64,000 bases of DNA, taken from the NCBI GenBank assembly GCA_963774265.1, contig CAVZDU010000005.1, forward strand, positions 416,001-480,000, given 5' to 3'. Source of the DNA: an uncultured Chloroflexia bacterium (GTDB lineage: Bacteria; Chloroflexota; Anaerolineae; CG2-30-64-16). A program made the translations under genes and the position numbers. Positions 1 to 64,000 of this stretch are shown piece by piece. Under the pieces are notes generated by a model, which saw only the letters and a program-made list of their open reading frames with translations, had not been told where the DNA came from and searched no databases. Numbering within the stretch: position 1 is the stretch's first letter; every line of letters begins with the position of its first letter.

Positions 1-38
1 CCTCGCAGGGCTGAGCGGCCACCGGCACCACGGGCGTG

Positions 39-1124
39 TCAGTCGGGTCTAAGCCTGATCAAGACCGGCAGGTAGCCCCTCCGTGCTGGCATCGGAACCT
101 GTTCGACTGGAACTGCCAAATGCGCGGCAATCGCTGTCGTGGCCTTCACCTGCTCCAGCCAGTAGTCGAGATTCATATGGGCAATCGTGTCTTCTGAGGT
201 GTGGTCGTAGGGAGTTCGTTCGTTCTCGTAGCTCTCGATCTGCAGCCCCGTCGGTATGCCCTTCTCACGGAAGGGGAGCTCGTCCCCTCAGCCGCAGCCG
301 ACAACGAGCCTGGGCGCCAGGTCAAGTCGATAGGCCTTGATTGTCTCACTCATCATCTCTGTCACGACTGTGGATTGCGGACGCCCTCCGTGCCAAAGCT
401 CCATGACGCCATCGCGGTTGCCGTCATAGCCAACCACGTCGATATCTACGGCAACCTTGATGGCGTCTATTTCTGACGGCGAGAGCTGATCGAGATAACT
501 CCGGACTCCAAGCTTACCTTGCTCTTCTCCCGTCGAGAACAGCAGAACCACCGTACGGCTGAATTGTTGGCTGCTGAGAATCCTCGCCACCTCCAGCAGA
601 TCAACTGCGCCACTGGCGTTGTCATCCGCGGCAGGAAACCGTTCTTTGGCGTTTGGCCTGACGCCATCGACATGAGCGACAAGGTAGACCTCCTCGGCCG
701 GAGCACGGGATCCCGGTTTCCTGGCGATCACGTTGCGATCAGAACGTCCGGAACGAGACCAATTCTTAAGCTCAACCGAGTAACCCAGGCTGACAAGCTC
801 TTTGGCAATATAGTCAGTTGCCCGTTTGAGCCCCTCACTGCCGGTCAGCCGATTGGTGATCGTATAGCAGTCGGTCCCGGCACAGATGGGCTCTTCACCG
901 GTCAGCCGGCGGAGATCGCGCAGGGCTCTGGCCCGGTCGACTTGTCCCAGCATCTCTCGTACAACCCCGGTGGGCGAAATGACCGTTGCCCGGCTCGATT
1001 CCGGGAGAGAGACCGGCTGCGCCTCTCGATCCCGCGTTTGCAGTCCGCAGGCCGACGCGATCGCAACCGAGAAAGCCAGGCCCAAGAGAATAGTGACGCA
1101 GAGGGCCAATATTCCTTTTCTCAT
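39..1124 (-). CDS. Secreted M28-family zinc peptidase; in-frame TGA at 288-290 (candidate selenocysteine), full ORF ends at 39
   Basis: Signal peptide and AHVD, ADDNASG, GEEQG, DIDVVG motifs. The frame continues past the TGA as GDELPF..GIP..TPYDHTSEDT..YLPVLIRLRPD*, which is a typical M28 C-terminus. Confidence 0.8.
258..287 (-). promoter_or_regulatory. Putative bacterial SECIS-like hairpin
   Basis: After the UGA: GGGGACGAGCUC-CCCUUC-CGUGA-GAAGGG. The apical loop has G in its first two positions, about 19-20 nt downstream of the UGA. Confidence 0.4.
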
Positions 1125-1156
1125 GAAATCTCCCTCCCTCGCGGCGCTCTGAGTCA

Positions 1157-1792
1157 TTATGCGAGCGATGTGACGGTCGCGTCATGCAGGCTGTAGCGCA
1201 TTCCCACCACCTGCAAACCGCCGTGGCTGATTGCTTCGGCCAACACCGGCTCACCTTTGAGGCGGGCCACGGTCTCGACGATGTGCGCGTCGATGACATT
1301 TGCCACCGGGTCGCCGTCCTGCCCGCGCACCTTCTCCAGCGCAGGGCGGATGCAGCTCATGATGTTCGGAAGATGGCCCTGGGCAGGCGCGTTGGGAGCC
1401 GTCGCCGCGTAACTGGCCACTGTGGCGGTGACCGCGCCGCACTTCTCGTGGCCCAGGACAACGATCAACTGCACGCCGAGGTGCTCGACCGCATATTCCA
1501 GGCTGCCCAAGCTGATATCGTCGAGCACGTTGCCCGCGTTGCGGACGACGAACAGCTCTCCGAGGCCCCGGTCGAAGATGATCTCGGGCGGAACGCGCGA
1601 ATCGGAGCAACAGAGGATCGCAGCAAAGGGGTGCTGCGCCTGCAGCAACTCCTGAGCGCATCCGGATTGCACTGCGCTGCTGAAGCAGCTGTCACGGAAG
1701 GATTGGTTGCCGGCGTGCAAGCGCGCAAGCGCCGCGTCAGCGGGGACGGGTGGGTGGCTGTTCGGGTGGGAGCCGTGACTCTGTGACATCAT
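1157..1792 (-). CDS. Beta-class carbonic anhydrase
   Basis: CSDSRVPPE, VRNAGN, LEYAV and GHEKCGAV motifs. GGAGG RBS before ATG 1792; the longer track ORF is spurious at its N-terminus. Confidence 0.92.
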   Translation of the reverse strand: MMSQSHGSHPNSHPPVPADAALARLHAGNQSFRDSCFSSAVQSGCAQELLQAQHPFAAILCCSDSRVPPEIIFDRGLGELFVVRNAGNVLDDISLGSLEYAVEHLGVQLIVVLGHEKCGAVTATVASYAATAPNAPAQGHLPNIMSCIRPALEKVRGQDGDPVANVIDAHIVETVARLKGEPVLAEAISHGGLQVVGMRYSLHDATVTSLA

Positions 1793-1857
1793 GCCTCCAG
1801 CTGCGTCGCGTGGTATGGGGTCATTTAACACCGGCCCGTCGATTTTGCCTAATACCC

Positions 1858-2613
1858 CTACGCCGGAGCGCGGGAATGGTCCAGCTCTGCGCGCAATTGC
1901 CGCCATCCCGGGAGGAAGCGATCCATGTGGGCTTTGAAGCGGACCCCGTGGCCGCGTTCGAGCAGGTGGACGAGCTCGTGGACGAGGACGTATTCCAGCA
2001 GGCGGGGCGGCTTCTTGGCCAGCTCCAGGTTGAGCCAGATGCGCCGCGCCGTGGAATTGCACGACCCCCACCGGGTTCGCATATCCTTGACGCCCCACGC
2101 GGCAGCCTCGACGCCGATCACCGGCTGCCACTTCGCCAATAGGGCGGGGATCTGTGCCTTGAGCTCCGCCCGATACCACGCGGCCAACACGGCCGCGCGC
2201 TGCGCAACGTTGCTGCCCCTCCGCACGTACAGGTCGATCACGGGGGGGCGGCTGTCCCTGATGGGCGAGGGGCGCAAGTATGTATGGTCGGCTTCGTCGC
2301 CGTCGCGTCGAACCACTCTGCCCCGCCCATCGTGCTCGATGACGTTCAACAGGTGGCCGACGCCGCCGAAATCGTGGGTCTCGCCCGAGACATATTCGCG
2401 CGGCGCGTGGGCCACCCGACCGCCGCTGCTCGCCAGGTGGCGCCTGATCCAAGCCAGCCGCGCGACGACCGCCTGGCGCACCGCCTCGTCGTCCGCCCTA
2501 AGCGGTGCGGACACGCGGACGCGGCCCTCGGACGGGTAGACGGTCAGGCGCAGATGCCTGACTTTTTTGCGGATGACTTCGACGGCAAGGCCTTCAACGC
2601 TGATCTGATGCAT
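1858..2613 (-). CDS. YgjP/DUF45 (SprT-like, M48) zinc metalloprotease/hydrolase
   Basis: RKKVRHLRLTV, MRTRWGSC and YVLVHELVHL..H..F motifs; start may be 2622. Confidence 0.88.
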   Translation of the reverse strand: MHQISVEGLAVEVIRKKVRHLRLTVYPSEGRVRVSAPLRADDEAVRQAVVARLAWIRRHLASSGGRVAHAPREYVSGETHDFGGVGHLLNVIEHDGRGRVVRRDGDEADHTYLRPSPIRDSRPPVIDLYVRRGSNVAQRAAVLAAWYRAELKAQIPALLAKWQPVIGVEAAAWGVKDMRTRWGSCNSTARRIWLNLELAKKPPRLLEYVLVHELVHLLERGHGVRFKAHMDRFLPGWRQLRAELDHSRAPA

Positions 2614-2678
2614 GCGACTCATTTCCGGCTGGAGTAAGACCGCTGCAGCCATTATAGCCGAACTTCGCAAATTGGGTC

Positions 2679-2736
2679 TTGACAAATCCTCCTTCGAGGC
2701 GTACAATTGCGCCAAGTACTTTGTTGTGCAAAGTAC
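2679..2736 (+). promoter_or_regulatory. Sigma70 promoter plus palindromic operator
   Basis: TTGACA-17bp-TACAAT followed by GTACTTTG-N5-CAAAGTAC (2716-2736), upstream of the membrane protein/wHTH regulator pair. Confidence 0.75.
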
Positions 2737-2778
2737 ATTACAGCGCAGAAAGCCCCGACTATCTACAGGAGGGTTGAT

Positions 2779-3420
2779 ATGACAGGGCAGATCAGCAGTC
2801 AGGAAGCTCGGCGCAGGGTCGCCCAGCTCAGTACGTTTGAGGATGGCTTGTGGGACATGCTGCTGGGCAAGGTCTTCATTCTGCTCAGCATCTATCCGGT
2901 CACCAGGAACCTCTTGGGGCGAACCCTCAACCTGTTCCTCTTTTTTGGCCTGTTGGCGTTGCTCATCGCGGCCATGAGCGTCGCCCGGCGCACGCTGTCG
3001 ATCCCCCGCGTGGGCATGGCGAAGCTCAGCCACAGTCCGCTGGCCACTGTCGCCCGGATCACCTTGTTTGTGGTTACGGTGACACTGGTCTTCGCCACGT
3101 TGTTCATGACCCAAACGGTGAAGCAGCCGGCGTTGGCCGGAGCGCCCCCGTGGCTCAACCGGTTGAGCGGCGACATCTTTTTCGCTGCACTGATCATTGG
3201 CTTCTTTACGCTGTTCGCACATTTCACCGGCGTCCCGCGCCTGCACCTGTATGGCTGGCTCCTGGGGCTGGGGAACCTGGCCTCGGCCGCGCTGGCGCTC
3301 TACGCCGGTTTCACCTTCAGCCTGCCACTCGCGCTTGTCGGGCTGATCATCGTCCTGGTGGGCGCCAACCTGTTCTGGCGCTTCCTGCGCCGCTATCCCG
3401 TCCCGACCGAGGACAACTGA
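2779..3420 (+). CDS. Multi-pass membrane protein of unknown function
   Basis: AGGAGG RBS, about 6 hydrophobic segments, FEDGLWD motif. Confidence 0.8.
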   Translation: MTGQISSQEARRRVAQLSTFEDGLWDMLLGKVFILLSIYPVTRNLLGRTLNLFLFFGLLALLIAAMSVARRTLSIPRVGMAKLSHSPLATVARITLFVVTVTLVFATLFMTQTVKQPALAGAPPWLNRLSGDIFFAALIIGFFTLFAHFTGVPRLHLYGWLLGLGNLASAALALYAGFTFSLPLALVGLIIVLVGANLFWRFLRRYPVPTEDN

Positions 3421-3421
3421 G

Positions 3422-3754
3422 ATGACAAAGCTGAGCGAGTCCGGCGGGGAGCTGCATCCCCTGGCCAGCATCGACCGGATGGTTCACGAGCCGGCCCGGC
3501 TGATGGTTCTGAGCTATTTGGACGCGGTCCAGAGTGCGGATTTCGTCTTCTTGATGCGCCTGACGGGGCTGACGTGGGGCAATCTCTCCTCGCACCTGAG
3601 CAAGCTGGAGGAAGGCGGGTATGTCGCGGCGGAGAAAGCGTTCGTCAACAAGAAACCGCACACGATGATCCGCTTGACCGATCAGGGCCGGGCGGCCCTG
3701 CAGTCGTATCGGGAGGTCATGCAACGGGTGCTGAACGACGGACGGCCGGGGTGA
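3422..3754 (+). CDS. Winged-helix transcriptional regulator (HTH_34/MarR-ArsR-like)
   Basis: VHEPARL, LTWGNLSSHLSKLE and LTDQGR motifs. Confidence 0.9.
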   Translation: MTKLSESGGELHPLASIDRMVHEPARLMVLSYLDAVQSADFVFLMRLTGLTWGNLSSHLSKLEEGGYVAAEKAFVNKKPHTMIRLTDQGRAALQSYREVMQRVLNDGRPG

Positions 3755-3766
3755 TGGACGCGCCAC

Positions 3767-5764
3767 TCACCTTTCCTTGCGTACTACCCGCACATCGCGC
3801 GGCCCAATCTCGACGGCGCCGGCTGCTGCGCGGACGGTCTGCGTTTCATCGGTGAAGTTGAGCAGCAGTGTGTACGGGCCGCGACGAGCAGCCATCACAC
3901 CGGGCGGCAAATCATCCGCCAGGCGCGCCACGCCGGCCCCGCCGGCCAGGTAGCCCAGGATGGCCGATGCCTGCGCTTCGGTGGGATACCAGCCGAGATA
4001 GAGCACCTGCCCGCTGCCGGCCGCGCGGGCCGTCAGCGCCGCAGCGCCGGCGAACGGTCCAGAGGTGTATCGGGCCAGGGCCGATGTGTCCGGATCAGGC
4101 GCCAGCGCCTCGACCCAGAAGGAAGCCTGTTCCGGCAGGCCGGGCAGGTCCGTGCTGAGATCGTAGCCGATGCCCGGCGGCAGGCTGCCCCAGTCAGTTA
4201 CAGTCGCGCCTACCAGGTCACGCAATACGCCCGGCAACGGCTGGTCGGTCACCAGGTTGCTGGGGGTCTTGACCCCGGATCGCACGCCGAACAGCACCGT
4301 GCCCCCCGCACGGGCGTACGCAGCCAATCGCTCGGTCAACGCCTCGCTGGCCAGGATCGCCGAAGGGGCTGCAACCAACTTGTAGCGGCTCAGGTCCGCG
4401 TCTGGCGGGATGATATCCGCTAGGATGCCCAGCTTTGCCAGGCTGCGGTGGAAGAGGAACAGGTGGCGGAGGTGGGTGAAATCCTGGCGGTGCGGCTGGA
4501 TCTGGATGGCCCATAGGTCGTTGTAGTCCAGCAGCAGCGCCACCTCCGCCGTGACGGGATGCGCAGCGATCTCCGCCATCAGGGTTCGCTCGCCAGCCAT
4601 GGCCAGCAGCTCGCGGTAGCCGGTCGCGAGCGTCGCGTCGTGATGCAACATGCCGGAGTGGTACTGCTCGAACGCGTACCGGCACGCGCGCCAGCGGAAG
4701 TAGACCACGGCGTCCGCGCCTTCGGCCAGCGCGTGCCAGGTCCACAGGCGCATCGTGCCGGGGCGCACAGCGGTGTTGAACCGGCTCCAGTTGATGGGGC
4801 CGCACTGCTGCTCCATCACCCAAAAGGGCGCCTGCTTGTGCCCGCGCGCCTGTGCGTGGCAGAAGCCAGTGATGGTCGGGTCGCCCATGTCATAGGGGAA
4901 GGTGCAGCCCGGTTTCTCCGGCAGATAGAGGGCCTGCCCCATGTGCTCGGCATGGCCGGTCGGGTAGGAATCCCAGGCGATGAAATCAAGCGGCCGGGCC
5001 AGGTCGTGATAATCCAGGTCTTCGAAGTCGCCGAGCGTGTTGGTGGTGATAAACTGGCCGGCCGTGTTTTGGCGCAGGAGGTCTACCTGCAGCTGCTGGT
5101 ATGACACGGTTGTCTCGGATGCGAACCGCGCGTAGTCCAGCACGTGGCTCGGATTGGCGCCTGTGGGGGTCAGGTTGGGCAGCCGGATCTCCTCCCATCG
5201 GCCATAGCTCTGGCTCCAGAACACTGCGCCCCAGGCTTCGTTCAGCGCATCGAGGGTCCCGTATTTGCGCTTCAACCACTCCCTGAATGCAGCCGCACAC
5301 TGGTCGCAGTAGCAGCGTGCGGTGTCATGACAGCCGAACTCGTTGTCGATCTGCCAGCCGACCACGGCCGGGCGCCCACCGTAATGCTCGGCCATGGCTC
5401 GCACGATGCGTTCGCTGTGGCGGCGATAGGTGGGGCTGGTGGGGCAATAGTGGCGCCGCGTCCCGCTGTTCCGCACGCGGCCCGCCGCGTCCACCGGCAG
5501 CACGTCGGGATAGTTGTGGGTCAGCCAGGCGGGCGGCGCGGCCGTCGGCGTGCCCAACACCACCTGCAAGCCTGCGCCGGCCAGGGTCGCGATGGCCTCA
5601 TCCAGCCAGTCCCAGGCGAACCGTCCCTCGACCGGCTCCATGAGGTGCCACGCGAATTCGCCGATACGGACGTAGTCCAGGCCCGCGTCACGCATCATTT
5701 GCGCGTCGATCGGCCAGCGGTCGTGCGGCCAGTGTTCGGGGTAATAACAGACGCCAAGTTTCAT
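3767..5764 (-). CDS. Beta-galactosidase, GH42
   Basis: YYPEHW, IGEFAW, WQIDNE, CYCxxC zinc site, WVMEQQ and EQYHSG motifs. Confidence 0.95.
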   Translation of the reverse strand: MKLGVCYYPEHWPHDRWPIDAQMMRDAGLDYVRIGEFAWHLMEPVEGRFAWDWLDEAIATLAGAGLQVVLGTPTAAPPAWLTHNYPDVLPVDAAGRVRNSGTRRHYCPTSPTYRRHSERIVRAMAEHYGGRPAVVGWQIDNEFGCHDTARCYCDQCAAAFREWLKRKYGTLDALNEAWGAVFWSQSYGRWEEIRLPNLTPTGANPSHVLDYARFASETTVSYQQLQVDLLRQNTAGQFITTNTLGDFEDLDYHDLARPLDFIAWDSYPTGHAEHMGQALYLPEKPGCTFPYDMGDPTITGFCHAQARGHKQAPFWVMEQQCGPINWSRFNTAVRPGTMRLWTWHALAEGADAVVYFRWRACRYAFEQYHSGMLHHDATLATGYRELLAMAGERTLMAEIAAHPVTAEVALLLDYNDLWAIQIQPHRQDFTHLRHLFLFHRSLAKLGILADIIPPDADLSRYKLVAAPSAILASEALTERLAAYARAGGTVLFGVRSGVKTPSNLVTDQPLPGVLRDLVGATVTDWGSLPPGIGYDLSTDLPGLPEQASFWVEALAPDPDTSALARYTSGPFAGAAALTARAAGSGQVLYLGWYPTEAQASAILGYLAGGAGVARLADDLPPGVMAARRGPYTLLLNFTDETQTVRAAAGAVEIGPRDVRVVRKER

Positions 5765-5778
5765 TAGGTGGATGCCTT

Positions 5779-6938
5779 TCACGCTCGATGATGGTCGATG
5801 ACCTGCCGGTACAGCCCCTCCAGCCGGTCCACGTGCGCCTCGATCTTGAACTGCGCCGAGAGCTCCCGTGCATTGCTGGCGAAGGCGCGCCGGCTCGCCT
5901 CGTCCTGCAAGATTTCGGAAAGCCTGTCCGCGACCTCTGCGTCTGTGTCGGCCAGGTAACCGTTGAAGCCCTGGCGAACCAGATCGCTGAAGCTGCCATC
6001 ACGCCTTGCCACGATCGGCAAGCCGCACAAGGTCGCTTCGATCAGCGTCATCGGATGGATTTCGCTGAGCGAGACGGTCGCGAACACATGCGCGATCGAA
6101 TAAATCTCGGGCATTCGCTCCCAGGCGATCGGTCCCGCCAGCAGCACCTGGCGACTGAGGCCGGCCGCATGGGCCGCGGCTGCCAGCTCGGCCCGCGCGG
6201 GGCCTGTGCCTACGAAGAGCGCCCTGTAGCGTTCTTGCGTCTGCAAGACGGGCCGCAGCGCCTCCAGGAGTGCCAGCACCCGCTTCTCCTGCGCCAGCCG
6301 GCCGACGTAAAGGATGACGCGGTCCGCCGGGTCGAGGCCAAGGGCAGCGCGCGCCTGGTCGCAGTCCGCGCCTGTGATGCGGTCCGGATCAAACCACTCG
6401 GTGGACGCACCGTTGCCGATCACACTTGTGCGGAGCTCCGGGATGAAGGAGGCGACATAGGCGCGCCCCTTTCCGACGGGCAGACCGCCATATCATACCC
6501 GCGCAGGAGCGATGCAAGCAACCCGGAGATCGCCCGTTCGGGCAGCAGATGGCCCAACGGCACATAGTGCCGGTAGGCTGGGTAAAGCGTGTGCAGGGTG
6601 TGAACCAGCGGCAGGTTCGCCCGCCTGGCCGCGCGTTTGCCGGCCCAGCCCAGGGCGAATTCGGTGTGCGTGTGGATGATGTCCAACTTCTCCCGCGCCA
6701 CGATGCGGTCAATGGCCGCCTGTGACGTCAACCCGAGCCGGATTTCGATTTGTGCGTTGAACGGGAGCGAGGGAAAGCGGTAGACGGAGGGATCGCACTC
6801 GGCCGCGCCGGGGCTGGCGACGGTGAACAGGACCACTTCGTGGCCGCGGCGCTCCAACTCCCGCCTGGCCTGAACGATAGCAGTCGTCACGCCATTCTTG
6901 GTGGGCAGGTAGCAGTCCGTGAAGATGCCGATTTTCAT
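5779..6938 (-). CDS. GT4 glycosyltransferase (diacylglycerol glycosyltransferase-like), frameshifted near 6420-6470
   Basis: N-half KIGIFTDCY.P..NGV and HTHTEF; C-half YVGRLAQEK and SEIHPMTLIEA in another frame. Confidence 0.85.
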
Positions 6939-6951
6939 GTTTACCGGAGCA

Positions 6952-7019
6952 TGCCAGGTGCTGCCAGGTGCCGGGCACTTGTCGCCAGGTGCCGGGCACT
7001 TCGCAAGTGCCCGGCACCT
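6952..7019. repeat. REP-like GCCAGGTGCCGGGCACTT repeat cluster with perfect hairpin
   Basis: Tandem copies plus AGGTGCCGGGCACTT-CGC-AAGTGCCCGGCACCT; a related hairpin lies at 43391-43429. Confidence 0.75.
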
Positions 7020-7064
7020 CTTAGCGCGCGCCTGTGCTGCGCCCACCCCGCGTGGACCCCTGCC

Positions 7065-8588
7065 CTACGGGCGTTCGAACCTCTTGCCGGTCGCCAGCTC
7101 GACGCACTTGTACGCGCCGTCGTAGATGCCGATGCGCTTGTTCTTGACGATGCAGTCGCAGTACAGCTCCAGCAGATCGGCGCCGTTTGTCAGCAGGTCG
7201 ATCGCCTGCAGGGTCTGCGGGATGGTGCGCGTTTCGACGGTGCCGTCGCCTAGCTCCGCGCCGCGGATCGCGCCCCACATCTCGTGCCCGCCCACGCGCG
7301 CGTTGAAGATCTTCGGCACAGGATAGAAGGCCAGCTCGCTGGGCTTGGTGATCATGACGTCGATCACTCGCATCAGGTAGTTGGTGGCATAGACGGCATG
7401 GAAGGTGTTGTCGTGCAGGAACACGTGCATCCCTTCGGCCGGCCCGGACCGAATCTGGTCGACCAGCACCTTGGTGTCATCCCACGTGAAGTGCGTCTGG
7501 ATAAGTTCCTTGTACGAGGTCAGCTCACCCTGCAGCCAGACCCAGTTGTCCTTGTGATCGCCCAGGTTGACGAACAGTGTGATCTTGCCGGCCTTGACCA
7601 GCGGGATGCAGTGCTCGATGATGGCCTTGAATAGCTCGCGTTGCGCGCCTGCGCCGCCCATGGTGACGAGGAAGCGACGCGGCGCTCCGCCTCGCATGCG
7701 CGCGAGCCGCGCAGCGCAATCGACCTCGATGTTCTCCACCAGCTCGTGGTCCACGTGGTGGCCGGTGTAGTAGATCGCATCGGGCGGGGTTGGGTTCAGG
7801 ATCGCACCCTTTTCGTCGAAGCCGCGCATCGCACGGAAGCCGTAGTAGCCCGAAGGAGACTGCACCCCGTGCTTGGCGCCCTCGGTCAGCTGGAAGGCCA
7901 TCGGCCAGTTGTCGAACATCATGTCGACGACGTTGGTCATGCCGCCCGCGACCGCACCCATGCAGGTCCACATGTGCGACGTGAGCACCGGCATGTCGGA
8001 GGGTAAAGCCTCGTGCAGGTTGCGGAACAGCTCGCTCATCTTATAGTCTTTGACGTTGGTCTTCAGAAAGCGCCAGGGCCAGCCCACGGTCCAGCTGTTC
8101 AGGAACGACCAAAGCCCCGGCAGCGTGCGCTCTCCGGTGGTGACCGACTCCCAGACATATTTGTTGAACAGCTCGCTCCGCTGCGAGATGCGGGACCAGC
8201 GGCTGTACCAGGTGTTGCACCAGTTGATCACGTCGGTGGTGATGCCGGGGATCGCCAACATGTCCAACCAGTACGGGGTGAAGCCCATCGCCCTGGCGCA
8301 CGACGCGCCGGCCATCGCGATACGGTAGTGCCCGAACCCCATGCGGATCGTGCTGCAGATGACCGCGTTGTCGGCAACGATCGGCTCACCATCATCCCCG
8401 CGCAGGATGTCCTTCAGCCCAAAGATCGAGCCCCCATACGGGTTGTCCTTTAGGCAGAGTGCGTACTTCTCGTGCGGGTCGTAGTTGAACTTCTTGACGA
8501 ACATCGCCTGCCACTTGGTGGCCTTACGGGATGCTGATTCGCTGAGTGCGTTGCCGTACACGACGTAGCGGCCGTTTTCCATCTTCAT
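7065..8588 (-). CDS. Uncharacterised GT-B-fold protein, MGDG-synthase/UgtP-like
   Basis: RMGFGHYR, LVTMGGAG and ITKPSEL motifs resemble GT28-type enzymes (inference). Confidence 0.65.
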   Translation of the reverse strand: MKMENGRYVVYGNALSESASRKATKWQAMFVKKFNYDPHEKYALCLKDNPYGGSIFGLKDILRGDDGEPIVADNAVICSTIRMGFGHYRIAMAGASCARAMGFTPYWLDMLAIPGITTDVINWCNTWYSRWSRISQRSELFNKYVWESVTTGERTLPGLWSFLNSWTVGWPWRFLKTNVKDYKMSELFRNLHEALPSDMPVLTSHMWTCMGAVAGGMTNVVDMMFDNWPMAFQLTEGAKHGVQSPSGYYGFRAMRGFDEKGAILNPTPPDAIYYTGHHVDHELVENIEVDCAARLARMRGGAPRRFLVTMGGAGAQRELFKAIIEHCIPLVKAGKITLFVNLGDHKDNWVWLQGELTSYKELIQTHFTWDDTKVLVDQIRSGPAEGMHVFLHDNTFHAVYATNYLMRVIDVMITKPSELAFYPVPKIFNARVGGHEMWGAIRGAELGDGTVETRTIPQTLQAIDLLTNGADLLELYCDCIVKNKRIGIYDGAYKCVELATGKRFERP

Positions 8589-8600
8589 GTCTTGACTCCA

Positions 8601-9440
8601 TTACCCTTTGGTGGCGCCCAGTGTCAGCCCCGCGATGAAGTAGCGCTGCAGGAACAGGAAGACGAGCACCGTGGGCAGGGTCGCGATGAGTGAGCCGGAG
8701 ATAATGACAGTCCAGTCCATGACATATTGCCCACGCAGTGCAGCGAGACCGGTCGTCACCGGCTTCAGCTTGTCGTTTTGCACCAGGATCAACGCCCACA
8801 AGAAGTCGTTGAAGATCCAGGTGAACTCCAGCGTCGCCAGGGCAGCCATTGCGGGTAACGTCAGCGGCATCATGATCTGCCGATAGATGCGGAACTCACT
8901 GCAGCCGTCCATGCGCGCGGCCTCCAGGATTTCGTCCGGGATTGTGCGCATGTAGTTGCGCAGGACGAAGGTGCAAAATCCTAGCTGGAAGGCCGTGTGG
9001 AAGATGATTAGCGCCCAGTAGGTATTGTAGAGGCCGATGGCGTTCACCAATCGAAAGACCGGCAGCAGCAGGATCTGGAACGGCAGCATCATGCCCGCGA
9101 CAAAGACAAACAGGATCAGCCGGTCACCCCGGAAGCGGAACCGCGAGAGCGCGTAGCCCGCCAGGGATGAGAGAAACAACGTCAACACCAACGACGGGAG
9201 GGTGATGATGAAGCTGTTGGGCAGGTAATGCGTCAGGCCGCCGCGCGTCCACGCCTCGCCGAAGTTCTTGAGTGTCAGCACACTGGGCAGGGACCAAAAC
9301 CCATGGGTGAGGATGTCGTTGTTGGTGCGCAGCGCGGTGATCAGCGCGGTGAGCACCGGCACCAGCCACAGGAGGGTCAGCGCGTAGATAAAAATGTAGA
9401 CAGCCCAGCGCTGGAGCAGACCCTTTTGTTTGTCAGTCAT
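8601..9440 (-). CDS. Carbohydrate ABC transporter permease (MalG-like)
   Basis: EAARMDG EAA loop and TM helices. Confidence 0.95.
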   Translation of the reverse strand: MTDKQKGLLQRWAVYIFIYALTLLWLVPVLTALITALRTNNDILTHGFWSLPSVLTLKNFGEAWTRGGLTHYLPNSFIITLPSLVLTLFLSSLAGYALSRFRFRGDRLILFVFVAGMMLPFQILLLPVFRLVNAIGLYNTYWALIIFHTAFQLGFCTFVLRNYMRTIPDEILEAARMDGCSEFRIYRQIMMPLTLPAMAALATLEFTWIFNDFLWALILVQNDKLKPVTTGLAALRGQYVMDWTVIISGSLIATLPTVLVFLFLQRYFIAGLTLGATKG

Positions 9441-9449
9441 GGCGGCCTC

Positions 9450-10364
9450 CTAATACTCCAGCTCGGTGCGCAGTGTCTGCCACAGGTAGATGAAGATGAA
9501 GACGGCGGTGATCAGGAACAGGATCACCGCGATCGCGGCGCCATAGCCCATCTTGTAATTGTTGAACGCTTCGATGTACATCAAATTCGCGAGCACGCTC
9601 GAGGAGTTGGCCGGACCCCCGCGCGTCATCACGAAGACCAGGTCGAAGGACCGCAGGGAGTCGATGATGCTGATGACCACCACCACGACCGTGATCGGGC
9701 TGAGCAGCGGCAAGATCACGTGGCGGAACGTCTGCCAGAAACTGGCCCCATCCACCTGTGAGGCATCGATCAACGATGGATCCACGCCCTGCAGGCCGGC
9801 CAGGTACAATGTCATGACGTACCCTACCTGGCGCCAGATCGCTGCGGCGATGATGCACCACGTCGCCAGCCGGGGATCGCTCAGCCAACCCGGCGTCTTA
9901 GTAATTCCGAGCGCATTCAGCACGCTGGTGAAAAGCCCGGAGGCAGGCTGGTACATCCAGCCCCAGATCAGGCCGATGACCACCGGTGCGATGATGTAAG
10001 GCGAGTAAAAGGCCGATTTGATGGCCCTGGCGCCCGGGATGTCGCGGTTCAGGACCATCGCCAGGGCCAGGCCGATGACCACCGGCGCGGTGATGAAAGA
10101 GACCACCCACTTGGCGTTGTTGGCGAGTGCGGTCCAGAAAATCGGATCATCGAACAGTCGCACGTAGTTCCGCAGGCCGATGAACCCCGGCGTCGACACG
10201 CCATCCCAGTTGGTCAGGCTGAGATAGAAAGAATAGATCATCGGGCCGATGACCCACATGAGGAACAGGGCGAGCGGGGCTGCCAGGAAGAGATAAGGAA
10301 TCCACGCGGCCTTCCCGCCAGACTGCCGCCAGCGGCCGGGTCGTGTGGCGCTCTTGGTTGCCAT
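9450..10364 (-). CDS. Carbohydrate ABC transporter permease (MalF-like)
   Basis: YLAGLQ..DASQVDGA and MTRGGP motifs; GGAGG RBS before ATG 10364. Confidence 0.95.
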   Translation of the reverse strand: MATKSATRPGRWRQSGGKAAWIPYLFLAAPLALFLMWVIGPMIYSFYLSLTNWDGVSTPGFIGLRNYVRLFDDPIFWTALANNAKWVVSFITAPVVIGLALAMVLNRDIPGARAIKSAFYSPYIIAPVVIGLIWGWMYQPASGLFTSVLNALGITKTPGWLSDPRLATWCIIAAAIWRQVGYVMTLYLAGLQGVDPSLIDASQVDGASFWQTFRHVILPLLSPITVVVVVISIIDSLRSFDLVFVMTRGGPANSSSVLANLMYIEAFNNYKMGYGAAIAVILFLITAVFIFIYLWQTLRTELEY

Positions 10365-10382
10365 GGTGCACCCTCCGTGGGG

Positions 10383-10431
10383 GCATGATGCGTGAAACGT
10401 GAGCAACGGCGTCACGCCCCACGCATCATGC
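10383..10431. repeat. Intergenic hairpin built from heptamer-like repeats
   Basis: GCATGATGCGTG...CACGCATCATGC between the SBP and permease genes. Confidence 0.55.
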
Positions 10432-10446
10432 AGCGCGTCTTGCGTG

Positions 10447-11850
10447 TTACTGCGGAGCGAAGATCAGCGCCCGTTCCTTTTCCAGGCCGGTCAGGATCTT
10501 GTCGATCTGTTTGGTATCGTTCCAGAACGCCTGGAACGCGGCCATGCCTTTCTCGGCCATTTCGGGCGTGGTGTCGCGATCGTAGAACTGCGCGATGTAG
10601 TCCGCGCCCTTGAGCAGCTCCATGCCCTTCTTCGACGCCTCGTCGTAACCAGTCGTATCCACGTCGAGGTTGGTGGGCAGGCGCTTGAGCGTGCCCGCGA
10701 AATAGGTCTGGGTTTCCTTGGAACCCAGGAACGCCAGGAACTGCTTGGCGGCCTCAGGATGCGGTGCGTTGGCAGCCGCAAAGTAGCCATCGGTCGGTGC
10801 ATCTTCGCCGACAGGGACCTTCGGGTCGATGATCGGGAAGCGGAAGAAGTCGAAATCCGCCTTGTTCTCCGCAGGGACCGAGTCCATGACGAACTGGCCC
10901 ATCAGGTACATCGCGGCCTTGCCCTGCAGCATGAACGGGATTACATCCTGCCAGGCGTAGGAGGCAGCGTTCTCGATAAAGTAGCCTTTGTCCAGGAGCG
11001 TCGCCCAGTACTCGAAGGCCTTCTTCACACGCGGGTCGTCATACTTCTCCGTGCCGAGCATCAGGTTGATGTGGAACTCAGGGCCATTGACCCGCATGTT
11101 CAAGTAGTCGAACCAGGCCGCCGCGGGCCATGCGTCCTTGGTGCCGCTGACGATGGGGGTGATCCCGTTCTTCTTTAGAGTCTCACAGACGGTCAGGAAT
11201 TCGTCCCACGTCTTGGGCGGCTGCAGGTTGTACTTGGCAAAGATCGGCTTGCTGTAGTAGACCGCCCACCAGTAGTAGCTGGTCGGCACAAAGTACTGCT
11301 TGCCGTTGACCGTGCTCAGCGCCTGGAAGCCCTTGGGATAGGACTTGTCCCAGCCTTCCTTGGTCCAGACGTCGCTGATGTCCATGATCTGGCCCTTGTC
11401 GATGAAGAACCGGGCGCGGTTGCCCGCGAACCAGGTCATGACGTCCGGCGGCTGCGACGAGGTCAGGTAGGCGCGAATCGCTTGCTTGAAGTCCTCATGT
11501 GCGACGGTGCTTTGGATCACCTCGATGTTCGGGTATTTCGCCATGAACATCTTCACGGTTTCTGCGTCGGCCGCGCGCGGTGCGGGATCACTCTGGTAGG
11601 TGTTGTAGACCAACATGGTCTTGGGGGCCACGGTGACCTGCTTCTCCACGATCTTTTCAACCGATTTCTCGACCACCTGGGTCACGACCTTCTCGACCTC
11701 GACCGGCTTCTCGACAACTTTCTCCTGCGTGACCACCTGGGTGACGATCTTCTCGACCACTTGAGGGGTTGGGGCGGCGCAGGCAGCCAGCATCGCCACC
11801 ATGGCGAATACGGCAAAAACGCTTAGCAACTTGAACCACTTGGACCGCAT
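10447..11850 (-). CDS. Sugar ABC transporter substrate-binding lipoprotein
   Basis: Lipobox LAAC, V/E/K/T-rich linker, PPKTWDEF and GKAAMYLMG motifs. Confidence 0.95.
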   Translation of the reverse strand: MRSKWFKLLSVFAVFAMVAMLAACAAPTPQVVEKIVTQVVTQEKVVEKPVEVEKVVTQVVEKSVEKIVEKQVTVAPKTMLVYNTYQSDPAPRAADAETVKMFMAKYPNIEVIQSTVAHEDFKQAIRAYLTSSQPPDVMTWFAGNRARFFIDKGQIMDISDVWTKEGWDKSYPKGFQALSTVNGKQYFVPTSYYWWAVYYSKPIFAKYNLQPPKTWDEFLTVCETLKKNGITPIVSGTKDAWPAAAWFDYLNMRVNGPEFHINLMLGTEKYDDPRVKKAFEYWATLLDKGYFIENAASYAWQDVIPFMLQGKAAMYLMGQFVMDSVPAENKADFDFFRFPIIDPKVPVGEDAPTDGYFAAANAPHPEAAKQFLAFLGSKETQTYFAGTLKRLPTNLDVDTTGYDEASKKGMELLKGADYIAQFYDRDTTPEMAEKGMAAFQAFWNDTKQIDKILTGLEKERALIFAPQ

Positions 11851-11951
11851 GGTTGCTTCCCTCCTTTGGGTGCTAGATTGGAACAAACGGCAAGTCAGAC
11901 AGCCAGGGATGTGTCTCCGATCCCCAATCGCGAGCGGGGCTTCACCTCCAT

Positions 11952-12974
11952 TCAACGGGGAGTAAACGATGCAGTGGTCTGGCGCACCACCAGCGACGCT
12001 TCCAGCCGGATCTGCCGGGGACCGGCGTCAGGCTGGCTGAGGGCTTCCATCAGCAGGCATGCACACGCCTGTCCGATGGCGAAGGTGTCCTGGCGCATAG
12101 TCGTCAGAGGCGGATCGAAGTAGGAGGCCAGGGGCATGTCGTCGAAACCGATCACCGAGAGGTTGTCGGGCACCCGCAGACCCAGCTCACGCGCGGCCTG
12201 GAGGATGCCTACGGCCATCCGATCGTTTTGGGCCACGACTGCAGTGAGGTCGGGCGCCCGGGTCAGCAGTTCCCGCAGGGCGGTATGCCCCGACGTAGCC
12301 GACCAATCCCCCTCCATCACCAGCGCCGGGTCGGGCTGGATGCCCGCTGCGGTCAGCGCGTCGCCATACCCGCGGCTGCGTTCCTGGGCGCAGTCCTCGG
12401 TCAGGGGACCAGTGACCTGTGCAATGCGCTGGTGGCCCAACTGCGTGAGGTGCTGCGTGGCCACGTAAGCTGCCTGATGGTTGTCCAGATATACCAGGTT
12501 TTGCACGTCATCGCGTTGGCAACCGCCCATCAGCACGGTTGCGAAAGCAGTTGGCAAATGCTGCACGGGCAGCTCGACAAACGGGCTGATAATGATCAGC
12601 CCATCCACACGCCGGGGGGCCACCAGTTCATCCACGAGGGCTACGAACTGGCGCTCATCCGCGAATGGAGCGCAGAGCAGGTAGTATCCGCGCTCGCGCG
12701 CCACAGATTCGGCGCCTTCCATGTTGGATGCATAGGTGAAATCGGTGAGGTTGGGCGCCAGGCAGGCCAGGGTGTTGGTGCGGCCTTGGGCCATCGAGCG
12801 GGCAATCGCGTGGGGCCGGAAATCGAGATCCTGGATCGCTGATTCGACGCGAGACTGGGTTTGGGGCATCACACCCGGCGCGCCGTTGATCACGCGCGAA
12901 ACAGTCTGGTGGGAGACTCCCGCCAACAGGGCCACGTCGCGCAACGTGGGACGCTTCGTCGACGACCGGGTCAT
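11952..12974 (-). CDS. LacI-family transcriptional regulator
   Basis: TLRDVALLAGVSHQTVSRVIN HTH; SVIGFDD and PPLTT motifs. Confidence 0.95.
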   Translation of the reverse strand: MTRSSTKRPTLRDVALLAGVSHQTVSRVINGAPGVMPQTQSRVESAIQDLDFRPHAIARSMAQGRTNTLACLAPNLTDFTYASNMEGAESVARERGYYLLCAPFADERQFVALVDELVAPRRVDGLIIISPFVELPVQHLPTAFATVLMGGCQRDDVQNLVYLDNHQAAYVATQHLTQLGHQRIAQVTGPLTEDCAQERSRGYGDALTAAGIQPDPALVMEGDWSATSGHTALRELLTRAPDLTAVVAQNDRMAVGILQAARELGLRVPDNLSVIGFDDMPLASYFDPPLTTMRQDTFAIGQACACLLMEALSQPDAGPRQIRLEASLVVRQTTASFTPR

Positions 12975-12994
12975 ATTGGGCCACCGGAGAGGGC

Positions 12995-13052
12995 ATGTTA
13001 CCGGTCACTTTACCGGTAACATCACTATACGACCGTTTACGGGGTTTGTCAA
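12995..13052 (-). promoter_or_regulatory. Sigma70 promoter with two adjacent LacI-type operators
   Basis: TTGACA(13052-13047)-17bp-TATAGT(13029-13024); TGTTACCGGTCAC and TTTACCGGTAACA lie just downstream. Confidence 0.8.
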
Positions 13053-13225
13053 TCCCCAATTTTTTCGGGGCCGAGAAGTCGCCCCGCGATCTGGGCGATG
13101 TCATCGACCGCCGCGTAGAACTCGATCTCGTCTACCTGGGACGGTTTGATGAAGCCGCTGATCTTGCTGATGAACTGCAACGCGGCCGCGTGCATCTCGT
13201 TCTCGCGGAAGGTCGCCGGGCTGTT
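13049..13225 (-). pseudogene. Degenerate DUF2277-like remnant
   Basis: Translates PATFRENEMHAAALQFISKISGFIKPSQVDEIEFYAAVDDIA; lacks the usual MCRNI start and overlaps an inverted repeat. Confidence 0.5.
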
Positions 13226-13243
13226 ACGCGCACGGCGACCTTC
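13208..13243 (-). terminator. Inverted repeat downstream of the YciI gene
   Basis: GAAGGTCGCCG-N14-CGGCGACCTTC; no strong U-tract. Confidence 0.4.
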
Positions 13244-13297
13244 ACGGTAGTCCGCCCCTGCCTGCTCATCAGATCAGGGGCAGAATGAACTCGATCT

Positions 13298-14206
13298 CTA
13301 ATAGTCGGGCGGCCACTGCTGCGCGGCTATCTGCGCACGCTGGTGCGCCTCTGCTTCCCTCAGCTCGGGCGTGAACTCCTCGCCAAAGTCGTCCTCACCG
13401 AATACCTGGCGAAGCTCGAGCTCGACCTCGCCGTCAGCGTCGAGCGCCGGCCAGCGCCTCACCCATGCAAGCGCCTCTTCCATCGAATGCACCTGGATCA
13501 TCGTGAAGCCGGCGACGAGCTCCTTCGACTCAGTGAAAGGCCCGTCGATCACAGTCCGCTTCCCTCTTGAGTACCTGACTCGCGCGCCCTTCGAGCTTGG
13601 GTGAAGTCCTTCACCCGCGAGAAAGACGCCCGCGTTGATCCCTTCTTCGTTGTACGCTCCCATCGCGGCGAGGAGCTCCTCGCTCGCCGCCGCGTTCGCC
13701 TCGGTGTCCTTATCGGCCTTCCGAAAGATCACGAACCGCTTCAGCCTGGGGTTGACCGCAGGCGATTCAGTGCTCCCCGCCCGGAATTCCGCTTCCTTCT
13801 CGCGCCACCCGGATTCTTCCGCACTGACGGGGAAGTCCTCCAACTCGAAGATCTGGCGCACCTCGACTTCGCCAACCCCGTCACGGTTGGCCGGAGTCTC
13901 GCCGGCCTCGAAGGGGATGCGCTTGGCCCATTCGATCGCCTCTTGCTTCGACTTCGCCTGAATGATCCAGTAGCCTGCGATCACTTCTTTTGCCTCGGCG
14001 AAAGGCCCGTCGGTCACGGTGGGCTTACCTTTCGAGAATTTGATGCGCGCCCCCTTCGAAGTCGGGTGGAGTCCCTCGCCCGCGAGCAGCGCGCCCGCCT
14101 TCACCAGGGCGTCGTTGTACTTGACCATTTCGGAAATCAGTTTTTCATCCGGCAGCACGCCCGCTTCCGACTGCTCATCACCCTTGATCATCATCATGAA
14201 TCGCAT
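13298..14206 (-). CDS. Tandem two-domain YciI/DGPF protein
   Basis: Two repeats of GEGLHP.SKGAR..DGPF.E.KE..AG..E.RQ. Confidence 0.92.
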   Translation of the reverse strand: MRFMMMIKGDEQSEAGVLPDEKLISEMVKYNDALVKAGALLAGEGLHPTSKGARIKFSKGKPTVTDGPFAEAKEVIAGYWIIQAKSKQEAIEWAKRIPFEAGETPANRDGVGEVEVRQIFELEDFPVSAEESGWREKEAEFRAGSTESPAVNPRLKRFVIFRKADKDTEANAAASEELLAAMGAYNEEGINAGVFLAGEGLHPSSKGARVRYSRGKRTVIDGPFTESKELVAGFTMIQVHSMEEALAWVRRWPALDADGEVELELRQVFGEDDFGEEFTPELREAEAHQRAQIAAQQWPPDY

Positions 14207-14376
14207 CGCCTTATCTCCTTCTTTATTTACGTTTCCGGTCGATCTCGGCCGGCTGCATGCTGGCACCAGTGTCACAGCAAACCGTCGCACCGGGGCGTTG
14301 ATTGGCTGTGAACACTAGATAGTCGTTTTTGGGGGACCCAAATCGACATTGCCGCCTGCGGCCCTGCATCGACACA

Positions 14377-14673
14377 CTAGCCTCCGGCGATGGCCCCGAG
14401 AATCTTAAGCGGTTCCGCACCCGTCACCACCGCATCGGGCAGAGGAGCATCCGGCGGTTGATGGGATAGATCGCGTCCGACGGCGTAGAACCTCATCAAC
14501 GGCCGGCGCTGCTGTGTGACCTGGTCGCGGATCGTCCCGCGCAGGGCGGGATAGGCGCTCTCGAGCGCGTCGAGGACCGAGCGCTGTGTCACCGGACCCT
14601 CAACCTGCAGCTCCACCTCTTTTCCGACTTGCGCCAGGTTCCGCAGATGGTATGGAAGCACGACGCGGATCAT
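14377..14673 (-). CDS. MoaD/ThiS ubiquitin-like protein
   Basis: About 98 aa ending in AIAGG; ATGA overlap with the upstream gene. Confidence 0.88.
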
Positions 14674-15785
14674 GGCAGCATCTGCACTTCGACGGACATG
14701 ACGGCCGGCAGATCGCGTGCGATGGGGACCCAGGTGTCGCCAGCATTGGCCGAGGCATACACCTGCCCGCCGGAGGTGCCGAAGTACACGCCGCACGGAT
14801 CGAGTGAGTCTACGGCCATCGCGTCGCGCAGTACGTTGACGTAGCAGTCACTCTGCGGCAGACCACGCGTGAGCGCCTCCCACTCGTTTCCGCCGGTCCG
14901 GCTGCGGTACACGCGCAGCTTACCATCCGGCGGGTAATGCTCGGAATCGCTTTTGATCGGTACAACGTAGACCGTGTCCGGCTCATGCGTGTGGACTGCA
15001 ATCGGGAAGCCAAAGTCGGATGGCAGGTTGCCGCTCACCTCATGCCATGACTCACCCGCGTCGTCGCTGCGCATCACATCCCAGTGCTTCTGCATGAACA
15101 GCACGTCAGGTCGCGAAGGGTGCATCGCGATGCGGTGGACACAGTGGCCGGTTTCGGCCGCGGGATCAGGGATATACTCGGACTTCAGGCCCTGGTTGAT
15201 CGGCCGCCACGTCTGGCCGGCATCGTCGGTGCGGAACGCGCCCGCGGCCGAGATGGCGATGAACATCCGCTGCGGATTGCCCGGATCGAGCAGAATCGTG
15301 TGCAGGCACATCCCCCCTGCGCCCGGGCTCCAGGAGGGCCCTGAGGGGTGCCGGCGCAGGCCGGAGAGCTCCTCCCATGTCTTGCCGCCGTCCACGGTGC
15401 GGAAAAGGGCGGCGTCTTCCACCCCGGCGTAGACCGTATCCGGATCTGTCAGAGACGGTTCGAGATGCCACACCCGCGCGAATTCCCAGGGATGCTGCGT
15501 GCCGTCGTACCACTGGTGTGTGCCGACCCCCCCTTCGTACGCGAACTGATTGCCGACCGGCGCCCATGTCCTACCGCCGTCATCGGAACGGTGGATCGTC
15601 TGCCCGAACCACGAGCTGGATTGCGAGGCATATACCCGGTCGGGATCCACAGGTGAACCTTTGACGTGATAGATCTCCCAGCCTCCAAAGTGAGGACCAT
15701 TGATGTCCCACCGCTCGCGTTTGCCATCGGATGTGAGAATGAACGCGCCCTTGCGCGTACCTACCAGAACCCGTACGCCACTCAT
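14670..15785 (-). CDS. BNR/Asp-box beta-propeller protein (WD40/YVTN/BNR-like)
   Basis: Repeated S.DGG.TW Asp-boxes; VLVGTRKG N-terminus. Confidence 0.88.
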
Positions 15786-15830
15786 CGTTTGCTCCTTCCT
15801 ACACTGCCAGATGTGCTCTGGCCGATCTCT

Positions 15831-17087
15831 TCAATCAAGCAGGCCGGCCAGTCGCTGTTCGAGAAATCGGCGCTGCGTCTCCTGTTTCGCGAGACCCAGC
15901 GCCCGTCCGTAAGAGATGCGGGCATCCATCGTTTTTCCCAGTCGTCGGCACAGCTCGGCCCGCGCTGCGTGCGCCAGGTGATAGTCCGACAAATCGCCGT
16001 TGGCCAGGATAGCGTCAATCAGGGCCAGACCGGCGGCAGGGCCGTCAACCATCGCCACCGCCACGGCACGATTCAACGCCACCACAGGCGACGACGCCGT
16101 CTGCGCGAGCATGTCGTACAACTCGACAATCCGCACCCAGTCCGTCGCTGCAAAATCGAGCGCCTGCGCGTGCACGGCTGCGATCGCGGCCTGGAGAGTG
16201 TAAGGGCCGAACCGGCCCGAAGATAACGCCCTTTCAGCCAGAGCCACGCCCTCCGCAATCTGACCTCGGTTCCAGAGCGAGCGGTCCTGATCTTCCAGCA
16301 GCACCAGGTCTCCTGCCGCCGAGATGCGCGCGGCGCGTCGTGATTCCTGTAGCAGCATCAATGCCAGCAATCCTGTCACCTCGGGATCTGGCAGCAGCCC
16401 GATCAGCAGCCGGCCCAGGTGGATCGCCTCACCCGAAAGATCGGGCCGGGTCAACGATGCACCCTCCGAGGCGGTGTATCCTTCGTTGAACACCAGGTAG
16501 ATTACTTGAAGAACAGTGTCCAGGCGGGCGGGCAACTCCTCCGGCGGCGGCACCTGGTAGGGGATGGCTGCGTCGCGGATCTTCGCCTTGGCGCGCACGA
16601 TGCGTTGTGCCAGCGTAGACGGGGCGGTGAGAAAGGCGTGAGCGATTTCCTCGGTTGTGAGCCCGCACACCTCCCGCAACGTTAGCGCCACCCGGGCCTC
16701 AGGCGGCAGAGCCGGATGGCAGCAGGTGAAAATCAGCCGCAGGCGATCGTCCTCCACGACCTCAGGGTCCCATCCTTCAGAATCACTCGTGGATGCGCGA
16801 AGTCGTTCTGCCAATCCTGCCAGCTTGGTGTCGAACCGGACGCGTCGGCGGATCGTATCGATGGCCTTGAAGCGACCGGCCGAGACCAGCCACGCCCGGG
16901 GATTCCTGGGCACGCCATCTCGCGGCCACTGCCGCACGGCCGCGGCGAAAGCTTCCTGCAAGGCTTCCTCGGCGAGGTCGAAGTCGCCCAGCAGCCGGAT
17001 CAGGGTCGCGAGAATCCGGCGCGACTCGGAACGATAAACGTCCTCCAGTGTCGCGCTGACCTCATCAACCTTGTGCTCGCTCACCAT
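15831..17087 (-). CDS. ECF sigma factor with C-terminal TPR extension (ECF42-type)
   Basis: DFDLAEEALQEAF, DDRLRLIFTCCHPAL and YLVFNEGY motifs; DGPF gene downstream. Confidence 0.9.
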   Translation of the reverse strand: MVSEHKVDEVSATLEDVYRSESRRILATLIRLLGDFDLAEEALQEAFAAAVRQWPRDGVPRNPRAWLVSAGRFKAIDTIRRRVRFDTKLAGLAERLRASTSDSEGWDPEVVEDDRLRLIFTCCHPALPPEARVALTLREVCGLTTEEIAHAFLTAPSTLAQRIVRAKAKIRDAAIPYQVPPPEELPARLDTVLQVIYLVFNEGYTASEGASLTRPDLSGEAIHLGRLLIGLLPDPEVTGLLALMLLQESRRAARISAAGDLVLLEDQDRSLWNRGQIAEGVALAERALSSGRFGPYTLQAAIAAVHAQALDFAATDWVRIVELYDMLAQTASSPVVALNRAVAVAMVDGPAAGLALIDAILANGDLSDYHLAHAARAELCRRLGKTMDARISYGRALGLAKQETQRRFLEQRLAGLLD

Positions 17088-17209
17088 CTCGATTCTTCCG
17101 GTCCGACGAATCCAAAGACCACAACAACTCTAGCACATAAGTACGGTGTTTCTATGGTGTTTTCGCTACAAAGCACTGAGGTTGATCCTTAAAAATGTGC
17201 TTTAAGTTA

Positions 17210-17248
17210 TAATTAAGTATTGACTTAATTAAGTGTTCGCTGTATAAT
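17210..17248 (+). promoter_or_regulatory. Sigma70 promoter overlapped by a palindromic ArsR-type operator
   Basis: TAATTAAGT-ATTG-ACTTAATTA palindrome; TTGACT-17bp-TATAAT only 6 nt before the ATG (leaderless-like). Confidence 0.8.
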
Positions 17249-17254
17249 CCGGTC

Positions 17255-17596
17255 ATGGATAGATTCTACGCACTCGCTGAGCCTACAAGACGAAGGATAC
17301 TGGAGATGCTGGCGGGGGAGGGTCAGTTATCTGCCACAGAGATAGCCGACCGATTTGATGTCAGCTCCTCCGCAATCTCACAGCATCTCAAGGTCCTGCG
17401 TGAGTCGAAGTTGGTGCAGATGGAGAAACGGGCGCAGCAGCGCCTCTACCGGATCAATCCGGAGGCCATGCTGGAGGTGGAAGACTGGGCCAGGCACATG
17501 ACGCAACTCTGGCAGCAGCGTCTTGATGCTCTGGATGCGGTGTTGAAGGCAGAGAAACTGAAAAATGAAGAGGAGCAGTCAGATGTCAAAGGATAA
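17255..17596 (+). CDS. ArsR/SmtB-family transcriptional regulator
   Basis: FYALAEPTRRRIL and SAISQHLKVL motifs. Confidence 0.93.
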   Translation: MDRFYALAEPTRRRILEMLAGEGQLSATEIADRFDVSSSAISQHLKVLRESKLVQMEKRAQQRLYRINPEAMLEVEDWARHMTQLWQQRLDALDAVLKAEKLKNEEEQSDVKG

Positions 17597-18086
17597 AACG
17601 GGAAACGGCATCACAATCTGGACGTTCCCGACGGATGCGGAGATTAAGATAGAGCGCGTATTCGATGCACCGCGCGAGCTCGTGTTCCGGGCGTACACAG
17701 ATCCGACCCTGATACCGAGGTGGTGGGGGCCCGGGCGCCTGACGACGACGATCGACAAGATGGATGTGAGACCGGGTGGCGCCTGGCGCTTTATCCAACA
17801 CGATGCCGACGGCAATGAGTATGCGTTTCGTGGCGAGTATCGCGAAGTCGTGCCGCCCGAGCGGCTCGTCAACACCTTTGAATATGAGGCCGAGCCGGGC
17901 CATGTATCGATTGACACCATGACCTTGGAAGATCTGCACGGCAAGACGAAGATGACGATCACATCTTCGTTCGACTCGAAGCAGGATCGCGACGGGATGA
18001 TGCAAGAGGGGGCTGAGGAAGGCGCGAACGAGGGCTATGATCGCCTCGATGCGCTTCTGGCTGAATTGGCACGAATGGGAGCCTAA
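17583..18086 (+). CDS. SRPBCC/AHSA1-family protein
   Basis: IERVFDAPRELVF, WWGP and DVRPGGAWR motifs. Confidence 0.92.
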   Translation: MSKDKTGNGITIWTFPTDAEIKIERVFDAPRELVFRAYTDPTLIPRWWGPGRLTTTIDKMDVRPGGAWRFIQHDADGNEYAFRGEYREVVPPERLVNTFEYEAEPGHVSIDTMTLEDLHGKTKMTITSSFDSKQDRDGMMQEGAEEGANEGYDRLDALLAELARMGA

Positions 18087-18091
18087 ATGCA

Positions 18092-18128
18092 GGTCGCCCG
18101 CCCGACCAGTGGCGGGCGGGCGACCCAC
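18092..18128. repeat. REP-like hairpin / terminator
   Basis: GGTCGCCCGCCC-N10-GGGCGGGCGACC, with a GTGG end on the minus strand. Confidence 0.5.
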
Positions 18129-18314
18129 AAGTCAGAGCCGCGGCGCGTTATTGCCCTCGCAAGATCATCGGCAGACGGGTCCACCTCAGCTTTAGATCAG
18201 GGAATGGGGCGTAGCCGTGTTAGAATAAGTGTCGGACGAGGGGCAGGAGGCCGTCTTCTCAGTGGCGGTAATCCCGGCTACGGCCGTACGCTGTATCTGA
18301 TGCAGGTGAAACCC

Positions 18315-19382
18315 ATGGAAACGTTTGTCCCGACCAAACACGTCCATCGTCGTCTCAATCCGCTGACAGGCGAGTGGGTGCTGGTGTCGCCGCACCGCAC
18401 CCAGCGGCCGTGGCAGGGCCAGGTGGAGCGGCTGCCCGGCGAGCAGCGCCCGGCCTATGACCCGACCTGTTACCTCTGCCCCGGGAACGGCCGCGCCGGG
18501 GGCGCACGCAACCCGGCCTACGAGAGCACGTTCGTCTTCACCAACGACTTCGCCGCGCTCGTGCCTGACGCACCAGCCGCAGGCAGTGACGATCCGCTCT
18601 TTCGGGCCACGCCGGTCCCGGGTGACTGCCGGGTGATCTGCTTCTCCCCGCGGCATGACCTGTCCCTGCCGGAGATGCCCGTCGAGCAGATTCGCACGGT
18701 GGTCGACGTGTGGGCGGCGCAGACTGCGGAGCTGGGTCAAACGTACCGTTGGGTGCAGGTCTTTGAGAACAAGGGGGCGGTCATGGGCAGCTCCAACCCG
18801 CATCCCCACGGCCAAGTCTGGGCGCTGGACGCGCTGCCCAATGAGCCGGCCAAGGAGGACCGCCAGCAGCGGAGCTACCACGCCGAGCACAGGCGGCCGC
18901 TGCTGCTGGACTATCTGGCGGTCGAGCTGGACCGCGGGGAGCGCGTGGTGGTGGCGAACGATGCCTGGGTCGCGGTCGTCCCCTACTGGGCCGTCTGGCC
19001 GTTCGAGATCCTGCTGATACTGCGGCAGCACATGCTGCGCCTACTCGATCTGGACGACGCCCAGCGTGACGCGCTGGCGGATATCCTCAAGCGCCTGCTG
19101 ACGCGCTACGACAACGTCTTTGAGACTTCGTTCCCCTATTCGATGGGCTGGCACGGCGCGCCGTTCGGAGCGACCCATCGGACTTCCGATGACCTGGACG
19201 GGTCTGACCGGGATCACTGGCAGTTGCACGCGCATTTCTACCCGCCCCTGCTGCGGTCGGCCACGGTGAAGAAGTTCATGGTCGGCTACGAGCTGCTGGC
19301 CGAGGCCCAGCGCGATATCACTGCTGAACAGGCCGCCCGTCGATTACAGGAAATGTCCGAAGTTCACTATAAGGAGCACTGA
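18315..19382 (+). CDS. galT: Galactose-1-phosphate uridylyltransferase
   Basis: [25 protein letters not shown] and SNPHPHGQ motifs. Confidence 0.96.
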
Positions 19383-19392
19383 GGGGGTCGTG

Positions 19393-19545
19393 ATGAAGGT
19401 ACTTGTCAGCGGCGGCGCCGGCTATATCGGGAGCACGGTTGCACAGCAGTTGTTGGTGGCCCAGCCACCCCGAGCTGCGCGAGATCGTCGAGAGCGCCCG
19501 GCTGTGGCACCAGGACCATCCACACGGTTACGGAGAACCCAATGA
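19393..19545 (+). pseudogene. galE: UDP-glucose 4-epimerase remnant with large internal deletion
   Basis: MKVLVSGGAGYIGSTVAQQLL joined out of frame to WWPSHPELREIVESARLWHQDHPHGY. Confidence 0.85.
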
Positions 19546-20692
19546 CGGTTGATCGACAAGTCGTCCAGGCCTTTGAGGAGCGTTTCGGCGCGGCGCCGGC
19601 CTTTGTGGTGCGCGCGCCCGGCCGAGTCAACCTGATCGGCGAGCACACCGACTATAACGACGGGTTTGTGCTGCCACTGGCCATCGACCGGGCCGCGTGG
19701 ATCGCGCTGCGGCCCGTGCCGGGTTCGGTGGTGACCGTCCACTCCCTGGATTTCGGTGAGGTGGACACCTTCGATCTGGACCGCCTGACCCCACAACCCG
19801 GCTCGTGGGCCAATTATGTGCGCGGGGTGACCTGGGCGCTGCAGCAGCGCGGCTATACGCCGGCCGGTTGGGAGGGCGTGATGGCCGGTGATGTGCCACT
19901 GGGCGCGGGGCTCTCGTCCTCGGCCGCGCTGGAGATGGCTGTGGCGCGCGCGTTCGCGGCGGTGGCCGGCTGGCCTTGGGATGCGCCGAGCCATGGCGCT
20001 GAGCGGTCAATTGGCCGAGAATAAGTGGGTGGGTGTCAACACCGGCATCATGGACCAGATGATCTCGGCCGCGGGTGTGGCCGAACACGCGCTCCTCATC
20101 GACTGCCGTTCGCTGGACACAACGCCCATCCCGCTGCCCGCGGGCTTTGCGGTCGTTGTGCTGGATACGTCCACGCGGCGCGGGCTGGTCGGTTCGGCGT
20201 ACAACGAGCGCCGTTTGCAGTGCGAGACCGCAGCCCGCCATTTTGGGGTTAAGGCGCTGCGTGACGTCAGCGACGCGGCAACTCGAGGCGGCGAGATCCG
20301 AGCTCGATCCCCTGATCTACCGCCGCGCCCGGCATGTCGTCACTGAGAACGACCGGGTGTTACAGGCGTGCGATGCGATGCGGGCCGGCGATGCCCACGC
20401 AGCGGGCCGGCTGTTGGACGCCAGCCACGTCAGCATGCGCGACGATTTCCAGATTTCCAACCGCGAATTGGATATCTTCGTCGAGATCGCGGCGGCCCAC
20501 CCGGCGTGCGTAGGCGCACGCATGACCGGCGGCGGGTTTGGCGGGTGCGCGGTGGCCCTGGTTGGGGATGCGGGTATTCCGGGGTTCGTCAAGAGCGTGG
20601 CTGCCGAGTACACAGTTCGTACCGGCCTGTCGCCGCGCGTCTATGTTTGCCGCGCGACTAATGGCGCGGAGGCTGTGGCCTGCGCTCCTTAA
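19542..20692 (+). CDS. galK: Galactokinase (two apparent frameshifts, near 19985 and 20280)
   Basis: [31 protein letters not shown] and [11 protein letters not shown] motifs across three frames. Confidence 0.92.
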
Positions 20693-20699
20693 TTACGGC

Positions 20700-21896
20700 T
20701 CACACGCGTAGCCCCTTGCCCCTGGGTGCTGCGAATACCGCGTTCACCAGCGGCAGCGCAGCCAGATTCAGCGCAGCCAGGATGAGGAAGGTCGTGCGAT
20801 AGCCCACCGCATCGACCAGCATGCCTGACACTGCCAGGCCGATCCCCGTGCCCAGATTCGCAATGGCCATGAGGATGGCGAACATAGAGGCGGCGATCCG
20901 CAGGTCGGAGAACCGCATCGCGGCCGCAAAATAGACCGCTTCGTAGAAGCCGAACGCAAATCCGAACGCAATCACCAGCGGCCAGGCAATCTTCGGCCCG
21001 TTGATGAGCGCGAGCACCGCGATGGCGACGAGCGCAGCCATCAGCGCGCCCTGCACGGCGCGGCGATGTCCCAGCCGATCAGCTCGCCGCCCGCCGTCCA
21101 CCCCGCCGAGAATCACGCCCACGCCCCACGCGGCGGTGTAGAACCCCGCGGTAAGGTAAGAGATGCCGTACTCGGCCTGAAGGAACGGATTGACCACCTG
21201 GTTAGCGCCGTTGATGATGAGCGAGTAGAGCGCGCCCAGCAGCCCCAGCGCGATGACAGGCCAAGCCGCGAACGACCGGAACGCGGCCCACTCGAAGCGG
21301 CGCTCCGGCGGGCGGGCCGGCTCTCGTGTCATCAGCACGAGGGGCAACGGCAGCAGCGTCACCGCGGCCAGCGTCCAGAAAGCGATCTGCCACGACGAAA
21401 GCTGCGCCAGCGCACCAATTGCTGCGGACACGATGACCACGCCCGCCGCGCGGCCGCCCACCATGATTCCTTGCACACGGCCCTGTTCCTCTACCGTGGT
21501 GGTGTCGAGGGCGAGGCCGTCCGTGCAGGTGTCGTAGAGCGCCATGCCCGTCATAATGAAGAATGCCAGGCCGGCGAACAGCCCGAATTGCGTCGCCGGA
21601 TTCAGGAAGGGCACGATGACGAGGCCGCCGGCCTGCATGAGCAGACCCAGCACGATGTACGGGATGCGGTGGCCGCGGCCGAGCAGGTTGAAGCGGTCGC
21701 TCACCATGCCGAGGAAGATCTTGAGCACGAACGGCGTCAGCGCGATCGCGCCGAACAGCCCAATCTGCCCCATCGTGAGGTTGAACGAGAGCAGGTAGAG
21801 CGCGTTGAGCGCGGTGAAGTAGGAGAGGATGCTACCCTGTGCGAAATAGAGCAGGGCGAATAGGGCGTAGCGCGCGGTGCGGGGCATGGGCGACAC
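20700..21896 (-). CDS. MFS transporter (AmpG/acetyl-CoA transporter-like)
   Basis: LLYFAQG and D..TDGLA motifs; about 12 TM helices. Confidence 0.88.
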   Translation of the reverse strand: MSPMPRTARYALFALLYFAQGSILSYFTALNALYLLSFNLTMGQIGLFGAIALTPFVLKIFLGMVSDRFNLLGRGHRIPYIVLGLLMQAGGLVIVPFLNPATQFGLFAGLAFFIMTGMALYDTCTDGLALDTTTVEEQGRVQGIMVGGRAAGVVIVSAAIGALAQLSSWQIAFWTLAAVTLLPLPLVLMTREPARPPERRFEWAAFRSFAAWPVIALGLLGALYSLIINGANQVVNPFLQAEYGISYLTAGFYTAAWGVGVILGGVDGGRRADRLGHRRAVQGALMAALVAIAVLALINGPKIAWPLVIAFGFAFGFYEAVYFAAAMRFSDLRIAASMFAILMAIANLGTGIGLAVSGMLVDAVGYRTTFLILAALNLAALPLVNAVFAAPRGKGLRV

Positions 21897-22012
21897 CTCT
21901 TTCAGACCGGAGCAAGAAGGGCGGAGCGGGACAGCCTTGCATGCTATTATACCGCTTGGAGCCGGAAGATATTCACCTTGAATACGATCTCACGGTGGAC
22001 CGCTGATGGGAG

Positions 22013-23038
22013 TCAGTCCGCGGTCACGGGCAGCGGGATGGTCCAGCTTGCCCCAAGGATCGGGCGGAGGCCGCGGACTTCGAGCCGGGCCTGGCTCGCG
22101 CCGCCGGATTTCCCGAACCAACCGGGATAGGGCCGGTAGATGAGTATGATCTCGCGCACGCGGTCGGGCGCCAAGAGTTCACCGCGGGATGCGCAGCAGA
22201 AGTAGACCAGGTCGCCTGCTCGACCCTGGGTATCGACGAGCTGAAAGAAGCGTTGGTCCAGGTCGAGGGCGATTGGCTGGTTGCCGGTGTTCCTTATGGC
22301 GAAGGTGAAGCTCAAGGCCGGCGTGGCGCCGTCCGTCGCGACGATCTCGCCGTACTCGAAGCGCGTCAGGCGCAGAAAATCCGTGATCGTCTCGGATGCC
22401 AGGATCCCTGGCTCGTAACGATACTCGGTCGGCGTCAGGTATTCCGGGTCGACGAACACGTAGTTCGAGACGAAGGCCACTGCGGGAAAGGGGGTTGGTC
22501 GGGCCGGCGTCCAGGTTGGCGGCGGAATGGTGGCGGTCGCAGTTGAAGGCACGAGCGTGGCGGTGGGGGATGCGGTCGCCTCGGTGCGAGCGGTCGCGCT
22601 GGGCGAGGCTTCTGCGATCGGGCCCGGTGGGGCGGTCGCCGGGCGCAGCACCAGCACCCCAATCACCGCGAGTACCAGCACGCCGGCCGCGATCGCGAGA
22701 CGCGGCCGGGGGGTCAGCATACGCCACGGCTGTGGCTGGGCCGCGATCACAAGCTCCGGCGCGGCCACAGTACTGCCCGCATGGAATGCGGCGACTGCCG
22801 CGGCCAGCTCAGCATTGTCGCCGTAGTCTTGCTGGGTGACCGTGATGACCGCGGCCACCCGATCGCGGTTCAGCGCCTCGTTCAGCACCTGGTGCCAGAC
22901 ATCGATCGCAGGGCCGTCGAAGTCGATGAAGGCCGCATCCAGGCCGGCTCCCGCGGCCACGCGCCGAGCATCGGCCTCGCGGGTGTACAGATCGGCCAGG
23001 ACGGCCTGCAAATCATTGAGTGCCGGGTCCCAGGACAT
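22013..23038 (-). CDS. EAD1-like domain + TM helix + Pro/Thr linker + Ig-like (DUF4352-like) domain
   Basis: N-terminal LQAVLADLY..AGLD..I..W..VLNEA, one TM, a PTAT-rich stalk and a beta-rich C-domain. Confidence 0.8.
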   Translation of the reverse strand: MSWDPALNDLQAVLADLYTREADARRVAAGAGLDAAFIDFDGPAIDVWHQVLNEALNRDRVAAVITVTQQDYGDNAELAAAVAAFHAGSTVAAPELVIAAQPQPWRMLTPRPRLAIAAGVLVLAVIGVLVLRPATAPPGPIAEASPSATARTEATASPTATLVPSTATATIPPPTWTPARPTPFPAVAFVSNYVFVDPEYLTPTEYRYEPGILASETITDFLRLTRFEYGEIVATDGATPALSFTFAIRNTGNQPIALDLDQRFFQLVDTQGRAGDLVYFCCASRGELLAPDRVREIILIYRPYPGWFGKSGGASQARLEVRGLRPILGASWTIPLPVTAD

Positions 23039-23041
23039 GGG

Positions 23042-24049
23042 CTACCGCACCCCCTTGTCCGTCAGCCCCGCGATGACCACGTTGATGTGGATCCCCTGGT
23101 TGCGCATATACTTCTGGTTCGATTCCGGTTCGACCAGCCAGCCTCCCTTGTGATGCAGCGCGACGACCCGCCAATCGGTGTCGAACACTGGCGATCCCGA
23201 CGACCCTTCCAGCGTATCTGTCATGTACTGCACGCGGCGCGCATCGGCATACGCGACCACGTTGTGCGACAACGCGATCTGCTTCGGCCCGCCGCCAGGG
23301 TGCTGGACGATAATGACTTCATCGCCTTTGCGAGGGGCGCCGTCGGGGAGCGGTGCGAGCGGCAGCACACCCCACTTCGCGGCCGGATCACCCTTCACTT
23401 TGACGACGGTCCAGTCGTCGCCGCCTTGATCGTCCGTGGGCGAGGTCGCGAATACCTGATCAGGCGCCAGCTCGTAGCGATCGATGGGTTCATCGCGGCC
23501 CTCCGGCGTTTTCTGGTAGTTGAACTCTACATAAGCGGTGGCCGCGACGTCGGACGCATTGAGCACGTGGTGGTTGGTGATCAGCAGGTTGTCCGCGATC
23601 AGGAATCCGGAGCCGCTGCTGCGGTTGGCCAGGACCACGCGAGCAACCGGCCTGGAAACCTGGTAGCCGCGGAGCAGAAATCCAATCGGCCGCAGGCTGC
23701 TGACCGCGCCCGTGATCTTCTCCAACCCGGCCGCATCCGCTGGGCCGCGCCACGCGTCCTCGGTCATCTCGGGCGTGCGAACCGCCAATAGCGCATCCTG
23801 GGCGGCTAGTTGGAGCGACTGCACCTCGGGTTTCTCCTGGCGGGCCAGGTCGATGATCGCGAGCACCTTGGCGTGGTGGTCGGCCTCGGTTAGTACGCTT
23901 TGCCAGGTGTTGACCGGCCGATCGTCCCACGCGATGTACGACGGCTCCAGCCCGACGCTGGTCAGGATGCGCTCGATATCCCGGTCGCGGTAGTACAGCC
24001 GCGCGAGCAGATCGCGCAGGTTGGCCATGGTCCGATAGTCAAGGGACAT
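23042..24049 (-). CDS. EAD1-like domain + trypsin-like (V8-type) serine protease
   Basis: GSGFLI, TNHHVL (His), DWTVV (Asp), GSSGSPV (Ser), VVALHH; no signal peptide; GGAGGT RBS. Confidence 0.9.
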   Translation of the reverse strand: MSLDYRTMANLRDLLARLYYRDRDIERILTSVGLEPSYIAWDDRPVNTWQSVLTEADHHAKVLAIIDLARQEKPEVQSLQLAAQDALLAVRTPEMTEDAWRGPADAAGLEKITGAVSSLRPIGFLLRGYQVSRPVARVVLANRSSGSGFLIADNLLITNHHVLNASDVAATAYVEFNYQKTPEGRDEPIDRYELAPDQVFATSPTDDQGGDDWTVVKVKGDPAAKWGVLPLAPLPDGAPRKGDEVIIVQHPGGGPKQIALSHNVVAYADARRVQYMTDTLEGSSGSPVFDTDWRVVALHHKGGWLVEPESNQKYMRNQGIHINVVIAGLTDKGVR

Positions 24050-24117
24050 GTTTACCTCCCGGAATCCGGCATCAGACCTGTCAGCGAGGGCGGATGGTCT
24101 TCGCACACCCTGCGCAC

Positions 24118-24190
24118 AGTGTAGCATTCCGCGCGGTTAGCGTCAATAGATTTTTGTCCCATTGACACAGGCGGCTGCAGGCCGTATTAT
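24118..24190. promoter_or_regulatory. Back-to-back divergent sigma70 promoters
   Basis: Minus strand TTGACG(24146-24141)-17-TACACT; plus strand TTGACA(24162-24167)-17-TATTAT. Confidence 0.7.
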
Positions 24191-24230
24191 TAGAATTGAC
24201 CACATACGCAATCTCTCGGGGCCGATAGCT

Positions 24231-26010
24231 ATGCCTCCAGATAGCGACTTCAACCGCCGCATGCGCGAGGTCCTGGCCGGGACCTACTCACAACGCGAAA
24301 CCGCCAGGTTGCTCGCACACGATGCTGGCCTGGATCTGACCCACATCGATCTTGCCAACGCGCCGGCTGTCTTCTGGCAGGCTATCGTCGAAGAAGCTGG
24401 ACGCGGTGGGCAAGGTCGAGGCGCTTCTTGTTGAGGCATGCCGCCGTGCGCCGGCTGTCGACGAGTTTGGTGCGCTGATCGAGGAATGCCGCACCCGCCA
24501 GGCGGCCGGCTGGCAGCCGGTGACCACGACTGGCCCCGATATGTCGCCTTCCGCGCGCGCCCGATGGCGCATCTCCAGACGGAAAATCGCCAGCCTGGTT
24601 GGGCTGGCGGTCATCGTGCTGGCCGCGGCTGCAGGCCTCTACTGGTGGCGCGTGCCTGCGACGATGACGGCGTCTTTCACCGTGGCCGTAGCCGAGTTCG
24701 GGTCGCTCAATGCCGACAACCAGCACCAAAGCTCGCCCTTCGAACAGGCTGTGAGCCGCATGGTGTACGACCGGTTGCAGGCGGTGCTGCCTTCACGTCC
24801 CTCGGGGAATCCAAACCCCATCCCTGATCCCCCTGAGGTCCAGATTTGGCACGACAGCTTGGGCTGGACTCAGAAACGCACCGCCCTTGGCATTGTAGAC
24901 GGAAGTTCGTCCGAGATACGGCAGACTGCAGCCCGGAGGCTGGCTGACGCCGTCTCCGCGGACGTGGTGATCTATGGCCAACTCGATGGAGAAGGCCGCG
25001 ACGCCAAATTGTGGTTGCGCATCTACGCGCCTGAACTTGCTGACAGCCGGGAACTGTTGGGCGAACAACAACTTGGGAGGCCAATCCCGGTCACCAACCC
25101 TACGCGGCCTGAGCTCGGAGTCAGCTACGAGATTACATCACGGGTTGAGGCGCTGGTTTTCATCGTGAAAGGGCTGAACTTCGAGTTTCAGGGTCAGCCC
25201 CAGGAGGCAGTCGACCCCTACAGCCGCGCCGCGCAGGTGCCTGGCTGGCACGATGACCAGGGGAAGGAGATCGCTTATTTTTTCATCGGCCGCGCGCAGT
25301 TGAAGGCTGGCAACTACGATGGGGCGACGGAGGCCTTTGAGAAATCCCTGGAGCTCAACCCGGAGTATGCGCGGCCGCAATTAGGGTTGGGCAACGTGGC
25401 GCTGGAGCGTGCGCGTCACCTGCCGGCCGACCAGTTGGACGCGCGGCTGCGCCTGGTCGACGAGGCGATCGCGCGTTACGCCAAGGCGCTTGCGGCTGCG
25501 ACCACTTCGCCGGGCGAGGCGCTAGCGGTCAAAGCCCGGCTCGACCGCTGCACCGCGTACCAGGTGCAAGCGCAAGCAGAGATGGAGGCAGGTCATTATC
25601 CCGAGGCCGATGACGCGCTCAACCTGATGATCGAGGAGGGGCAATTGGCCCTGGCCGGGGCTGACCAGGCGAAGTCTTCACCGGGACAGATCGCGGAGCT
25701 GCGCGGCCTGGCCCATTACGACCTGGCCATTGCGTTCCACCAGAAGGGATATCTGTGGTGTGGCCAGGATCTGACCCAAAGCGCCAGCTTCTACGAGGAG
25801 GCCCGAGCGCACTTCGCCGAGTGCGCCCGGTTTGCCGACATACAACTCGGCGAGAGCCATTCCAGGTTTGTTGATGACTTCAAAGCGGACTGCTCAAACC
25901 AGGAGGCCTGCACGCAACTGTGCATGAATAAGTTGCAGGGAGGACAAAGTGCCTGTTCGGACGATGTTTGCCTCAACCGCTGCCAGGCGTTATCTGCTGG
26001 GGGTGGCTAG
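24231..26010 (+). CDS. EAD1-like domain + TM + alpha/beta domain + TPR repeats + Cys-rich tail (one-base frameshift at about 24408-24410)
   Basis: Removing one G from the GGG run joins ..WQAIVEEAGRG to GKVEALLVEACRR; TPR AYFFIGRAQL..FEKSLELNPEY. Confidence 0.78.
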
Positions 26011-27427
26011 CCGCGCCTGGTTCGTCGTGTTGCTGTGTCTGATGGGATATGCGGGCGGAGTCCAGGCGGCCGAGAACCCGCCAGCCGCGCCGTTTTCTTG
26101 TACGGTCAGGAACGACTTCCTGCGCGCACGCCAGGGGCCGGGCGTCAACTATCCCCTGGTGAAGATGCTGCCCGCCGGCAGCCAGGTCACAGCGGACGCC
26201 CGCAATGCAGACGCGACATGGCTACACATAACTGCCTCGAATCTGAATGCCTGGGTGATGGCCGGAGACGTGGTTTGTACGGGCCAGATTAGCAAGTTGC
26301 CACTACCAAAGCCGCCGCCATCGCCGCCGCCAAAGCTGGCTGCGCTTTCCGCACAATCCAACGGTGCACCACCGTACAAGGAGCAAGAGGCTCGTTATAC
26401 TCAGGCCAACTCGCCGGTCCAGTGGGTGATCGAGTACGACGTGGATCGGGGAGGCAGAGACTATCGCCACTTCGACTTATCGGCAGCCGTGCCGGATCTT
26501 TGTCAGCTGGCGTGCCAGCGCGAGGAGCGCTGCCAGGCCTACGTCTACGCCGAGCCCGGGCTGCGGTCGGAGCGGGCCCACTGCTGGTTGAAGGATGCGA
26601 CGCCAGCGGCGGTGGCGAGTGCGGGTTTCATCTCGGGCTTCAGGACGTTCGGCGCTTGGGAAGAAGGAATCGATCGGGCCGGCAGCGATTTTGGTTCCTG
26701 GCCAGTTGGTTCCCCACAAGAGTGCATGGACCGTTGCCGGGCAGACTCGTGCTGCGCCGCGCTGGCGTACGTGCAACCGGACACGGCAGGCGGTACGGGG
26801 ACCTGCTGGCTTAAGTGGGAGGCGCCCGTGGGTGTGCGTCGCAGCGGGATTCTTTCGGCGGTCAAGCTTTTTGGAGCTATCCGTCCGCCGGGCCCCATTC
26901 CGATTGGCGCAGCGGCCGGGTGCAGCGGCAAACTGGTCTTTCGGGACGACTTCGAACGCGGCTTGGGTTCGGCATGGGCCGCCGATCCGGCGTGGCGAGT
27001 CGAGTCCCTGTCTGGCTCGTGGGTGCTGCGGGGCCGCAATCACTTTTGGGCCACGGTGCGGGGCAGCGGTTGGGGGGACTATCAGCTCTCAACCTGGTTG
27101 CTGTTGGAGCGAGGCACGATCCATCTCAACGTCCGCAAGCAGGGCCAGGATCGCTATTTCCTTGGCTTCCAGGCAGGCAACCTCTATCTGAACCGGCAGC
27201 AAGGCTCGGCCTTCCGAGACCTGACCAGGACGAGCACGCCGTTCAAATTGGGCGAGTGGCATCTGGTGCAGATGGCGGTTCGTGGCGGGCACATCGAGGT
27301 ATTCGTGGACGGCGTTGAGCAGCTTGACTATACGGATCCAAATCCGTTGGGCATCGGCACAATCGCCTTTGAAACCATTGAGAACTCGGTGGCGCAACTC
27401 GACGATGTACAGGTTTGTGTAAGGTAA
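26003..27427 (+). CDS. Secreted SH3b + 2x PAN/apple + LamG/DUF1080-like protein
   Basis: Signal peptide, LRARQGPGVNY, two DR.G.D..C..C..C..CWLK modules, FRDDF..WH..V.GG.I.VFVDG; alternative start 25964. Confidence 0.82.
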   Translation: MASRAWFVVLLCLMGYAGGVQAAENPPAAPFSCTVRNDFLRARQGPGVNYPLVKMLPAGSQVTADARNADATWLHITASNLNAWVMAGDVVCTGQISKLPLPKPPPSPPPKLAALSAQSNGAPPYKEQEARYTQANSPVQWVIEYDVDRGGRDYRHFDLSAAVPDLCQLACQREERCQAYVYAEPGLRSERAHCWLKDATPAAVASAGFISGFRTFGAWEEGIDRAGSDFGSWPVGSPQECMDRCRADSCCAALAYVQPDTAGGTGTCWLKWEAPVGVRRSGILSAVKLFGAIRPPGPIPIGAAAGCSGKLVFRDDFERGLGSAWAADPAWRVESLSGSWVLRGRNHFWATVRGSGWGDYQLSTWLLLERGTIHLNVRKQGQDRYFLGFQAGNLYLNRQQGSAFRDLTRTSTPFKLGEWHLVQMAVRGGHIEVFVDGVEQLDYTDPNPLGIGTIAFETIENSVAQLDDVQVCVR

Positions 27428-27528
27428 AGAACAGGGAGGAAAGAGACCGTGCGGCCCCTTCCCTCCCGATTGAACTCCGGCAAAGTCGCTACCCAGATCG
27501 GTTACCCGGCCGCGTCACCGTGCCAGAC

Positions 27529-28323
27529 ATGGAAACCCAAACCGACGAAACGAGCCGGTTCATGTTCGACTTCTACACCCGCTTCTACGAGGCCGCTGCA
27601 TCCAGCGCGGCCAACGCCGAGTACTGCGACCGCGTCTATGGCCGCAACCTGTGCCAGCATGGGTTCGCCGACCTGCCCGACCTGGACGAGATGGTCCATG
27701 TCAGCGGCATTTCGGCGAGCAGTCGCGTGCTCGACCTGGGCTGCGGCAACGGCATGATCGCCGAGACCATCGCAGATCAGACCGGCGCGCACGTCACCGG
27801 GATCGACTTCATCGAGCGGGCTATTCGGGATGCGCAGGCGCGCACAGAAGCCAAGCGGGAGCGCCTGGCGTTCCTCGTGATGGACATGTCCCGCCTGGAC
27901 TTCCCGCCGGCCAGCTTCGATGTCGTCATCTCGATTGACACCCTCTACTTCGGGGACGCATACGAGACGCTGCGGCCGATCATTCCCATGCTCCGGCCTG
28001 GCGGCCGGCTGGCTGCGTTCTTCGACCAGAGCTGCGGACCAGACACGCCGCAGGAAAGCTATCCCAAGGATCTGACCCTGCCCGACAGCACCGAGCTGGC
28101 CCAGGCGCTGCAACGCCTCGGGTTATCGTATCGGACGTGGGACTACACCGGGAAGATGCTGGCGCACGTGCGCCGCAGGAAGCCGGTCCTGCAGGCCCTC
28201 AAGGCGCAGTTCGAGTCGGAGGGCAACCAGTTCCTTTACGACAGCCACCTGGGCGAGGCGAACGGGATCGAACGGGCCTACGTCAACGGCGCCGGCCGGC
28301 GGTATCTGTACCTGGCGCAGTAG
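27529..28323 (+). CDS. Class I SAM-dependent methyltransferase
   Basis: VLDLGCGNG, VTGID and SFDVVISIDT motifs. Confidence 0.9.
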   Translation: METQTDETSRFMFDFYTRFYEAAASSAANAEYCDRVYGRNLCQHGFADLPDLDEMVHVSGISASSRVLDLGCGNGMIAETIADQTGAHVTGIDFIERAIRDAQARTEAKRERLAFLVMDMSRLDFPPASFDVVISIDTLYFGDAYETLRPIIPMLRPGGRLAAFFDQSCGPDTPQESYPKDLTLPDSTELAQALQRLGLSYRTWDYTGKMLAHVRRRKPVLQALKAQFESEGNQFLYDSHLGEANGIERAYVNGAGRRYLYLAQ

Positions 28324-28399
28324 CCTATCAACTCCGGCGCTGGGGGCGGGATTCGGGATGCCATCCGTCCGGGCATCTTTTCACGGCGCGCGGCAGGTC

Positions 28400-30655
28400 T
28401 CAGCCGTCCACCGCATCCATCACCGCCACCGCGGCGATGTCCACGATGTCCCGCACATCGTCGCCCATCTGCAGCACGTGCACCGGCGCGCCCATGCCCA
28501 GCAGGATCGGGCCGATGGTCTCGGCGTTCCCCAGCCGCGCCAGCAACTTGTAAGCCACGTTCGCGGCTTCCAGCGAGGGGAAAACCAGCACATTGGCGTC
28601 CTTCACCTGGCTGAACGGGTAGCGCTCCTCCACGATCTCCGGCACGACCGCGGTGTCGGCCTGCATCTCGCCGTCCACCGCGAGACCGGGACAGCGCTCC
28701 CGGACCAGCTCGACGGCCCGGCGCACCTTTTCGGTCACGGGATGCCGGGTGCTGCCGAAGTTTGAGAAGGAGAGCAGCGCGACGCGGGGCTCCAGGCCGA
28801 GCCGCCGCGCAAATTCGGCTGCCAGGCAGGCGATGTCGGCCAGGTCTTCGGCAGTCGGCTCGATGTTGACCGTCGCATCGGTGAAGAGGTAGGGCCGGTC
28901 ATTCACGATCATGATGTACACGCCGGCCACCAGGCGCGAGCCGGATGCGGTATGGTGGATCTGCAGCGCGGGCCGGATGACGTCCGGGTAGTGGTGCACC
29001 AGGCCGGAGAGCGCAGCGTCGGCGTCGCCCAGCTTAACCATCATAGGCGCCAGGACGTTCGGATCGCGCATCAGCCGGCGGGCATCCTGCAGCGTCATGC
29101 CCTTGCGCTGCCGCAGCTCCTGGTAGGCCACGGCGTACACCTCGCGGCGGTCGAAGGCTTCGGGGTCCACCACCTCGGCACAGCACTCCAGCCCCAACCG
29201 ATCCAGCTCACGGTTGATCACCTCGGGCCGGCCCAGCAGGATCGGCAGCGCGATCTTTTCTTGCACCAGCCGGACTGCGGCGCGCAGGATCTTGGGTTCT
29301 TCGCCCTCGGCGAACACGACCCGCTTTCCACCGCCCGAACGTTGCGCGGCGTGGAGGAAGTGATGCCGCACCTGTTCGCCTCTGCCCAGGCGGCAGGCCA
29401 ACTGCTCGCGGTACTCGTCCAGGTCGAGCTGCCGCCGCGCGACGCCGCTCTCCATGGCCGCGGCCGCAACCGCGGGCGCCTCCCACAGGATGACGCGCGG
29501 GTCCAGCGGCTTGGGCACGATGTAGTCGGGCCCGAAGCGGAGACTCTCCAGACCGTACGCCCGCAGCACGCTATCCGGCACGTCTTCGCGCGTCAACGCA
29601 GCCAGGGCGTGGGCCGCGGCCAGCTTCATCTCCTCGTTGATGGTGCGCGCCCGCACGTCCAGCGCGCCGCGGAAGATAAACGGGAAGCCGAGCACGTTGT
29701 TGATCTGGTTGGGGTAGTCCGAGCGGCCGGTGGCGATGATCGCATCGGGACGGGCATCGCGCGCCAGCTCGTAGCGGATTTCCGGGTCAGGGTTGGCCAT
29801 TGCGAAGATCAGGGGCCGCTCGGCCATCGTCTTCACCATCTCGGGCTTCAATACATCCGCGGCCGACAAGCCGTAGAAAACGTCTGCTCCCCGCACAGCG
29901 TCCGCCAGCGTCCTGGCGTTGGTGTCCGCCGCGAAGCGTTCTTTGTACTTGTTCATCGATTCGGTCCGGCCGCGGTAGATCACCCCGCGCGAGTCCACCA
30001 TGAGGATGTTCTCGCGGGGCACACCCAGCCGCACCATCAGCTCGGAGCACGAAATCGCGGCCGCGCCCGCGCCGGAGACGCAGATCCGAATCTCATCGAT
30101 GCGCTTGCCGGTCAGCTCCAGCGCGTTGAGCAACCCCGCGGCCGAGATGATGGCTGTGCCGTGCTGGTCATCGTGGAACACCGGGATGTCCAGCGCCGCG
30201 CGCAGCGTCTGCTCGATGTCGAAGCATTCCGGCGCCTTGATGTCCTCCAGGTTGATGCCGCCGAAGGTCGGCGCGATGGCCTTGACCGTCTGGATCACAA
30301 CCTCGGGGTCGTGGCTGTCCAGCTCGATGTCGAACACGTCGATGTCGGCGAACTTTTTGAACAGGACCGCCTTGCCCTCCATGACCGGCTTGCTGGCCAG
30401 CGCGCCGCGGTCGCCCAGGCCGAGGATGGCGGTGCCGTTAGTGACCACCGCGACCAGGTTGCCCTTGGCCGTGTAGTCGTAGGCCAGATCGGCATCCCGG
30501 GCGATTTCCAGCACGGGCACAGCCACGCCGGGCGTGTACGCCAGCCCCAGGTCATACTGGGTCGCCATCGGCTTGGTGGGCACGACGGCCAGCTTGCCGG
30601 GCTTACCGCCCAGGCGGTGGTATTCGAGTGCGTCGTCGGGGGTTATTTTGCGCAT
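28400..30655 (-). CDS. maeB: NADP-dependent malic enzyme with PTA domain
   Basis: [14 protein letters not shown] and GRSDYPNQ motifs plus C-terminal DGEMQAD. Confidence 0.96.
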
Positions 30656-30677
30656 GAGGGCACCTCAAAGAATGGGA

Positions 30678-31373
30678 TCACACCACCGCGCCGAAAAGGG
30701 CGCCGACCGCATATGTGATGGCCATGGCGAGCGCGCCCCAGAATGTGACGCGCAGGACACCCCTGGCCTTCCCCGCGCCGCCGATACGCGCGGACACCCA
30801 TCCCAGGAGCGCGAGGGAGACGAGCGAGGTGATCAGGACAAAGGCCACCAGGCCCAGGCCCTTGGCGGGAACCAGCACTGCCACCAGCAGCGGGACTGCA
30901 GCTCCGACGGCAAACGAGCCCGCGGAAGACAGGGCGGCCTGCACCGGCCGTGCGCGCTGCATCTCCGTGATGCCCAACTCATCACGCAGGTGCGCGCCGA
31001 GGGCATCGTGGGCCATGAGCTGCTCCGAGACCTGCCGCGCAAGCCCCGGTTCGAGCCCGCGGGCTTCGTAGATCCCCGCCAACTCCGCCTTCTCCGAATC
31101 GATCTGGGTGGCCAGCTCATGGCGCTCGCGTGCCAGGTCGGCCGCTTCGGTGTCGGCTTGCGAGCTGACCGAGATGTACTCGCCGGCGGCCATGGACATG
31201 GCCCCTGCAACCAGGCCCGCCATGCCCGCGACGGCCACGCTGCTACCCGGGGCGCCCGCGGCGGCCACGCCGAGGATGAGGCTGGCGGTCGACACAATGC
31301 CGTCGTTGGCGCCCAGGACCGCGGCGCGCAACCAGCCGATACGATCGAAACGATGCATTTCACGATGGGGCAT
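30678..31373 (-). CDS. VIT1/CCC1 Fe/Mn transporter family protein
   Basis: LRAAVLGANDGIVS and SMAAGEYISVSSQ motifs. Confidence 0.93.
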   Translation of the reverse strand: MPHREMHRFDRIGWLRAAVLGANDGIVSTASLILGVAAAGAPGSSVAVAGMAGLVAGAMSMAAGEYISVSSQADTEAADLARERHELATQIDSEKAELAGIYEARGLEPGLARQVSEQLMAHDALGAHLRDELGITEMQRARPVQAALSSAGSFAVGAAVPLLVAVLVPAKGLGLVAFVLITSLVSLALLGWVSARIGGAGKARGVLRVTFWGALAMAITYAVGALFGAVV

Positions 31374-31554
31374 GATTAGATCCCTTTCCGCATGTGAGGA
31401 GTCAGTGAGGGTTGCTGATCCGGAAAATCGTCTGCAACCATGTTCAGTAGCTTACTACCAGGTGTAGCCGCGCACAAGTTTCAGAATCCGCGTAGGGTGA
31501 CCTATAATCCCCGCGCAGGAACGCGCCAACTCATCTGGAGACGGACGATCGCTG

Positions 31555-32595
31555 ATGAATTCCTACGAACGCTATGAGGCCCGGCTGCGCGGCGAGCCGG
31601 TGGACCGCGCCCCCAACTTCGATATCATGATGCAGTACGCGGCACACCACATCGGACAGCCGCTCTCCCGTTACTATCTCGACCATCGCGTCCTCGTTGC
31701 GGCGAACGTGGCGGTGGCAGAGGATTTCCACCTGGACATCCTCCAGGCCATCTCAGATCCCTATCGCGAGGCCGCGGACCACGGGCTGGAGGTCGAGTTC
31801 CCCCAGGATGGCCTGCCGCTGAGCAAGGCGCCTCTGCTGACCGGCCCGGACGATCTGGCGCAGCTGCGGCCGGTCGCGCCCGAGGCGGGCCGGCGGATGA
31901 ACGATCGACTGGAGGCGATCAGCAGCTTCCGCGGGCAGGCTGGCGGCCAGACGCCGATCATGGGCTGGGTGGAAGGCGCCCTGGCCGAGGCGGCCGACCT
32001 GCGAGGTGTGGGGCAGCTCATGTCCGATCTCTACGACCGGCCCGAATGGGTGACGACGTTGGTTGAGTTCTGCGCCGGGGAGGCGATCGCCTTCGCCCGG
32101 GCGCAAATCGCAGCCGGCGCGGACATGATTGGCGTGGGGGACGCGGTGTGCTCACAAATATCGCCCAGGATGTATCGCCAGTTCGCCCTGCCGTACGAAC
32201 AGCGCATCTTCGCCGCGATCCGTGAGATGGGCGCGGTGGGGCGCCTTCACATCTGTGGCAACACGAGCCGCATCGTGGCCGACATGGCCCGCAGCGGCGC
32301 GCTGATCGTAGACCTGGACTGGATGGTGGATTGGGGCCAGGCTGTGCGGACCCTGGAAGCGGAAAGCGGGGTCGCAGCCTGCGGCAATTTCGACCCGGTC
32401 AGGGTGATGCTTCAGGGTGCGCCCGAGGAAGTGCAGCAGGCCGTGCGCCACTGCCTTGCCGAGGGGAACGCGTGCTCCTTCATCATGGCCGGCTGCGAGA
32501 TTCCCGACGGCACCCCAGACGAGAATCTGTTGGCGCAATTCCAGGCGCTCGTGGCCGCAGGCGCCGGGACGGGCACTTCATGTCGGGCCGCGTGA
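31555..32595 (+). CDS. Uroporphyrinogen decarboxylase-family (MtaA/CmuA-like) protein
   Basis: LHICGN and AGCEIP zinc-ligand motifs; GNFDP. Confidence 0.88.
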   Translation: MNSYERYEARLRGEPVDRAPNFDIMMQYAAHHIGQPLSRYYLDHRVLVAANVAVAEDFHLDILQAISDPYREAADHGLEVEFPQDGLPLSKAPLLTGPDDLAQLRPVAPEAGRRMNDRLEAISSFRGQAGGQTPIMGWVEGALAEAADLRGVGQLMSDLYDRPEWVTTLVEFCAGEAIAFARAQIAAGADMIGVGDAVCSQISPRMYRQFALPYEQRIFAAIREMGAVGRLHICGNTSRIVADMARSGALIVDLDWMVDWGQAVRTLEAESGVAACGNFDPVRVMLQGAPEEVQQAVRHCLAEGNACSFIMAGCEIPDGTPDENLLAQFQALVAAGAGTGTSCRAA

Positions 32596-32624
32596 ATTCG
32601 CAGTGAGATCGTCCTCAAAGGTTA

Positions 32625-32659
32625 TCGGCCTGGCAGACCTCCCAGGTCTGCCAGGCCGA
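32625..32659. terminator. Perfect 16-bp hairpin between convergent genes (REP-like or bidirectional terminator)
   Basis: TCGGCCTGGCAGACCT-CCC-AGGTCTGCCAGGCCGA. Confidence 0.65.
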
Positions 32660-32665
32660 ATTCAC

Positions 32666-35600
32666 TCACATCCCGGCCAGATGCCGCGCCACGTTGATGA
32701 ACAGGTGACGCCCGTCAGCTGTCATGAGCGGCGGGCCGGCCTGGAAGCCCCAAAGCAGGAAACGCCTCTCCCGCAAATCCTGCTGCACCAGGTTGTAGTG
32801 CGTCTCGTCCGCGGGCTCGCGGCCGATCAGCAGTATACTGGCTGGCGGCTTCTCGACCCGGACGCCGACATGGGCCGTCTTGCCATAGACCCGGACAAGC
32901 CGGTCCCGGCCCATCGGGATGCCGTATGGGCTGTGCCACACGTCGTTCACCGCATCTACAGCATAAGTGTACGCCTCGTTTCCGTGCCAGCCATTCGGAT
33001 AGCCGATGGCCAGCCCCGCCTTGCCGAAGAACGCGTAGCCACCCTCTCCAAGGCCAAGGATCGGTGTGGAGTACTGCAGCAAGGCACCCACCGCCGCGGA
33101 CGTGCCCCAGTCGGCCCCGTCGCCCGTCTCCGGTCCGATCACGATCAGGTCGTAGCTGCCCCACACGGTCTTGGCGACCTCAGCCATGGGGACAAGGTCG
33201 ACCGAATAAGAGCCCGCTTGGAGCAGTCTCTGGTAGGCCACCGCGGCCGGAAGGTTGTTCAACCAGATGTAGGCCACGCGCGGCCGCACTGAGAAGCCGC
33301 CCGTGCGATGCCGCACGAAGAGCTGATCGGAGTTATTCCTGCCCCAGCCGGTTGCCTTTACGACATACTGGCCGGGCAACAGTGCCTGAGTGAAGACTCC
33401 GCCATAGACCCCGTCGCCGGCCCTTCCGTCCATGTTCCGGCCGTCGTCGAAGAGCTGGAGCAGTTGCATCAAGTCCGAGTTTGGCCCCTTCACCAGCGCC
33501 CATACTTCCGCACCCGCGATCGGCTTCTCGTCAGACAGCACGACCAGGATCGGGATCTTCGCGCCGACGGTCCGTTCCTCAGGCGGCAGTCCGAAGCCCA
33601 GGTGCATGCTGGTTTGCGATCTGGCAGAGAGGATGAAGAGGTAGTTGGCGCACCCCTTGGCTTGTAGCTCCACCTTCCAGGGACCCCCGAGCGGATCCTG
33701 CACGCGGAACTGGTGGTGGGTGGCGTCCCGAATCTCCCGCACCTTCGGCGGATTGTGCTTGACCAGATTGCCGTCCGGGTCGGTGAGAATCATCTCGATG
33801 GAAACCGCGGGGTCGTCCCAGTTTGTCGTGAAGATCGCCTCGGGCAGCCCCTTTTCGACGGGGAGCTCGAAGATCACCGGCATCTCGCAGATGTAGCCGG
33901 TGCTCTCCCAGACCCGCTGCTGGTGGCCGTTTACCTCGCCCATAGCCTTGTAGATGTCGGCCAGACGGTTGGGGAGCGTGGTGGGCAGGTTGGGACCGGG
34001 CACGGCCGCCGGCGCCTCGGTTGCCGCGGCGTCGGCTGCGGCCGCCAGCGGCAAGATGTCCACGCCCGCCTGGAACGCGCGGCCGTCCGTGTCTGCCGCG
34101 ATATCACCCAGAAGCGCCGTATCCGCGTCGCGGCCGAGCGCCACCGTGTGCACCACCACCCGCGACGGTATGATCACGCCACCGACCGTCGCATCAGCCC
34201 AGTAGGGCGATACGTTCTCCATGCCGTCGCTCAGCAGCGCCAGGCTCCAGTCATGGTCTTCCTTACCCCGTGCGAGGAGTTCGTCATAGCCGAGCTTCGC
34301 GCCCGGGCCCAGCGCGGTCAGGTTGCCGGTCGTCAGCGCGTTGACCGCGGTCTTGGCCGCGTTCCATTCCGGATCGCCGGTGACGGTCGTCAGCCCGTAG
34401 TTAACCGCCGCGCTTGACTCAAAGGAGACTACGCCGATCATGTCGTCGACATTGGTGTGGTCGATGAACGCACGCGCGGCATTCTTCGCGGCCTCAAGCT
34501 TGTCATAATCGGCCATGCTCCCGGAGCGGTCGATCACCAGCACCTGGTCGGCGTTTAGCTTCGGCAGGTAGAATACGGCGCGCTTCTCGGTATCCGTTTG
34601 CGCGCCCAGCGTCACCTCCAGGTCATAGTAGTCCGCCGCAGGCTGCGTGTGTGCGCTGACGACGAGGAAGTGGGTGTCGAGGGAGCGATAGGCGGAGATT
34701 ACGGGGCTGTCCTGCCCGCCGATGCGCACTGTGAAGTCGCTTGCGGTGTAGGTGACCGGCGAGCTGCTGGGTGGCGTGGCGGTCTTCACCTGCACCAGGA
34801 TTTTGTCCGGATCGTTGAACGCGCCCGCGTTCGTGGGGTTGGTCTCAGTGGGCTGAAGGATGTCGAAGATCGGCGTGCAAGCCTGGTGACTGGACGCGTT
34901 GAAGTTGTCGGTCTCGCCCAGGGCGGGCTCATACTTGCCGTCTCGGTCTGTGTCCTCACAGCCATCCACCGAGCTGTCATTGTCGTTGTTGGCGTCCAGC
35001 TCCTTGCGCTGGCCATCGGAATCATGATCTGCGGTGCGCAGACTGTATGTGCCCGCGGTGTCGAACACATACTCCCGAAGGTCCTGTTTGTCCTGCACCC
35101 AGTCGTCGTCCGAATCCGCGTAGGCCGGCATAGTGTGGAAGCGATTCTGCTCGTCCCAGTCCATCACTCCGTCGCCGTCTGCGTCGGTCCAGATCCCGGG
35201 CTCATCCGAGCGAGGAGAGACAGAAGCTGGCACAGGTGGGACGTAGTAGCAGGTGATGCTCAACGAACTGTAGTTTTGCCACGTCGTGCCGCTCCAGGGG
35301 TCGAACAGCCGGATTTGCTGCGTACTATCGGCCAGGGTGCGGTAGCCGCCGATCACCGTCTGATGGCCGTTGAAGAAGCGCATGATCGGCCTGCTGGCAT
35401 CGATCCAGCCTGTCACCTGCGCGAAGGTCGGCTTGGCGTACGCGTAGTCGAAGCTGGCGCCGTTCAGCGCCCAGGACAGCATCTGGCCGCCATGGCTGCC
35501 GTCACCGCCGCACACACTGGTGGTGCGGTCGTGGCCGAGGTCACGCAGCGGGTTATTCTTCTCCCCAATATCGGCCAATGGGCTGCCCCAGTTCTCGAAC

Positions 35601-36961
35601 TGGTAGTACCCGATGCGATCCATGCTCAGATTGCCGCCGTAGTGCGTCACGATCATGGCGATGGATGCGCGGACGCAACTGTTCCGGCCGTGGGTGTAGA
35701 TCCCGTCCGGGTGCACCGCGTCCCATGCCTCTTCCTCCCCTGACGTCGCGGGGTTGCCCTCGTTGTCGCCGTCGAGACACAGCAGGGGGTTATCCTTCTT
35801 TTGGCGCAGCCATGTCATGGATAGCACGACATCAGGGCCGATGCTCAGGGCCTCCGCAGTGTCGCCTGCGGCCATAGCGCTGGTTACGGGGATCACCGTC
35901 ACGCTGAGGGGCGTCGACCAGGCGGACTGCAACGCGCCGAGGCGGCTCCGGACGCGCCACCAGAAGGCGCCACCGGGCAGCGGCGACGCAGGCGTGTAGT
36001 ATGGTTGGGTCAGCTCGACGTCGACCAACGGCGAGCTGAAGCCTGGGTCATTGTCGATCTGGAGCTGATAGGTTGCGCCGGGCACCAGCATCCAGCCCAG
36101 TGCGAAGCCATCGCTTGCCATGACCGCGCCATCGCCGACCGTGCTCCAGATGGAGCGCGGCACCGGGTTGGACGTGCCCGGGGTATGATCCTCCGGGCCG
36201 TAGGCGGCCCAGTCATCGGGGGAAAGATTGACGTGGCCGGGATAGAGGCCGATCGTTCGATTGGCGGGAAGCGGCGCGGACGCGTCCTGCGCGCCGGAGC
36301 CGACGTTGAAATCAACCCACCAGTCTGACCTCCACAGCCCGGCCGCGATCGCATCAGTGGCGCCCTCGCCGGGGGCCGCGCCGTAGGCCACGAAGTCCCG
36401 AATGGTCTGAGGGTCATGTGTTGATCCGGCATAGAGCGCGACCTGGTCGCTTTCCGGGTTGAACATGTCCACCAAACCGGGGGGTGAATGCAGCACGGCG
36501 CGGCCGTCGCCGAAGCTGTAGTCATCCGCGGCCGGGCCAAGCCCGTCGAAGTAAATCACCACGAAGCAGCCCGGCGGAATCCCCGGCAGGGCGGCCGGGA
36601 TAGTGTAGTTCCCGCCGCTCTGATTGCTCACCTGCCAGCCGCTGATGTCCGGACCGGACTCCGCGGTGGGTGCGACAAAGGATGGCGTTGCGGCCGAGCC
36701 GGCAACCGGGCCCGACCCCTTCATCACGAGGGGCAGATACAGCAGGTAGTTCGTTCCAACCGCGGACAACTCAACCCACTGGTGCTGCCCTGCAAGCGGA
36801 CGGGCCAGCACCTCGTTGAGATGGACCTCAGAAGCGCTGGTTGACATCTGATCGGCAGAGGCGGGGAAGCCGGGTGCGGCTGAGAGTGCCGGGGTCGAGC
36901 CCGCGGTGAGGAGACAGACGACGACAATCGAGCAGGCAAGTGTCGCGATTCTGATCTTCAT
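32666..36961 (-). CDS. Large secreted multidomain protein: lamin-tail, FN3-like, papain/C39-like peptidase, Ca-binding repeats, vWA, CLCA-like beta domains
   Basis: Signal peptide; HLNEV..WVEL; NSCVRASIAM/GHQTVIGGY/FDPW; DADGDG; IDRSGSM MIDAS; LFDDG..GDGVY. Confidence 0.8.
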   Translation of the reverse strand: MKIRIATLACSIVVVCLLTAGSTPALSAAPGFPASADQMSTSASEVHLNEVLARPLAGQHQWVELSAVGTNYLLYLPLVMKGSGPVAGSAATPSFVAPTAESGPDISGWQVSNQSGGNYTIPAALPGIPPGCFVVIYFDGLGPAADDYSFGDGRAVLHSPPGLVDMFNPESDQVALYAGSTHDPQTIRDFVAYGAAPGEGATDAIAAGLWRSDWWVDFNVGSGAQDASAPLPANRTIGLYPGHVNLSPDDWAAYGPEDHTPGTSNPVPRSIWSTVGDGAVMASDGFALGWMLVPGATYQLQIDNDPGFSSPLVDVELTQPYYTPASPLPGGAFWWRVRSRLGALQSAWSTPLSVTVIPVTSAMAAGDTAEALSIGPDVVLSMTWLRQKKDNPLLCLDGDNEGNPATSGEEEAWDAVHPDGIYTHGRNSCVRASIAMIVTHYGGNLSMDRIGYYQFENWGSPLADIGEKNNPLRDLGHDRTTSVCGGDGSHGGQMLSWALNGASFDYAYAKPTFAQVTGWIDASRPIMRFFNGHQTVIGGYRTLADSTQQIRLFDPWSGTTWQNYSSLSITCYYVPPVPASVSPRSDEPGIWTDADGDGVMDWDEQNRFHTMPAYADSDDDWVQDKQDLREYVFDTAGTYSLRTADHDSDGQRKELDANNDNDSSVDGCEDTDRDGKYEPALGETDNFNASSHQACTPIFDILQPTETNPTNAGAFNDPDKILVQVKTATPPSSSPVTYTASDFTVRIGGQDSPVISAYRSLDTHFLVVSAHTQPAADYYDLEVTLGAQTDTEKRAVFYLPKLNADQVLVIDRSGSMADYDKLEAAKNAARAFIDHTNVDDMIGVVSFESSAAVNYGLTTVTGDPEWNAAKTAVNALTTGNLTALGPGAKLGYDELLARGKEDHDWSLALLSDGMENVSPYWADATVGGVIIPSRVVVHTVALGRDADTALLGDIAADTDGRAFQAGVDILPLAAAADAAATEAPAAVPGPNLPTTLPNRLADIYKAMGEVNGHQQRVWESTGYICEMPVIFELPVEKGLPEAIFTTNWDDPAVSIEMILTDPDGNLVKHNPPKVREIRDATHHQFRVQDPLGGPWKVELQAKGCANYLFILSARSQTSMHLGFGLPPEERTVGAKIPILVVLSDEKPIAGAEVWALVKGPNSDLMQLLQLFDDGRNMDGRAGDGVYGGVFTQALLPGQYVVKATGWGRNNSDQLFVRHRTGGFSVRPRVAYIWLNNLPAAVAYQRLLQAGSYSVDLVPMAEVAKTVWGSYDLIVIGPETGDGADWGTSAAVGALLQYSTPILGLGEGGYAFFGKAGLAIGYPNGWHGNEAYTYAVDAVNDVWHSPYGIPMGRDRLVRVYGKTAHVGVRVEKPPASILLIGREPADETHYNLVQQDLRERRFLLWGFQAGPPLMTADGRHLFINVARHLAGM

Positions 36962-37093
36962 GAGAGGAGCCTCCTGTGGACACTACCAAACGGTCGACGG
37001 AGCATCAAGACGGTCAGCGATGGGATGGTGCGATGTAAGGTGTAACAGGGAGAAGAACCCCTGGGGAGGGGTCAGGTCGGTGGTCGTTGAGTG

Positions 37094-37243
37094 TTATGAT
37101 TTCCCTTGGGTGAGCGACTTCTGATAGGCCTTCCAGCCGGGGCACCAGCTGGTGTGCCACTTCCACAGCCGCGCCATCAGCGTCTTCGGATTGGCCTCAG
37201 CCTTCTTGCGAATCGGGCAATCTGCGCAGCGAGGTTCGGACAT
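37094..37243 (-). CDS. 49-aa Cys/Trp/His-rich small protein
   Basis: MSEPRCADCPIRKKAEANPKTLMARLWKWHTSWCPGWKAYQKSLTQGKS with AAGGAGG RBS; below the ORF-track cutoff. Confidence 0.75.
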   Translation of the reverse strand: MSEPRCADCPIRKKAEANPKTLMARLWKWHTSWCPGWKAYQKSLTQGKS

Positions 37244-37270
37244 GCTGACCTCCTTCGAAAATGATCTCGA

Positions 37271-38512
37271 TTACCCGGTTGGGACGGCGGCTGGCACCAG
37301 TTGGACCTGATAGCCCAGCTTCTCCAGGCGTTTGACGGCCCGCCGCTTCACAGCTTCACGGTCGCGCTCGTCGAAGTAGTTGCCGCCTAAGTCCTCGTAC
37401 TTGGTTTGCCGAGTGATCAAGTAGTAACCGGTGACCAGCAAGCTGTGCCCGACGGCCATTAGCGCCCGTTGTTTGCCCCGCCGGGCCGCCAGGCGCCCAT
37501 AGAGCGCCTGGAAGTACTTGTGCTTGGTGCGGGCAGCGCCGTGCGCCGCTTCCACCAAGGCTCGCCGCAGCCAGGGACTGCCTTTGCGGGTCTTGCCACT
37601 GTAGCGTTTGCCGGCACTTTCGTTGTTGCCGGGACACATGCCCGCCCACGAAGCCAGATGCTCCGCATCCTCGAACGGCTGCAGGTCGGCCCCAATCTCA
37701 GCGACGACGATCTCCGCAATCCGCTGGTTGATCCCCGGCAGCGAGTCCCAGGCCGCCAGCGCCGGCGCAAAAGGGTGCATCTGCTCCGCGATCTGCTGGT
37801 CGAGCCGGTCGATGGCCTCGTCCAAGAAGTCGATGTGGCTCAGGTGCTGCGCCAACATGAAGCGATGATGCGCCTGCACGCGTCCACTTAGCGCCTTCTG
37901 CAGCAGGTCCAGCTTGTCCCGCAGGCGACCCTTGGCCAGCTCGGCTAACACGGCTGGATCGGCCTGGCCTTGCACGATCTGATCCAGCATCGCTCGTCCG
38001 CTGACACCCATCACATCGGTCGCCACGCTCGCCAGCTTGATGTTGGCGTCTTCCAGCACCTTCTGCACCCGATTGATCTCACTGACGCGCTCATCGCCCA
38101 GCTTGGTGCGGTAGCGAGTCAGATCGCGTAGCGCACGTAGCTCAGCCGAAGGAATGAAGCTCCCTTTGAGCAGCCCGTGCCGCAGCAGATCCGCAATCCG
38201 CTCCGCATCTTGCACATCCGTCTTGCGGCCAGCTAACGCCTTGATGTGCTCTGCATTGACCACCAGAATGGCAAACCGCCCGTCGAGCAGGTTGTACACC
38301 GGCTTCCAGTACACCCCGGTGCTCTCCATCGCCACGTGCGTGACCCCAAGGCCCTGCAACCATTCCGCCAGTGCTTCCAGGTTCTCGGTCAAGGTATCAA
38401 ACGTGCGGGTCTCCTTCACCGATTGCCCATCCGGCCCAGGCACGATCGCACACGCCACCACCGTGCGCTTGTGCACATCGATCCCGCAGCACCGCTCATA
38501 GACCACTTGCAT
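37271..38512 (-). CDS. IS110-family transposase (DEDD RuvC + Tnp domain)
   Basis: GIDVHK, AMESTGVYW, KTDVQDA and ASWAGMCPGNNESAGK motifs. Confidence 0.96.
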   Translation of the reverse strand: MQVVYERCCGIDVHKRTVVACAIVPGPDGQSVKETRTFDTLTENLEALAEWLQGLGVTHVAMESTGVYWKPVYNLLDGRFAILVVNAEHIKALAGRKTDVQDAERIADLLRHGLLKGSFIPSAELRALRDLTRYRTKLGDERVSEINRVQKVLEDANIKLASVATDVMGVSGRAMLDQIVQGQADPAVLAELAKGRLRDKLDLLQKALSGRVQAHHRFMLAQHLSHIDFLDEAIDRLDQQIAEQMHPFAPALAAWDSLPGINQRIAEIVVAEIGADLQPFEDAEHLASWAGMCPGNNESAGKRYSGKTRKGSPWLRRALVEAAHGAARTKHKYFQALYGRLAARRGKQRALMAVGHSLLVTGYYLITRQTKYEDLGGNYFDERDREAVKRRAVKRLEKLGYQVQLVPAAVPTG

Positions 38513-38519
38513 CGTGCGC

Positions 38520-38690
38520 CTCCGCTTGCTCGTGATCGCCCCAGCGGAGTGCCTGATATGCGAAGAGTCTCCTTCGCGTACTCCCCCAAATTGGAGGGCC
38601 ACAGTCTACGGTGCCTGCAGGCACTCGAGCCAAACTCCCTTGCGGACTCGTGGCACCAGGTAATTCATCCGACTTCATGCCAGGGCGTCT
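38520..38690 (-). ncRNA. Putative IS110 bridge RNA region
   Basis: Lies downstream of the internal promoter TTGACG-16-TAGAAT (38723-38696); several hairpins; short matches to target and donor junctions. Confidence 0.5.
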
Positions 38691-38978
38691 CCACCATTCT
38701 ACGCCCCCATTTTCATCCGTCAACGGTGAGCCAACGGCTAATCGACAACTCCCTTCTTGCTGAACATTATACACGCATAGGGCCAAAGCATCACAACCCT
38801 AAGAAGACTCTCTGCCCAGCCTCCTGCGTTTGCGTGCTTTGGGAAAAATGGTGATTCCCCCGGCCGCTTGCTCACCCCGCCACGCGCGTTATATACTGCA
38901 CCGCGTCCCGCTCCTTCCTTGCCCCGCTGCGCGGACCAAAACAGAGAGTACGACGAACTGCATCACATAGGAGGAATC

Positions 38979-41831
38979 GTGACGGATCAGCCTGTCTACA
39001 CATTGCCTGTGAGAGACGCATTGGGGGAGTTTGATGTCCAACTGGAGACCGGTCTGACCAGCCAGGAAGTCCAACTCCGCCGGGAACGCTATGGCCTAAA
39101 CGAGCTACAGGAGAAACCGCGGCCGGGCTTCCTGAAACTGCTATTCGATCAACTCAACAATTTCCTGATCATCATCCTGATCGTTGCGGCCGTGATATCG
39201 CTGCTGCTGGGCGAGACGATCGATGCACTGGCGATCCTGGCAATCGTGGTGCTGAATTCCGTCCTCGGCGTCGTCCAGGAGTCGAAGGCCGAGCAAGCGC
39301 TCGCTGCGCTCAAGAAGATGGCCTCTCCCAACGCCCAGGTGTTGCGCGATGGCCTGCAGGTCACACTCCCGGCCCGTGAGCTGGTTCCCGGCGACATCGT
39401 GCTGTTGGAGGCTGGGAACTACGTGCCGGCGGATCTGCGCCTTGTGGAGAGCGTCAATCTCAAAGTCGAGGAGGCTTCGCTCACCGGCGAGTCGGTGCCT
39501 GTCAATAAGGATGCCCGCATGGTGTTCGATGCCGATATCCCCCTCGGCGACCGCAAGAATTCAGCGTTCATGGCCACCGTGGTGACCTACGGCCGCGGCA
39601 AGGGGTTGGTCACCTCCACGGGCATGACCACTCAGATCGGCATGATCGCTGAAATGCTTCAATCCTACGAAGATGAAGCGACGCCCCTGCAGGAGAAACT
39701 GGCGCAGCTCGGTAAAACATTGGGCATCGTCTCACTCGCCATCTGTGGTTTCATCTTCCTGTACGGCGTGATTCGTGACACGAATCCCGGCATGATCTTT
39801 CAGGAGGGCATCAGCGGTTACCTCGCCGCGCACGAAAAAGATCTCATCGGCCTGTTCATGACCGCAGTGAGTTTGGCTATTGCAGCCGTGCCTGAAGGGT
39901 TGCCCGCAGTCGTCACCATCTGCCTGGCGCTCGGCATGCAGCGAATGGTCACCCGCCATGCGCTGATCCGCAAGCTGCCGGCAGTTGAGACCCTGGGTTG
40001 CGCGACGGTGATCTGCTCCGACAAGACCGGCACCCTCACTCAGAACGAGATGACGGTGGTGGCCGGTTGGGCGGGCGGTCACGCTTTCCAGGTCACCGGC
40101 GAAGGTTACAACCCCGAAGGTCAGTTCTACCGGACTGAGACGCCGTTTGCACCGGCCAATGACCCGGCGACCTCGATGCTCTTGCAGGGCGCGTTGCTAT
40201 GCAATGATGCGAAGCTGGAGCCGAGCGGTGAGGAGTCCGGCGAGCGTACCTGGCGTATGATGGGCGATCCCACCGAGGGTGCGCTGGTGGTGGCCGCGGC
40301 CAAGGCGGGTCTGTGGCGCGCCGACATGGAGAACAGCATGCCGCGCGTGGCCGAAATCCCCTTCGACTCTGACCGCAAGCGGATGACCACCATCCATCAG
40401 GTGGGCGACCTGGGCTTACGCGTTTCCGACTTCGGGGATGCCAGGACACCTGCTCCTGGGCAGACGCCACAATCCTGGCTGGCGTTTGTTAAGGGCGCGC
40501 CCGACATTGTGTTGGAGTACTGCGACGACATCATGCTGGATGACCGTGTGGCGCCTCTGACCGCGGAGTTGCGCGGGGAAATCCTGGCGGCCAACACCAG
40601 CATGGCGCGCCAGGCGCTGCGCGTGCTGGGCCTGGCGTGCCGGCCGCTGGACGCCGTGCCCGATGAATCCACATCGGACGAAATCGAGCGCAACCTGACC
40701 TTCCTGGGCCTGACGGGCATGATCGACCCGGCCCGGCCCGAGGTCAAGGTGGCCGTGGACGTCGCGAAGCAGGCGGGTCTGAAGAGCATCATGATTACGG
40801 GCGACTACCGCGATACGGCCCAGGCCATTGCGGGCCAGATCGGCATGCTCACCAAGGGTGGCCAGGTGCTCACCGGCGCTCAACTCGATGCTATGGATGA
40901 CGATGAGCTGAACGCAATGGTTGACCACCTGGATGTTTGCGCCCGTGTGTCTCCGCAGCACAAGATGCGCATCGTTGAGGCCCTCAAGACTCGCGGCCAC
41001 ATCGTGGCCATGACGGGCGACGGCGTGAACGACGCGCCGGCGTTGAAGCGCGCCAACATCGGCGTGGCCATGGGCATCACCGGCACTGATGTGACCAAGG
41101 AGACCGCCGACATGGTGCTGACCGACGACAACTACGCCAGCATCGTCTCGGCCATCGAAGAAGGCCGCATTATCTACTCCAACATCCGCAAGTTCGTGTT
41201 CTACCTGATCTCGTGCAATATCGGCGAGATCCTGATCATCTTCCTGGCGATGTTGGCGGGCCTACCCATCCCATTGCGGCCGATCCAGCTCCTGTGGCTG
41301 AACCTGGTGACCGATGGCGCGCCAGCCTTGGCGCTGGGTTTGGAAAAGGGCGATCCCGACATCATGCAGCGACCGCCGCGGCCGACCAAGGAGCCGGTGA
41401 TCAATCGTGAGATGCTGCTGGGTGTCGCCGTTCAGGCCATCGCCATGACCTCAGCCGTGTTAGCGGCCTATCTTATCGCGGGCGCTCGTCCGGGCGCAGA
41501 CGCCAACGATCCCATGCTGCCCAAGTGGCAGACCATCGCGTTCACGACGCTGGTCATGTCCGAGCTGCTGCGGGCGTACACGGCACGCTCCGAGCGCTAC
41601 GCGCTGCTCAAGATCGGGGTGTTCGGCAACAAGTGGATGCAATATGCCGTGGGTGCGTCTCTGATCCTGCTGCTGTTGGTGATCTACGTGCCGTTCTTGC
41701 AGTCTGTCTTCGGCACGGTGGCCTTGAACCTCGGCGATTGGCTGATGATGGCGCCGTTTATCCTGCTGGCCTCGGTCGCAGCCGAGCTGACCAAGGCCTA
41801 CCTGCGTGCGCGCAGCGCGAAGGCCTCTTGA
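38979..41831 (+). CDS. P-type IIA cation (Ca2+)-transporting ATPase
   Basis: LTGES, PEGL, DKTGTLT, KGAP, GDGVND and NLVTDG motifs; GTG start after AGGAGG. Confidence 0.95.
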
Positions 41832-41879
41832 TCGATTGCCGGATAGGATGCTCCAGGCTTCCCCCCCCGGCCGCGCACA

Positions 41880-41907
41880 TTGACGGTCGGGGGGAATACG
41901 CTATAAT
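41880..41907 (+). promoter_or_regulatory. Sigma70 promoter of the liv-like operon
   Basis: TTGACG-16bp-TATAAT, followed by an approximately 260-nt leader. Confidence 0.6.
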
Positions 41908-42171
41908 AAGGCCCGGTCCGGCCTGTCGAGGTTGACTCCGTGCCGGGCGTCTCCCACAGATTTGATGTCCTTTACTCAATGGCTGTGCTTGCGTATTTCC
42001 CAGCCGCCAGCATAGGTCACGACTCCACATTGCGGTGCGGCGCATCGACTTGTGCCTGAGGGCCGGCTGATGCCGGACAAACAGGAGGTGCTGCTCAGCG
42101 ATGATACTTGCCGCTCATCAGATCGACCTTGGCGTCGTGCTTTTTCATTCAATCAGCATAAGGGAGGAAAC

Positions 42172-43339
42172 ATGCGCAGTAGAGTACTTACTCTGACTCT
42201 GGTCGTCGCCGTGTTGATGGTGACGGTCGCCGGCTGTGTGCCGGCGCCCGCCGCACAGCCCACCATCAAGATCGGCCACGAAGTCGCCCTGACCGGCTCG
42301 AATGCCACGTGGGGCCAATCGGAGTCCAACGCCTTGAAGATGGCCGTTGAGAAGATCAACAAGGAGGGCGGCGTCCTCGGCAGGCAGCTCGAGGTCGTGG
42401 CCTACGACAACCGGGCCGACAGGGTGGAGGCGGTCAACGTCGCCAAGCGCCTGGTCGAGCAGGACAAGGTCGCGGCCATCATCGGCCCGGCCCAGAGCGG
42501 CGTGACCAACGCGATCCGCGAGGTCACCAACTCGGCGAAGGTTCCCGGTCGTCGCCACCACAGCCACCAATCCCACGGTCACGGTGCAGGAGGACGGCTC
42601 GGTCGTGCCCTACACCTTCCGCGTCTGCTTCATCGACCCGTTCCAGGGCACCGTCGCGGCGCAGTTCGCGCTCAAGGATCTGAACGCCAAGACCGCCGCG
42701 GTGCTCTATGACGTGGGCGATGAGTACTCGCAGTTCTCGGCAAGTACTTCGTCGAAGCGTTCGAGAAGGGCGGCGGCAAGATCGTCGCCAACGAGGCGTT
42801 CCGCTCCGGCGAGCTGGACTTCCGCGCCCAGCTTGGCAAGATCAAGGAGGGCAACCCCGAGGTCCTCTTCATCCCGACGATGCAGAAGGAAGCAGCACTG
42901 GCCTCCAAACAGGCGCGCGACCTGGGCATCACCGCCATCTTTATGGGCGGCGACGGCTGGGGCAGCCCTGACCTGATGGACCTGGGCGGCCAGGCCGTCG
43001 AGGGCGCCTACTTCGTCAACATCGCAGCGCTGGAAGACCCGGCCATCCAGGACTTCGTCAAGGAGTACAAGGCGAAGTACAACCAGGACCCGGTGCTCCC
43101 CAATCCCGCTGATGGCCTACGATGCGATCTACTGGCTGGCGGATGCCATGAAGCGCGCCGGCTCGACCGACGGCACCAAGGTCCGGGACGCCATGGAGCA
43201 GACCAAGGACCTGCAGGTGCTCACCGGCAAGCTGACGGTTGATCCCAAGACGCACAACCCGCTGAACAAGCCGGCCGTGATCCAGCAGGTGAAGGACGGC
43301 AAGTTCATTTACGTGAAGACGTTCGTGACCACGGACTGA
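42172..43339 (+). CDS. livK: Branched-chain amino acid-type ABC substrate-binding lipoprotein (several indels)
   Basis: Lipobox VAGC, IKIG..LTG, INKEGGVLG, FRVCFIDPFQG and GGDGW across frames. Confidence 0.85.
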
Positions 43340-43390
43340 CGGCGTGATGCGGTGACACGGGTGACTGCATGGTCACCGTATCTCCCTATC

Positions 43391-43429
43391 GACAGGCGCC
43401 CGGCACTTGCCAGGTGCCGGGCGCCTGTC
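43391..43429. repeat. REP-like hairpin, same family as 6987-7019
   Basis: GACAGGCGCCCGGCAC-TTGCCAG-GTGCCGGGCGCCTGTC. Confidence 0.7.
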
Positions 43430-43487
43430 ACGGGCCACTGGGTCTACGTGTCATCCGATCATCGTGTCACGACCGAAGGGGTTCCCC

Positions 43488-44380
43488 TTGATTCTGCAGA
43501 CCGTCATTACAGGGCTCAGCATCGGCAGCGTCTACGCGCTGATGGCTGTGGGTTACTCGCTGGTCTTCTCGGTTCTCAACTTCTCCAACTTCGCCCACGG
43601 CGCGGTCATCACGCTGGGCGCGTACATCGCCTGGGCGGTGATGCAACACTGGCTCCATCTGCCGTTTTTGCCGAGCCTGCTGATTTCCATGGCCGGGGCC
43701 GGCATACTGGCTTTTCTGATCGAGCGAATCGCCTATCGACCGCTGCGGCAGCGCCATGCGCCCGTCGCTCTATCTGATGATCAGCGCGATGGGCGTGGCG
43801 ATTGCCCTGCAAAACCTGCTCTACGCCACCATCGGCGCCAAGCTCTACGCACTGCCCCAGGTGTTCGCCCAGGACTCGCTCCAGGTCGGGAGCGCGGTCA
43901 TCAGCAAGATGGATCTGTTCGCCTTCGGGTTTTCGGTGATTGCCATCGCAATCCTCAACTTCATCCTGACCCGCACCAAGGTCGGCACCGCGATCCGCGC
44001 CGCCTCCTACGACATGGAGATGGTGTCGGTGCTCGGCGTGAACCTGGACGTGCTGGTCGCCGTGCTGTTCCTGATCGCCGGCGCCCTGGGCGGGATGGCC
44101 GGGGTGTTCATGGGCGTCAAGTACATGGTCTACCCGAGCATGGGCTGGATCACCAACAAGGCCTACATCGGCGCGGTGATCGGCGGCCTGGGCAGCCTGC
44201 CCGGCGCGATCGTGGGCGGCATCTTGCTGGGGCTGATCGAGGCGCTGGTCTCGGTGGCGAACATCGGCCCGGTACACCTCTCGCTCTACCGGGATGTCTT
44301 TAGTTTCGGCATCCTGATCGCTCCTGCTGATCTTCCGCCCCACCGGCCTGTTTGGCCGGGAAGTCGAAGAGAAACTCTAG
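43488..44380 (+). CDS. livH: BCAA ABC permease (indels)
   Basis: GSVYALMAVGYSL..NFAHG and IGGLGSLPGAIVGG motifs. Confidence 0.85.
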
Positions 44381-44382
44381 CC

Positions 44383-46319
44383 ATGGAATACGCCCAAGCC
44401 ATCTTCACCAATGCCGCCATCTACGCCATCGCGACGGTGGGCCTGGCAATTTTCACCGGCTACACCGGGCTGTTTTCGCTGGGACACGCGGCTTTCATGG
44501 CCCTTGGCGCATACACGACCGCCATCCTGACCTACTTCCTGCATTGGCCGTTCATCCCGGCGCTGCTGGTGGGGATGGTGGTTGCCGTGTTGGCCAGCAT
44601 CATCATCGGCTATCCCGACCTTGCGCGTCAAGCTGCGCTCCGACTATTTCGCCATCGCCACCCTGGGTTTCGGTGAGGCGGTGCGGGTGCTGTTGGAGAA
44701 CCTGACGTTGACGCAGGGCGCGCGCGGCCTGCCGGGTCTGCCGAAATACACCAGCCCGCTCATCGCCTGGCCTGATCCTGATCGCGGTCATCTGGCTTTC
44801 GCGCAATTTCCTGCGCAGCACCTTTGGCCGCAACACCATCGCCATCGGCCAGGATCCCGTGGCGGCCGAGATGATCGGCATCCGGCTGCTGCCCAACCGC
44901 ATGCTCAGCCTGGCGATCAGCGCGGCGTTTGCCGGGACTGTCCGGCGGCCTGCTGGCGCATTACCTCACCTTCATCCAGCCGTCCATCTTCAGCATGGAT
45001 CTCTCCGGGCTGTTGACCGCGGGTGTGGTGGCCGGCGGCATGGGCAGCCTCACCGGCCCGGTGGTGGCGATTGCTCTGTTCGTGGGCATCCCCGAGCTGT
45101 TCCGTGGGCTGGCGCTGTGGCGGCTGGTGCTGTACGGCGTCGTGCTGGTGGTCATCATCAACTACCGGCCGAAGGGGCTCTTCGGGTACGAAGAGCTGAG
45201 CGTCGCCAATTTCCCCAAGCTGTTGATCATCCTGGGCGCGTCCGTTGCGTTGGCGGTCGGCGTCGGCATCTACAACTACTACGCTGAACTACCTGGGCGC
45301 TGTCCTCGCCGTGTTGATTGGCATCGCTGCTGGGGCGGCCGTGCTGGCGCTCAGCCTCGGCGTGGGCCGCGCGTGGACGCGCTGGGCTGCGCCGCTTTTT
45401 GGGCGGCGCATCGCCGGGGCAACTGCAGCGGGGGCAACGCGAATCAGGGGTGTCACTACGCGGCCGGGCATCTCAGGGGCAGCTTCTACACCCGACCCCG
45501 GTCGGCACACCCGCGCATGGGCTCGCAGCGAGGGTTGCCCCCACGGCTGCGCCGCTGCTCGCGGTCACCGGCCTGCGCAAAGCATTCGGCGGCGTCGTGG
45601 CGGTGAATGGGGTAGACCTGCAGGTGCGGCCGGGCGAGGTGGTCGGGCTGATCGGGCCCGAACGGCTCCGGCAAGACCACGGTTTTCAACCTGATTTCCG
45701 GCGTCTACAAGGCCGATGCCGGCAGCATCCGCTTCGCCGGCGGGGAGTTGGTGGGGGTGGCGCCCGACCGGATCGTCGGCAAGGGCATCTCGCGCACTTT
45801 CCAGAACATCCGGCTCTTCTCCAAGATGACCGTCCTGCAGAACGTGCAGACGGCGCTGCACCCGCTGAGCGACTACAGCCTGCCCGAGGCGTTCCTGGCG
45901 TGGCCGTGGACGGTGCGCAAGACCGAGCAGCGGCTTGCGCGATGACTGCGCTGGAGCTGCTGAAGGTTGTCGGCCTGGAGGGGCACGCCGATCAGGTGGC
46001 CGGGACGCTGCCCTACGGCCTGCAACGCAAGCTGGAGATCGCCCGTGCATTGGCCTTGCAGCCCAAGCTGCTGCTGCTGGATGAGCCGGCGGCCGGCATG
46101 AACCCGGAGGAGTCGCTGGCATTGGTGGAACTCGTCGAGCAAATCCACGCCACCCGTGATCTGGCGATCGTCTTGATCGAGCATCACATGGACGTCGTGA
46201 TGAATCTCTGCTCGCGCATCACCGTGTTGAACTTCGGCGGCGTCATCGCCGAGGGCACGCCGGATGAGATCCAGGCCAACCCGGTGGTGTTGAAGGCGTA
46301 TCTGGGGGACAAAGCCTGA
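44383..46319 (+). CDS. Probable LivM permease-LivG ATPase fusion (multiple indels)
   Basis: GYTGLFSLGH, YFAIATLGFGE, extra TM helices, then GPNGSGKTT, RTFQN and LLDEPAAG; no separate livG RBS seen. Confidence 0.7.
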
Positions 46320-47066
46320 TGTTGCTATCCGTTGAGGGCCTGAACGTTTTTCACGGCGAGGCGATCCACGCGCTGCGCGATGTGAGCTTCGTGGTGCCCG
46401 AGGGCGAGATCGTCTCGATCATCGGGGCCAACGGCGCAGGGAAATCCACGCTGATGTGGACGCTGGCCGGGCTGTACAAGCCGAAGTCCGGCAGCGATCA
46501 CCTTTCGCGGCAAGCCGCTGCCCGCGGTGCCTCACCTGGCCGTGGCCGCCGGCATCGCCCTGGTGCCTGAGCGGCGCCGCCTCTTCGCCAACCTGACCGT
46601 GCGCGAGAACCTGAACCTGGGCGCGTACCTGCGCAGCGATCGCGCCGGCATCGCCCGAGGATGAGGCATACCTCTTCCGCCTGTTTCCGGTGCTCCAGCA
46701 ACGCTTCAAGCAGTACGCCGGCACCCTCTCCGGCGGCGAGCAGCAGATGCTTGCCATCGCCCGTGCGTTGATGTCCCGGCCCACCCTGCTGCTGCTCGAT
46801 GAGCCGTCGCTCGGCCTGGCGCCGGTGCTGGCGAACCAGGTCTTCGAGGCCGTCCAGGAGATCAGCCGGCAGGGGACGACGATCCTGCTGGTGGAGCAGA
46901 ACGCGTTCAAGGCGTTGGAGATCGCCAGGACGCCTACGTGCTGGAGACGGGACGCATCGTGCTCAGCGGCAAGGGACAGGATCTCCTGCACAACCCGGCG
47001 GTCCAGGCGGCCTACCTGGGCGTACGGCAGCGCAAGGAAGTCGTGTTGGGCGCCGTGCCGCGGTAA
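46319..47066 (+). CDS. livF: BCAA ABC ATP-binding protein (indels)
   Basis: [17 protein letters not shown] and [10 protein letters not shown] motifs. Confidence 0.85.
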
Positions 47067-47081
47067 TCGTCCAGCGCTATT

Positions 47082-48578
47082 TCAAGGCAAATGCGTCGTC
47101 CCCATCAGGTAGCGATCGCACTCGCGGGCCGCGCCGCGCCCTTCATTGATGGCCCAGACGACCAGGCTTTGTCCGCGGCGCATATCCCCGGCCGCGAAGA
47201 CGCCCGGCACGCCCGTGGCGAACTGCCCGTATCCAGGCGCACTTGCGTGCGTGCGCACGTTGGAGCGGGCATCCTGTTCGAGGCCAAACTGCTCGATCAG
47301 CGTCTTCTCCGGTCCCAGGAACCCCATCGCCAATAGCACCAGGTGCGCGGGCCAACGCTGCTCGGTGCCGGGCAGCTCCCGGAAGCTCGACCGGCCGTCC
47401 CGCTGCTCCCATTCAACCCGCACCGTATGCACTTCAGCCACGCGGCCGCTGGCATCTCCGACGAAACGCTTGGTGAGGATCGCAAACTCGCGCGGGTCCC
47501 GGCCGAAGATCTCCTTGGCCTCTTCCTGGCCGTAGTCGATGTGGAAGGTCCTGGGCCATTCGGGCCACGGATTGTCGGCTGGACGGGTGTCCGGGGGCCG
47601 GGGCATGATTTCCAGTTGGACGATGCCGGTGCAGCCATGGCGCACCGACGTACCCACGCAATCGGTCCCCGTATCGCCGCCGCCGATCACCACCACGGAT
47701 TTGTGCCGGGCCGATATCCACTCGTCCGCGGGTGAATCAGCGCCGAGCAGGCTGCGCGTGTCCGCACGGAGGAAGTCGACGGCAAAGTGGATGCCCTTGA
47801 GATGGCGACCTTCGACGGGCAGATCGCGCGGCCGTGTGGCTCCGCCGCAGAGGACGATAGCATCGAACTCCTCTCGGAGTTGGCTGGCGGGCACGTCTTT
47901 CCCCACCTCGACCCTGGTCACGAACTCGACGCCTTCGGCCGTCATCAGGCTCACCCGGCGCCGGACGACCTCTTTGTCGAGCTTCATGTTCGGGATGCCA
48001 TACATCAACAGTCCGCCGATCCGATCGGAGCGCTCGTAGACCGTCACCAGGTGGCCGGCCTTGTTGAGTTGATCCGCGGCGGCTAGCCCGGCCGGGCCGG
48101 AGCCGACCACGGCCACCCGCCTGCCGGTGCGCTCGGCTGGTGGCCTGGGCGCAACCCAGCCTTCGGCGAAGCCCCGCTCGATAATGGCGTGCTCGATCTG
48201 CTTGACAGTGACCGCCTCCTCGTGCAGCGAGAGCGTGCAAGAGCCCTCGCACGGTGCGGGGCAGACCCGGCCGGTGAACTCCGGGAAGTTGTTGGTGCGC
48301 AGCAGACGCTTCAGCGCCTCCTCCCACAGCCCGCGATACACCAGGCTATTCCACTCCGGGATCAGGTTGTTGATCGGGCACCCCGACGCCATGCCGTTGA
48401 GCAGCGTCCCCGTGTGGCAGAAGGGAATGCCGCAGCTCATGCACCGGGCTGCCTGCGTCTGCAGCTTCTTCTCCGGCAGGTCGAGGTGCATTTCAAGATA
48501 GTCAAATGTGCGCACGCCGGGCAAGCGATCGCCGCCGAGCTCGCGCCCATATTCCATGAAGCCTGTAGGTCTGCTCAT
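47082..48578 (-). CDS. gltD: Glutamate synthase small subunit
   Basis: [26 protein letters not shown] and [14 protein letters not shown] motifs. Confidence 0.96.
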
Positions 48579-48587
48579 ACGATTCCT

Positions 48588-53393
<4,806 letters not shown>

Positions 53394-53430
53394 AAGGCCT
53401 CAGAGGTTGGCGCTCAGCGCCACATTTAAG

Positions 53431-53470
53431 CAAAAAGCCACCCGGCGCGCATCAGTGCGCGGGTGGCTTC
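53431..53470 (-). terminator. Intrinsic terminator 2 in the gltB leader
   Basis: AAGCCACCCG..CGGGTGGC followed by TTTTT on the minus strand. Confidence 0.75.
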
Positions 53471-53488
53471 ATCGTTGAGCGAATAATT

Positions 53489-53543
53489 AGAAAAGAAGGT
53501 TGCCACCTCCATGCCGCTACCTGGGCATGAAGGGTGCAACCTC
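53489..53543 (-). terminator. Intrinsic terminator 1 in the gltB leader
   Basis: GGTTGCACC..CATGCC..GGCATG..GGTGGCAACC followed by TTCTTTTCT. Confidence 0.7.
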
Positions 53544-53608
53544 ATCGTTGGCAAGAATCATTTATCGAAGCCGGGGGTCGGTTGGGACCCTCAACCGAAC
53601 GGTGCTGC

Positions 53609-53638
53609 ATTTGTATCATGAGATACGCCAAGAGTCAA
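53609..53638 (-). promoter_or_regulatory. Promoter of the gltB leader
   Basis: TTGACT-17bp-TACAAA(T). Confidence 0.55.
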
Positions 53639-53645
53639 ATGCGCT

Positions 53646-53670
53646 CTGGTTTACTGGTTTACTGGTTTAC
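53646..53670. repeat. (CTGGTTTA)x3 tandem octamer
   Basis: Seen directly, just upstream of the -35 element. Confidence 0.8.
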
Positions 53671-53732
53671 GTGGCTGAATCGGGGCCTACTTGGCTTCGC
53701 CAATGCGCGTGGGCCAGGCAATTCCAGACAAC

Positions 53733-54101
53733 TCACCGCGCATCGATGTCATGCGGATACTGCAATGCCTCGCGCCCGCGCTCCCCTGTGCGGATGCGGA
53801 TGACGTCTTCGATCGGATAGACGAAGATCAAGCCGTCGCCTACGTTGCCCGTCTGGGCAGCCTGGCAGATCGTTTCGATGGCCTTTTCCAGGTTGTGGTC
53901 GCTCAGCACGATGTTGATTTGCACGCGTGGCAGCATGTCAACCTTATAGGCGCCAGTGCGGCCCACAAGATCGATGCCGCCCTGCCGGCCGTGGCCCCGG
54001 CATTCCGTCACGTTCATGCCCACAAAGCCGACGTGTTGCAGCGCATCCTTGACGTCGTTCAGTTTTTCTTCTCGGATGATCGCTTCGATTTTCTTGGTCA
54101 T
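53733..54101 (-). CDS. glnK: PII nitrogen regulatory protein
   Basis: KKIEAIIR, GHGRQ and TGNVGDGLIFV..IRTGE motifs; next to amtB. Confidence 0.92.
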   Translation of the reverse strand: MTKKIEAIIREEKLNDVKDALQHVGFVGMNVTECRGHGRQGGIDLVGRTGAYKVDMLPRVQINIVLSDHNLEKAIETICQAAQTGNVGDGLIFVYPIEDVIRIRTGERGREALQYPHDIDAR

Positions 54102-54140
54102 GGTCCTATCTCCTGTAGCTCATGCCAGCGCATCTGTGCT

Positions 54141-55364
54141 CTATGCATACGCTCGTTCGCCGTGCTCGGCGATATCCAGCCCTACCTGCTCCTCGGTTTC
54201 CGACACGCTGAGACCGACGGTGTGCTTGAGAGCCTTCGCCAGCACGAACGTCACGCCGAATGCAAATACGACTGTAATTGCGACGGCAAGAAGTTGCACC
54301 AGGAACTGGCGCGGATTACCGTAGAAAAGACCATCGGCTCCGGCTGTGTTGATCGCCTTCGAGGCGAAGAGGCCGGTCGCCAACGCGCCCCATAGACCGC
54401 CCATACCGTGACACGCCCACACGTCCAGTGACTCGTCCAGGTGGCGGCCCTGACGCAGCTTGATGGCGAAGAAGCTAATGGGTGCGGCCACCGCGCCGAT
54501 GGCCAGGGCCGCGAGCGGCGTCACATAGCCGGCCGCAGGCGTGATGGCCACCAGGCCCACCACGGCGCCGGTAATGATACCCAACACGCTCGGCTTGTGA
54601 GTGCGCCAGCTCAGCAGCATCCAGACTAACCCCGCAGCGGCCGCGGCGGTGTTGGTGTTCAACAACGCTGTGACTGCCACGCCGTTGGCGGCCAGCGCGC
54701 TGCCGCCGTTGAACCCGAACCAACCCATCCACAGCAGCCCGGCACCCAGAACCGAGTAGGGGATGTTGTGCGGTTCCATACTGCCGTTACCGAATCCTCG
54801 GCGGGCGCGGATCACCTGGGCAAAGGCCAGAGCCGAGAAGCCTGCAGTGATATGCACGACCGTGCCGCCCGCAAAGTCCAAGGCGCCCAACCCCCGTAGA
54901 ACGCCGCCTACGCCCCAAACCCAATGGGCCACCGGGTCGTAGACCAGCGTCGCCCATAGCAGGCTGAAGATCAGAAAAGCCTTGAAGCGGACGCGTTCCA
55001 CAAACGTGCCGGTGATCAGCGCCGGGGTAATCACTGCGAACATCATTTGGTAGGCGACGAAGAGCAGGAAAGGGATTGATCCTGCATAATCCGCGTTCGG
55101 TTCGGCGCCCACACCGGCCAGCCCCAGGTAGTTGAGACTGCCGATGATGCCACCTGCACTCTTGCCGAATGCCAGCGTGAAGCCAAACAAAACCCACTGG
55201 ATGCTGATGAGTGCCATGAGGATGAAGCTGAAGTTCAGCGTAGAGAGCACGTTCTTCTTACGCACCATTCCGCCGTAGAAGAATGCCAGGGCTGGGGTCA
55301 TCATCAGCACCAGGGTGGTGGAAATCAGAACCCAGGCAGTGTCACCTGCATTAATGCTGTCCAT
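54141..55364 (-). CDS. amtB: Ammonium transporter
   Basis: DFAGGTVVH, WFGFNGGS and DESLDVWACHG motifs. Confidence 0.96.
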   Translation of the reverse strand: MDSINAGDTAWVLISTTLVLMMTPALAFFYGGMVRKKNVLSTLNFSFILMALISIQWVLFGFTLAFGKSAGGIIGSLNYLGLAGVGAEPNADYAGSIPFLLFVAYQMMFAVITPALITGTFVERVRFKAFLIFSLLWATLVYDPVAHWVWGVGGVLRGLGALDFAGGTVVHITAGFSALAFAQVIRARRGFGNGSMEPHNIPYSVLGAGLLWMGWFGFNGGSALAANGVAVTALLNTNTAAAAAGLVWMLLSWRTHKPSVLGIITGAVVGLVAITPAAGYVTPLAALAIGAVAAPISFFAIKLRQGRHLDESLDVWACHGMGGLWGALATGLFASKAINTAGADGLFYGNPRQFLVQLLAVAITVVFAFGVTFVLAKALKHTVGLSVSETEEQVGLDIAEHGERAYA

Positions 55365-55527
55365 CGTACAACCTCCGGTTTATGTGTCTCGTCTCGTTAG
55401 GACGGACGTGCGCGTGCGCCCATCGGCCGCGCCCATCCGTCCTAACGAAACGACGGCCACGCACAATGTAGCAGGTGTCCGCCGGAGGGTCTAGTACCCG
55501 TTTGGGTACCGTTTTAAGTCAACTGTG

Positions 55528-56337
55528 TCACGTTAGGCCTTGCGCCTGAAGCCAATCGCGGAAGCGTTCGATCCAGGTGTCAGAGGGCAGGTCCAGCTTT
55601 TTCATGCCGAAGCCGTGGCCGCCCTGGGCGTAGATGTGCAGCTCGGCCGGGTGACCGGCAGCCCGCCACTGAGAAAAGAGGCGCAGGCTCAGGGGCGCGG
55701 CCATTTGATCATCGGCCGCGCAGAGGGCGAACAGCGGCGGCGCATCGGCCGGGACGGGGATATCCGCGTACGGGGCGGTGTAGATCGCGGCCAGGAAGTC
55801 GGGTCGGCTGGCCGCATCGTGCACCAGCGCGACACTGGTCGCCACCATGCTGCCGGCCGAGAAGCCCAGCATGCCAATGCGGTCAGGGGCGATGCCCCAC
55901 TCGGCCGCGGCCTGGCGCACCAGGCGCATGGCCTGTTGCCCGTCGGCCAGCACCAGTGGCTCGATGGCCGAGATCACGGCTGCGAGCCTGGCAGGGTCCG
56001 CGATCGCTTCCTCTATCTCCCGGTTGAAATCGTCTCCTGTGTGGACAAGACGATATTTCAAGATGAAGGCCGCGATCCCGTGGGCAGTAAGCCAGGTCGC
56101 AACGTCCACCCCTTCGTGATGGGTCGCGAGATAGTGCCAGGCCCCACCGGGACAGACGATCACGGCGGCCTTGGCCGCTTGGCCGCTGGAGGACCGCGGA
56201 TCTGGCAGGTAGGCCGTCAGCGTCGGCCGCGTGACATTGCGAATGCCGCGACTGCCGTTCGGGCGAACCGCCTCCTGCTCTGCCGGGGGCCACTCATCAG
56301 CGCCTGCTGCGCTCTCCGGCCACAAAGGGATGATCAT
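55528..56337 (-). CDS. Alpha/beta hydrolase (BD-FAE/acetylxylan-esterase-like)
   Basis: CPGG, GFSAG nucleophile, D and GGHGFG motifs. Confidence 0.9.
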   Translation of the reverse strand: MIIPLWPESAAGADEWPPAEQEAVRPNGSRGIRNVTRPTLTAYLPDPRSSSGQAAKAAVIVCPGGAWHYLATHHEGVDVATWLTAHGIAAFILKYRLVHTGDDFNREIEEAIADPARLAAVISAIEPLVLADGQQAMRLVRQAAAEWGIAPDRIGMLGFSAGSMVATSVALVHDAASRPDFLAAIYTAPYADIPVPADAPPLFALCAADDQMAAPLSLRLFSQWRAAGHPAELHIYAQGGHGFGMKKLDLPSDTWIERFRDWLQAQGLT

Positions 56338-56367
56338 CTCGGCTGCTCCTTTTTGTCCTTGGCTTCC

Positions 56368-58327
56368 CTAGCTCTCCTGAATCAAACCGGAGCGGTACGC
56401 GGCCAGCAGCATTTGCAGGTCATCGATCTGCTTCTGCATACTCCGGCCGAGGTCGATGTCTTTCACCCGAATCCTGACATCGTTTTGTTCCAGAATTTGG
56501 GTGGTAGAAACTAAACTCGTTTCTTCGTCGATCGCCTTCTGCGCAGAATCAAATGGCGGATGCGCCGCCAGGAGCAGACCCTAGGAGTTGTACACCAGCG
56601 TGTAGCCGGCAATGCCGGTTTCACCCTGATAGGCCTTCGCAAATCCACCGTCGATGACAAGTAGTTTGCCGTTGGCCTTGACCGGGCTCTCGCCGCGCTT
56701 GACCCTGACCGGCACATGACCGTTGATGATGTGCCCCGTCTCCGGGTTTACGCCGAACTCAGTGAGGATCTGGCGTGCGCTGTCTTCCCGATCACGGAAG
56801 TTGTAGTAGGCATTGCGCTTCTCGAAATGCGTGGCCTTGTCATCGATGAAGTAACGTTCAAAGGTCGCCATCTTTTCATTGCCGAACAAGGGGGATTGGG
56901 CATCGCTCCACAGCCGCCACATGGTGTCCATCCCTTCCTGCTTCCGGTCCGGGTTGTCGGTGGCGAAGTAACCCTGACGGGCCAGGCGATCGAACCGCTC
57001 CATCAGTGCCCTCCCAGACACCATGCCCTCGTCCACCTGCACGGCTTTGAAGGAACCATCCTCGTTCATCGGGATGCAGCCGTGGTAGAGCAGATTCCCG
57101 TTGTAGACCAGGTACATGCTCCCTTTGGAAAAGAGAAAACGGACATGGCGTTGGAGCCTTGGGCTGCTTGTAAATGAAAGCCTGAGCCGCTCGATCAGCG
57201 CCTTCTCGCGTGGGGTCAGTTCATACGGCTGCTGCGGGTCGACGGTCGGGAAATGGGTATCCAGCAGCGGATAGACCATACCGTCCAGGCAGATCGTGCC
57301 GCTGGCGAAGTCCACCTTATCCAGGAGCAAGCGGTTGTCCATCTGGAAGTGGGGCCGCCTCAGAATGATCTGCGCCTCCAGCTTGAGCTGCAGAATCGTG
57401 ATCGCCTTGTGCATCTTCGCGACTAGTTGGCGCTCGTCACCGGTCAGCTCGTCATCCTCACTGGGCGGCGGCAAGAACCGCTCGCAGGGATCATCGCCAT
57501 AGGTGTCGATTGCAAAGGAAGCCAGCGGCAGGAGGCTGACGCCGTAGCCGTGTTCCAGCGTGTCCACGTTGTTGTAGCGCAGGCCGATGCGGATGACATT
57601 GGCGATACAGGCCTCGCTTCCGGCCGCGGCGCCCATCCACACGATGTCGTGGTTGCCCCACAGCACATCTACGCTGTGATACTTCATGCAGCGTATCCAC
57701 GATCAGGTCAGCCGCAGGGCCGCGATCATAGATGTCGCCGATGACATGCAGGCGGGCGATCGCCAGGCGCTGGATCAGCTCGACCAGGGCGATAATCACG
57801 GTCGCGGCGCTGTCCGTTGCGATGATGGTTTCTCGGATGCTTTGATAGTACTCGGCCTTGTCCCTAAGGTTGTCTTGCTCGTAGAGCAGCTCCTCGATGA
57901 TGCCGGCCAGGTCGTCCGGCAGAAACGAGCGGACCCAGGCGCATGGGTACTTGCCCGAGAGGTCCCGGCCCAGCTCGACCAGTTGCATCAGGGTCGTGCG
58001 ATACCATTCAGCCGGATCCGCCAGCGATTTCAGGATCAGCGGCAATTTTTCCTCGGGATAGTAGATCAGCGTGGCCAGGGTGCGTTTCTCTGCGGGGGAC
58101 AGAGCCTCTCCGAAGACTTCGTCGATCCTGCGTTTGATCGAGCCGGAGCCATTCTTCAGCACGTGGCGAAAGGCCTCGTACTCGCCGTGAACATCGGACA
58201 CGAAATGTTCGGTGCCCTTGGGCAAGCTCAACTGCGCGGTCAGATCGACAATCGCGGTCGAGGCGGCCCGGATCGAGGGATATTGTTTGGCCAGAAGTTG
58301 GAGATAGTGGAGGTGAAGGTCGTCCAT
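56368..58327 (-). CDS. fbp: Class III fructose-1,6-bisphosphatase; frameshift near 57687 and in-frame TAG at 56581-56583
   Basis: LPKGTEHFVSDVHGE, GDIYDRG, WGNHD, NGHVPV and IDGGF motifs; the C-terminal helix continues after the TAG. Confidence 0.88.
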
Positions 58328-58436
58328 ATTCACATACCCCATCCCCGAGGGCCCAGCACCTGCGGCTCCGCGCAGGTGCTGGAGATTCAAGATTGACGGT
58401 TATCGACAATCGGCAGTTCTCAGTGCACCAACTGTC

Positions 58437-60241
58437 TTAGGCTGCCGCCGTCTCCCGTGCGAACGCCTGTGTCTTGGCGGCAAGGGCTTCTTCAGCACAA
58501 ACAGCATGCCGGCCGTGACCAGGGTCCCCGCGACGATGGCGATCAGATAGCCGCCCAGGTTGTCGACCGCATTGGGGATGGGCAGCACGAAGATGCCGCC
58601 GTGGGGCACCATGCAGCTCGCACCCGAAGACCATCGAGAGCGCGCCGGTCACCGCCGACCCGACCATCAGGCTCGGGATGGTGCGGAGCGGATCGCGCGC
58701 CGCGAAGGGGATCGCCCCTTCGGTGATGAACGAGATGCCCAGGACGGCCGCCGCGCTGGCCGGCTTCCTGTTCATCGGCCGTGAAGCGGTTCTTGAAGAG
58801 GAAGGCGGCCAGCGCCAGGCCGAGCGGCGGCGTCATGCCCGGCGGCCATCACCGCCGCCATCGGCTCGTAGACCTGGCTGGCCAGCAGGCCGACCGAGAA
58901 GGCATAGGCCGCTTTGTTGACCGGGCCGCCCATGTCAAAGGCCATCATCGCGCCCAGGATCAGGCCGAGCACGACGGCGCTGCCGGTCTGCATCCCCTTG
59001 AGCCAGTTCGTCATGGCGTCATTGACCACTTTCATCGGCGGGCCGATGACGAAGACCATGGCCAGGCCGACGATCAGCGTGGAGAGCAGCGGCAGGATCA
59101 GGACGGGCTTCAGGCCTTGCAGGTTCTTCGGCAGCTTGATGTAGGTGTTCAGCGCCAGGGTCAGGTAGCCGGCCAGGAAACCGGCCACGAGGCCGCCCAG
59201 GAACCCGGACCCCACGGCTGGTGGCCAGCATGCCGCCGATGATGCCGGGCGCGATGCCGGGCCGGTCGGCGATCGAGTAGGCGATGAACGCCGCCAGGAC
59301 GGGCACGAACAGGGCGAACGCCGTGCCGCCGCCGATCTTCATCAAAGCCCACGCCAGCGTGCCTTCGGGATACCCCTCGGGCTTGATGCCGCCGAAGGCA
59401 AACGCCAGGGCGATCAGGATGCCGCCGGCGACGACGATGGGCAGCATGTACGACACGCCGGTCATCAGGTGCTTGTACGGGCCGGTCACCTTGGCGGCGC
59501 GGGCCTTCTTCATCTCCTTGGCCAGGTCGGCCAGGTCGGTGCCCCCCGGCTCCGGCAGGGCCAGGGCTTTCTTGACCACTTCCTGCCCCTCGTGCAGGGC
59601 GGCCTTGGTCGAGGTTTCATAGAGCCGCTTGCCGGCAAAGCGGGTCTTGTCGACGAAGGCATCCGCCGCGATGATCACCGCGTCGGCCCGGCCGATCTCC
59701 TCGAACGTCAGGGTGTTCTGCGCGCCCACCGAGCCCTGCGTCTCGACTTTCATCTCATAGCCCAGGGCCTTGGCTGCCTTGCTCAGGCGCCTCCGCCGCC
59801 ATAAAGGTGTGCGCGATGCCGGTGGGGCACGAGGTGACGCCCACCAGGAACTTCGAGGCGCCGGGCTCGGCCGGCGGCGCGGCGTACGGGCGCGGCGACG
59901 CCGGCGCGGGCGCGGCCGCTGCCGCTTTCGCCTCTTCCGCCTCCGCCAGCGCCTCCTCGATCACGGCGCGGGTCTTGCGGATGGCATCGCTGGTCGAGAC
60001 CGCATAGACGGGCTTGCCGCCGAAGCGGTCCATGTTGATGTGGATATCGGTGGCGATGATGACCATATCGGCTTCACGGATCTCCTGCTCGGTGAGGACG
60101 TTCTTCGCCCCGACCGAGCCCTGCATTTCCGCCCGGAGGGTGTGCCCCATCAGCTTTGGCGGTTTTCTCAAGGGCCTCCGCCGCCATCACGGTGTGGGCA
60201 ATCCCCGTCGGGCAGGCCATGACTGCTACAATTTTGGCCAT
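58437..60241 (-). CDS. fruA: PTS fructose EIIBBC (indels)
   Basis: Two [11 protein letters not shown] domains, HLMTGVSYM and DMGGPVNK motifs. Confidence 0.88.
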
Positions 60242-60296
60242 ATGTCAGCTCCTTTCGATTGATTGCAGATTTCGGTTTGAATCGTCAATCTTCGAT

Positions 60297-61238
60297 TCAT
60301 AGCTCGCGGATCGTGACCCGCTCTCGTGCCGCTTCGACTGCTTCGATGGAGGGCAGCCCCGACCCGATGTGGCTGATGGCGGTCATCGAGAACGCCGTCG
60401 CCAGCCGGGCGCACTCGGCCAGGGAGAGGCCGCGGATCTTCCCGGCGACGATACCGGCGACCATTGCATCGCCGGCGCCGACCGTGCTCTTGACCTCGAC
60501 GGACGGCGGCACCGCCCAGATCGTCTCGTTGCCTTCGACGAAGATGGCGCCCTCCTTTCCCATGGAGACGACCACACTCGCGATGTTGTAGCGCTGCATG
60601 AGCGCGCGCGCCACCCGCACGATGGCGTCGCCGGTCTCCAGTTTCTCCCCGACGAATTCCCCCAGCTCATCGACGTTGGGCTTGATGAGCCAGGGCCCCG
60701 CGGCGACGGCCTGGCCGAAACCCTCGCCGCTGGTGTCCAGCACGACTTTCTTGCCCGCCAGCGTCTTGCACCATCTCCGCGTAGATGCCCGCGGACACCC
60801 CGGCGGGATGCTGCCCGAGAGCACGAACCACTCGTGGTCGGCGGCGAGCTCCGTGAGGATCTCGAAGAGGCGCTCGATATCGGCCGGCTGGGCGTCTGAC
60901 CGGGGAAGTTGATATCGGTGGTCTGATGCTGGGCCATCGTCGCTGATCTTGACGCCGATGCGGGTCGGCCGGCGATGCGGACGCAGCGGTCCTCGATCCC
61001 CTTGTGCTCGAACAGGCGGCGGAAGATCTCGTCATTGTCGGCGCCCAGGAACCCGGTGACCGTGGCAGGCTGGCCGAAGTCCGACAGGAATGAGGCCACG
61101 TTGATGCCCTTGCCGCCCGCATCCATCTGGGAGGACTGCACCCGGTTCACGGCCCCGGCCGTGAAGTTCGGGATGGAGATGGTCTGATCGATGGCCGGAT
61201 TGATGGTGACGGTGACGACCCTGTTCGACTTGGCTCAT
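60297..61238 (-). CDS. fruK: 1-phosphofructokinase (indels)
   Basis: TVTINPAIDQT, GGKGINVA, IKPN and STVGAGD motifs. Confidence 0.88.
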
Positions 61239-61251
61239 AGTCGAGTCCTTT

Positions 61252-63727
61252 CTATGGCAGCGGCAGCGCGCGCACCTCGGCGGCCGTGCGGCAGGCCAGC
61301 GCCTGCCGGGCATAGGCCTGGCACTTGTCCAGGGAGAGGCGGCGCAGCTGCGCCTTGATCGCCGCGATGCTGGGGATGGACATGCTGAGCTCGGTCACGC
61401 CCAGGCCGGTCAGGAGCACCGCGCCCTTGGGATCGCCGGCCATGCCGCCGCACACCCCCACCCACTTGCCGGCGGCCGTCGCCGCCTGCACCGTGCGCTC
61501 GATCATCCGCAGCACGGCCGGATGCAGCCCGTCGGCCTGCTTCGCCAGCATTGGATGCCCGCGATCCATCGCCAGCGTGTACTGGGTCAGGTCGTTGGTG
61601 CCGATGGAGAAGAAGTCGACCTGCTGCGCCAGCTCGTCGGCCATCATGACCGCCGACGGCACCTCGATCATGATGCCGATCTCCACGGCCGGCGCGCCCA
61701 ACTCCCAGCGCACCTCGGCGGCGATCGCCTTGGCCGCCATCAGGTCTTCCAGGGTCGCAATCATCGGGAACATGATCCTGACCGGCCCGTATTGCGCCGC
61801 GCGGTAGATGGCGCGCAGCTGGGCCCGGAAGAGCTCCGGCCTGGCCAGGCAGAGGCGGATGCCGCGCACGCCCAGGAAGGGGTTCTCCTCGGCCGGCATG
61901 TTGAGGTAAGGCGCGGCCTTGTCGCCGCCGATGTCCAGGGTGCGGATGATGAGCGGCAGGCCGTTCAACGCCTGCACCATCGCCCGGTAGGCCTCGAACT
62001 GCTCCTCTTCGGTGGGCGGGGAGGTGCGGTCCAGGAACAGGAACTCGGTGCGCAGCAGGCCCACGCCTTCGCCGCCCGCGTTGACGGCCTGCTCGGCCTC
62101 CTCGACGCGGCCGATGTTCGCCACCACCTCGACGCGGTGCCCATCGGTCATGAGGGCCGGTTCGTAGCAGCGCAGCTTCTCGGCCTCGCGCTGCGCCTCC
62201 ATCGCCTGCCGCGCCTGCTGGGCCGCCGCCAGGGTCGCCGGGCTGGGCGCCACGTAGAGGTTGCCCCGGTTGCCATCCAGGATGGCCATCGCCGCCCTCG
62301 GGCTGGTGCAGCAGGGCCGGGCCGGCGCCGACGACCGCCGGGATGCCCAACGCGCGGGCGATGATGGCGCTGTGCGAGGTGGGGCCGCCGCCGGCGGTGC
62401 AGAAGCCCAGGACGAAGGCCGGATCCAGGCCGGCGGTGTCGGAGGGCGTCAGATCCTCGGCCAGCAGGATGACCGGCTCCGCGGGCAGCAGCGGCCCTTC
62501 TTCGACTGCGGCGCCAGGAAGCCGCAGCACCCGGCTGCCGACATCGCCCAGGTCGACCGCCCGCTCGGCGATCAGCGGATCGTCCACCTTCTTCAGCTCC
62601 GCGACCCGCTGCTCGATCGTCTGCTGCCAGGCCCAGCCGGCGCTGGCGCCCGGTTCGATGTGGCTGACGACCGCCTGCACCAGGTCGGGATCGTCGAGGA
62701 ACTCGGCGTGCGCCAGGAAGATCGACGCCTTGCCTGCGCCCGACCGTGCTTTGACCTCCTGGTAGAGGTCGTTCAACTGCGCCCGGGCGGCCTGCGATGG
62801 CCTGCTTCAGGTGGGTCGTTTCGAGCGTCGGCGTCCTTGGCGGTCGCTTCGACGACGATCTTGCTGCGCTTGAAGAAGCGCAGCGGGCCGATGGCGAGTC
62901 CCGGCGAGGCCGGGACGCCGGGGATGACCTTGGCGCCGGGTTCGGCTTCCCATTCGTAGGCCGGCAGAGCGGCTTCGGCAGCCGGCGCTTCTTCTTCCTC
63001 GCCCAGGCCGCTTTCCACCGCCTCCTTGCAGCGCCTGGAGCGCGGCCGCCTCGTCCGGGCCTTGCGCCATCACCCGGATGACGCTGCCGCCTTCCGACGC
63101 CCAGCTTGAGCAGCGAAGCCAGGCTCTTGCCGTTGGACGACCTTGTCGCCGTAGCGCACCCGCACCTCGGACTGGAACTCCTTCGCCAGGCTGGCAAAGG
63201 TGGTGGCGGGCCGGGCGTGCAGGCCGGTGGGATTGCGGATGGTCAGGTCAACGTAGGCGGGGAAATCGGCCAGCGTCTCGGCGGCGCGCAGCTTGCTGTG
63301 GGCGCCGGCCGCTCAGCGCGTCGATGATGTCGTTGGGGTCGTTCGTCGTGGCGAGCTTGCGGACGGTCTCTTCGTCGGTCAGGACGTTGGTCAGGTTCGC
63401 CAGGATGCCGATGTGCTCGTCCGAGCGGGCGGCGATGGCGACGACCAGGTAGACCGTTTCACCCCGGTTCCACTGCACCCCATCGGGCACCTGCAGGACG
63501 GCGATGCCTGTGCGCAGGATCAGGTCGCGATCCTTCGGCAGTCCGTGCGGGATCGCGATGCCGTTGCCGAGAAAGGTGTTGGCCACCTTTTCCCGGGCCA
63601 TCATGCTGTCAATGTAGCCGGGTTTCATGTACTGGCTCTCGACCAGCAGGGTGCCGGCCTTTCTGATGGCCTCCGCTTTGTTGGCCACCCGGGCATGAAG
63701 TTGTACGTTGCTGCGCTCTAATTCCAT
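61252..63727 (-). CDS. Multiphosphoryl transfer protein EIIA(Fru)-HPr-Enzyme I (indels)
   Basis: GIAIPHG (IIA), GLHARPA (HPr), TSHSAI, GLLRTE and SIGTNDL (EI). Confidence 0.88.
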
Positions 63728-63789
63728 CCTGTTTCGCTCCTGTTGCCGGTAAGCCGTTCGAGAATGATCTCGCATATTCGGTTGGGGGT

Positions 63790-64000
63790 CTATGATCGCA
63801 ATCGGTAGACGCGCGCCTCAAAAGGACGCAACGCCAGTTGGTCAATGCCCTCGGCAGGGTCCACGTCGTAGTTGCTGATAAGCAGTTCCTTGTCCGCAAA
63901 GGCTAGACCTTGGGGCAGCGTAAACGTGGGCGTTTCCCCGGTGAAGTTCAGTATGACTAATAGCTGCTCATCCGCCAGGGTCCGCGTGAAGGCATAGATC
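63790..64000 (-). CDS. C-terminus of GH13 oligo-1,6-glucosidase/alpha-glucosidase (partial)
   Basis: IYAFTR..LLVILNF..LLISNY..LRPFEARVY. Confidence 0.8.
   Translation of the reverse strand, partial: IYAFTRTLADEQLLVILNFTGETPTFTLPQGLAFADKELLISNYDVDPAEGIDQLALRPFEARVYRLRS

Follow-up and report, generated by a model that had tools for sequence, protein, structure and literature searches.

In Escherichia coli fdhF, the UGA codon for selenocysteine (Sec) is followed, after about 11 nt, by a minimal stem-loop of 17 nt. Bacterial SECIS elements of this kind have a small apical loop with a conserved G, as described in PMC1088965. The only peptidases named among the selenoproteins of PMC2398784 are serine proteases; these Global Ocean Sampling proteins, of the trypsin-like serine protease and MucD-like types, carry Sec in the position of a conserved Cys. 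In the M28 aminopeptidase of Aeromonas (Vibrio) proteolytica (AAP; PDB 1AMP/1RTQ), a Cys223-Cys227 disulfide stabilises the active-site loop V (PMC4012986). An earlier sequence-only reading of the DNA studied here, which proposed a selenoprotein of the M28 family, knew of no characterised example, and our full-text literature searches, which covered main texts, likewise found none; neither "peptidase" nor "M28" occurs in the main texts of PMC9312934, PMC13188914, PMC13326102, PMC12013277 and PMC1976440. Here we describe an exported di-zinc M28 aminopeptidase, as predicted from its sequence, in which the UGA at codon 279 is very probably decoded as Sec, and which would represent a selenoprotein family of the Anaerolineae.

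An M28 aminopeptidase frame that spans a UGA codon

The window, by which we mean the whole 64,000-nucleotide stretch of DNA that was analysed, carries the gene on its minus strand, and all coordinates below refer to that strand of the window. With translation table 11, the open reading frame extends over 1157..288 and its last residues, ..LVVGCG, are followed by TGA at 290..288; beyond this codon, the same frame remains open for 82 codons, up to a second TGA at 41..39. Both the VVGCG-TGA end and the 82-codon continuation had been pointed out in the sequence-only reading, and both were confirmed on the minus strand. The complete coding sequence (39..1124) comprises 361 codons and the terminal TGA, and the in-frame TGA (288..290), which is kept in orthologues, is codon 279 (Sec279; residue 290 in the 385-residue translation). 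Translation probably begins with the ATG at 1124..1122 (MRKG..) and not at 1157, since orthologues begin there and a Shine-Dalgarno stretch of the GGAGGGAGG type is located 7 nt upstream. The purine-rich Shine-Dalgarno-like stretch, which reads AGGGAGGGAG on the coding strand (1131..1140, 6 to 7 nt upstream of the ATG as read from the sequence), would be the ribosome-binding site.

The Pfam M28 model (PF04389) matches residues 142-331 of the read-through product and hence spans the TGA, scoring 100.6 bits where the curated cut-off is 21.3 (1.2e-28); a scan of the protein with NCBIfam gave weak aminopeptidase models only. Four conserved metal-site motifs, HVDG (His151), AADDNASG (Asp167/168), TGEEQG (Glu200/201) and D-x-D (Asp229), are encoded within 438..674, and the YDHTSEDT motif with His308 (codon 201..203) is encoded downstream of the TGA. 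H151, D167/D168, E200/E201, D229 and H308 are invariant in all 8 rows of the alignment and align with the motifs of AAP, with the His308 motif corresponding to ..HTTQDT of that enzyme; following the M28 assignment, we take these residues to be the metal ligands and His308 to be the last zinc-ligand histidine. An AlphaFold2 model of the protein (mean pLDDT of 70.8, pTM of 0.74) matches SGAP, AAP and LapA with a probability of 1.00 and target-normalised TM-scores (TMt) of 0.57-0.74, and it also matches the related glutaminyl cyclases. AAP is the best solved sequence relative (E of 1e-20) and is among the top fold matches, and all metal-site motifs align with it, although the overall identity is only about 22%.

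At the N terminus (1047..1124), the sequence predicts a signal peptide that includes a lipobox-like Cys, MRKGILALCVTILLGLAFSVAIASAC, and orthologues have LLAGC or LVSAC at the lipobox position in the alignment. The protein would accordingly be exported and perhaps lipid-anchored. At the other end, four residues from the C terminus, lies a YLPVLIR tail (54..74; general form [YF]LP[LIV][LIV]x[RK]) that may serve in sorting. The orthologues in the alignment conserve it, even behind long Pro/Thr-rich linkers, and the same motif terminates 11 frames in the source genome compared to 0.19 expected. The sequence-only reading had assigned both the last zinc-ligand His and this tail to the extension, and both were found there (codons 203..201 and 74..54, respectively). 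The genes on either side give no operon clue. In a check of 25 orthologue loci with 1.5-kb flanks (18 loci of a genome collection and 7 that largely repeat those 18), the beta-carbonic anhydrase upstream recurred only in a genome of the same genus, and the aldehyde:ferredoxin oxidoreductase downstream recurred in none.

Conservation of the UGA codon and of the downstream hairpin

Orthologues were found in 8 of 401 genomes of the class (E<=1e-48; 46-75% identity; at least five families), and all eight have TGA at the same codon. The same was seen at all 18 orthologous loci of a one-genome-per-species collection and, among 56 orthologous loci on metagenome contigs, at 54 of the 55 that cover the site, with TGT (Cys) at the remaining one. 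These sequences come from independent assemblies, with identities down to 43%. Counted together, 73 loci have TGA (the window plus 18 plus 54), against one Cys form and one form with neither residue. A search for homologues with TGA or Cys at this codon, suggested with the original proposal, thus returned both, TGA at nearly all loci and Cys in the single orthologue L169 (the same as P0123), in which the site reads RGCFCADE. Every TGA-bearing orthologue listed also has a Cys two residues before the site (C-x-U-G-D), and this Cys is retained in the Cys form (C-F-C); in P0005, the equivalents of Cys277 and Sec279 are both missing. At the Sec279 position, the residue is F, Y, W, A or R in more distant M28 proteins, which fall into another clade. 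Downstream of the TGA, the frame remains open in the orthologues, with His308, Asp312, Tyr321 and Trp322 invariant in the 8-row alignment, and judging from this pattern it is under purifying selection.

The Sec family forms one clade of the tree (SH-aLRT of 100), in which P0005 is nested within a 7-row set (98) and L169 within a 51-row set (95). The clade belongs to the Anaerolineae (Chloroflexota), and Sec is its apparent ancestral state; the rare Cys form and the form without both residues look like secondary losses. Among the best 120 database matches, 117 cover no more than 75% of the query, all seven short-coverage proteins that were fetched end in GC[GPT], directly ahead of the Sec site, and 18 of the 23 representatives ranked below the top match stop at profile position 275-278. 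Hundreds of family entries end at the UGA, lack the zinc ligand and are labelled "M28 family peptidase" or "hypothetical protein"; the hairpin described below and the motif C-x-U-G-D-[EV]-x-P-F-R provide a simple rule for their re-annotation.

The SECIS-like hairpin, which is supported by a consensus fold, lies at 259..275 and consists of a 5' arm CCCUUC (275..270), a loop CGUGA (269..265) and a 3' arm GAAGGG (264..259), giving a 6-bp stem and a 5-nt loop in 17 nt. It occupies the 13th to the 29th nucleotide past the UGA, from which it is separated by a 12-nt spacer (287..276). For the single sequence, the 76-nt context gave a z score of -0.76, with 38 of 200 shuffles as good and a minimum-energy fold that favours another helix, and the 23-nt hairpin fold gave -8.0 kcal/mol and a z score of -2.28 (5 of 200 shuffles as good). 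The fold is hence weak on the window sequence alone, and its significance rests on comparative evidence. Across 61 distinct sequences, 96.7% of 366 cells can pair, compared to 48-66% when the partner is slid, and the covariation score was reached by none of 500 shuffles; in a smaller set of 19 sequences, the shuffle control reached it in 28 of 500. The stem varies little, and double changes are confined to one of its six pairs, with three compensatory cells, in L066 and L178 (C-G to A-U) and in L165 (C-G to U-A). In L178, the stem is retained despite a change of the peptide to PFSLNG. The synonymous codon shares within the hairpin (CCC in 57 of 62, TTC in 63 of 63 and CGT in 60 of 63) are the strongest in the gene, where 63 other conserved columns have a median share of 0.53 and a maximum of 0.87. 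The loop G (column 35) is invariant in all 61 sequences, and in the Cys form L169, three of the six stem pairs cannot form, as read from its sequence. An Rfam scan of window positions 1-1300 returned chance-level matches only, none of them at the hairpin. The peptide P-F-R-x-K-G could explain part of the nucleotide conservation. Judged by the comparative pattern, the hairpin that the sequence-only reading had placed 13-29 nt after the UGA is not only present but is also under selection at the RNA level.

Decoding of the UGA codon

The machinery for Sec insertion, which was to be looked for in the genome according to the original proposal, is complete. The source genome has selB (293 bits, or 333 with a C-terminal piece), selA (506 bits, split over two frames in the assembly), selD (382 bits; this gene likewise has a TGA in frame, within a CAGU motif) and tRNA-Sec (73 bits, RF01852), and selB and tRNA-Sec are present in all five other orthologue-bearing genomes that were tested. 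RF01852 also scored above the cut-off in 5 of 14 control genomes, some of which are not known to use Sec, so that the selB matches carry more weight than those to tRNA-Sec. As selB exceeds its cut-off in 339 of the 401 class genomes, a tally that includes the unpublished genome G362 (on which no other result depends), its co-occurrence with the M28 gene in 8 of 8 cases proves nothing. In our proposed mechanism, the 17-nt hairpin within the coding sequence, 12 nt downstream of the UGA, would act as a bacterial SECIS and recruit SelB carrying Sec-tRNA(Sec), upon which the ribosome would insert Sec and continue for 82 codons. These codons would provide the last zinc-ligand His and the C-terminal tail, and the second TGA (41..39), which has no hairpin, would terminate translation.

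Several other explanations for the in-frame TGA must be weighed against Sec insertion. The gene might be a pseudogene, with a TGA that arose by nonsense mutation or through a fault in the assembly. CGA to TGA is a common mutation, and this long-read-like assembly does have frame errors elsewhere, as in selA, which runs over two frames, and in EF-like matches with stops. However, the orthologues, which stem from independent assemblies, share the TGA at this codon (8 of 8, 18 of 18 and 54 of 55), and the 82 codons behind it are open and conserved, including the zinc-ligand His. In addition, independent contigs that span the site, one of them from an RNA library of another study, show no difference at 288-290; the matches from sequencing runs are contigs that account for a share of at most 0.16 of the stretch, and they show TGA in relatives and neither expression level nor ends. 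The view of the sequence-only reading that the TGA is no error is borne out by these assemblies, and we attach practically no probability to a pseudogene or an error. A reassigned code, with TGA read as a sense codon throughout these lineages, is just as negligible. It would account for the open frame, its only point in favour, but TGA still acts as a stop at the end of the window gene (41..39) and of 7 of 8 orthologue frames, selB, selA and other matches in the genome are open under table 11, and gene callers using table 11 stop at the site in the databases.

A conserved UGA could also serve a purpose other than Sec, either mainly as a terminator that yields a 278-residue protein or as a codon that a near-cognate tRNA (for Trp, Cys or Arg) reads through with stimulation by the hairpin. 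Sec insertion competes with termination, and W is found at the site in the database proteins P0004 and P0017, both from short contigs (1260 and 1617 bases), in which it is probably TGA translated under a code-4 gene-calling preset. The truncated product would lack His308 and could not hold the second zinc in the manner of M28 enzymes, the genome encodes the full Sec machinery, and no sense codon other than that for Cys, the classical Sec partner, was found at the site. The hairpin, moreover, has the size, spacing and loop G of a bacterial SECIS, the loop G being a feature described in PMC1088965. Taken together, we regard both forms of this explanation as very unlikely. Sec insertion at the UGA, the central claim of the sequence-only reading, agrees with the conserved TGA, the hairpin, the Cys orthologue and the Sec machinery, and is the reading that we adopt below.

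The Cys277-Sec279 pair and related systems

Sec279 aligns with Cys227 of AAP, which would place it in the active-site loop (loop V of AAP). The two enzymes differ in the position of the partner Cys, which is found at -4 in AAP (C-G-Y-A-C) and at -2 in the window protein (C-G-U; Cys277, codon TGC at 294..296), where it aligns with AAP Tyr225. The loop-V signature of AAP, with both cysteines as C-x3-C before SDH, is not found in the window protein; the motif next to the site is G-D-E here and S-D-H in AAP, so that the GDE noticed in the sequence-only reading does stand where SDH is usual. The lipobox-like signal peptide and the YLPVLIR tail are further differences from AAP. In the alignment, Cys277 and Sec279 behave as a pair: Cys is at -2 in all TGA forms, the Cys form has C-x-C, and P0005 has lost both. 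In location, and probably in function, it is similar to the AAP disulfide, although the two pairs are distinct. Given that the partner is at -2 and that Cys is absent from both -2 and -4 in the nearest Chloroflexota M28 proteins without Sec, the pair may have arisen anew instead of being inherited as a disulfide. The Cys-x-Sec pair adjoining the active site, as originally postulated, is nevertheless in keeping with the alignment of Sec with Cys227 of the loop-V disulfide (PMC4012986).

We see about an even chance that Sec279 and Cys277, its proposed partner, form a selenylsulfide. Such a bond would stand in for the loop-stabilising Cys223-Cys227 disulfide of AAP and would fix, or redox-gate, the S1 side of the active site. 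It is also conceivable that Sec is inserted but forms no structural selenylsulfide and instead alters chemistry or specificity as a metal ligand, nucleophile or substrate contact. The change from S-D-H to G-D-E would suit a rebuilt second shell, and the residue after Sec279 corresponds to Ser228 of AAP, presumably a second-shell residue. The structure of the S228A mutant of AAP has been solved (title of 3b3v). Moreover, the near-fixation of Sec (73 TGA against one Cys and one with neither) suggests that Cys substitutes poorly, which is commoner at catalytic than at purely structural sites. On the other hand, Cys277 always accompanies Sec and is lost jointly with it in P0005, which speaks for a bonded pair more than for a lone ligand, and the five canonical ligand motifs are intact, so that no ligand is in need of replacement; a nonstructural Sec thus seems rather unlikely to us. 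Going beyond a selenylsulfide that stabilises the loop, a low-potential Sec279-Cys277 switch in an enzyme at the cell surface might gate extracellular peptide cleavage according to redox state or oxygen, or a selenolate might touch the zinc site. This idea is tentative, and we consider it possible but doubtful. If true, the enzyme would provide the first case of a metallopeptidase that depends on selenium, and it would be an exported selenoprotein whose Sec cannot be replaced by Cys. This would explain the near-fixation of Sec in the clade.

Anaerolineae are abundant in sludge and sediments, and an M28 selenoenzyme may matter for peptide turnover in these habitats. The family also offers a natural case of a loop disulfide swapped for a probable selenylsulfide, and, because Sec is near-fixed, the reverse of the situation in most selenoprotein families, it should be a good system for asking what Sec adds over Cys.

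Among the systems introduced above, E. coli fdhF has similar decoding signals. Both have a hairpin in the coding region just past the UGA, with a small apical loop and a conserved G (PMC1088965), and all four machinery genes of the fdhF-type system (SelB, tRNA-Sec, SelA and SelD) are also found in the source genome. In contrast to fdhF, the stem and loop sequence here is family specific and matches no Rfam family, and SelB binding is putative. With the Global Ocean Sampling proteases, the M28 protein shares that it is a hydrolase without a known redox role and is predicted to be secreted; those enzymes, however, are serine proteases with 9 Sec compared to 128 Cys forms (PMC2398784), whereas the enzyme described here is a zinc metallopeptidase in which Sec is near-fixed. 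A Cys close to Sec, capable of forming a selenylsulfide, is likewise present in two oxidoreductases that provide the nearest parallels to the pair itself. One is mammalian thioredoxin reductase, which ends in GCUG. The other is a ferredoxin-thioredoxin reductase homologue with a CxU motif (table, PMC9312934). In both, the pair is the catalytic redox centre, whereas here it is situated in the loop of a hydrolase. Since nearly all known selenoproteins are oxidoreductases, a zinc exopeptidase that is exported to the cell surface and carries Sec in the loop at its active site, as proposed here, would widen the range of uses to which selenium is put.

Reading frame of the M28 gene and conservation of its TGA codon

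The gene for the M28 zinc aminopeptidase lies on the minus strand, where the table 11 open reading frame (1157..288) ends in ..LVVGCG followed by a TGA codon at 290..288. As described in the sequence-only reading, which had proposed a candidate selenoprotein, the same frame stays open for 82 further codons, up to a second TGA at 41..39, and this extension carries the YDHTSEDT motif, with His308 at 203..201, and the tail YLPVLIR at 74..54. The hairpin CCCUUC-CGUGA-GAAGGG is likewise present, at 275..259 on the same strand after a 12-nt spacer, and the description was accurate throughout. The read-through product is an M28 peptidase, with the Pfam model PF04389 matching residues 142 to 331 across the TGA (100.6 bits; E, 1.2e-28); NCBIfam returned weak aminopeptidase models only and no matching selenoprotein model. 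Judging from the preceding GGAGGGAGG-type stretch and from orthologues that begin there, the ATG at 1124 (MRKG..) is the likely start; the gene then has 361 codons, of which the TGA is number 279.

In a six-frame search, 8 of 401 genomes from the same class gave an orthologue (E of ≤1e-48), and all 8 have an in-frame TGA at the same codon, within a translated C-x-U-G-D motif, at 46 to 75% identity and across at least five families. One of the eight is also frameshifted: in genome G079 (C6:478531-479465; L048 and L049), the frame breaks about 60 codons before the TGA, owing to an error in the assembly or to a recent break, with the TGA and hairpin being kept. A collection with one genome per species gave 76 loci, 18 of which were orthologous (43 to 75% identity; labeled Anaerolineae, Anaerolineales, Chloroflexota, "Chloroflexia," or "Caldilineae" MAGs), and the TGA was present in 18/18. 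Among the 58 nonorthologous loci, 36 align a residue ahead of an SDH-like motif, mostly F and also Y, W, A, R, L, or P, while the alignment misses the site in 10 and is spurious and low scoring in 12; 17 paralogous loci of close relatives have R, A, Y, S, G, F, or E at this position. Metagenomes contributed 79 loci, 56 of them orthologous and 55 covering the site, with TGA in 54 and TGT (Cys) in 1, L169. Some of these loci duplicate genome loci, leaving 61 distinct 60-nt site sequences. The suggestion that homologues would have TGA or Cys at this codon is thus borne out, and Cys is found at position -2 in every TGA form. TGA also still serves as a terminator, ending the M28 gene itself and 7/8 orthologue frames. 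A 161-nt contig from X7, a metatranscriptome library of another study, aligns to positions 218 to 378 and spans the TGA and hairpin, with three differences, none at 288 to 290. Because DNA can also be present in an RNA library, this no more than hints at transcription in a relative.

The public annotation of the gene is a truncated M28 peptidase, and 117 of the best 120 database relatives cover at most 75% of the query, most being 277 to 278 residues long; all seven of these short relatives that were fetched end in GC followed by G, P, or T, directly before the site. In a 50%-identity library, the top match was the full-length Cys form (P0123, the protein of L169; RGCFCADE), 18 of the next 23 representatives stop at profile positions 275 to 278, and ordinary M28 proteins with x-SDH come in from 213 bits downward. 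Two full-length entries, both from short contigs, have W at the site, which is probably TGA read under the gene caller's code 4 preset. A further entry, P0005, has neither Cys277 nor Sec279. A quick maximum-likelihood tree was built from 59 Sec rows, the Cys form, P0005, and 6 outgroup M28 proteins, with partial and duplicate loci excluded. The family forms one clade (SH-aLRT, 100), with P0005 falling within a 7-row set that includes the gene studied here (98) and L169 within a 51-row set (95). The simplest reading is therefore that Sec is ancestral to the clade and that the Cys and P0005 forms are losses. The placement of L169 is unsure because of its long branch (0.79 versus a median of 0.17); a length more than four times the median suggests faster change following the loss of Sec and the hairpin.

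The SECIS-like hairpin and the selenocysteine machinery

The consensus fold of the first eight sequences recovered exactly the stem that had been proposed as SECIS-like. Across the 61 distinct sequences, 96.7% of 366 stem cells are paired, versus 48 to 66% if the 3' partner is shifted 1 to 3 columns. The third stem pair is CG in 54 sequences, AU in 2, UG in 2, UA in 1, and other in 2, and it holds the three compensatory cells (L066, L178, and L165); in L178, the stem is kept (CCAUUC-AGUUU-GAAUGG) despite a change of the peptide to PFSLNG. None of 500 shuffles reached the observed covariation score or paired-cell share; with an earlier 19-sequence set, the same control reached them in 28/500. 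The codons of the hairpin hardly ever vary synonymously in the 64 distinct orthologue sequences (CCC, 57/62; TTC, 63/63; CGT, 60/63); in 63 further columns where a degenerate residue is conserved, the major codon has a median share of 0.53, reaching at most 0.87. The G of the loop (alignment column 35) never varies (61/61); PMC1088965 names a small apical loop with a G as a feature of bacterial SECIS elements. In L169, three of the six stem pairs are impossible. Taken by itself, the hairpin of this gene does not stand out (z = -0.76 within 76 nt of context and -2.28 for 23 nt), and it had no Rfam match.

The source genome (5.5 Mb, 10 contigs, 84% complete, 62.6% G+C) encodes all four components of the machinery whose presence had been put forward as a check, namely, selA, selB, selD, and tRNA-Sec. 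selB scores above the cutoff, and tRNA-Sec scores 73 bits. selA (506 bits; C1:1423592-1424922) is split over two adjacent frames, L009 and L010, covering model positions 2 to 388 and 387 to 453, which is consistent with a frameshift from assembly indel errors of the kind remarked on earlier. selD (C1:464620-465552; L011) has its own in-frame TGA within a SACAGU motif and a hairpin after it, indicating that in this genome SelD, too, is a selenoprotein. Stops are also present in EF-like matches at C7:12502 and C1:946984. selB and tRNA-Sec were found in 5/5 other orthologue-bearing genomes tested; selB is above the cutoff in 339/401 genomes of the class, a tally that takes in one unpublished genome (G362), so its co-occurrence with the M28 gene is not discriminating.

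Probable place of Sec in the enzyme, and the gene's surroundings

The best solved relative is the Aeromonas (Vibrio) proteolytica aminopeptidase (AAP; E, 1e-20), and an AlphaFold2 model (pLDDT, 70.8) matches SGAP, AAP, and LapA, plus the related glutaminyl cyclases. All five ligand motifs are invariant across orthologues. The alignment sets ..vvgCgUgdelpf.. against ..tCgyaCsdhasw.., pairing Sec with Cys227 and Cys277 with Tyr225 of AAP, as counted back from the chain numbering of the alignment. We take Cys223 and Cys227 of AAP to line the S1 pocket and Ser228, the next residue, to be second shell; a solved S228A mutant is among the structure matches. According to PMC4012986, the Cys223-Cys227 disulfide stabilizes active-site loop V. 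What is observed is a UGA and, at SECIS spacing, a hairpin that are both conserved, together with the Sec machinery and a Sec/Cys pair. SelB-dependent insertion of Sec at the UGA is inferred, as is a Sec279-Cys277 selenylsulfide that would replace the disulfide of the loop. The two positions read C-x-U in all Sec forms and C-x-C in the Cys form, while P0005 lacks both residues; this sequence pattern supports the putative bond without proving it.

The product appears to have a signal peptide with a lipobox-like Cys (LLAGC or LVSAC in orthologues) and a C-terminal tail and is probably exported and surface bound. A second invariant Cys pair, EEPIC-x4-C (residues 81 and 86), lies near the mature N terminus, and two orthologues (L046 and L047) have an extra C-x4-C just ahead of AADDNASG; such pairs probably form additional disulfides, as in an exported protein. 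In the source genome, [YF]LP[LIVFM][LIVM]x[RK] ends within 5 residues of a stop in 11 frames (positions 54 to 74, minus strand, and contigs C1, C3, C5, C6, and C9), versus 0.19 expected from the inner rate, and five times elsewhere. Most proteins with this motif are large and presumably secreted. The tail also terminates distant Chloroflexota M28 proteins (P0148, P0153, and P0163) and in orthologues follows Pro/Thr-rich linkers; it may be a C-terminal sorting tag.

Upstream on the minus strand lie a beta-carbonic anhydrase (PF00484; 1792..1157) and, beyond it, a YgjP-like metallopeptidase (PF01863; 1858-2598). The anhydrase is kept as a neighbor in the same-genus genome only, and no operon is apparent from the neighbor comparison. 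Downstream, outside the window, an aldehyde:ferredoxin oxidoreductase (PF02730/PF01314; L022, 1-1209, minus strand) fits an anaerobic lifestyle.

Comparison with known selenoproteins

Full-text literature searches found no M28 or other metallopeptidase selenoprotein; the supplementary lists of BSepDB (111 families) and deep-Sep and two Haft papers could name one. Neither "peptidase" nor "M28" appears in the main texts, or in those tables that were covered, of PMC9312934, PMC13188914, PMC13326102, PMC12013277, and PMC1976440, and the protease selenoproteins in the accessible part of PMC2398784 are trypsin-like and MucD-like serine proteases only. The decoding mechanism proposed for the M28 gene is the standard bacterial one; what sets this protein apart is the placement of Sec in a zinc hydrolase, its probable export, and the near fixation of Sec.

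What the first reader, a model, noticed from the sequence alone, without database searches (positions are those of the whole stretch)
22013..27427. EAD1 receptor-protease locus: cytosolic trypsin plus two single-pass membrane proteins sharing one adaptor domain
Seen: three adjacent genes start with the same ~80-aa helical domain (L..[VL]LA..Y..[AV]GL[DE]..I..W..[VI][LV].EA..[RK]V.A[VIL]). One fuses it to an intact His/Asp/Ser trypsin without a signal peptide. Two place it before a single TM helix with different outward domains: a Thr/Pro stalk plus Ig-like domain, and an alpha/beta domain plus TPRs plus a Cys-rich tail. A secreted SH3b-PAN-PAN-LamG gene overlaps the TPR gene, and both operons fire from back-to-back promoters. 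Known: EAD1 is an effector-associated domain described in NTPase-dependent conflict systems of multicellular bacteria and proposed to interact homotypically, like death domains. Inference: with no NTPase in the locus, surface receptors may recruit and activate the protease through EAD1-EAD1 contacts, analogous to death receptor-caspase signalling.
Basis: partly seen in the sequence, partly recalled or inferred. Interest (0 to 1): 0.85.

Follow-up and report, generated by a model that had tools for sequence, protein, structure and literature searches.

The report
Membrane sensors paired with adaptor-tagged protease
Two back-to-back gene pairs in a soil bacterium link membrane-spanning sensor proteins to a cell-internal protease through a shared small adaptor domain, which may let a bacterium turn an outside signal into an internal destructive response without the usual ATP-driven switch.

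Summary
Three adjacent genes carry Pfam EAD1: one on a cytosolic trypsin-like protease and two ahead of a single membrane helix. The third gene is split by a one-base frameshift, probably an assembly error.

The locus looks like two cassettes, not one system.

Cassette A (g2→g1) is EAD1-trypsin followed 3 nt later by EAD1-TM-beta-sandwich. It belongs to a widespread "EAD1-trypsin then EAD1-X" operon type. 14 of 26 informative loci show this layout; X is often a STAND NTPase.

Cassette B (g3→g4) is EAD1-TM-alpha/beta-TPR followed by a secreted SH3b-like/PAN/LamG protein. Its sensor module belongs to a large family whose cytoplasmic head is usually a fused CHAT protease, and sometimes TIR or EAD1. 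A secreted-protein gene follows in 17 of 19 loci.

This domain swap supports outside-in coupling of a sensor to an effector. No EAD1-NTPase was found in the 84%-complete genome.

Two results count against "two receptors, one protease". The g3 EAD1 is 20% identical to the protease's EAD1 but 51% identical to that of a distal EAD1-Shedu nuclease. A g3-type sensor gene next to g2 relatives was seen nowhere else.

Binding and function remain untested. I rate it a new variant of a known kind.

The parts
22013..23038 (-). g1: EAD1, single TM helix, Thr/Pro/Ala-rich stalk, all-beta (Ig-like) ectodomain; 341 aa
   Evidence: Pfam EAD1 30.6 bits against cut-off 24.2. Hydropathy and Cys distribution. AlphaFold model: five helices in residues 5-88, strands in 188-335. 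Weak beta-sandwich matches: YcdA at E 6.9e-4, appendage and ApaG domains at Z 8-9. Four homologues were found; the two full-length ones carry EAD1, the two partial ones show none.
23042..24049 (-). g2: cytosolic EAD1 plus S1B-type trypsin-like serine protease; 335 aa. The open frame runs on to 24127.
   Evidence: Trypsin_2 89.3 bits, EAD1 31.3 bits. GGAGG lies before the ATG at 24049. His161, Asp212 and Ser284 are invariant in 30 homologues. Closest solved sequences are V8, Spl and exfoliative-type proteases, E about 2e-9. TAG-CCC-ATG junction with g1.
24118..24190 (.). Divergent intergenic region with back-to-back promoter-like sites
   Evidence: Plus strand: TTGACA-17-TATTAT, 11 of 12 matches. 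Minus strand: TTGACG-17-TACACT, 9 of 12 matches, with TG. Three sites found against 0.9 +/- 1.0 in shuffles. Consensus matches only.
24231..24410 (+). g3, first frame: N-terminal two thirds of EAD1
   Evidence: EAD1 22.5 bits over profile positions 9-60, below cut-off. 81% identical to residues 7-63 of the intact orthologue P0123.
24405..24411 (+). One-base frameshift site inside GGTGGGCAAG
   Evidence: Intact 594-aa orthologues P0123 and P0124 read straight through. galK, about 4 kb away, is also split over three frames.
24412..26010 (+). g3, second frame: end of EAD1, TM helix, alpha/beta domain, TPR-like helical repeats, Cys-rich tail
   Evidence: 73% identical to P0123 residues 62-594. Six Lys/Arg before the TM helix against one after it; 9 of 11 Cys lie after it. 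AlphaFold pLDDT 79.7. TPR matches at Z up to 20.8.
25949..27427 (+). g4: secreted SH3b-like, PAN, PAN, LamG-like protein; overlaps the end of g3 by 62 nt
   Evidence: Pfam hits. GGGAGG before the GTG start. Signal-like helix at residues 15-33; 13 of 14 Cys lie after it. Equivalent downstream secreted-protein genes at 17 of 19 sensor loci.

Best explanation
The locus is two divergently transcribed two-gene cassettes. Both use the small helical adaptor EAD1 on the cytoplasmic side of the membrane.

Cassette A (g2 then g1) encodes a cytosolic EAD1-trypsin-like protease and, 3 nt downstream, an EAD1 protein anchored by one TM helix with an Ig-like ectodomain.

Cassette B (g3 then g4) encodes an EAD1-TM-alpha/beta-TPR-Cys-rich sensor and an overlapping gene for a secreted SH3b-like/PAN/LamG protein.

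Proposed mechanism, which is inferred: a cue at the cell envelope changes the oligomeric state of the ectodomain. For g3 this would happen together with its secreted partner. That clusters the cytoplasmic EAD1 domains, and they recruit an EAD1-tagged effector by like-with-like contact. The effector is then concentrated and activated. For g1 the effector is the neighbouring protease g2. For g3 it is either g2 (suggested by adjacency) or the distal EAD1-Shedu-type nuclease (suggested by EAD1 similarity). No NTPase switch takes part.

Shown here: domain identities, topology signals, gene coupling, recurrence of both cassette types, and replacement of EAD1 by CHAT or TIR in sensor homologues.

Inferred: EAD1-EAD1 binding, activation by proximity, the nature of the cue, and a role in conflict or cell death.
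For: - EAD1 scores above Pfam's cut-off in g1 and g2, and in the intact g3 orthologues (36.0 and 28.9 bits).
- Topology: more Lys/Arg before the TM helix than after it, and cysteines almost only after it.
- g2 and g1 are separated by 3 nt.
- Of 26 EAD1-trypsin reading frames with at least 300 nt downstream, 14 have a same-strand EAD1 gene starting within 400 nt. Their partners include STAND/NACHT proteins, a TM-NucA protein, a GIFT-domain protein and multi-TM proteins.
- A g1 orthologue follows the protease in L058.
- Of 148 representative relatives of the sensor, 119 hold the full sensor module. Their N-terminal heads are CHAT in 66, EAD1 in 2 and other in 51, of which 2 are TIR. Two CHAT-headed paralogues lie in this same genome.
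- At 17 of 19 sensor loci in the order, the next gene starts between -121 and +64 nt and has a signal-like N-terminus. The figure for control ORFs is 19% of 1164.
- The genome's 8 EAD1 reading frames include 4 TM proteins, 2 enzymes and 2 small proteins, and no NTPase.
- Kaur et al. 2020 (PMC7159879; passages read) propose that EADs couple components by homotypic contact. They also describe NTPase-less EAD1 systems.
- The EAD1 model matches a CARD at Z 8.8 and a bacterial death-like domain at Z 7.4.
Against: - No direct evidence of binding or of protease activation.
- The g3 EAD1 is only 20-21% identical to the g1 and g2 EAD1s. That is below the 29% mean for non-adjacent pairs.
- None of the 85 other loci holding g2 relatives has a clear g3-type sensor gene; the only hit is a weak, probably TPR-driven match on L027's NACHT-TPR protein. 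Relatives in the same order with g2 homologues also lack g1, g3 and g4 beside them.
- The genome is 84% complete, so an EAD1-NTPase core could be missing. Relatives in the order do have long EAD1 proteins with Walker A motifs.
- g3 is frameshifted as assembled.
- The Z scores for the EAD1 fold lie in the range that helical bundles can reach by chance (note).
- Anabaena HetF has the same CHAT-TM-TPR order and acts in cell division, not immunity (PMC8406250; passages read).
Confidence: 0.55

Rival explanations
1. These are satellite parts of a classical NTPase-centred system. The EAD1 proteins would be extra sensors and effectors that dock onto an EAD1-bearing STAND, vWA-MoxR or GTPase core. That core would be encoded elsewhere, in the unassembled 16% of the genome or under a divergent adaptor.
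For: - Kaur et al. 2020 report that solo EAD genes usually go with a cognate EAD on a core component somewhere in the genome (passages read).
- Partners of EAD1-trypsin in other loci are often STAND NTPases (L019, L027, L037).
- Relatives in the order have EAD1 reading frames of up to 1980 aa. In 5 of the 29 examined, a Walker A motif follows EAD1.
- Genome completeness is 84%.
Against: - Pfam EAD1 and a custom EAD1 profile run over all 49,885 reading frames found the same 8, none with an NTPase.
- Here the position directly after the protease is filled by a TM protein, not an NTPase.
- The same paper describes EAD1 systems that lack NTPases.
Confidence: 0.2
2. The two cassettes work independently and only happen to be neighbours. 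g1 regulates g2. g3, with g4, instead signals to the distal EAD1-Shedu-type nuclease, together with the two other EAD1-TM proteins of the same EAD1 subtype.
For: - EAD1 identities: g3 orthologue against the Shedu-nuclease EAD1 51%, against EAD1-TM-FGE-sulfatase 51%, against the contig-7 EAD1-TM protein 40%, and against g1 and g2 20-21%. The nuclease and the FGE-sulfatase protein share 79%.
- Adjacent EAD1 pairs elsewhere are on average more alike than non-adjacent pairs: 35.6% against 29.1%.
- The g2-g3 adjacency is not seen in other loci.
Against: - The similarity trend is weak: the adjacent partner ranks first in only 4 of 14 cases.
- Sensor paralogues carry a protease (CHAT), so a protease next door is a natural stand-in.
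- The two cassettes share a 181-nt divergent control region.
Confidence: 0.3
3. This is cell-envelope or cell-division housekeeping, not conflict. The TM-alpha/beta-TPR proteins, with their peptidoglycan-binding SH3b-like partners, would monitor or remodel the wall or septum of a filamentous bacterium. They would direct limited proteolysis, as HetF does.
For: - HetF is drawn as CHAT-TM-TPR. It localises to the septum, binds FtsI and is needed for division (PMC8406250; passages read).
- The CHAT part of a paralogue hits NCBIfam CellDiv_HetF at 84 bits.
- Downstream partners are secreted or lipoprotein-like. Several share the SH3b-like segment of g4.
Against: - The HetF hit is far below its cut-off of 1200 and covers only the CHAT part.
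- The heads on the sensor include TIR and EAD domains, and EAD1 partners include nucleases. These are typical of conflict systems.
- Several paralogues per genome and a patchy spread (18 of 37 genomes in the order) fit accessory rather than core functions.
Confidence: 0.2
4. g3 is a decaying pseudogene, and only cassette A still functions.
For: g3 has a +1 frameshift as assembled.
Against: - There is a single break with no lost residues, and 73-81% identity to intact orthologues on both sides.
- The break lies in a short G run.
- The housekeeping gene galK nearby is split twice, which points to assembly indels.
Confidence: 0.1

Closest known systems
EAD-coupled conflict systems of Kaur, Burroughs, Iyer and Aravind 2020 (eLife; PMC7159879), including EAD1-trypsin effectors
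   Same: Same adaptor family (Pfam EAD1). Same rule of a second EAD1 copy in the adjacent gene. Same trypsin-type effector. Several EAD1 paralogues per genome.
   Different: Those systems centre on vWA-MoxR, GTPase or STAND NTPase cores. Here no NTPase was found in the locus or fused to any EAD1 in the genome. The EAD1 partners are single-pass membrane proteins with outward-facing domains.
System 4 of the same paper: EACC1 (one conserved TM helix, sometimes fused to EAD1 or EAD2) with a caspase-bearing gene
   Same: A two-gene, NTPase-less, membrane-associated pair in which a TM component was proposed to activate a peptidase.
   Different: No EACC1 match at E <= 0.1. The protease is a trypsin, not a caspase, and is encoded 5' of the TM gene rather than 3'. 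The TM proteins carry large ectodomains.
CARD-like domain-trypsin proteases of bacterial gasdermin and related defence operons (Wein et al., bioRxiv 10.1101/2023.05.28.542683; PDB 8SRZ, 8SS1)
   Same: An N-terminal small helical death-fold-like domain on a trypsin-like protease. The EAD1 model aligns to 8SS1 at Z 7.4 (rmsd 2.4, 77 residues) and to a CARD at Z 8.8.
   Different: No sequence-level match to those entries. Those operons contain an NLR-like ATPase and a gasdermin or another effector; neither is present here.
HetF of Anabaena (CHAT-TM-TPR; PMC8406250)
   Same: Same domain order as the CHAT-headed relatives of g3: cytoplasmic protease, one TM helix, TPR outside. Found in a filamentous bacterium.
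   Different: g3 has EAD1 in place of CHAT. A paralogue matches the HetF model only over CHAT, at 84 bits against a cut-off of 1200. Homology of the outer module to HetF was not tested.
DdvA anti-sigma factor of Myxococcus xanthus (PMC11506125)
   Same: A single-pass membrane protein with a periplasmic TPR-containing sensor. It controls a cytoplasmic output linked to phage defence.
   Different: In DdvA the CHAT domain is periplasmic and the cytoplasmic part binds an ECF sigma factor. Here the protease or adaptor is cytoplasmic.

Membership tests
Pfam EAD1 (PF19955) | Profile score at or above the curated cut-off of 24.2 bits | tested here: met
   g1 30.6 bits and g2 31.3 bits. g3 as assembled scores 22.5 bits over profile positions 9-60 only, because of the frameshift. 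Its intact orthologues score 36.0 and 28.9 bits.
Pfam EAD1 (PF19955) | Small, all-helical, non-enzymatic terminal domain with a second copy in an adjacent gene | tested here: met
   Five helices in residues 5-88 at pLDDT 80-93. Three adjacent genes carry the domain.
NTP-dependent EAD systems (vWA-MoxR ternary, GAP1 GTPase, STAND) | An NTPase core component in the operon, or fused to the cognate EAD elsewhere in the genome | tested here: not met
   No NTPase among the genes from 11952 to 44676. All 8 EAD1 reading frames of the genome lack an NTPase. Limit: the genome is 84% complete.
EACC1-caspase two-gene system | EACC1 domain and a 3' caspase-bearing gene | tested here: not met
   Pfam scans of g1 and g3 at E <= 0.1 gave no EACC1 hit, and no caspase lies in the locus. 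That Pfam holds an EACC1 model is recalled, not checked here.
NucA-peptidase system (System 3 of Kaur et al. 2020) | NucA/Endonuclease_NS gene with the trypsin genes | tested here: not met
   No Endonuclease_NS in the locus. It is present in the partner gene of the related locus L025.
S1 serine proteases (Pfam Trypsin_2) | Profile match and a His/Asp/Ser triad | tested here: met
   89.3 bits against cut-off 27.6. His161, Asp212 and Ser284 are invariant in 30 homologues.
Death-fold superfamily (CARD, DD, bacterial death-like domains) | Six-helix death fold | tested here: inconclusive
   The model matches CARD 9frr at Z 8.8, 8ss1 at Z 7.4 and the FADD death domain at Z 7.3. These values are within the range helical bundles reach by chance. 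There is no sequence match.
HetF (NCBIfam NF045509) | Score at or above 1200 bits over the whole model | tested here: not met
   The CHAT-headed paralogue scores 84.2 bits, over CHAT only. P0123, the g3 orthologue, does not hit this model.
CHAT/TIR/EAD-headed TM-alpha/beta-TPR sensor with secreted partner (family defined in this report) | Sensor module after one TM helix, plus an immediately downstream secreted-protein gene | tested here: met
   g3 aligns over the whole module with the CHAT-headed forms. g4 overlaps g3, and 17 of 19 loci show the same layout.

The most novel reading that the evidence does not exclude
Bacteria may have a widespread class of single-pass "death-receptor-like" surface receptors. 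Each would have a TM-alpha/beta-TPR ectodomain and an obligate secreted SH3b-type co-receptor. It would signal from outside to inside without any NTPase, either through a fused caspase-like (CHAT) or TIR head, or through a death-fold-like EAD1 adaptor. In this genome EAD1 would wire four different receptors to two interchangeable executioners, a trypsin-like protease and a Shedu-type nuclease.
Probability: 0.3. Interest if true: 0.85.

Novelty: new variant of a known kind. Interest (0 to 1): 0.62.

Why it matters
Known bacterial adaptor-coupled death and immunity systems sense invaders inside the cell and are gated by NTPases. This locus suggests a second layout. Sensing would happen at the cell surface, the signal would cross the membrane through one helix, and the effector would either be fused to the sensor or recruited by a small adaptor.

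The sensor family offers a natural test. The same outer module occurs with a CHAT, a TIR or an EAD1 head, so "adaptor recruits effector" can be tested by domain swaps.

If the reading holds, it extends the parallel between bacterial and animal cell-death signalling from the cytosolic (inflammasome-like) branch to a receptor-like branch. It would also define a new, easily recognised two-gene cassette for defence-system surveys.

Tried and rejected
- **Complex prediction**, EAD1 of g2 against EAD1 of g1: score 0.00, no verdict. This is not evidence either way.
- **Sequencing runs:** only two holders, each with a small share of the stretch, and no RNA holder listed. Laid contigs gave no cover over the bins 24157-24424 that hold the frameshift site. 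The assembly-error question therefore stays open.
- **The search for related loci in genome contigs:** one distant, trypsin-only hit.
- **Phylum samples:** g2 found in 3 of 401 genomes and the g3 orthologue P0123 in 1 of 401, both counts including this genome. Only three candidates per genome were scored.
- **Synteny or island test:** only the MFS gene is shared with three same-genus genomes, so the test was uninformative.
- **PADLOC:** nothing for g1, g3 or g4. g2 gave only a generic protease-domain hit.
- **NCBIfam:** nothing for g1 or g2.
- **Fold of the g3 alpha/beta domain:** not resolved, because TPR matches filled the lists. A CsgG-like link is only a lead, from an Atlas neighbour cluster scoring 0.89.
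- **Programmed frameshifting in g3:** considered and set aside. Orthologues are in frame, and galK nearby is also broken.
- **The search of earlier findings** was not open, and the closed contig look-up tool was not called. The contigs of the closest homologues (P0003, P0004, P0006, P0021/P0134, P0123, P0124) could therefore not be read.
- **Literature:** searches listed no paper describing this sensor cassette. That covers only the held library.

Full report
**What is in the sequence**

Between an MFS transporter gene (20700-21896) and a methyltransferase gene (27415-28323) lie four genes in two divergent pairs.

- g1 (22013-23038, minus strand, 341 aa) scores 30.6 bits on Pfam EAD1; the cut-off is 24.2.
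- g2 has EAD1 at 31.3 bits and Trypsin_2 at 89.3 bits.
- g2's open frame reaches 24127. An ATG at 24049 follows GGAGG, and homologues begin there. I therefore take g2 as 23042-24049, 335 aa.
- g2 ends TAG-CCC-ATG into g1, a 3-nt spacer.
- g4 (25949-27427) has two PAN_4 stretches (87.8 bits), LamG-type hits near cut-off, and an SH3_3 hit below cut-off (24.4 against 27).
- g4's GTG start follows GGGAGG and overlaps g3 by 62 nt.
- The 181-nt divergent spacer holds promoter-like sites on both strands. Three sites were found in the region, against 0.9 +/- 1.0 in shuffles. These are consensus matches only.

**The third EAD1 gene is broken as assembled**

- Frame A (24231-24410) carries EAD1 profile positions 9-60 at 22.5 bits, below cut-off. 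The rest of the gene is in the +1 frame, from 24412 to 26010.
- Two intact 594-aa orthologues, P0123 and P0124, have EAD1 at 36.0 and 28.9 bits.
- Frame A equals P0123 residues 7-63 at 81% identity. Frame B equals residues 62-594 at 73%. One extra base inside GGTGGGCAAG explains the break.
- Read through with X at the break, the product is 593 aa. A local EAD1 profile then aligns over positions 7-79 of 85.
- galK, about 4 kb away, is split over three frames. I think an assembly indel is the likeliest cause.
- I could not verify this. The two public runs that hold small parts of the stretch give no cover at the site.

**Topology**

- g2 has no hydrophobic segment. g1 and g3 each have one.
- In g3, six Lys/Arg precede the helix and one follows it. 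Nine of its 11 cysteines lie after the helix.
- Both cysteines of g1 lie after its helix, and they are invariant in its homologues.
- Without an N-terminal signal peptide, this places EAD1 in the cytoplasm and the variable domains outside. This is an inference from the positive-inside rule.
- The AlphaFold model of g1 (pLDDT 59.8) shows five helices in residues 5-88 (pLDDT 80-93). It also shows a disordered stretch at residues 90-187, which spans the TM segment and the Thr/Pro/Ala-rich stalk, and an all-beta domain at 188-335.
- That beta domain gives weak sandwich matches: YcdA at E 6.9e-4, and appendage and ApaG domains at Z 8-9.
- The g3 model (pLDDT 79.7, pTM 0.75) shows a TM helix, an alpha/beta domain and TPR-like repeats. 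The best matches are TPR proteins, at Z up to 20.8.

**Cassette A recurs**

- The g2 family is large. 1141 proteins score E <= 0.001, and 105 of the 120 listed carry both Trypsin_2 and EAD1. His161, Asp212 and Ser284 are invariant.
- I held 80 metagenome loci and 5 loci from the same order. They contain 30 EAD1-trypsin reading frames, of which 26 have at least 300 nt downstream.
- Of those 26, 14 have a same-strand EAD1 gene starting within 400 nt. One more (L037) qualifies by Pfam. Related genomes are not independent samples.
- The partners vary: AAA_16 or NACHT STAND proteins, a TM-NucA endonuclease, a GIFT-domain protein, a multi-TM protein and small helical proteins.
- g1-type partners are rare. 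Four homologues were found. One follows the protease in L058.
- Another g1 homologue, P0134, shares source and contig length with the g2 homologue P0021. That suggests, but does not show, that they lie on one contig.

**Cassette B belongs to a different and larger family**

- Homologues of the g3 sensor include proteins of 814-876 aa with an N-terminal CHAT domain (103-113 bits). A TM helix and the same alpha/beta-TPR module follow.
- This genome has two such paralogues.
- A profile search of 1.84 billion representatives returned 148 new top hits. Of these, 119 hold the full sensor module. The head is CHAT in 66, EAD1 in 2 and other in 51.
- Pfam on 50 of them found TIR_2 in 2 (82-85 bits), EAD1 in 2 (42-48 bits) and a weak EAD7 in 1. 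Most of the rest have short tails of two conserved kinds.
- Caveat: the search profile included the CHAT columns, so CHAT-headed forms are favoured in the ranking.
- In the order (37 genomes), 18 have the sensor module.
- At 17 of 19 loci with enough downstream sequence, the next same-strand gene starts between -121 and +64 nt and has a signal-like or lipobox-like N-terminus. Among 1164 control ORFs the figure is 19%.
- Four of those downstream partners share the SH3b-like segment of g4, and one shares a PAN segment.

g3-g4 is therefore one instance of a conserved cassette: a headed TM sensor plus a secreted partner.

**What this says about mechanism**

- EAD1 sits where other family members have a caspase-like protease or a TIR domain. 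Kaur et al. 2020 used the same pattern to argue that EADs are coupling adaptors (passages read).
- It supports the idea that g3 passes an outside event to an effector recruited in trans.
- The genome has 8 EAD1 reading frames:
  - g1, g2 and g3;
  - an EAD1-TM protein on contig 7;
  - an EAD1-TM-FGE-sulfatase protein (180 bits);
  - an EAD1-SduA_C (Shedu-type nuclease) protein;
  - two adjacent proteins of about 206 aa.
- None has an NTPase. In other genomes of the order, some EAD1 proteins are long and carry Walker A motifs.

**Which effector serves g3?**

- EAD1 identities split the eight domains into groups.
- g1 and g2 share 31%.
- The g3 orthologue shares 20-21% with g1 and g2. It shares 51% with both the nuclease and the FGE-sulfatase protein, and 40% with the contig-7 protein.
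- The nuclease and the FGE-sulfatase protein share 79%.
- Elsewhere, adjacent pairs average 35.6% and non-adjacent pairs 29.1%. The adjacent partner ranks first in only 4 of 14 cases. Similarity is therefore a weak guide.
- None of the 85 other loci with g2 relatives holds a clear g3-type sensor gene; the only hit was a weak match on a NACHT-TPR protein. Same-order genomes with g2 homologues lack g1, g3 and g4 beside them.

I therefore treat "g1 controls g2" as the better-supported link, and "g3 also controls g2" as open.

**Fold of EAD1**

- The EAD1 part of the g1 model aligns to a CARD (9frr, Z 8.8, rmsd 2.6, 82 residues).
- It also aligns to the Azospirillum death-like domain 8ss1 (Z 7.4) and to the FADD death domain (Z 7.3).
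- 8ss1 comes from a trypsin-like protease of a defence operon (Wein et al. preprint; passages read).
- There is no sequence-level match, and these Z values can arise by chance for helical bundles. The death-domain analogy is reasonable but unproven.

**Comparison with known systems**

- The closest described systems are the EAD-coupled conflict systems of Kaur et al. 2020. They include two types that lack NTPases: NucA-peptidase and EACC1-caspase.
- This locus meets the EAD1 and trypsin criteria. It fails the NTPase, EACC1 and NucA criteria (see the membership table).
- HetF of Anabaena has the order CHAT-TM-TPR and acts in cell division (passages read). A paralogue here matches the HetF model only over CHAT, at 84 bits against a cut-off of 1200.
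- DdvA of Myxococcus is a single-pass protein with a periplasmic TPR-CHAT sensor tied to phage defence (passages read).
- These two proteins frame the two possible roles: envelope or division control, or defence.

**Verdict**

Sensor-to-effector coupling through EAD1 without an NTPase is plausible. The swap of CHAT or TIR for EAD1 gives it real comparative support.
- The locus is better read as two cassettes. Binding and function remain untested; the single complex prediction gave no verdict.
- I rate it a new variant of a known kind, with interest 0.62.

Noticed in passing
window 19542-20692: The galactokinase gene is split over three reading frames: 19542-20024, 19888-20346 and 20075-20692. 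Its Pfam pieces lie in separate frames. This suggests indel errors in the assembly.
   Followed up: partly
window 42052-42711: A Peripla_BP_6 reading frame covers only profile positions 1-95 of 343. It may be another truncated or frameshifted gene.
   Followed up: no
G000:C5:523731-524693 (L011:9228-10175, minus strand), outside the window: An EAD1-SduA_C (Shedu-type nuclease) protein of 315 aa lies among housekeeping genes (dnaG, rpoD). Its EAD1 is 79% identical to that of the EAD1-TM-FGE-sulfatase protein on contig 2, and 51% identical to that of the g3 orthologue.
   Followed up: partly
L010:9639-10912 and L010:12263-13525 (G000 contig 6): Two adjacent EAD1 proteins of about 206 aa lie near a 420-aa trypsin protein whose N-terminus gives weak EAD2/EAD8 hits (18 bits, below cut-off). 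In another genus of the order, similar small proteins are EAD1+EAD2 fusions. These two may be bridging adaptors.
   Followed up: partly
L117:9449-12919 and L118:9555-14091 (genus g232): A four-gene operon: EAD1-trypsin, then EAD1+EAD2, then EAD2+VMAP-M0+EAD1+trypsin, then EAD1(weak)+DUF7363+EAD2. It is a chain of adaptor-tagged proteases.
   Followed up: partly
proteins P0128, P0164, P0183, P0208, P0228 and P0170-P0279: Sensor-family members without a known head have two conserved short N-terminal tails. One is a helical segment of about 70 aa. The other is a motif of the type W.RR.W..R...RDVI...VG.GA.NV..GKN..QI. Neither matches Pfam. They could be new adaptors.
   Followed up: no
window 32666-36961 and 37271-38602: A 1431-aa protein with a central VWA domain, and no other Pfam match at E <= 1e-5, lies next to an IS110-family transposase about 5 kb from the locus.
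   Followed up: no
window 27415-28323: The methyltransferase after g4 hits the PADLOC model mad2 (61 bits) over its methyltransferase domain. Its true start is probably downstream of the listed TTG. A strong hairpin lies at 27434-27467.
   Followed up: no
L100:5830-7821 (G000 contig 8): A 663-aa protein joins a g2-like trypsin domain (39% identity) to an Exo_endo_phos domain, with no EAD. Reading frames of similar length with a g2-like trypsin domain occur in five same-genus genomes.
   Followed up: partly
L024:1-645, minus strand: A CHAT-domain reading frame lies directly upstream of an EAD1-trypsin gene in one metagenome contig.
   Followed up: no
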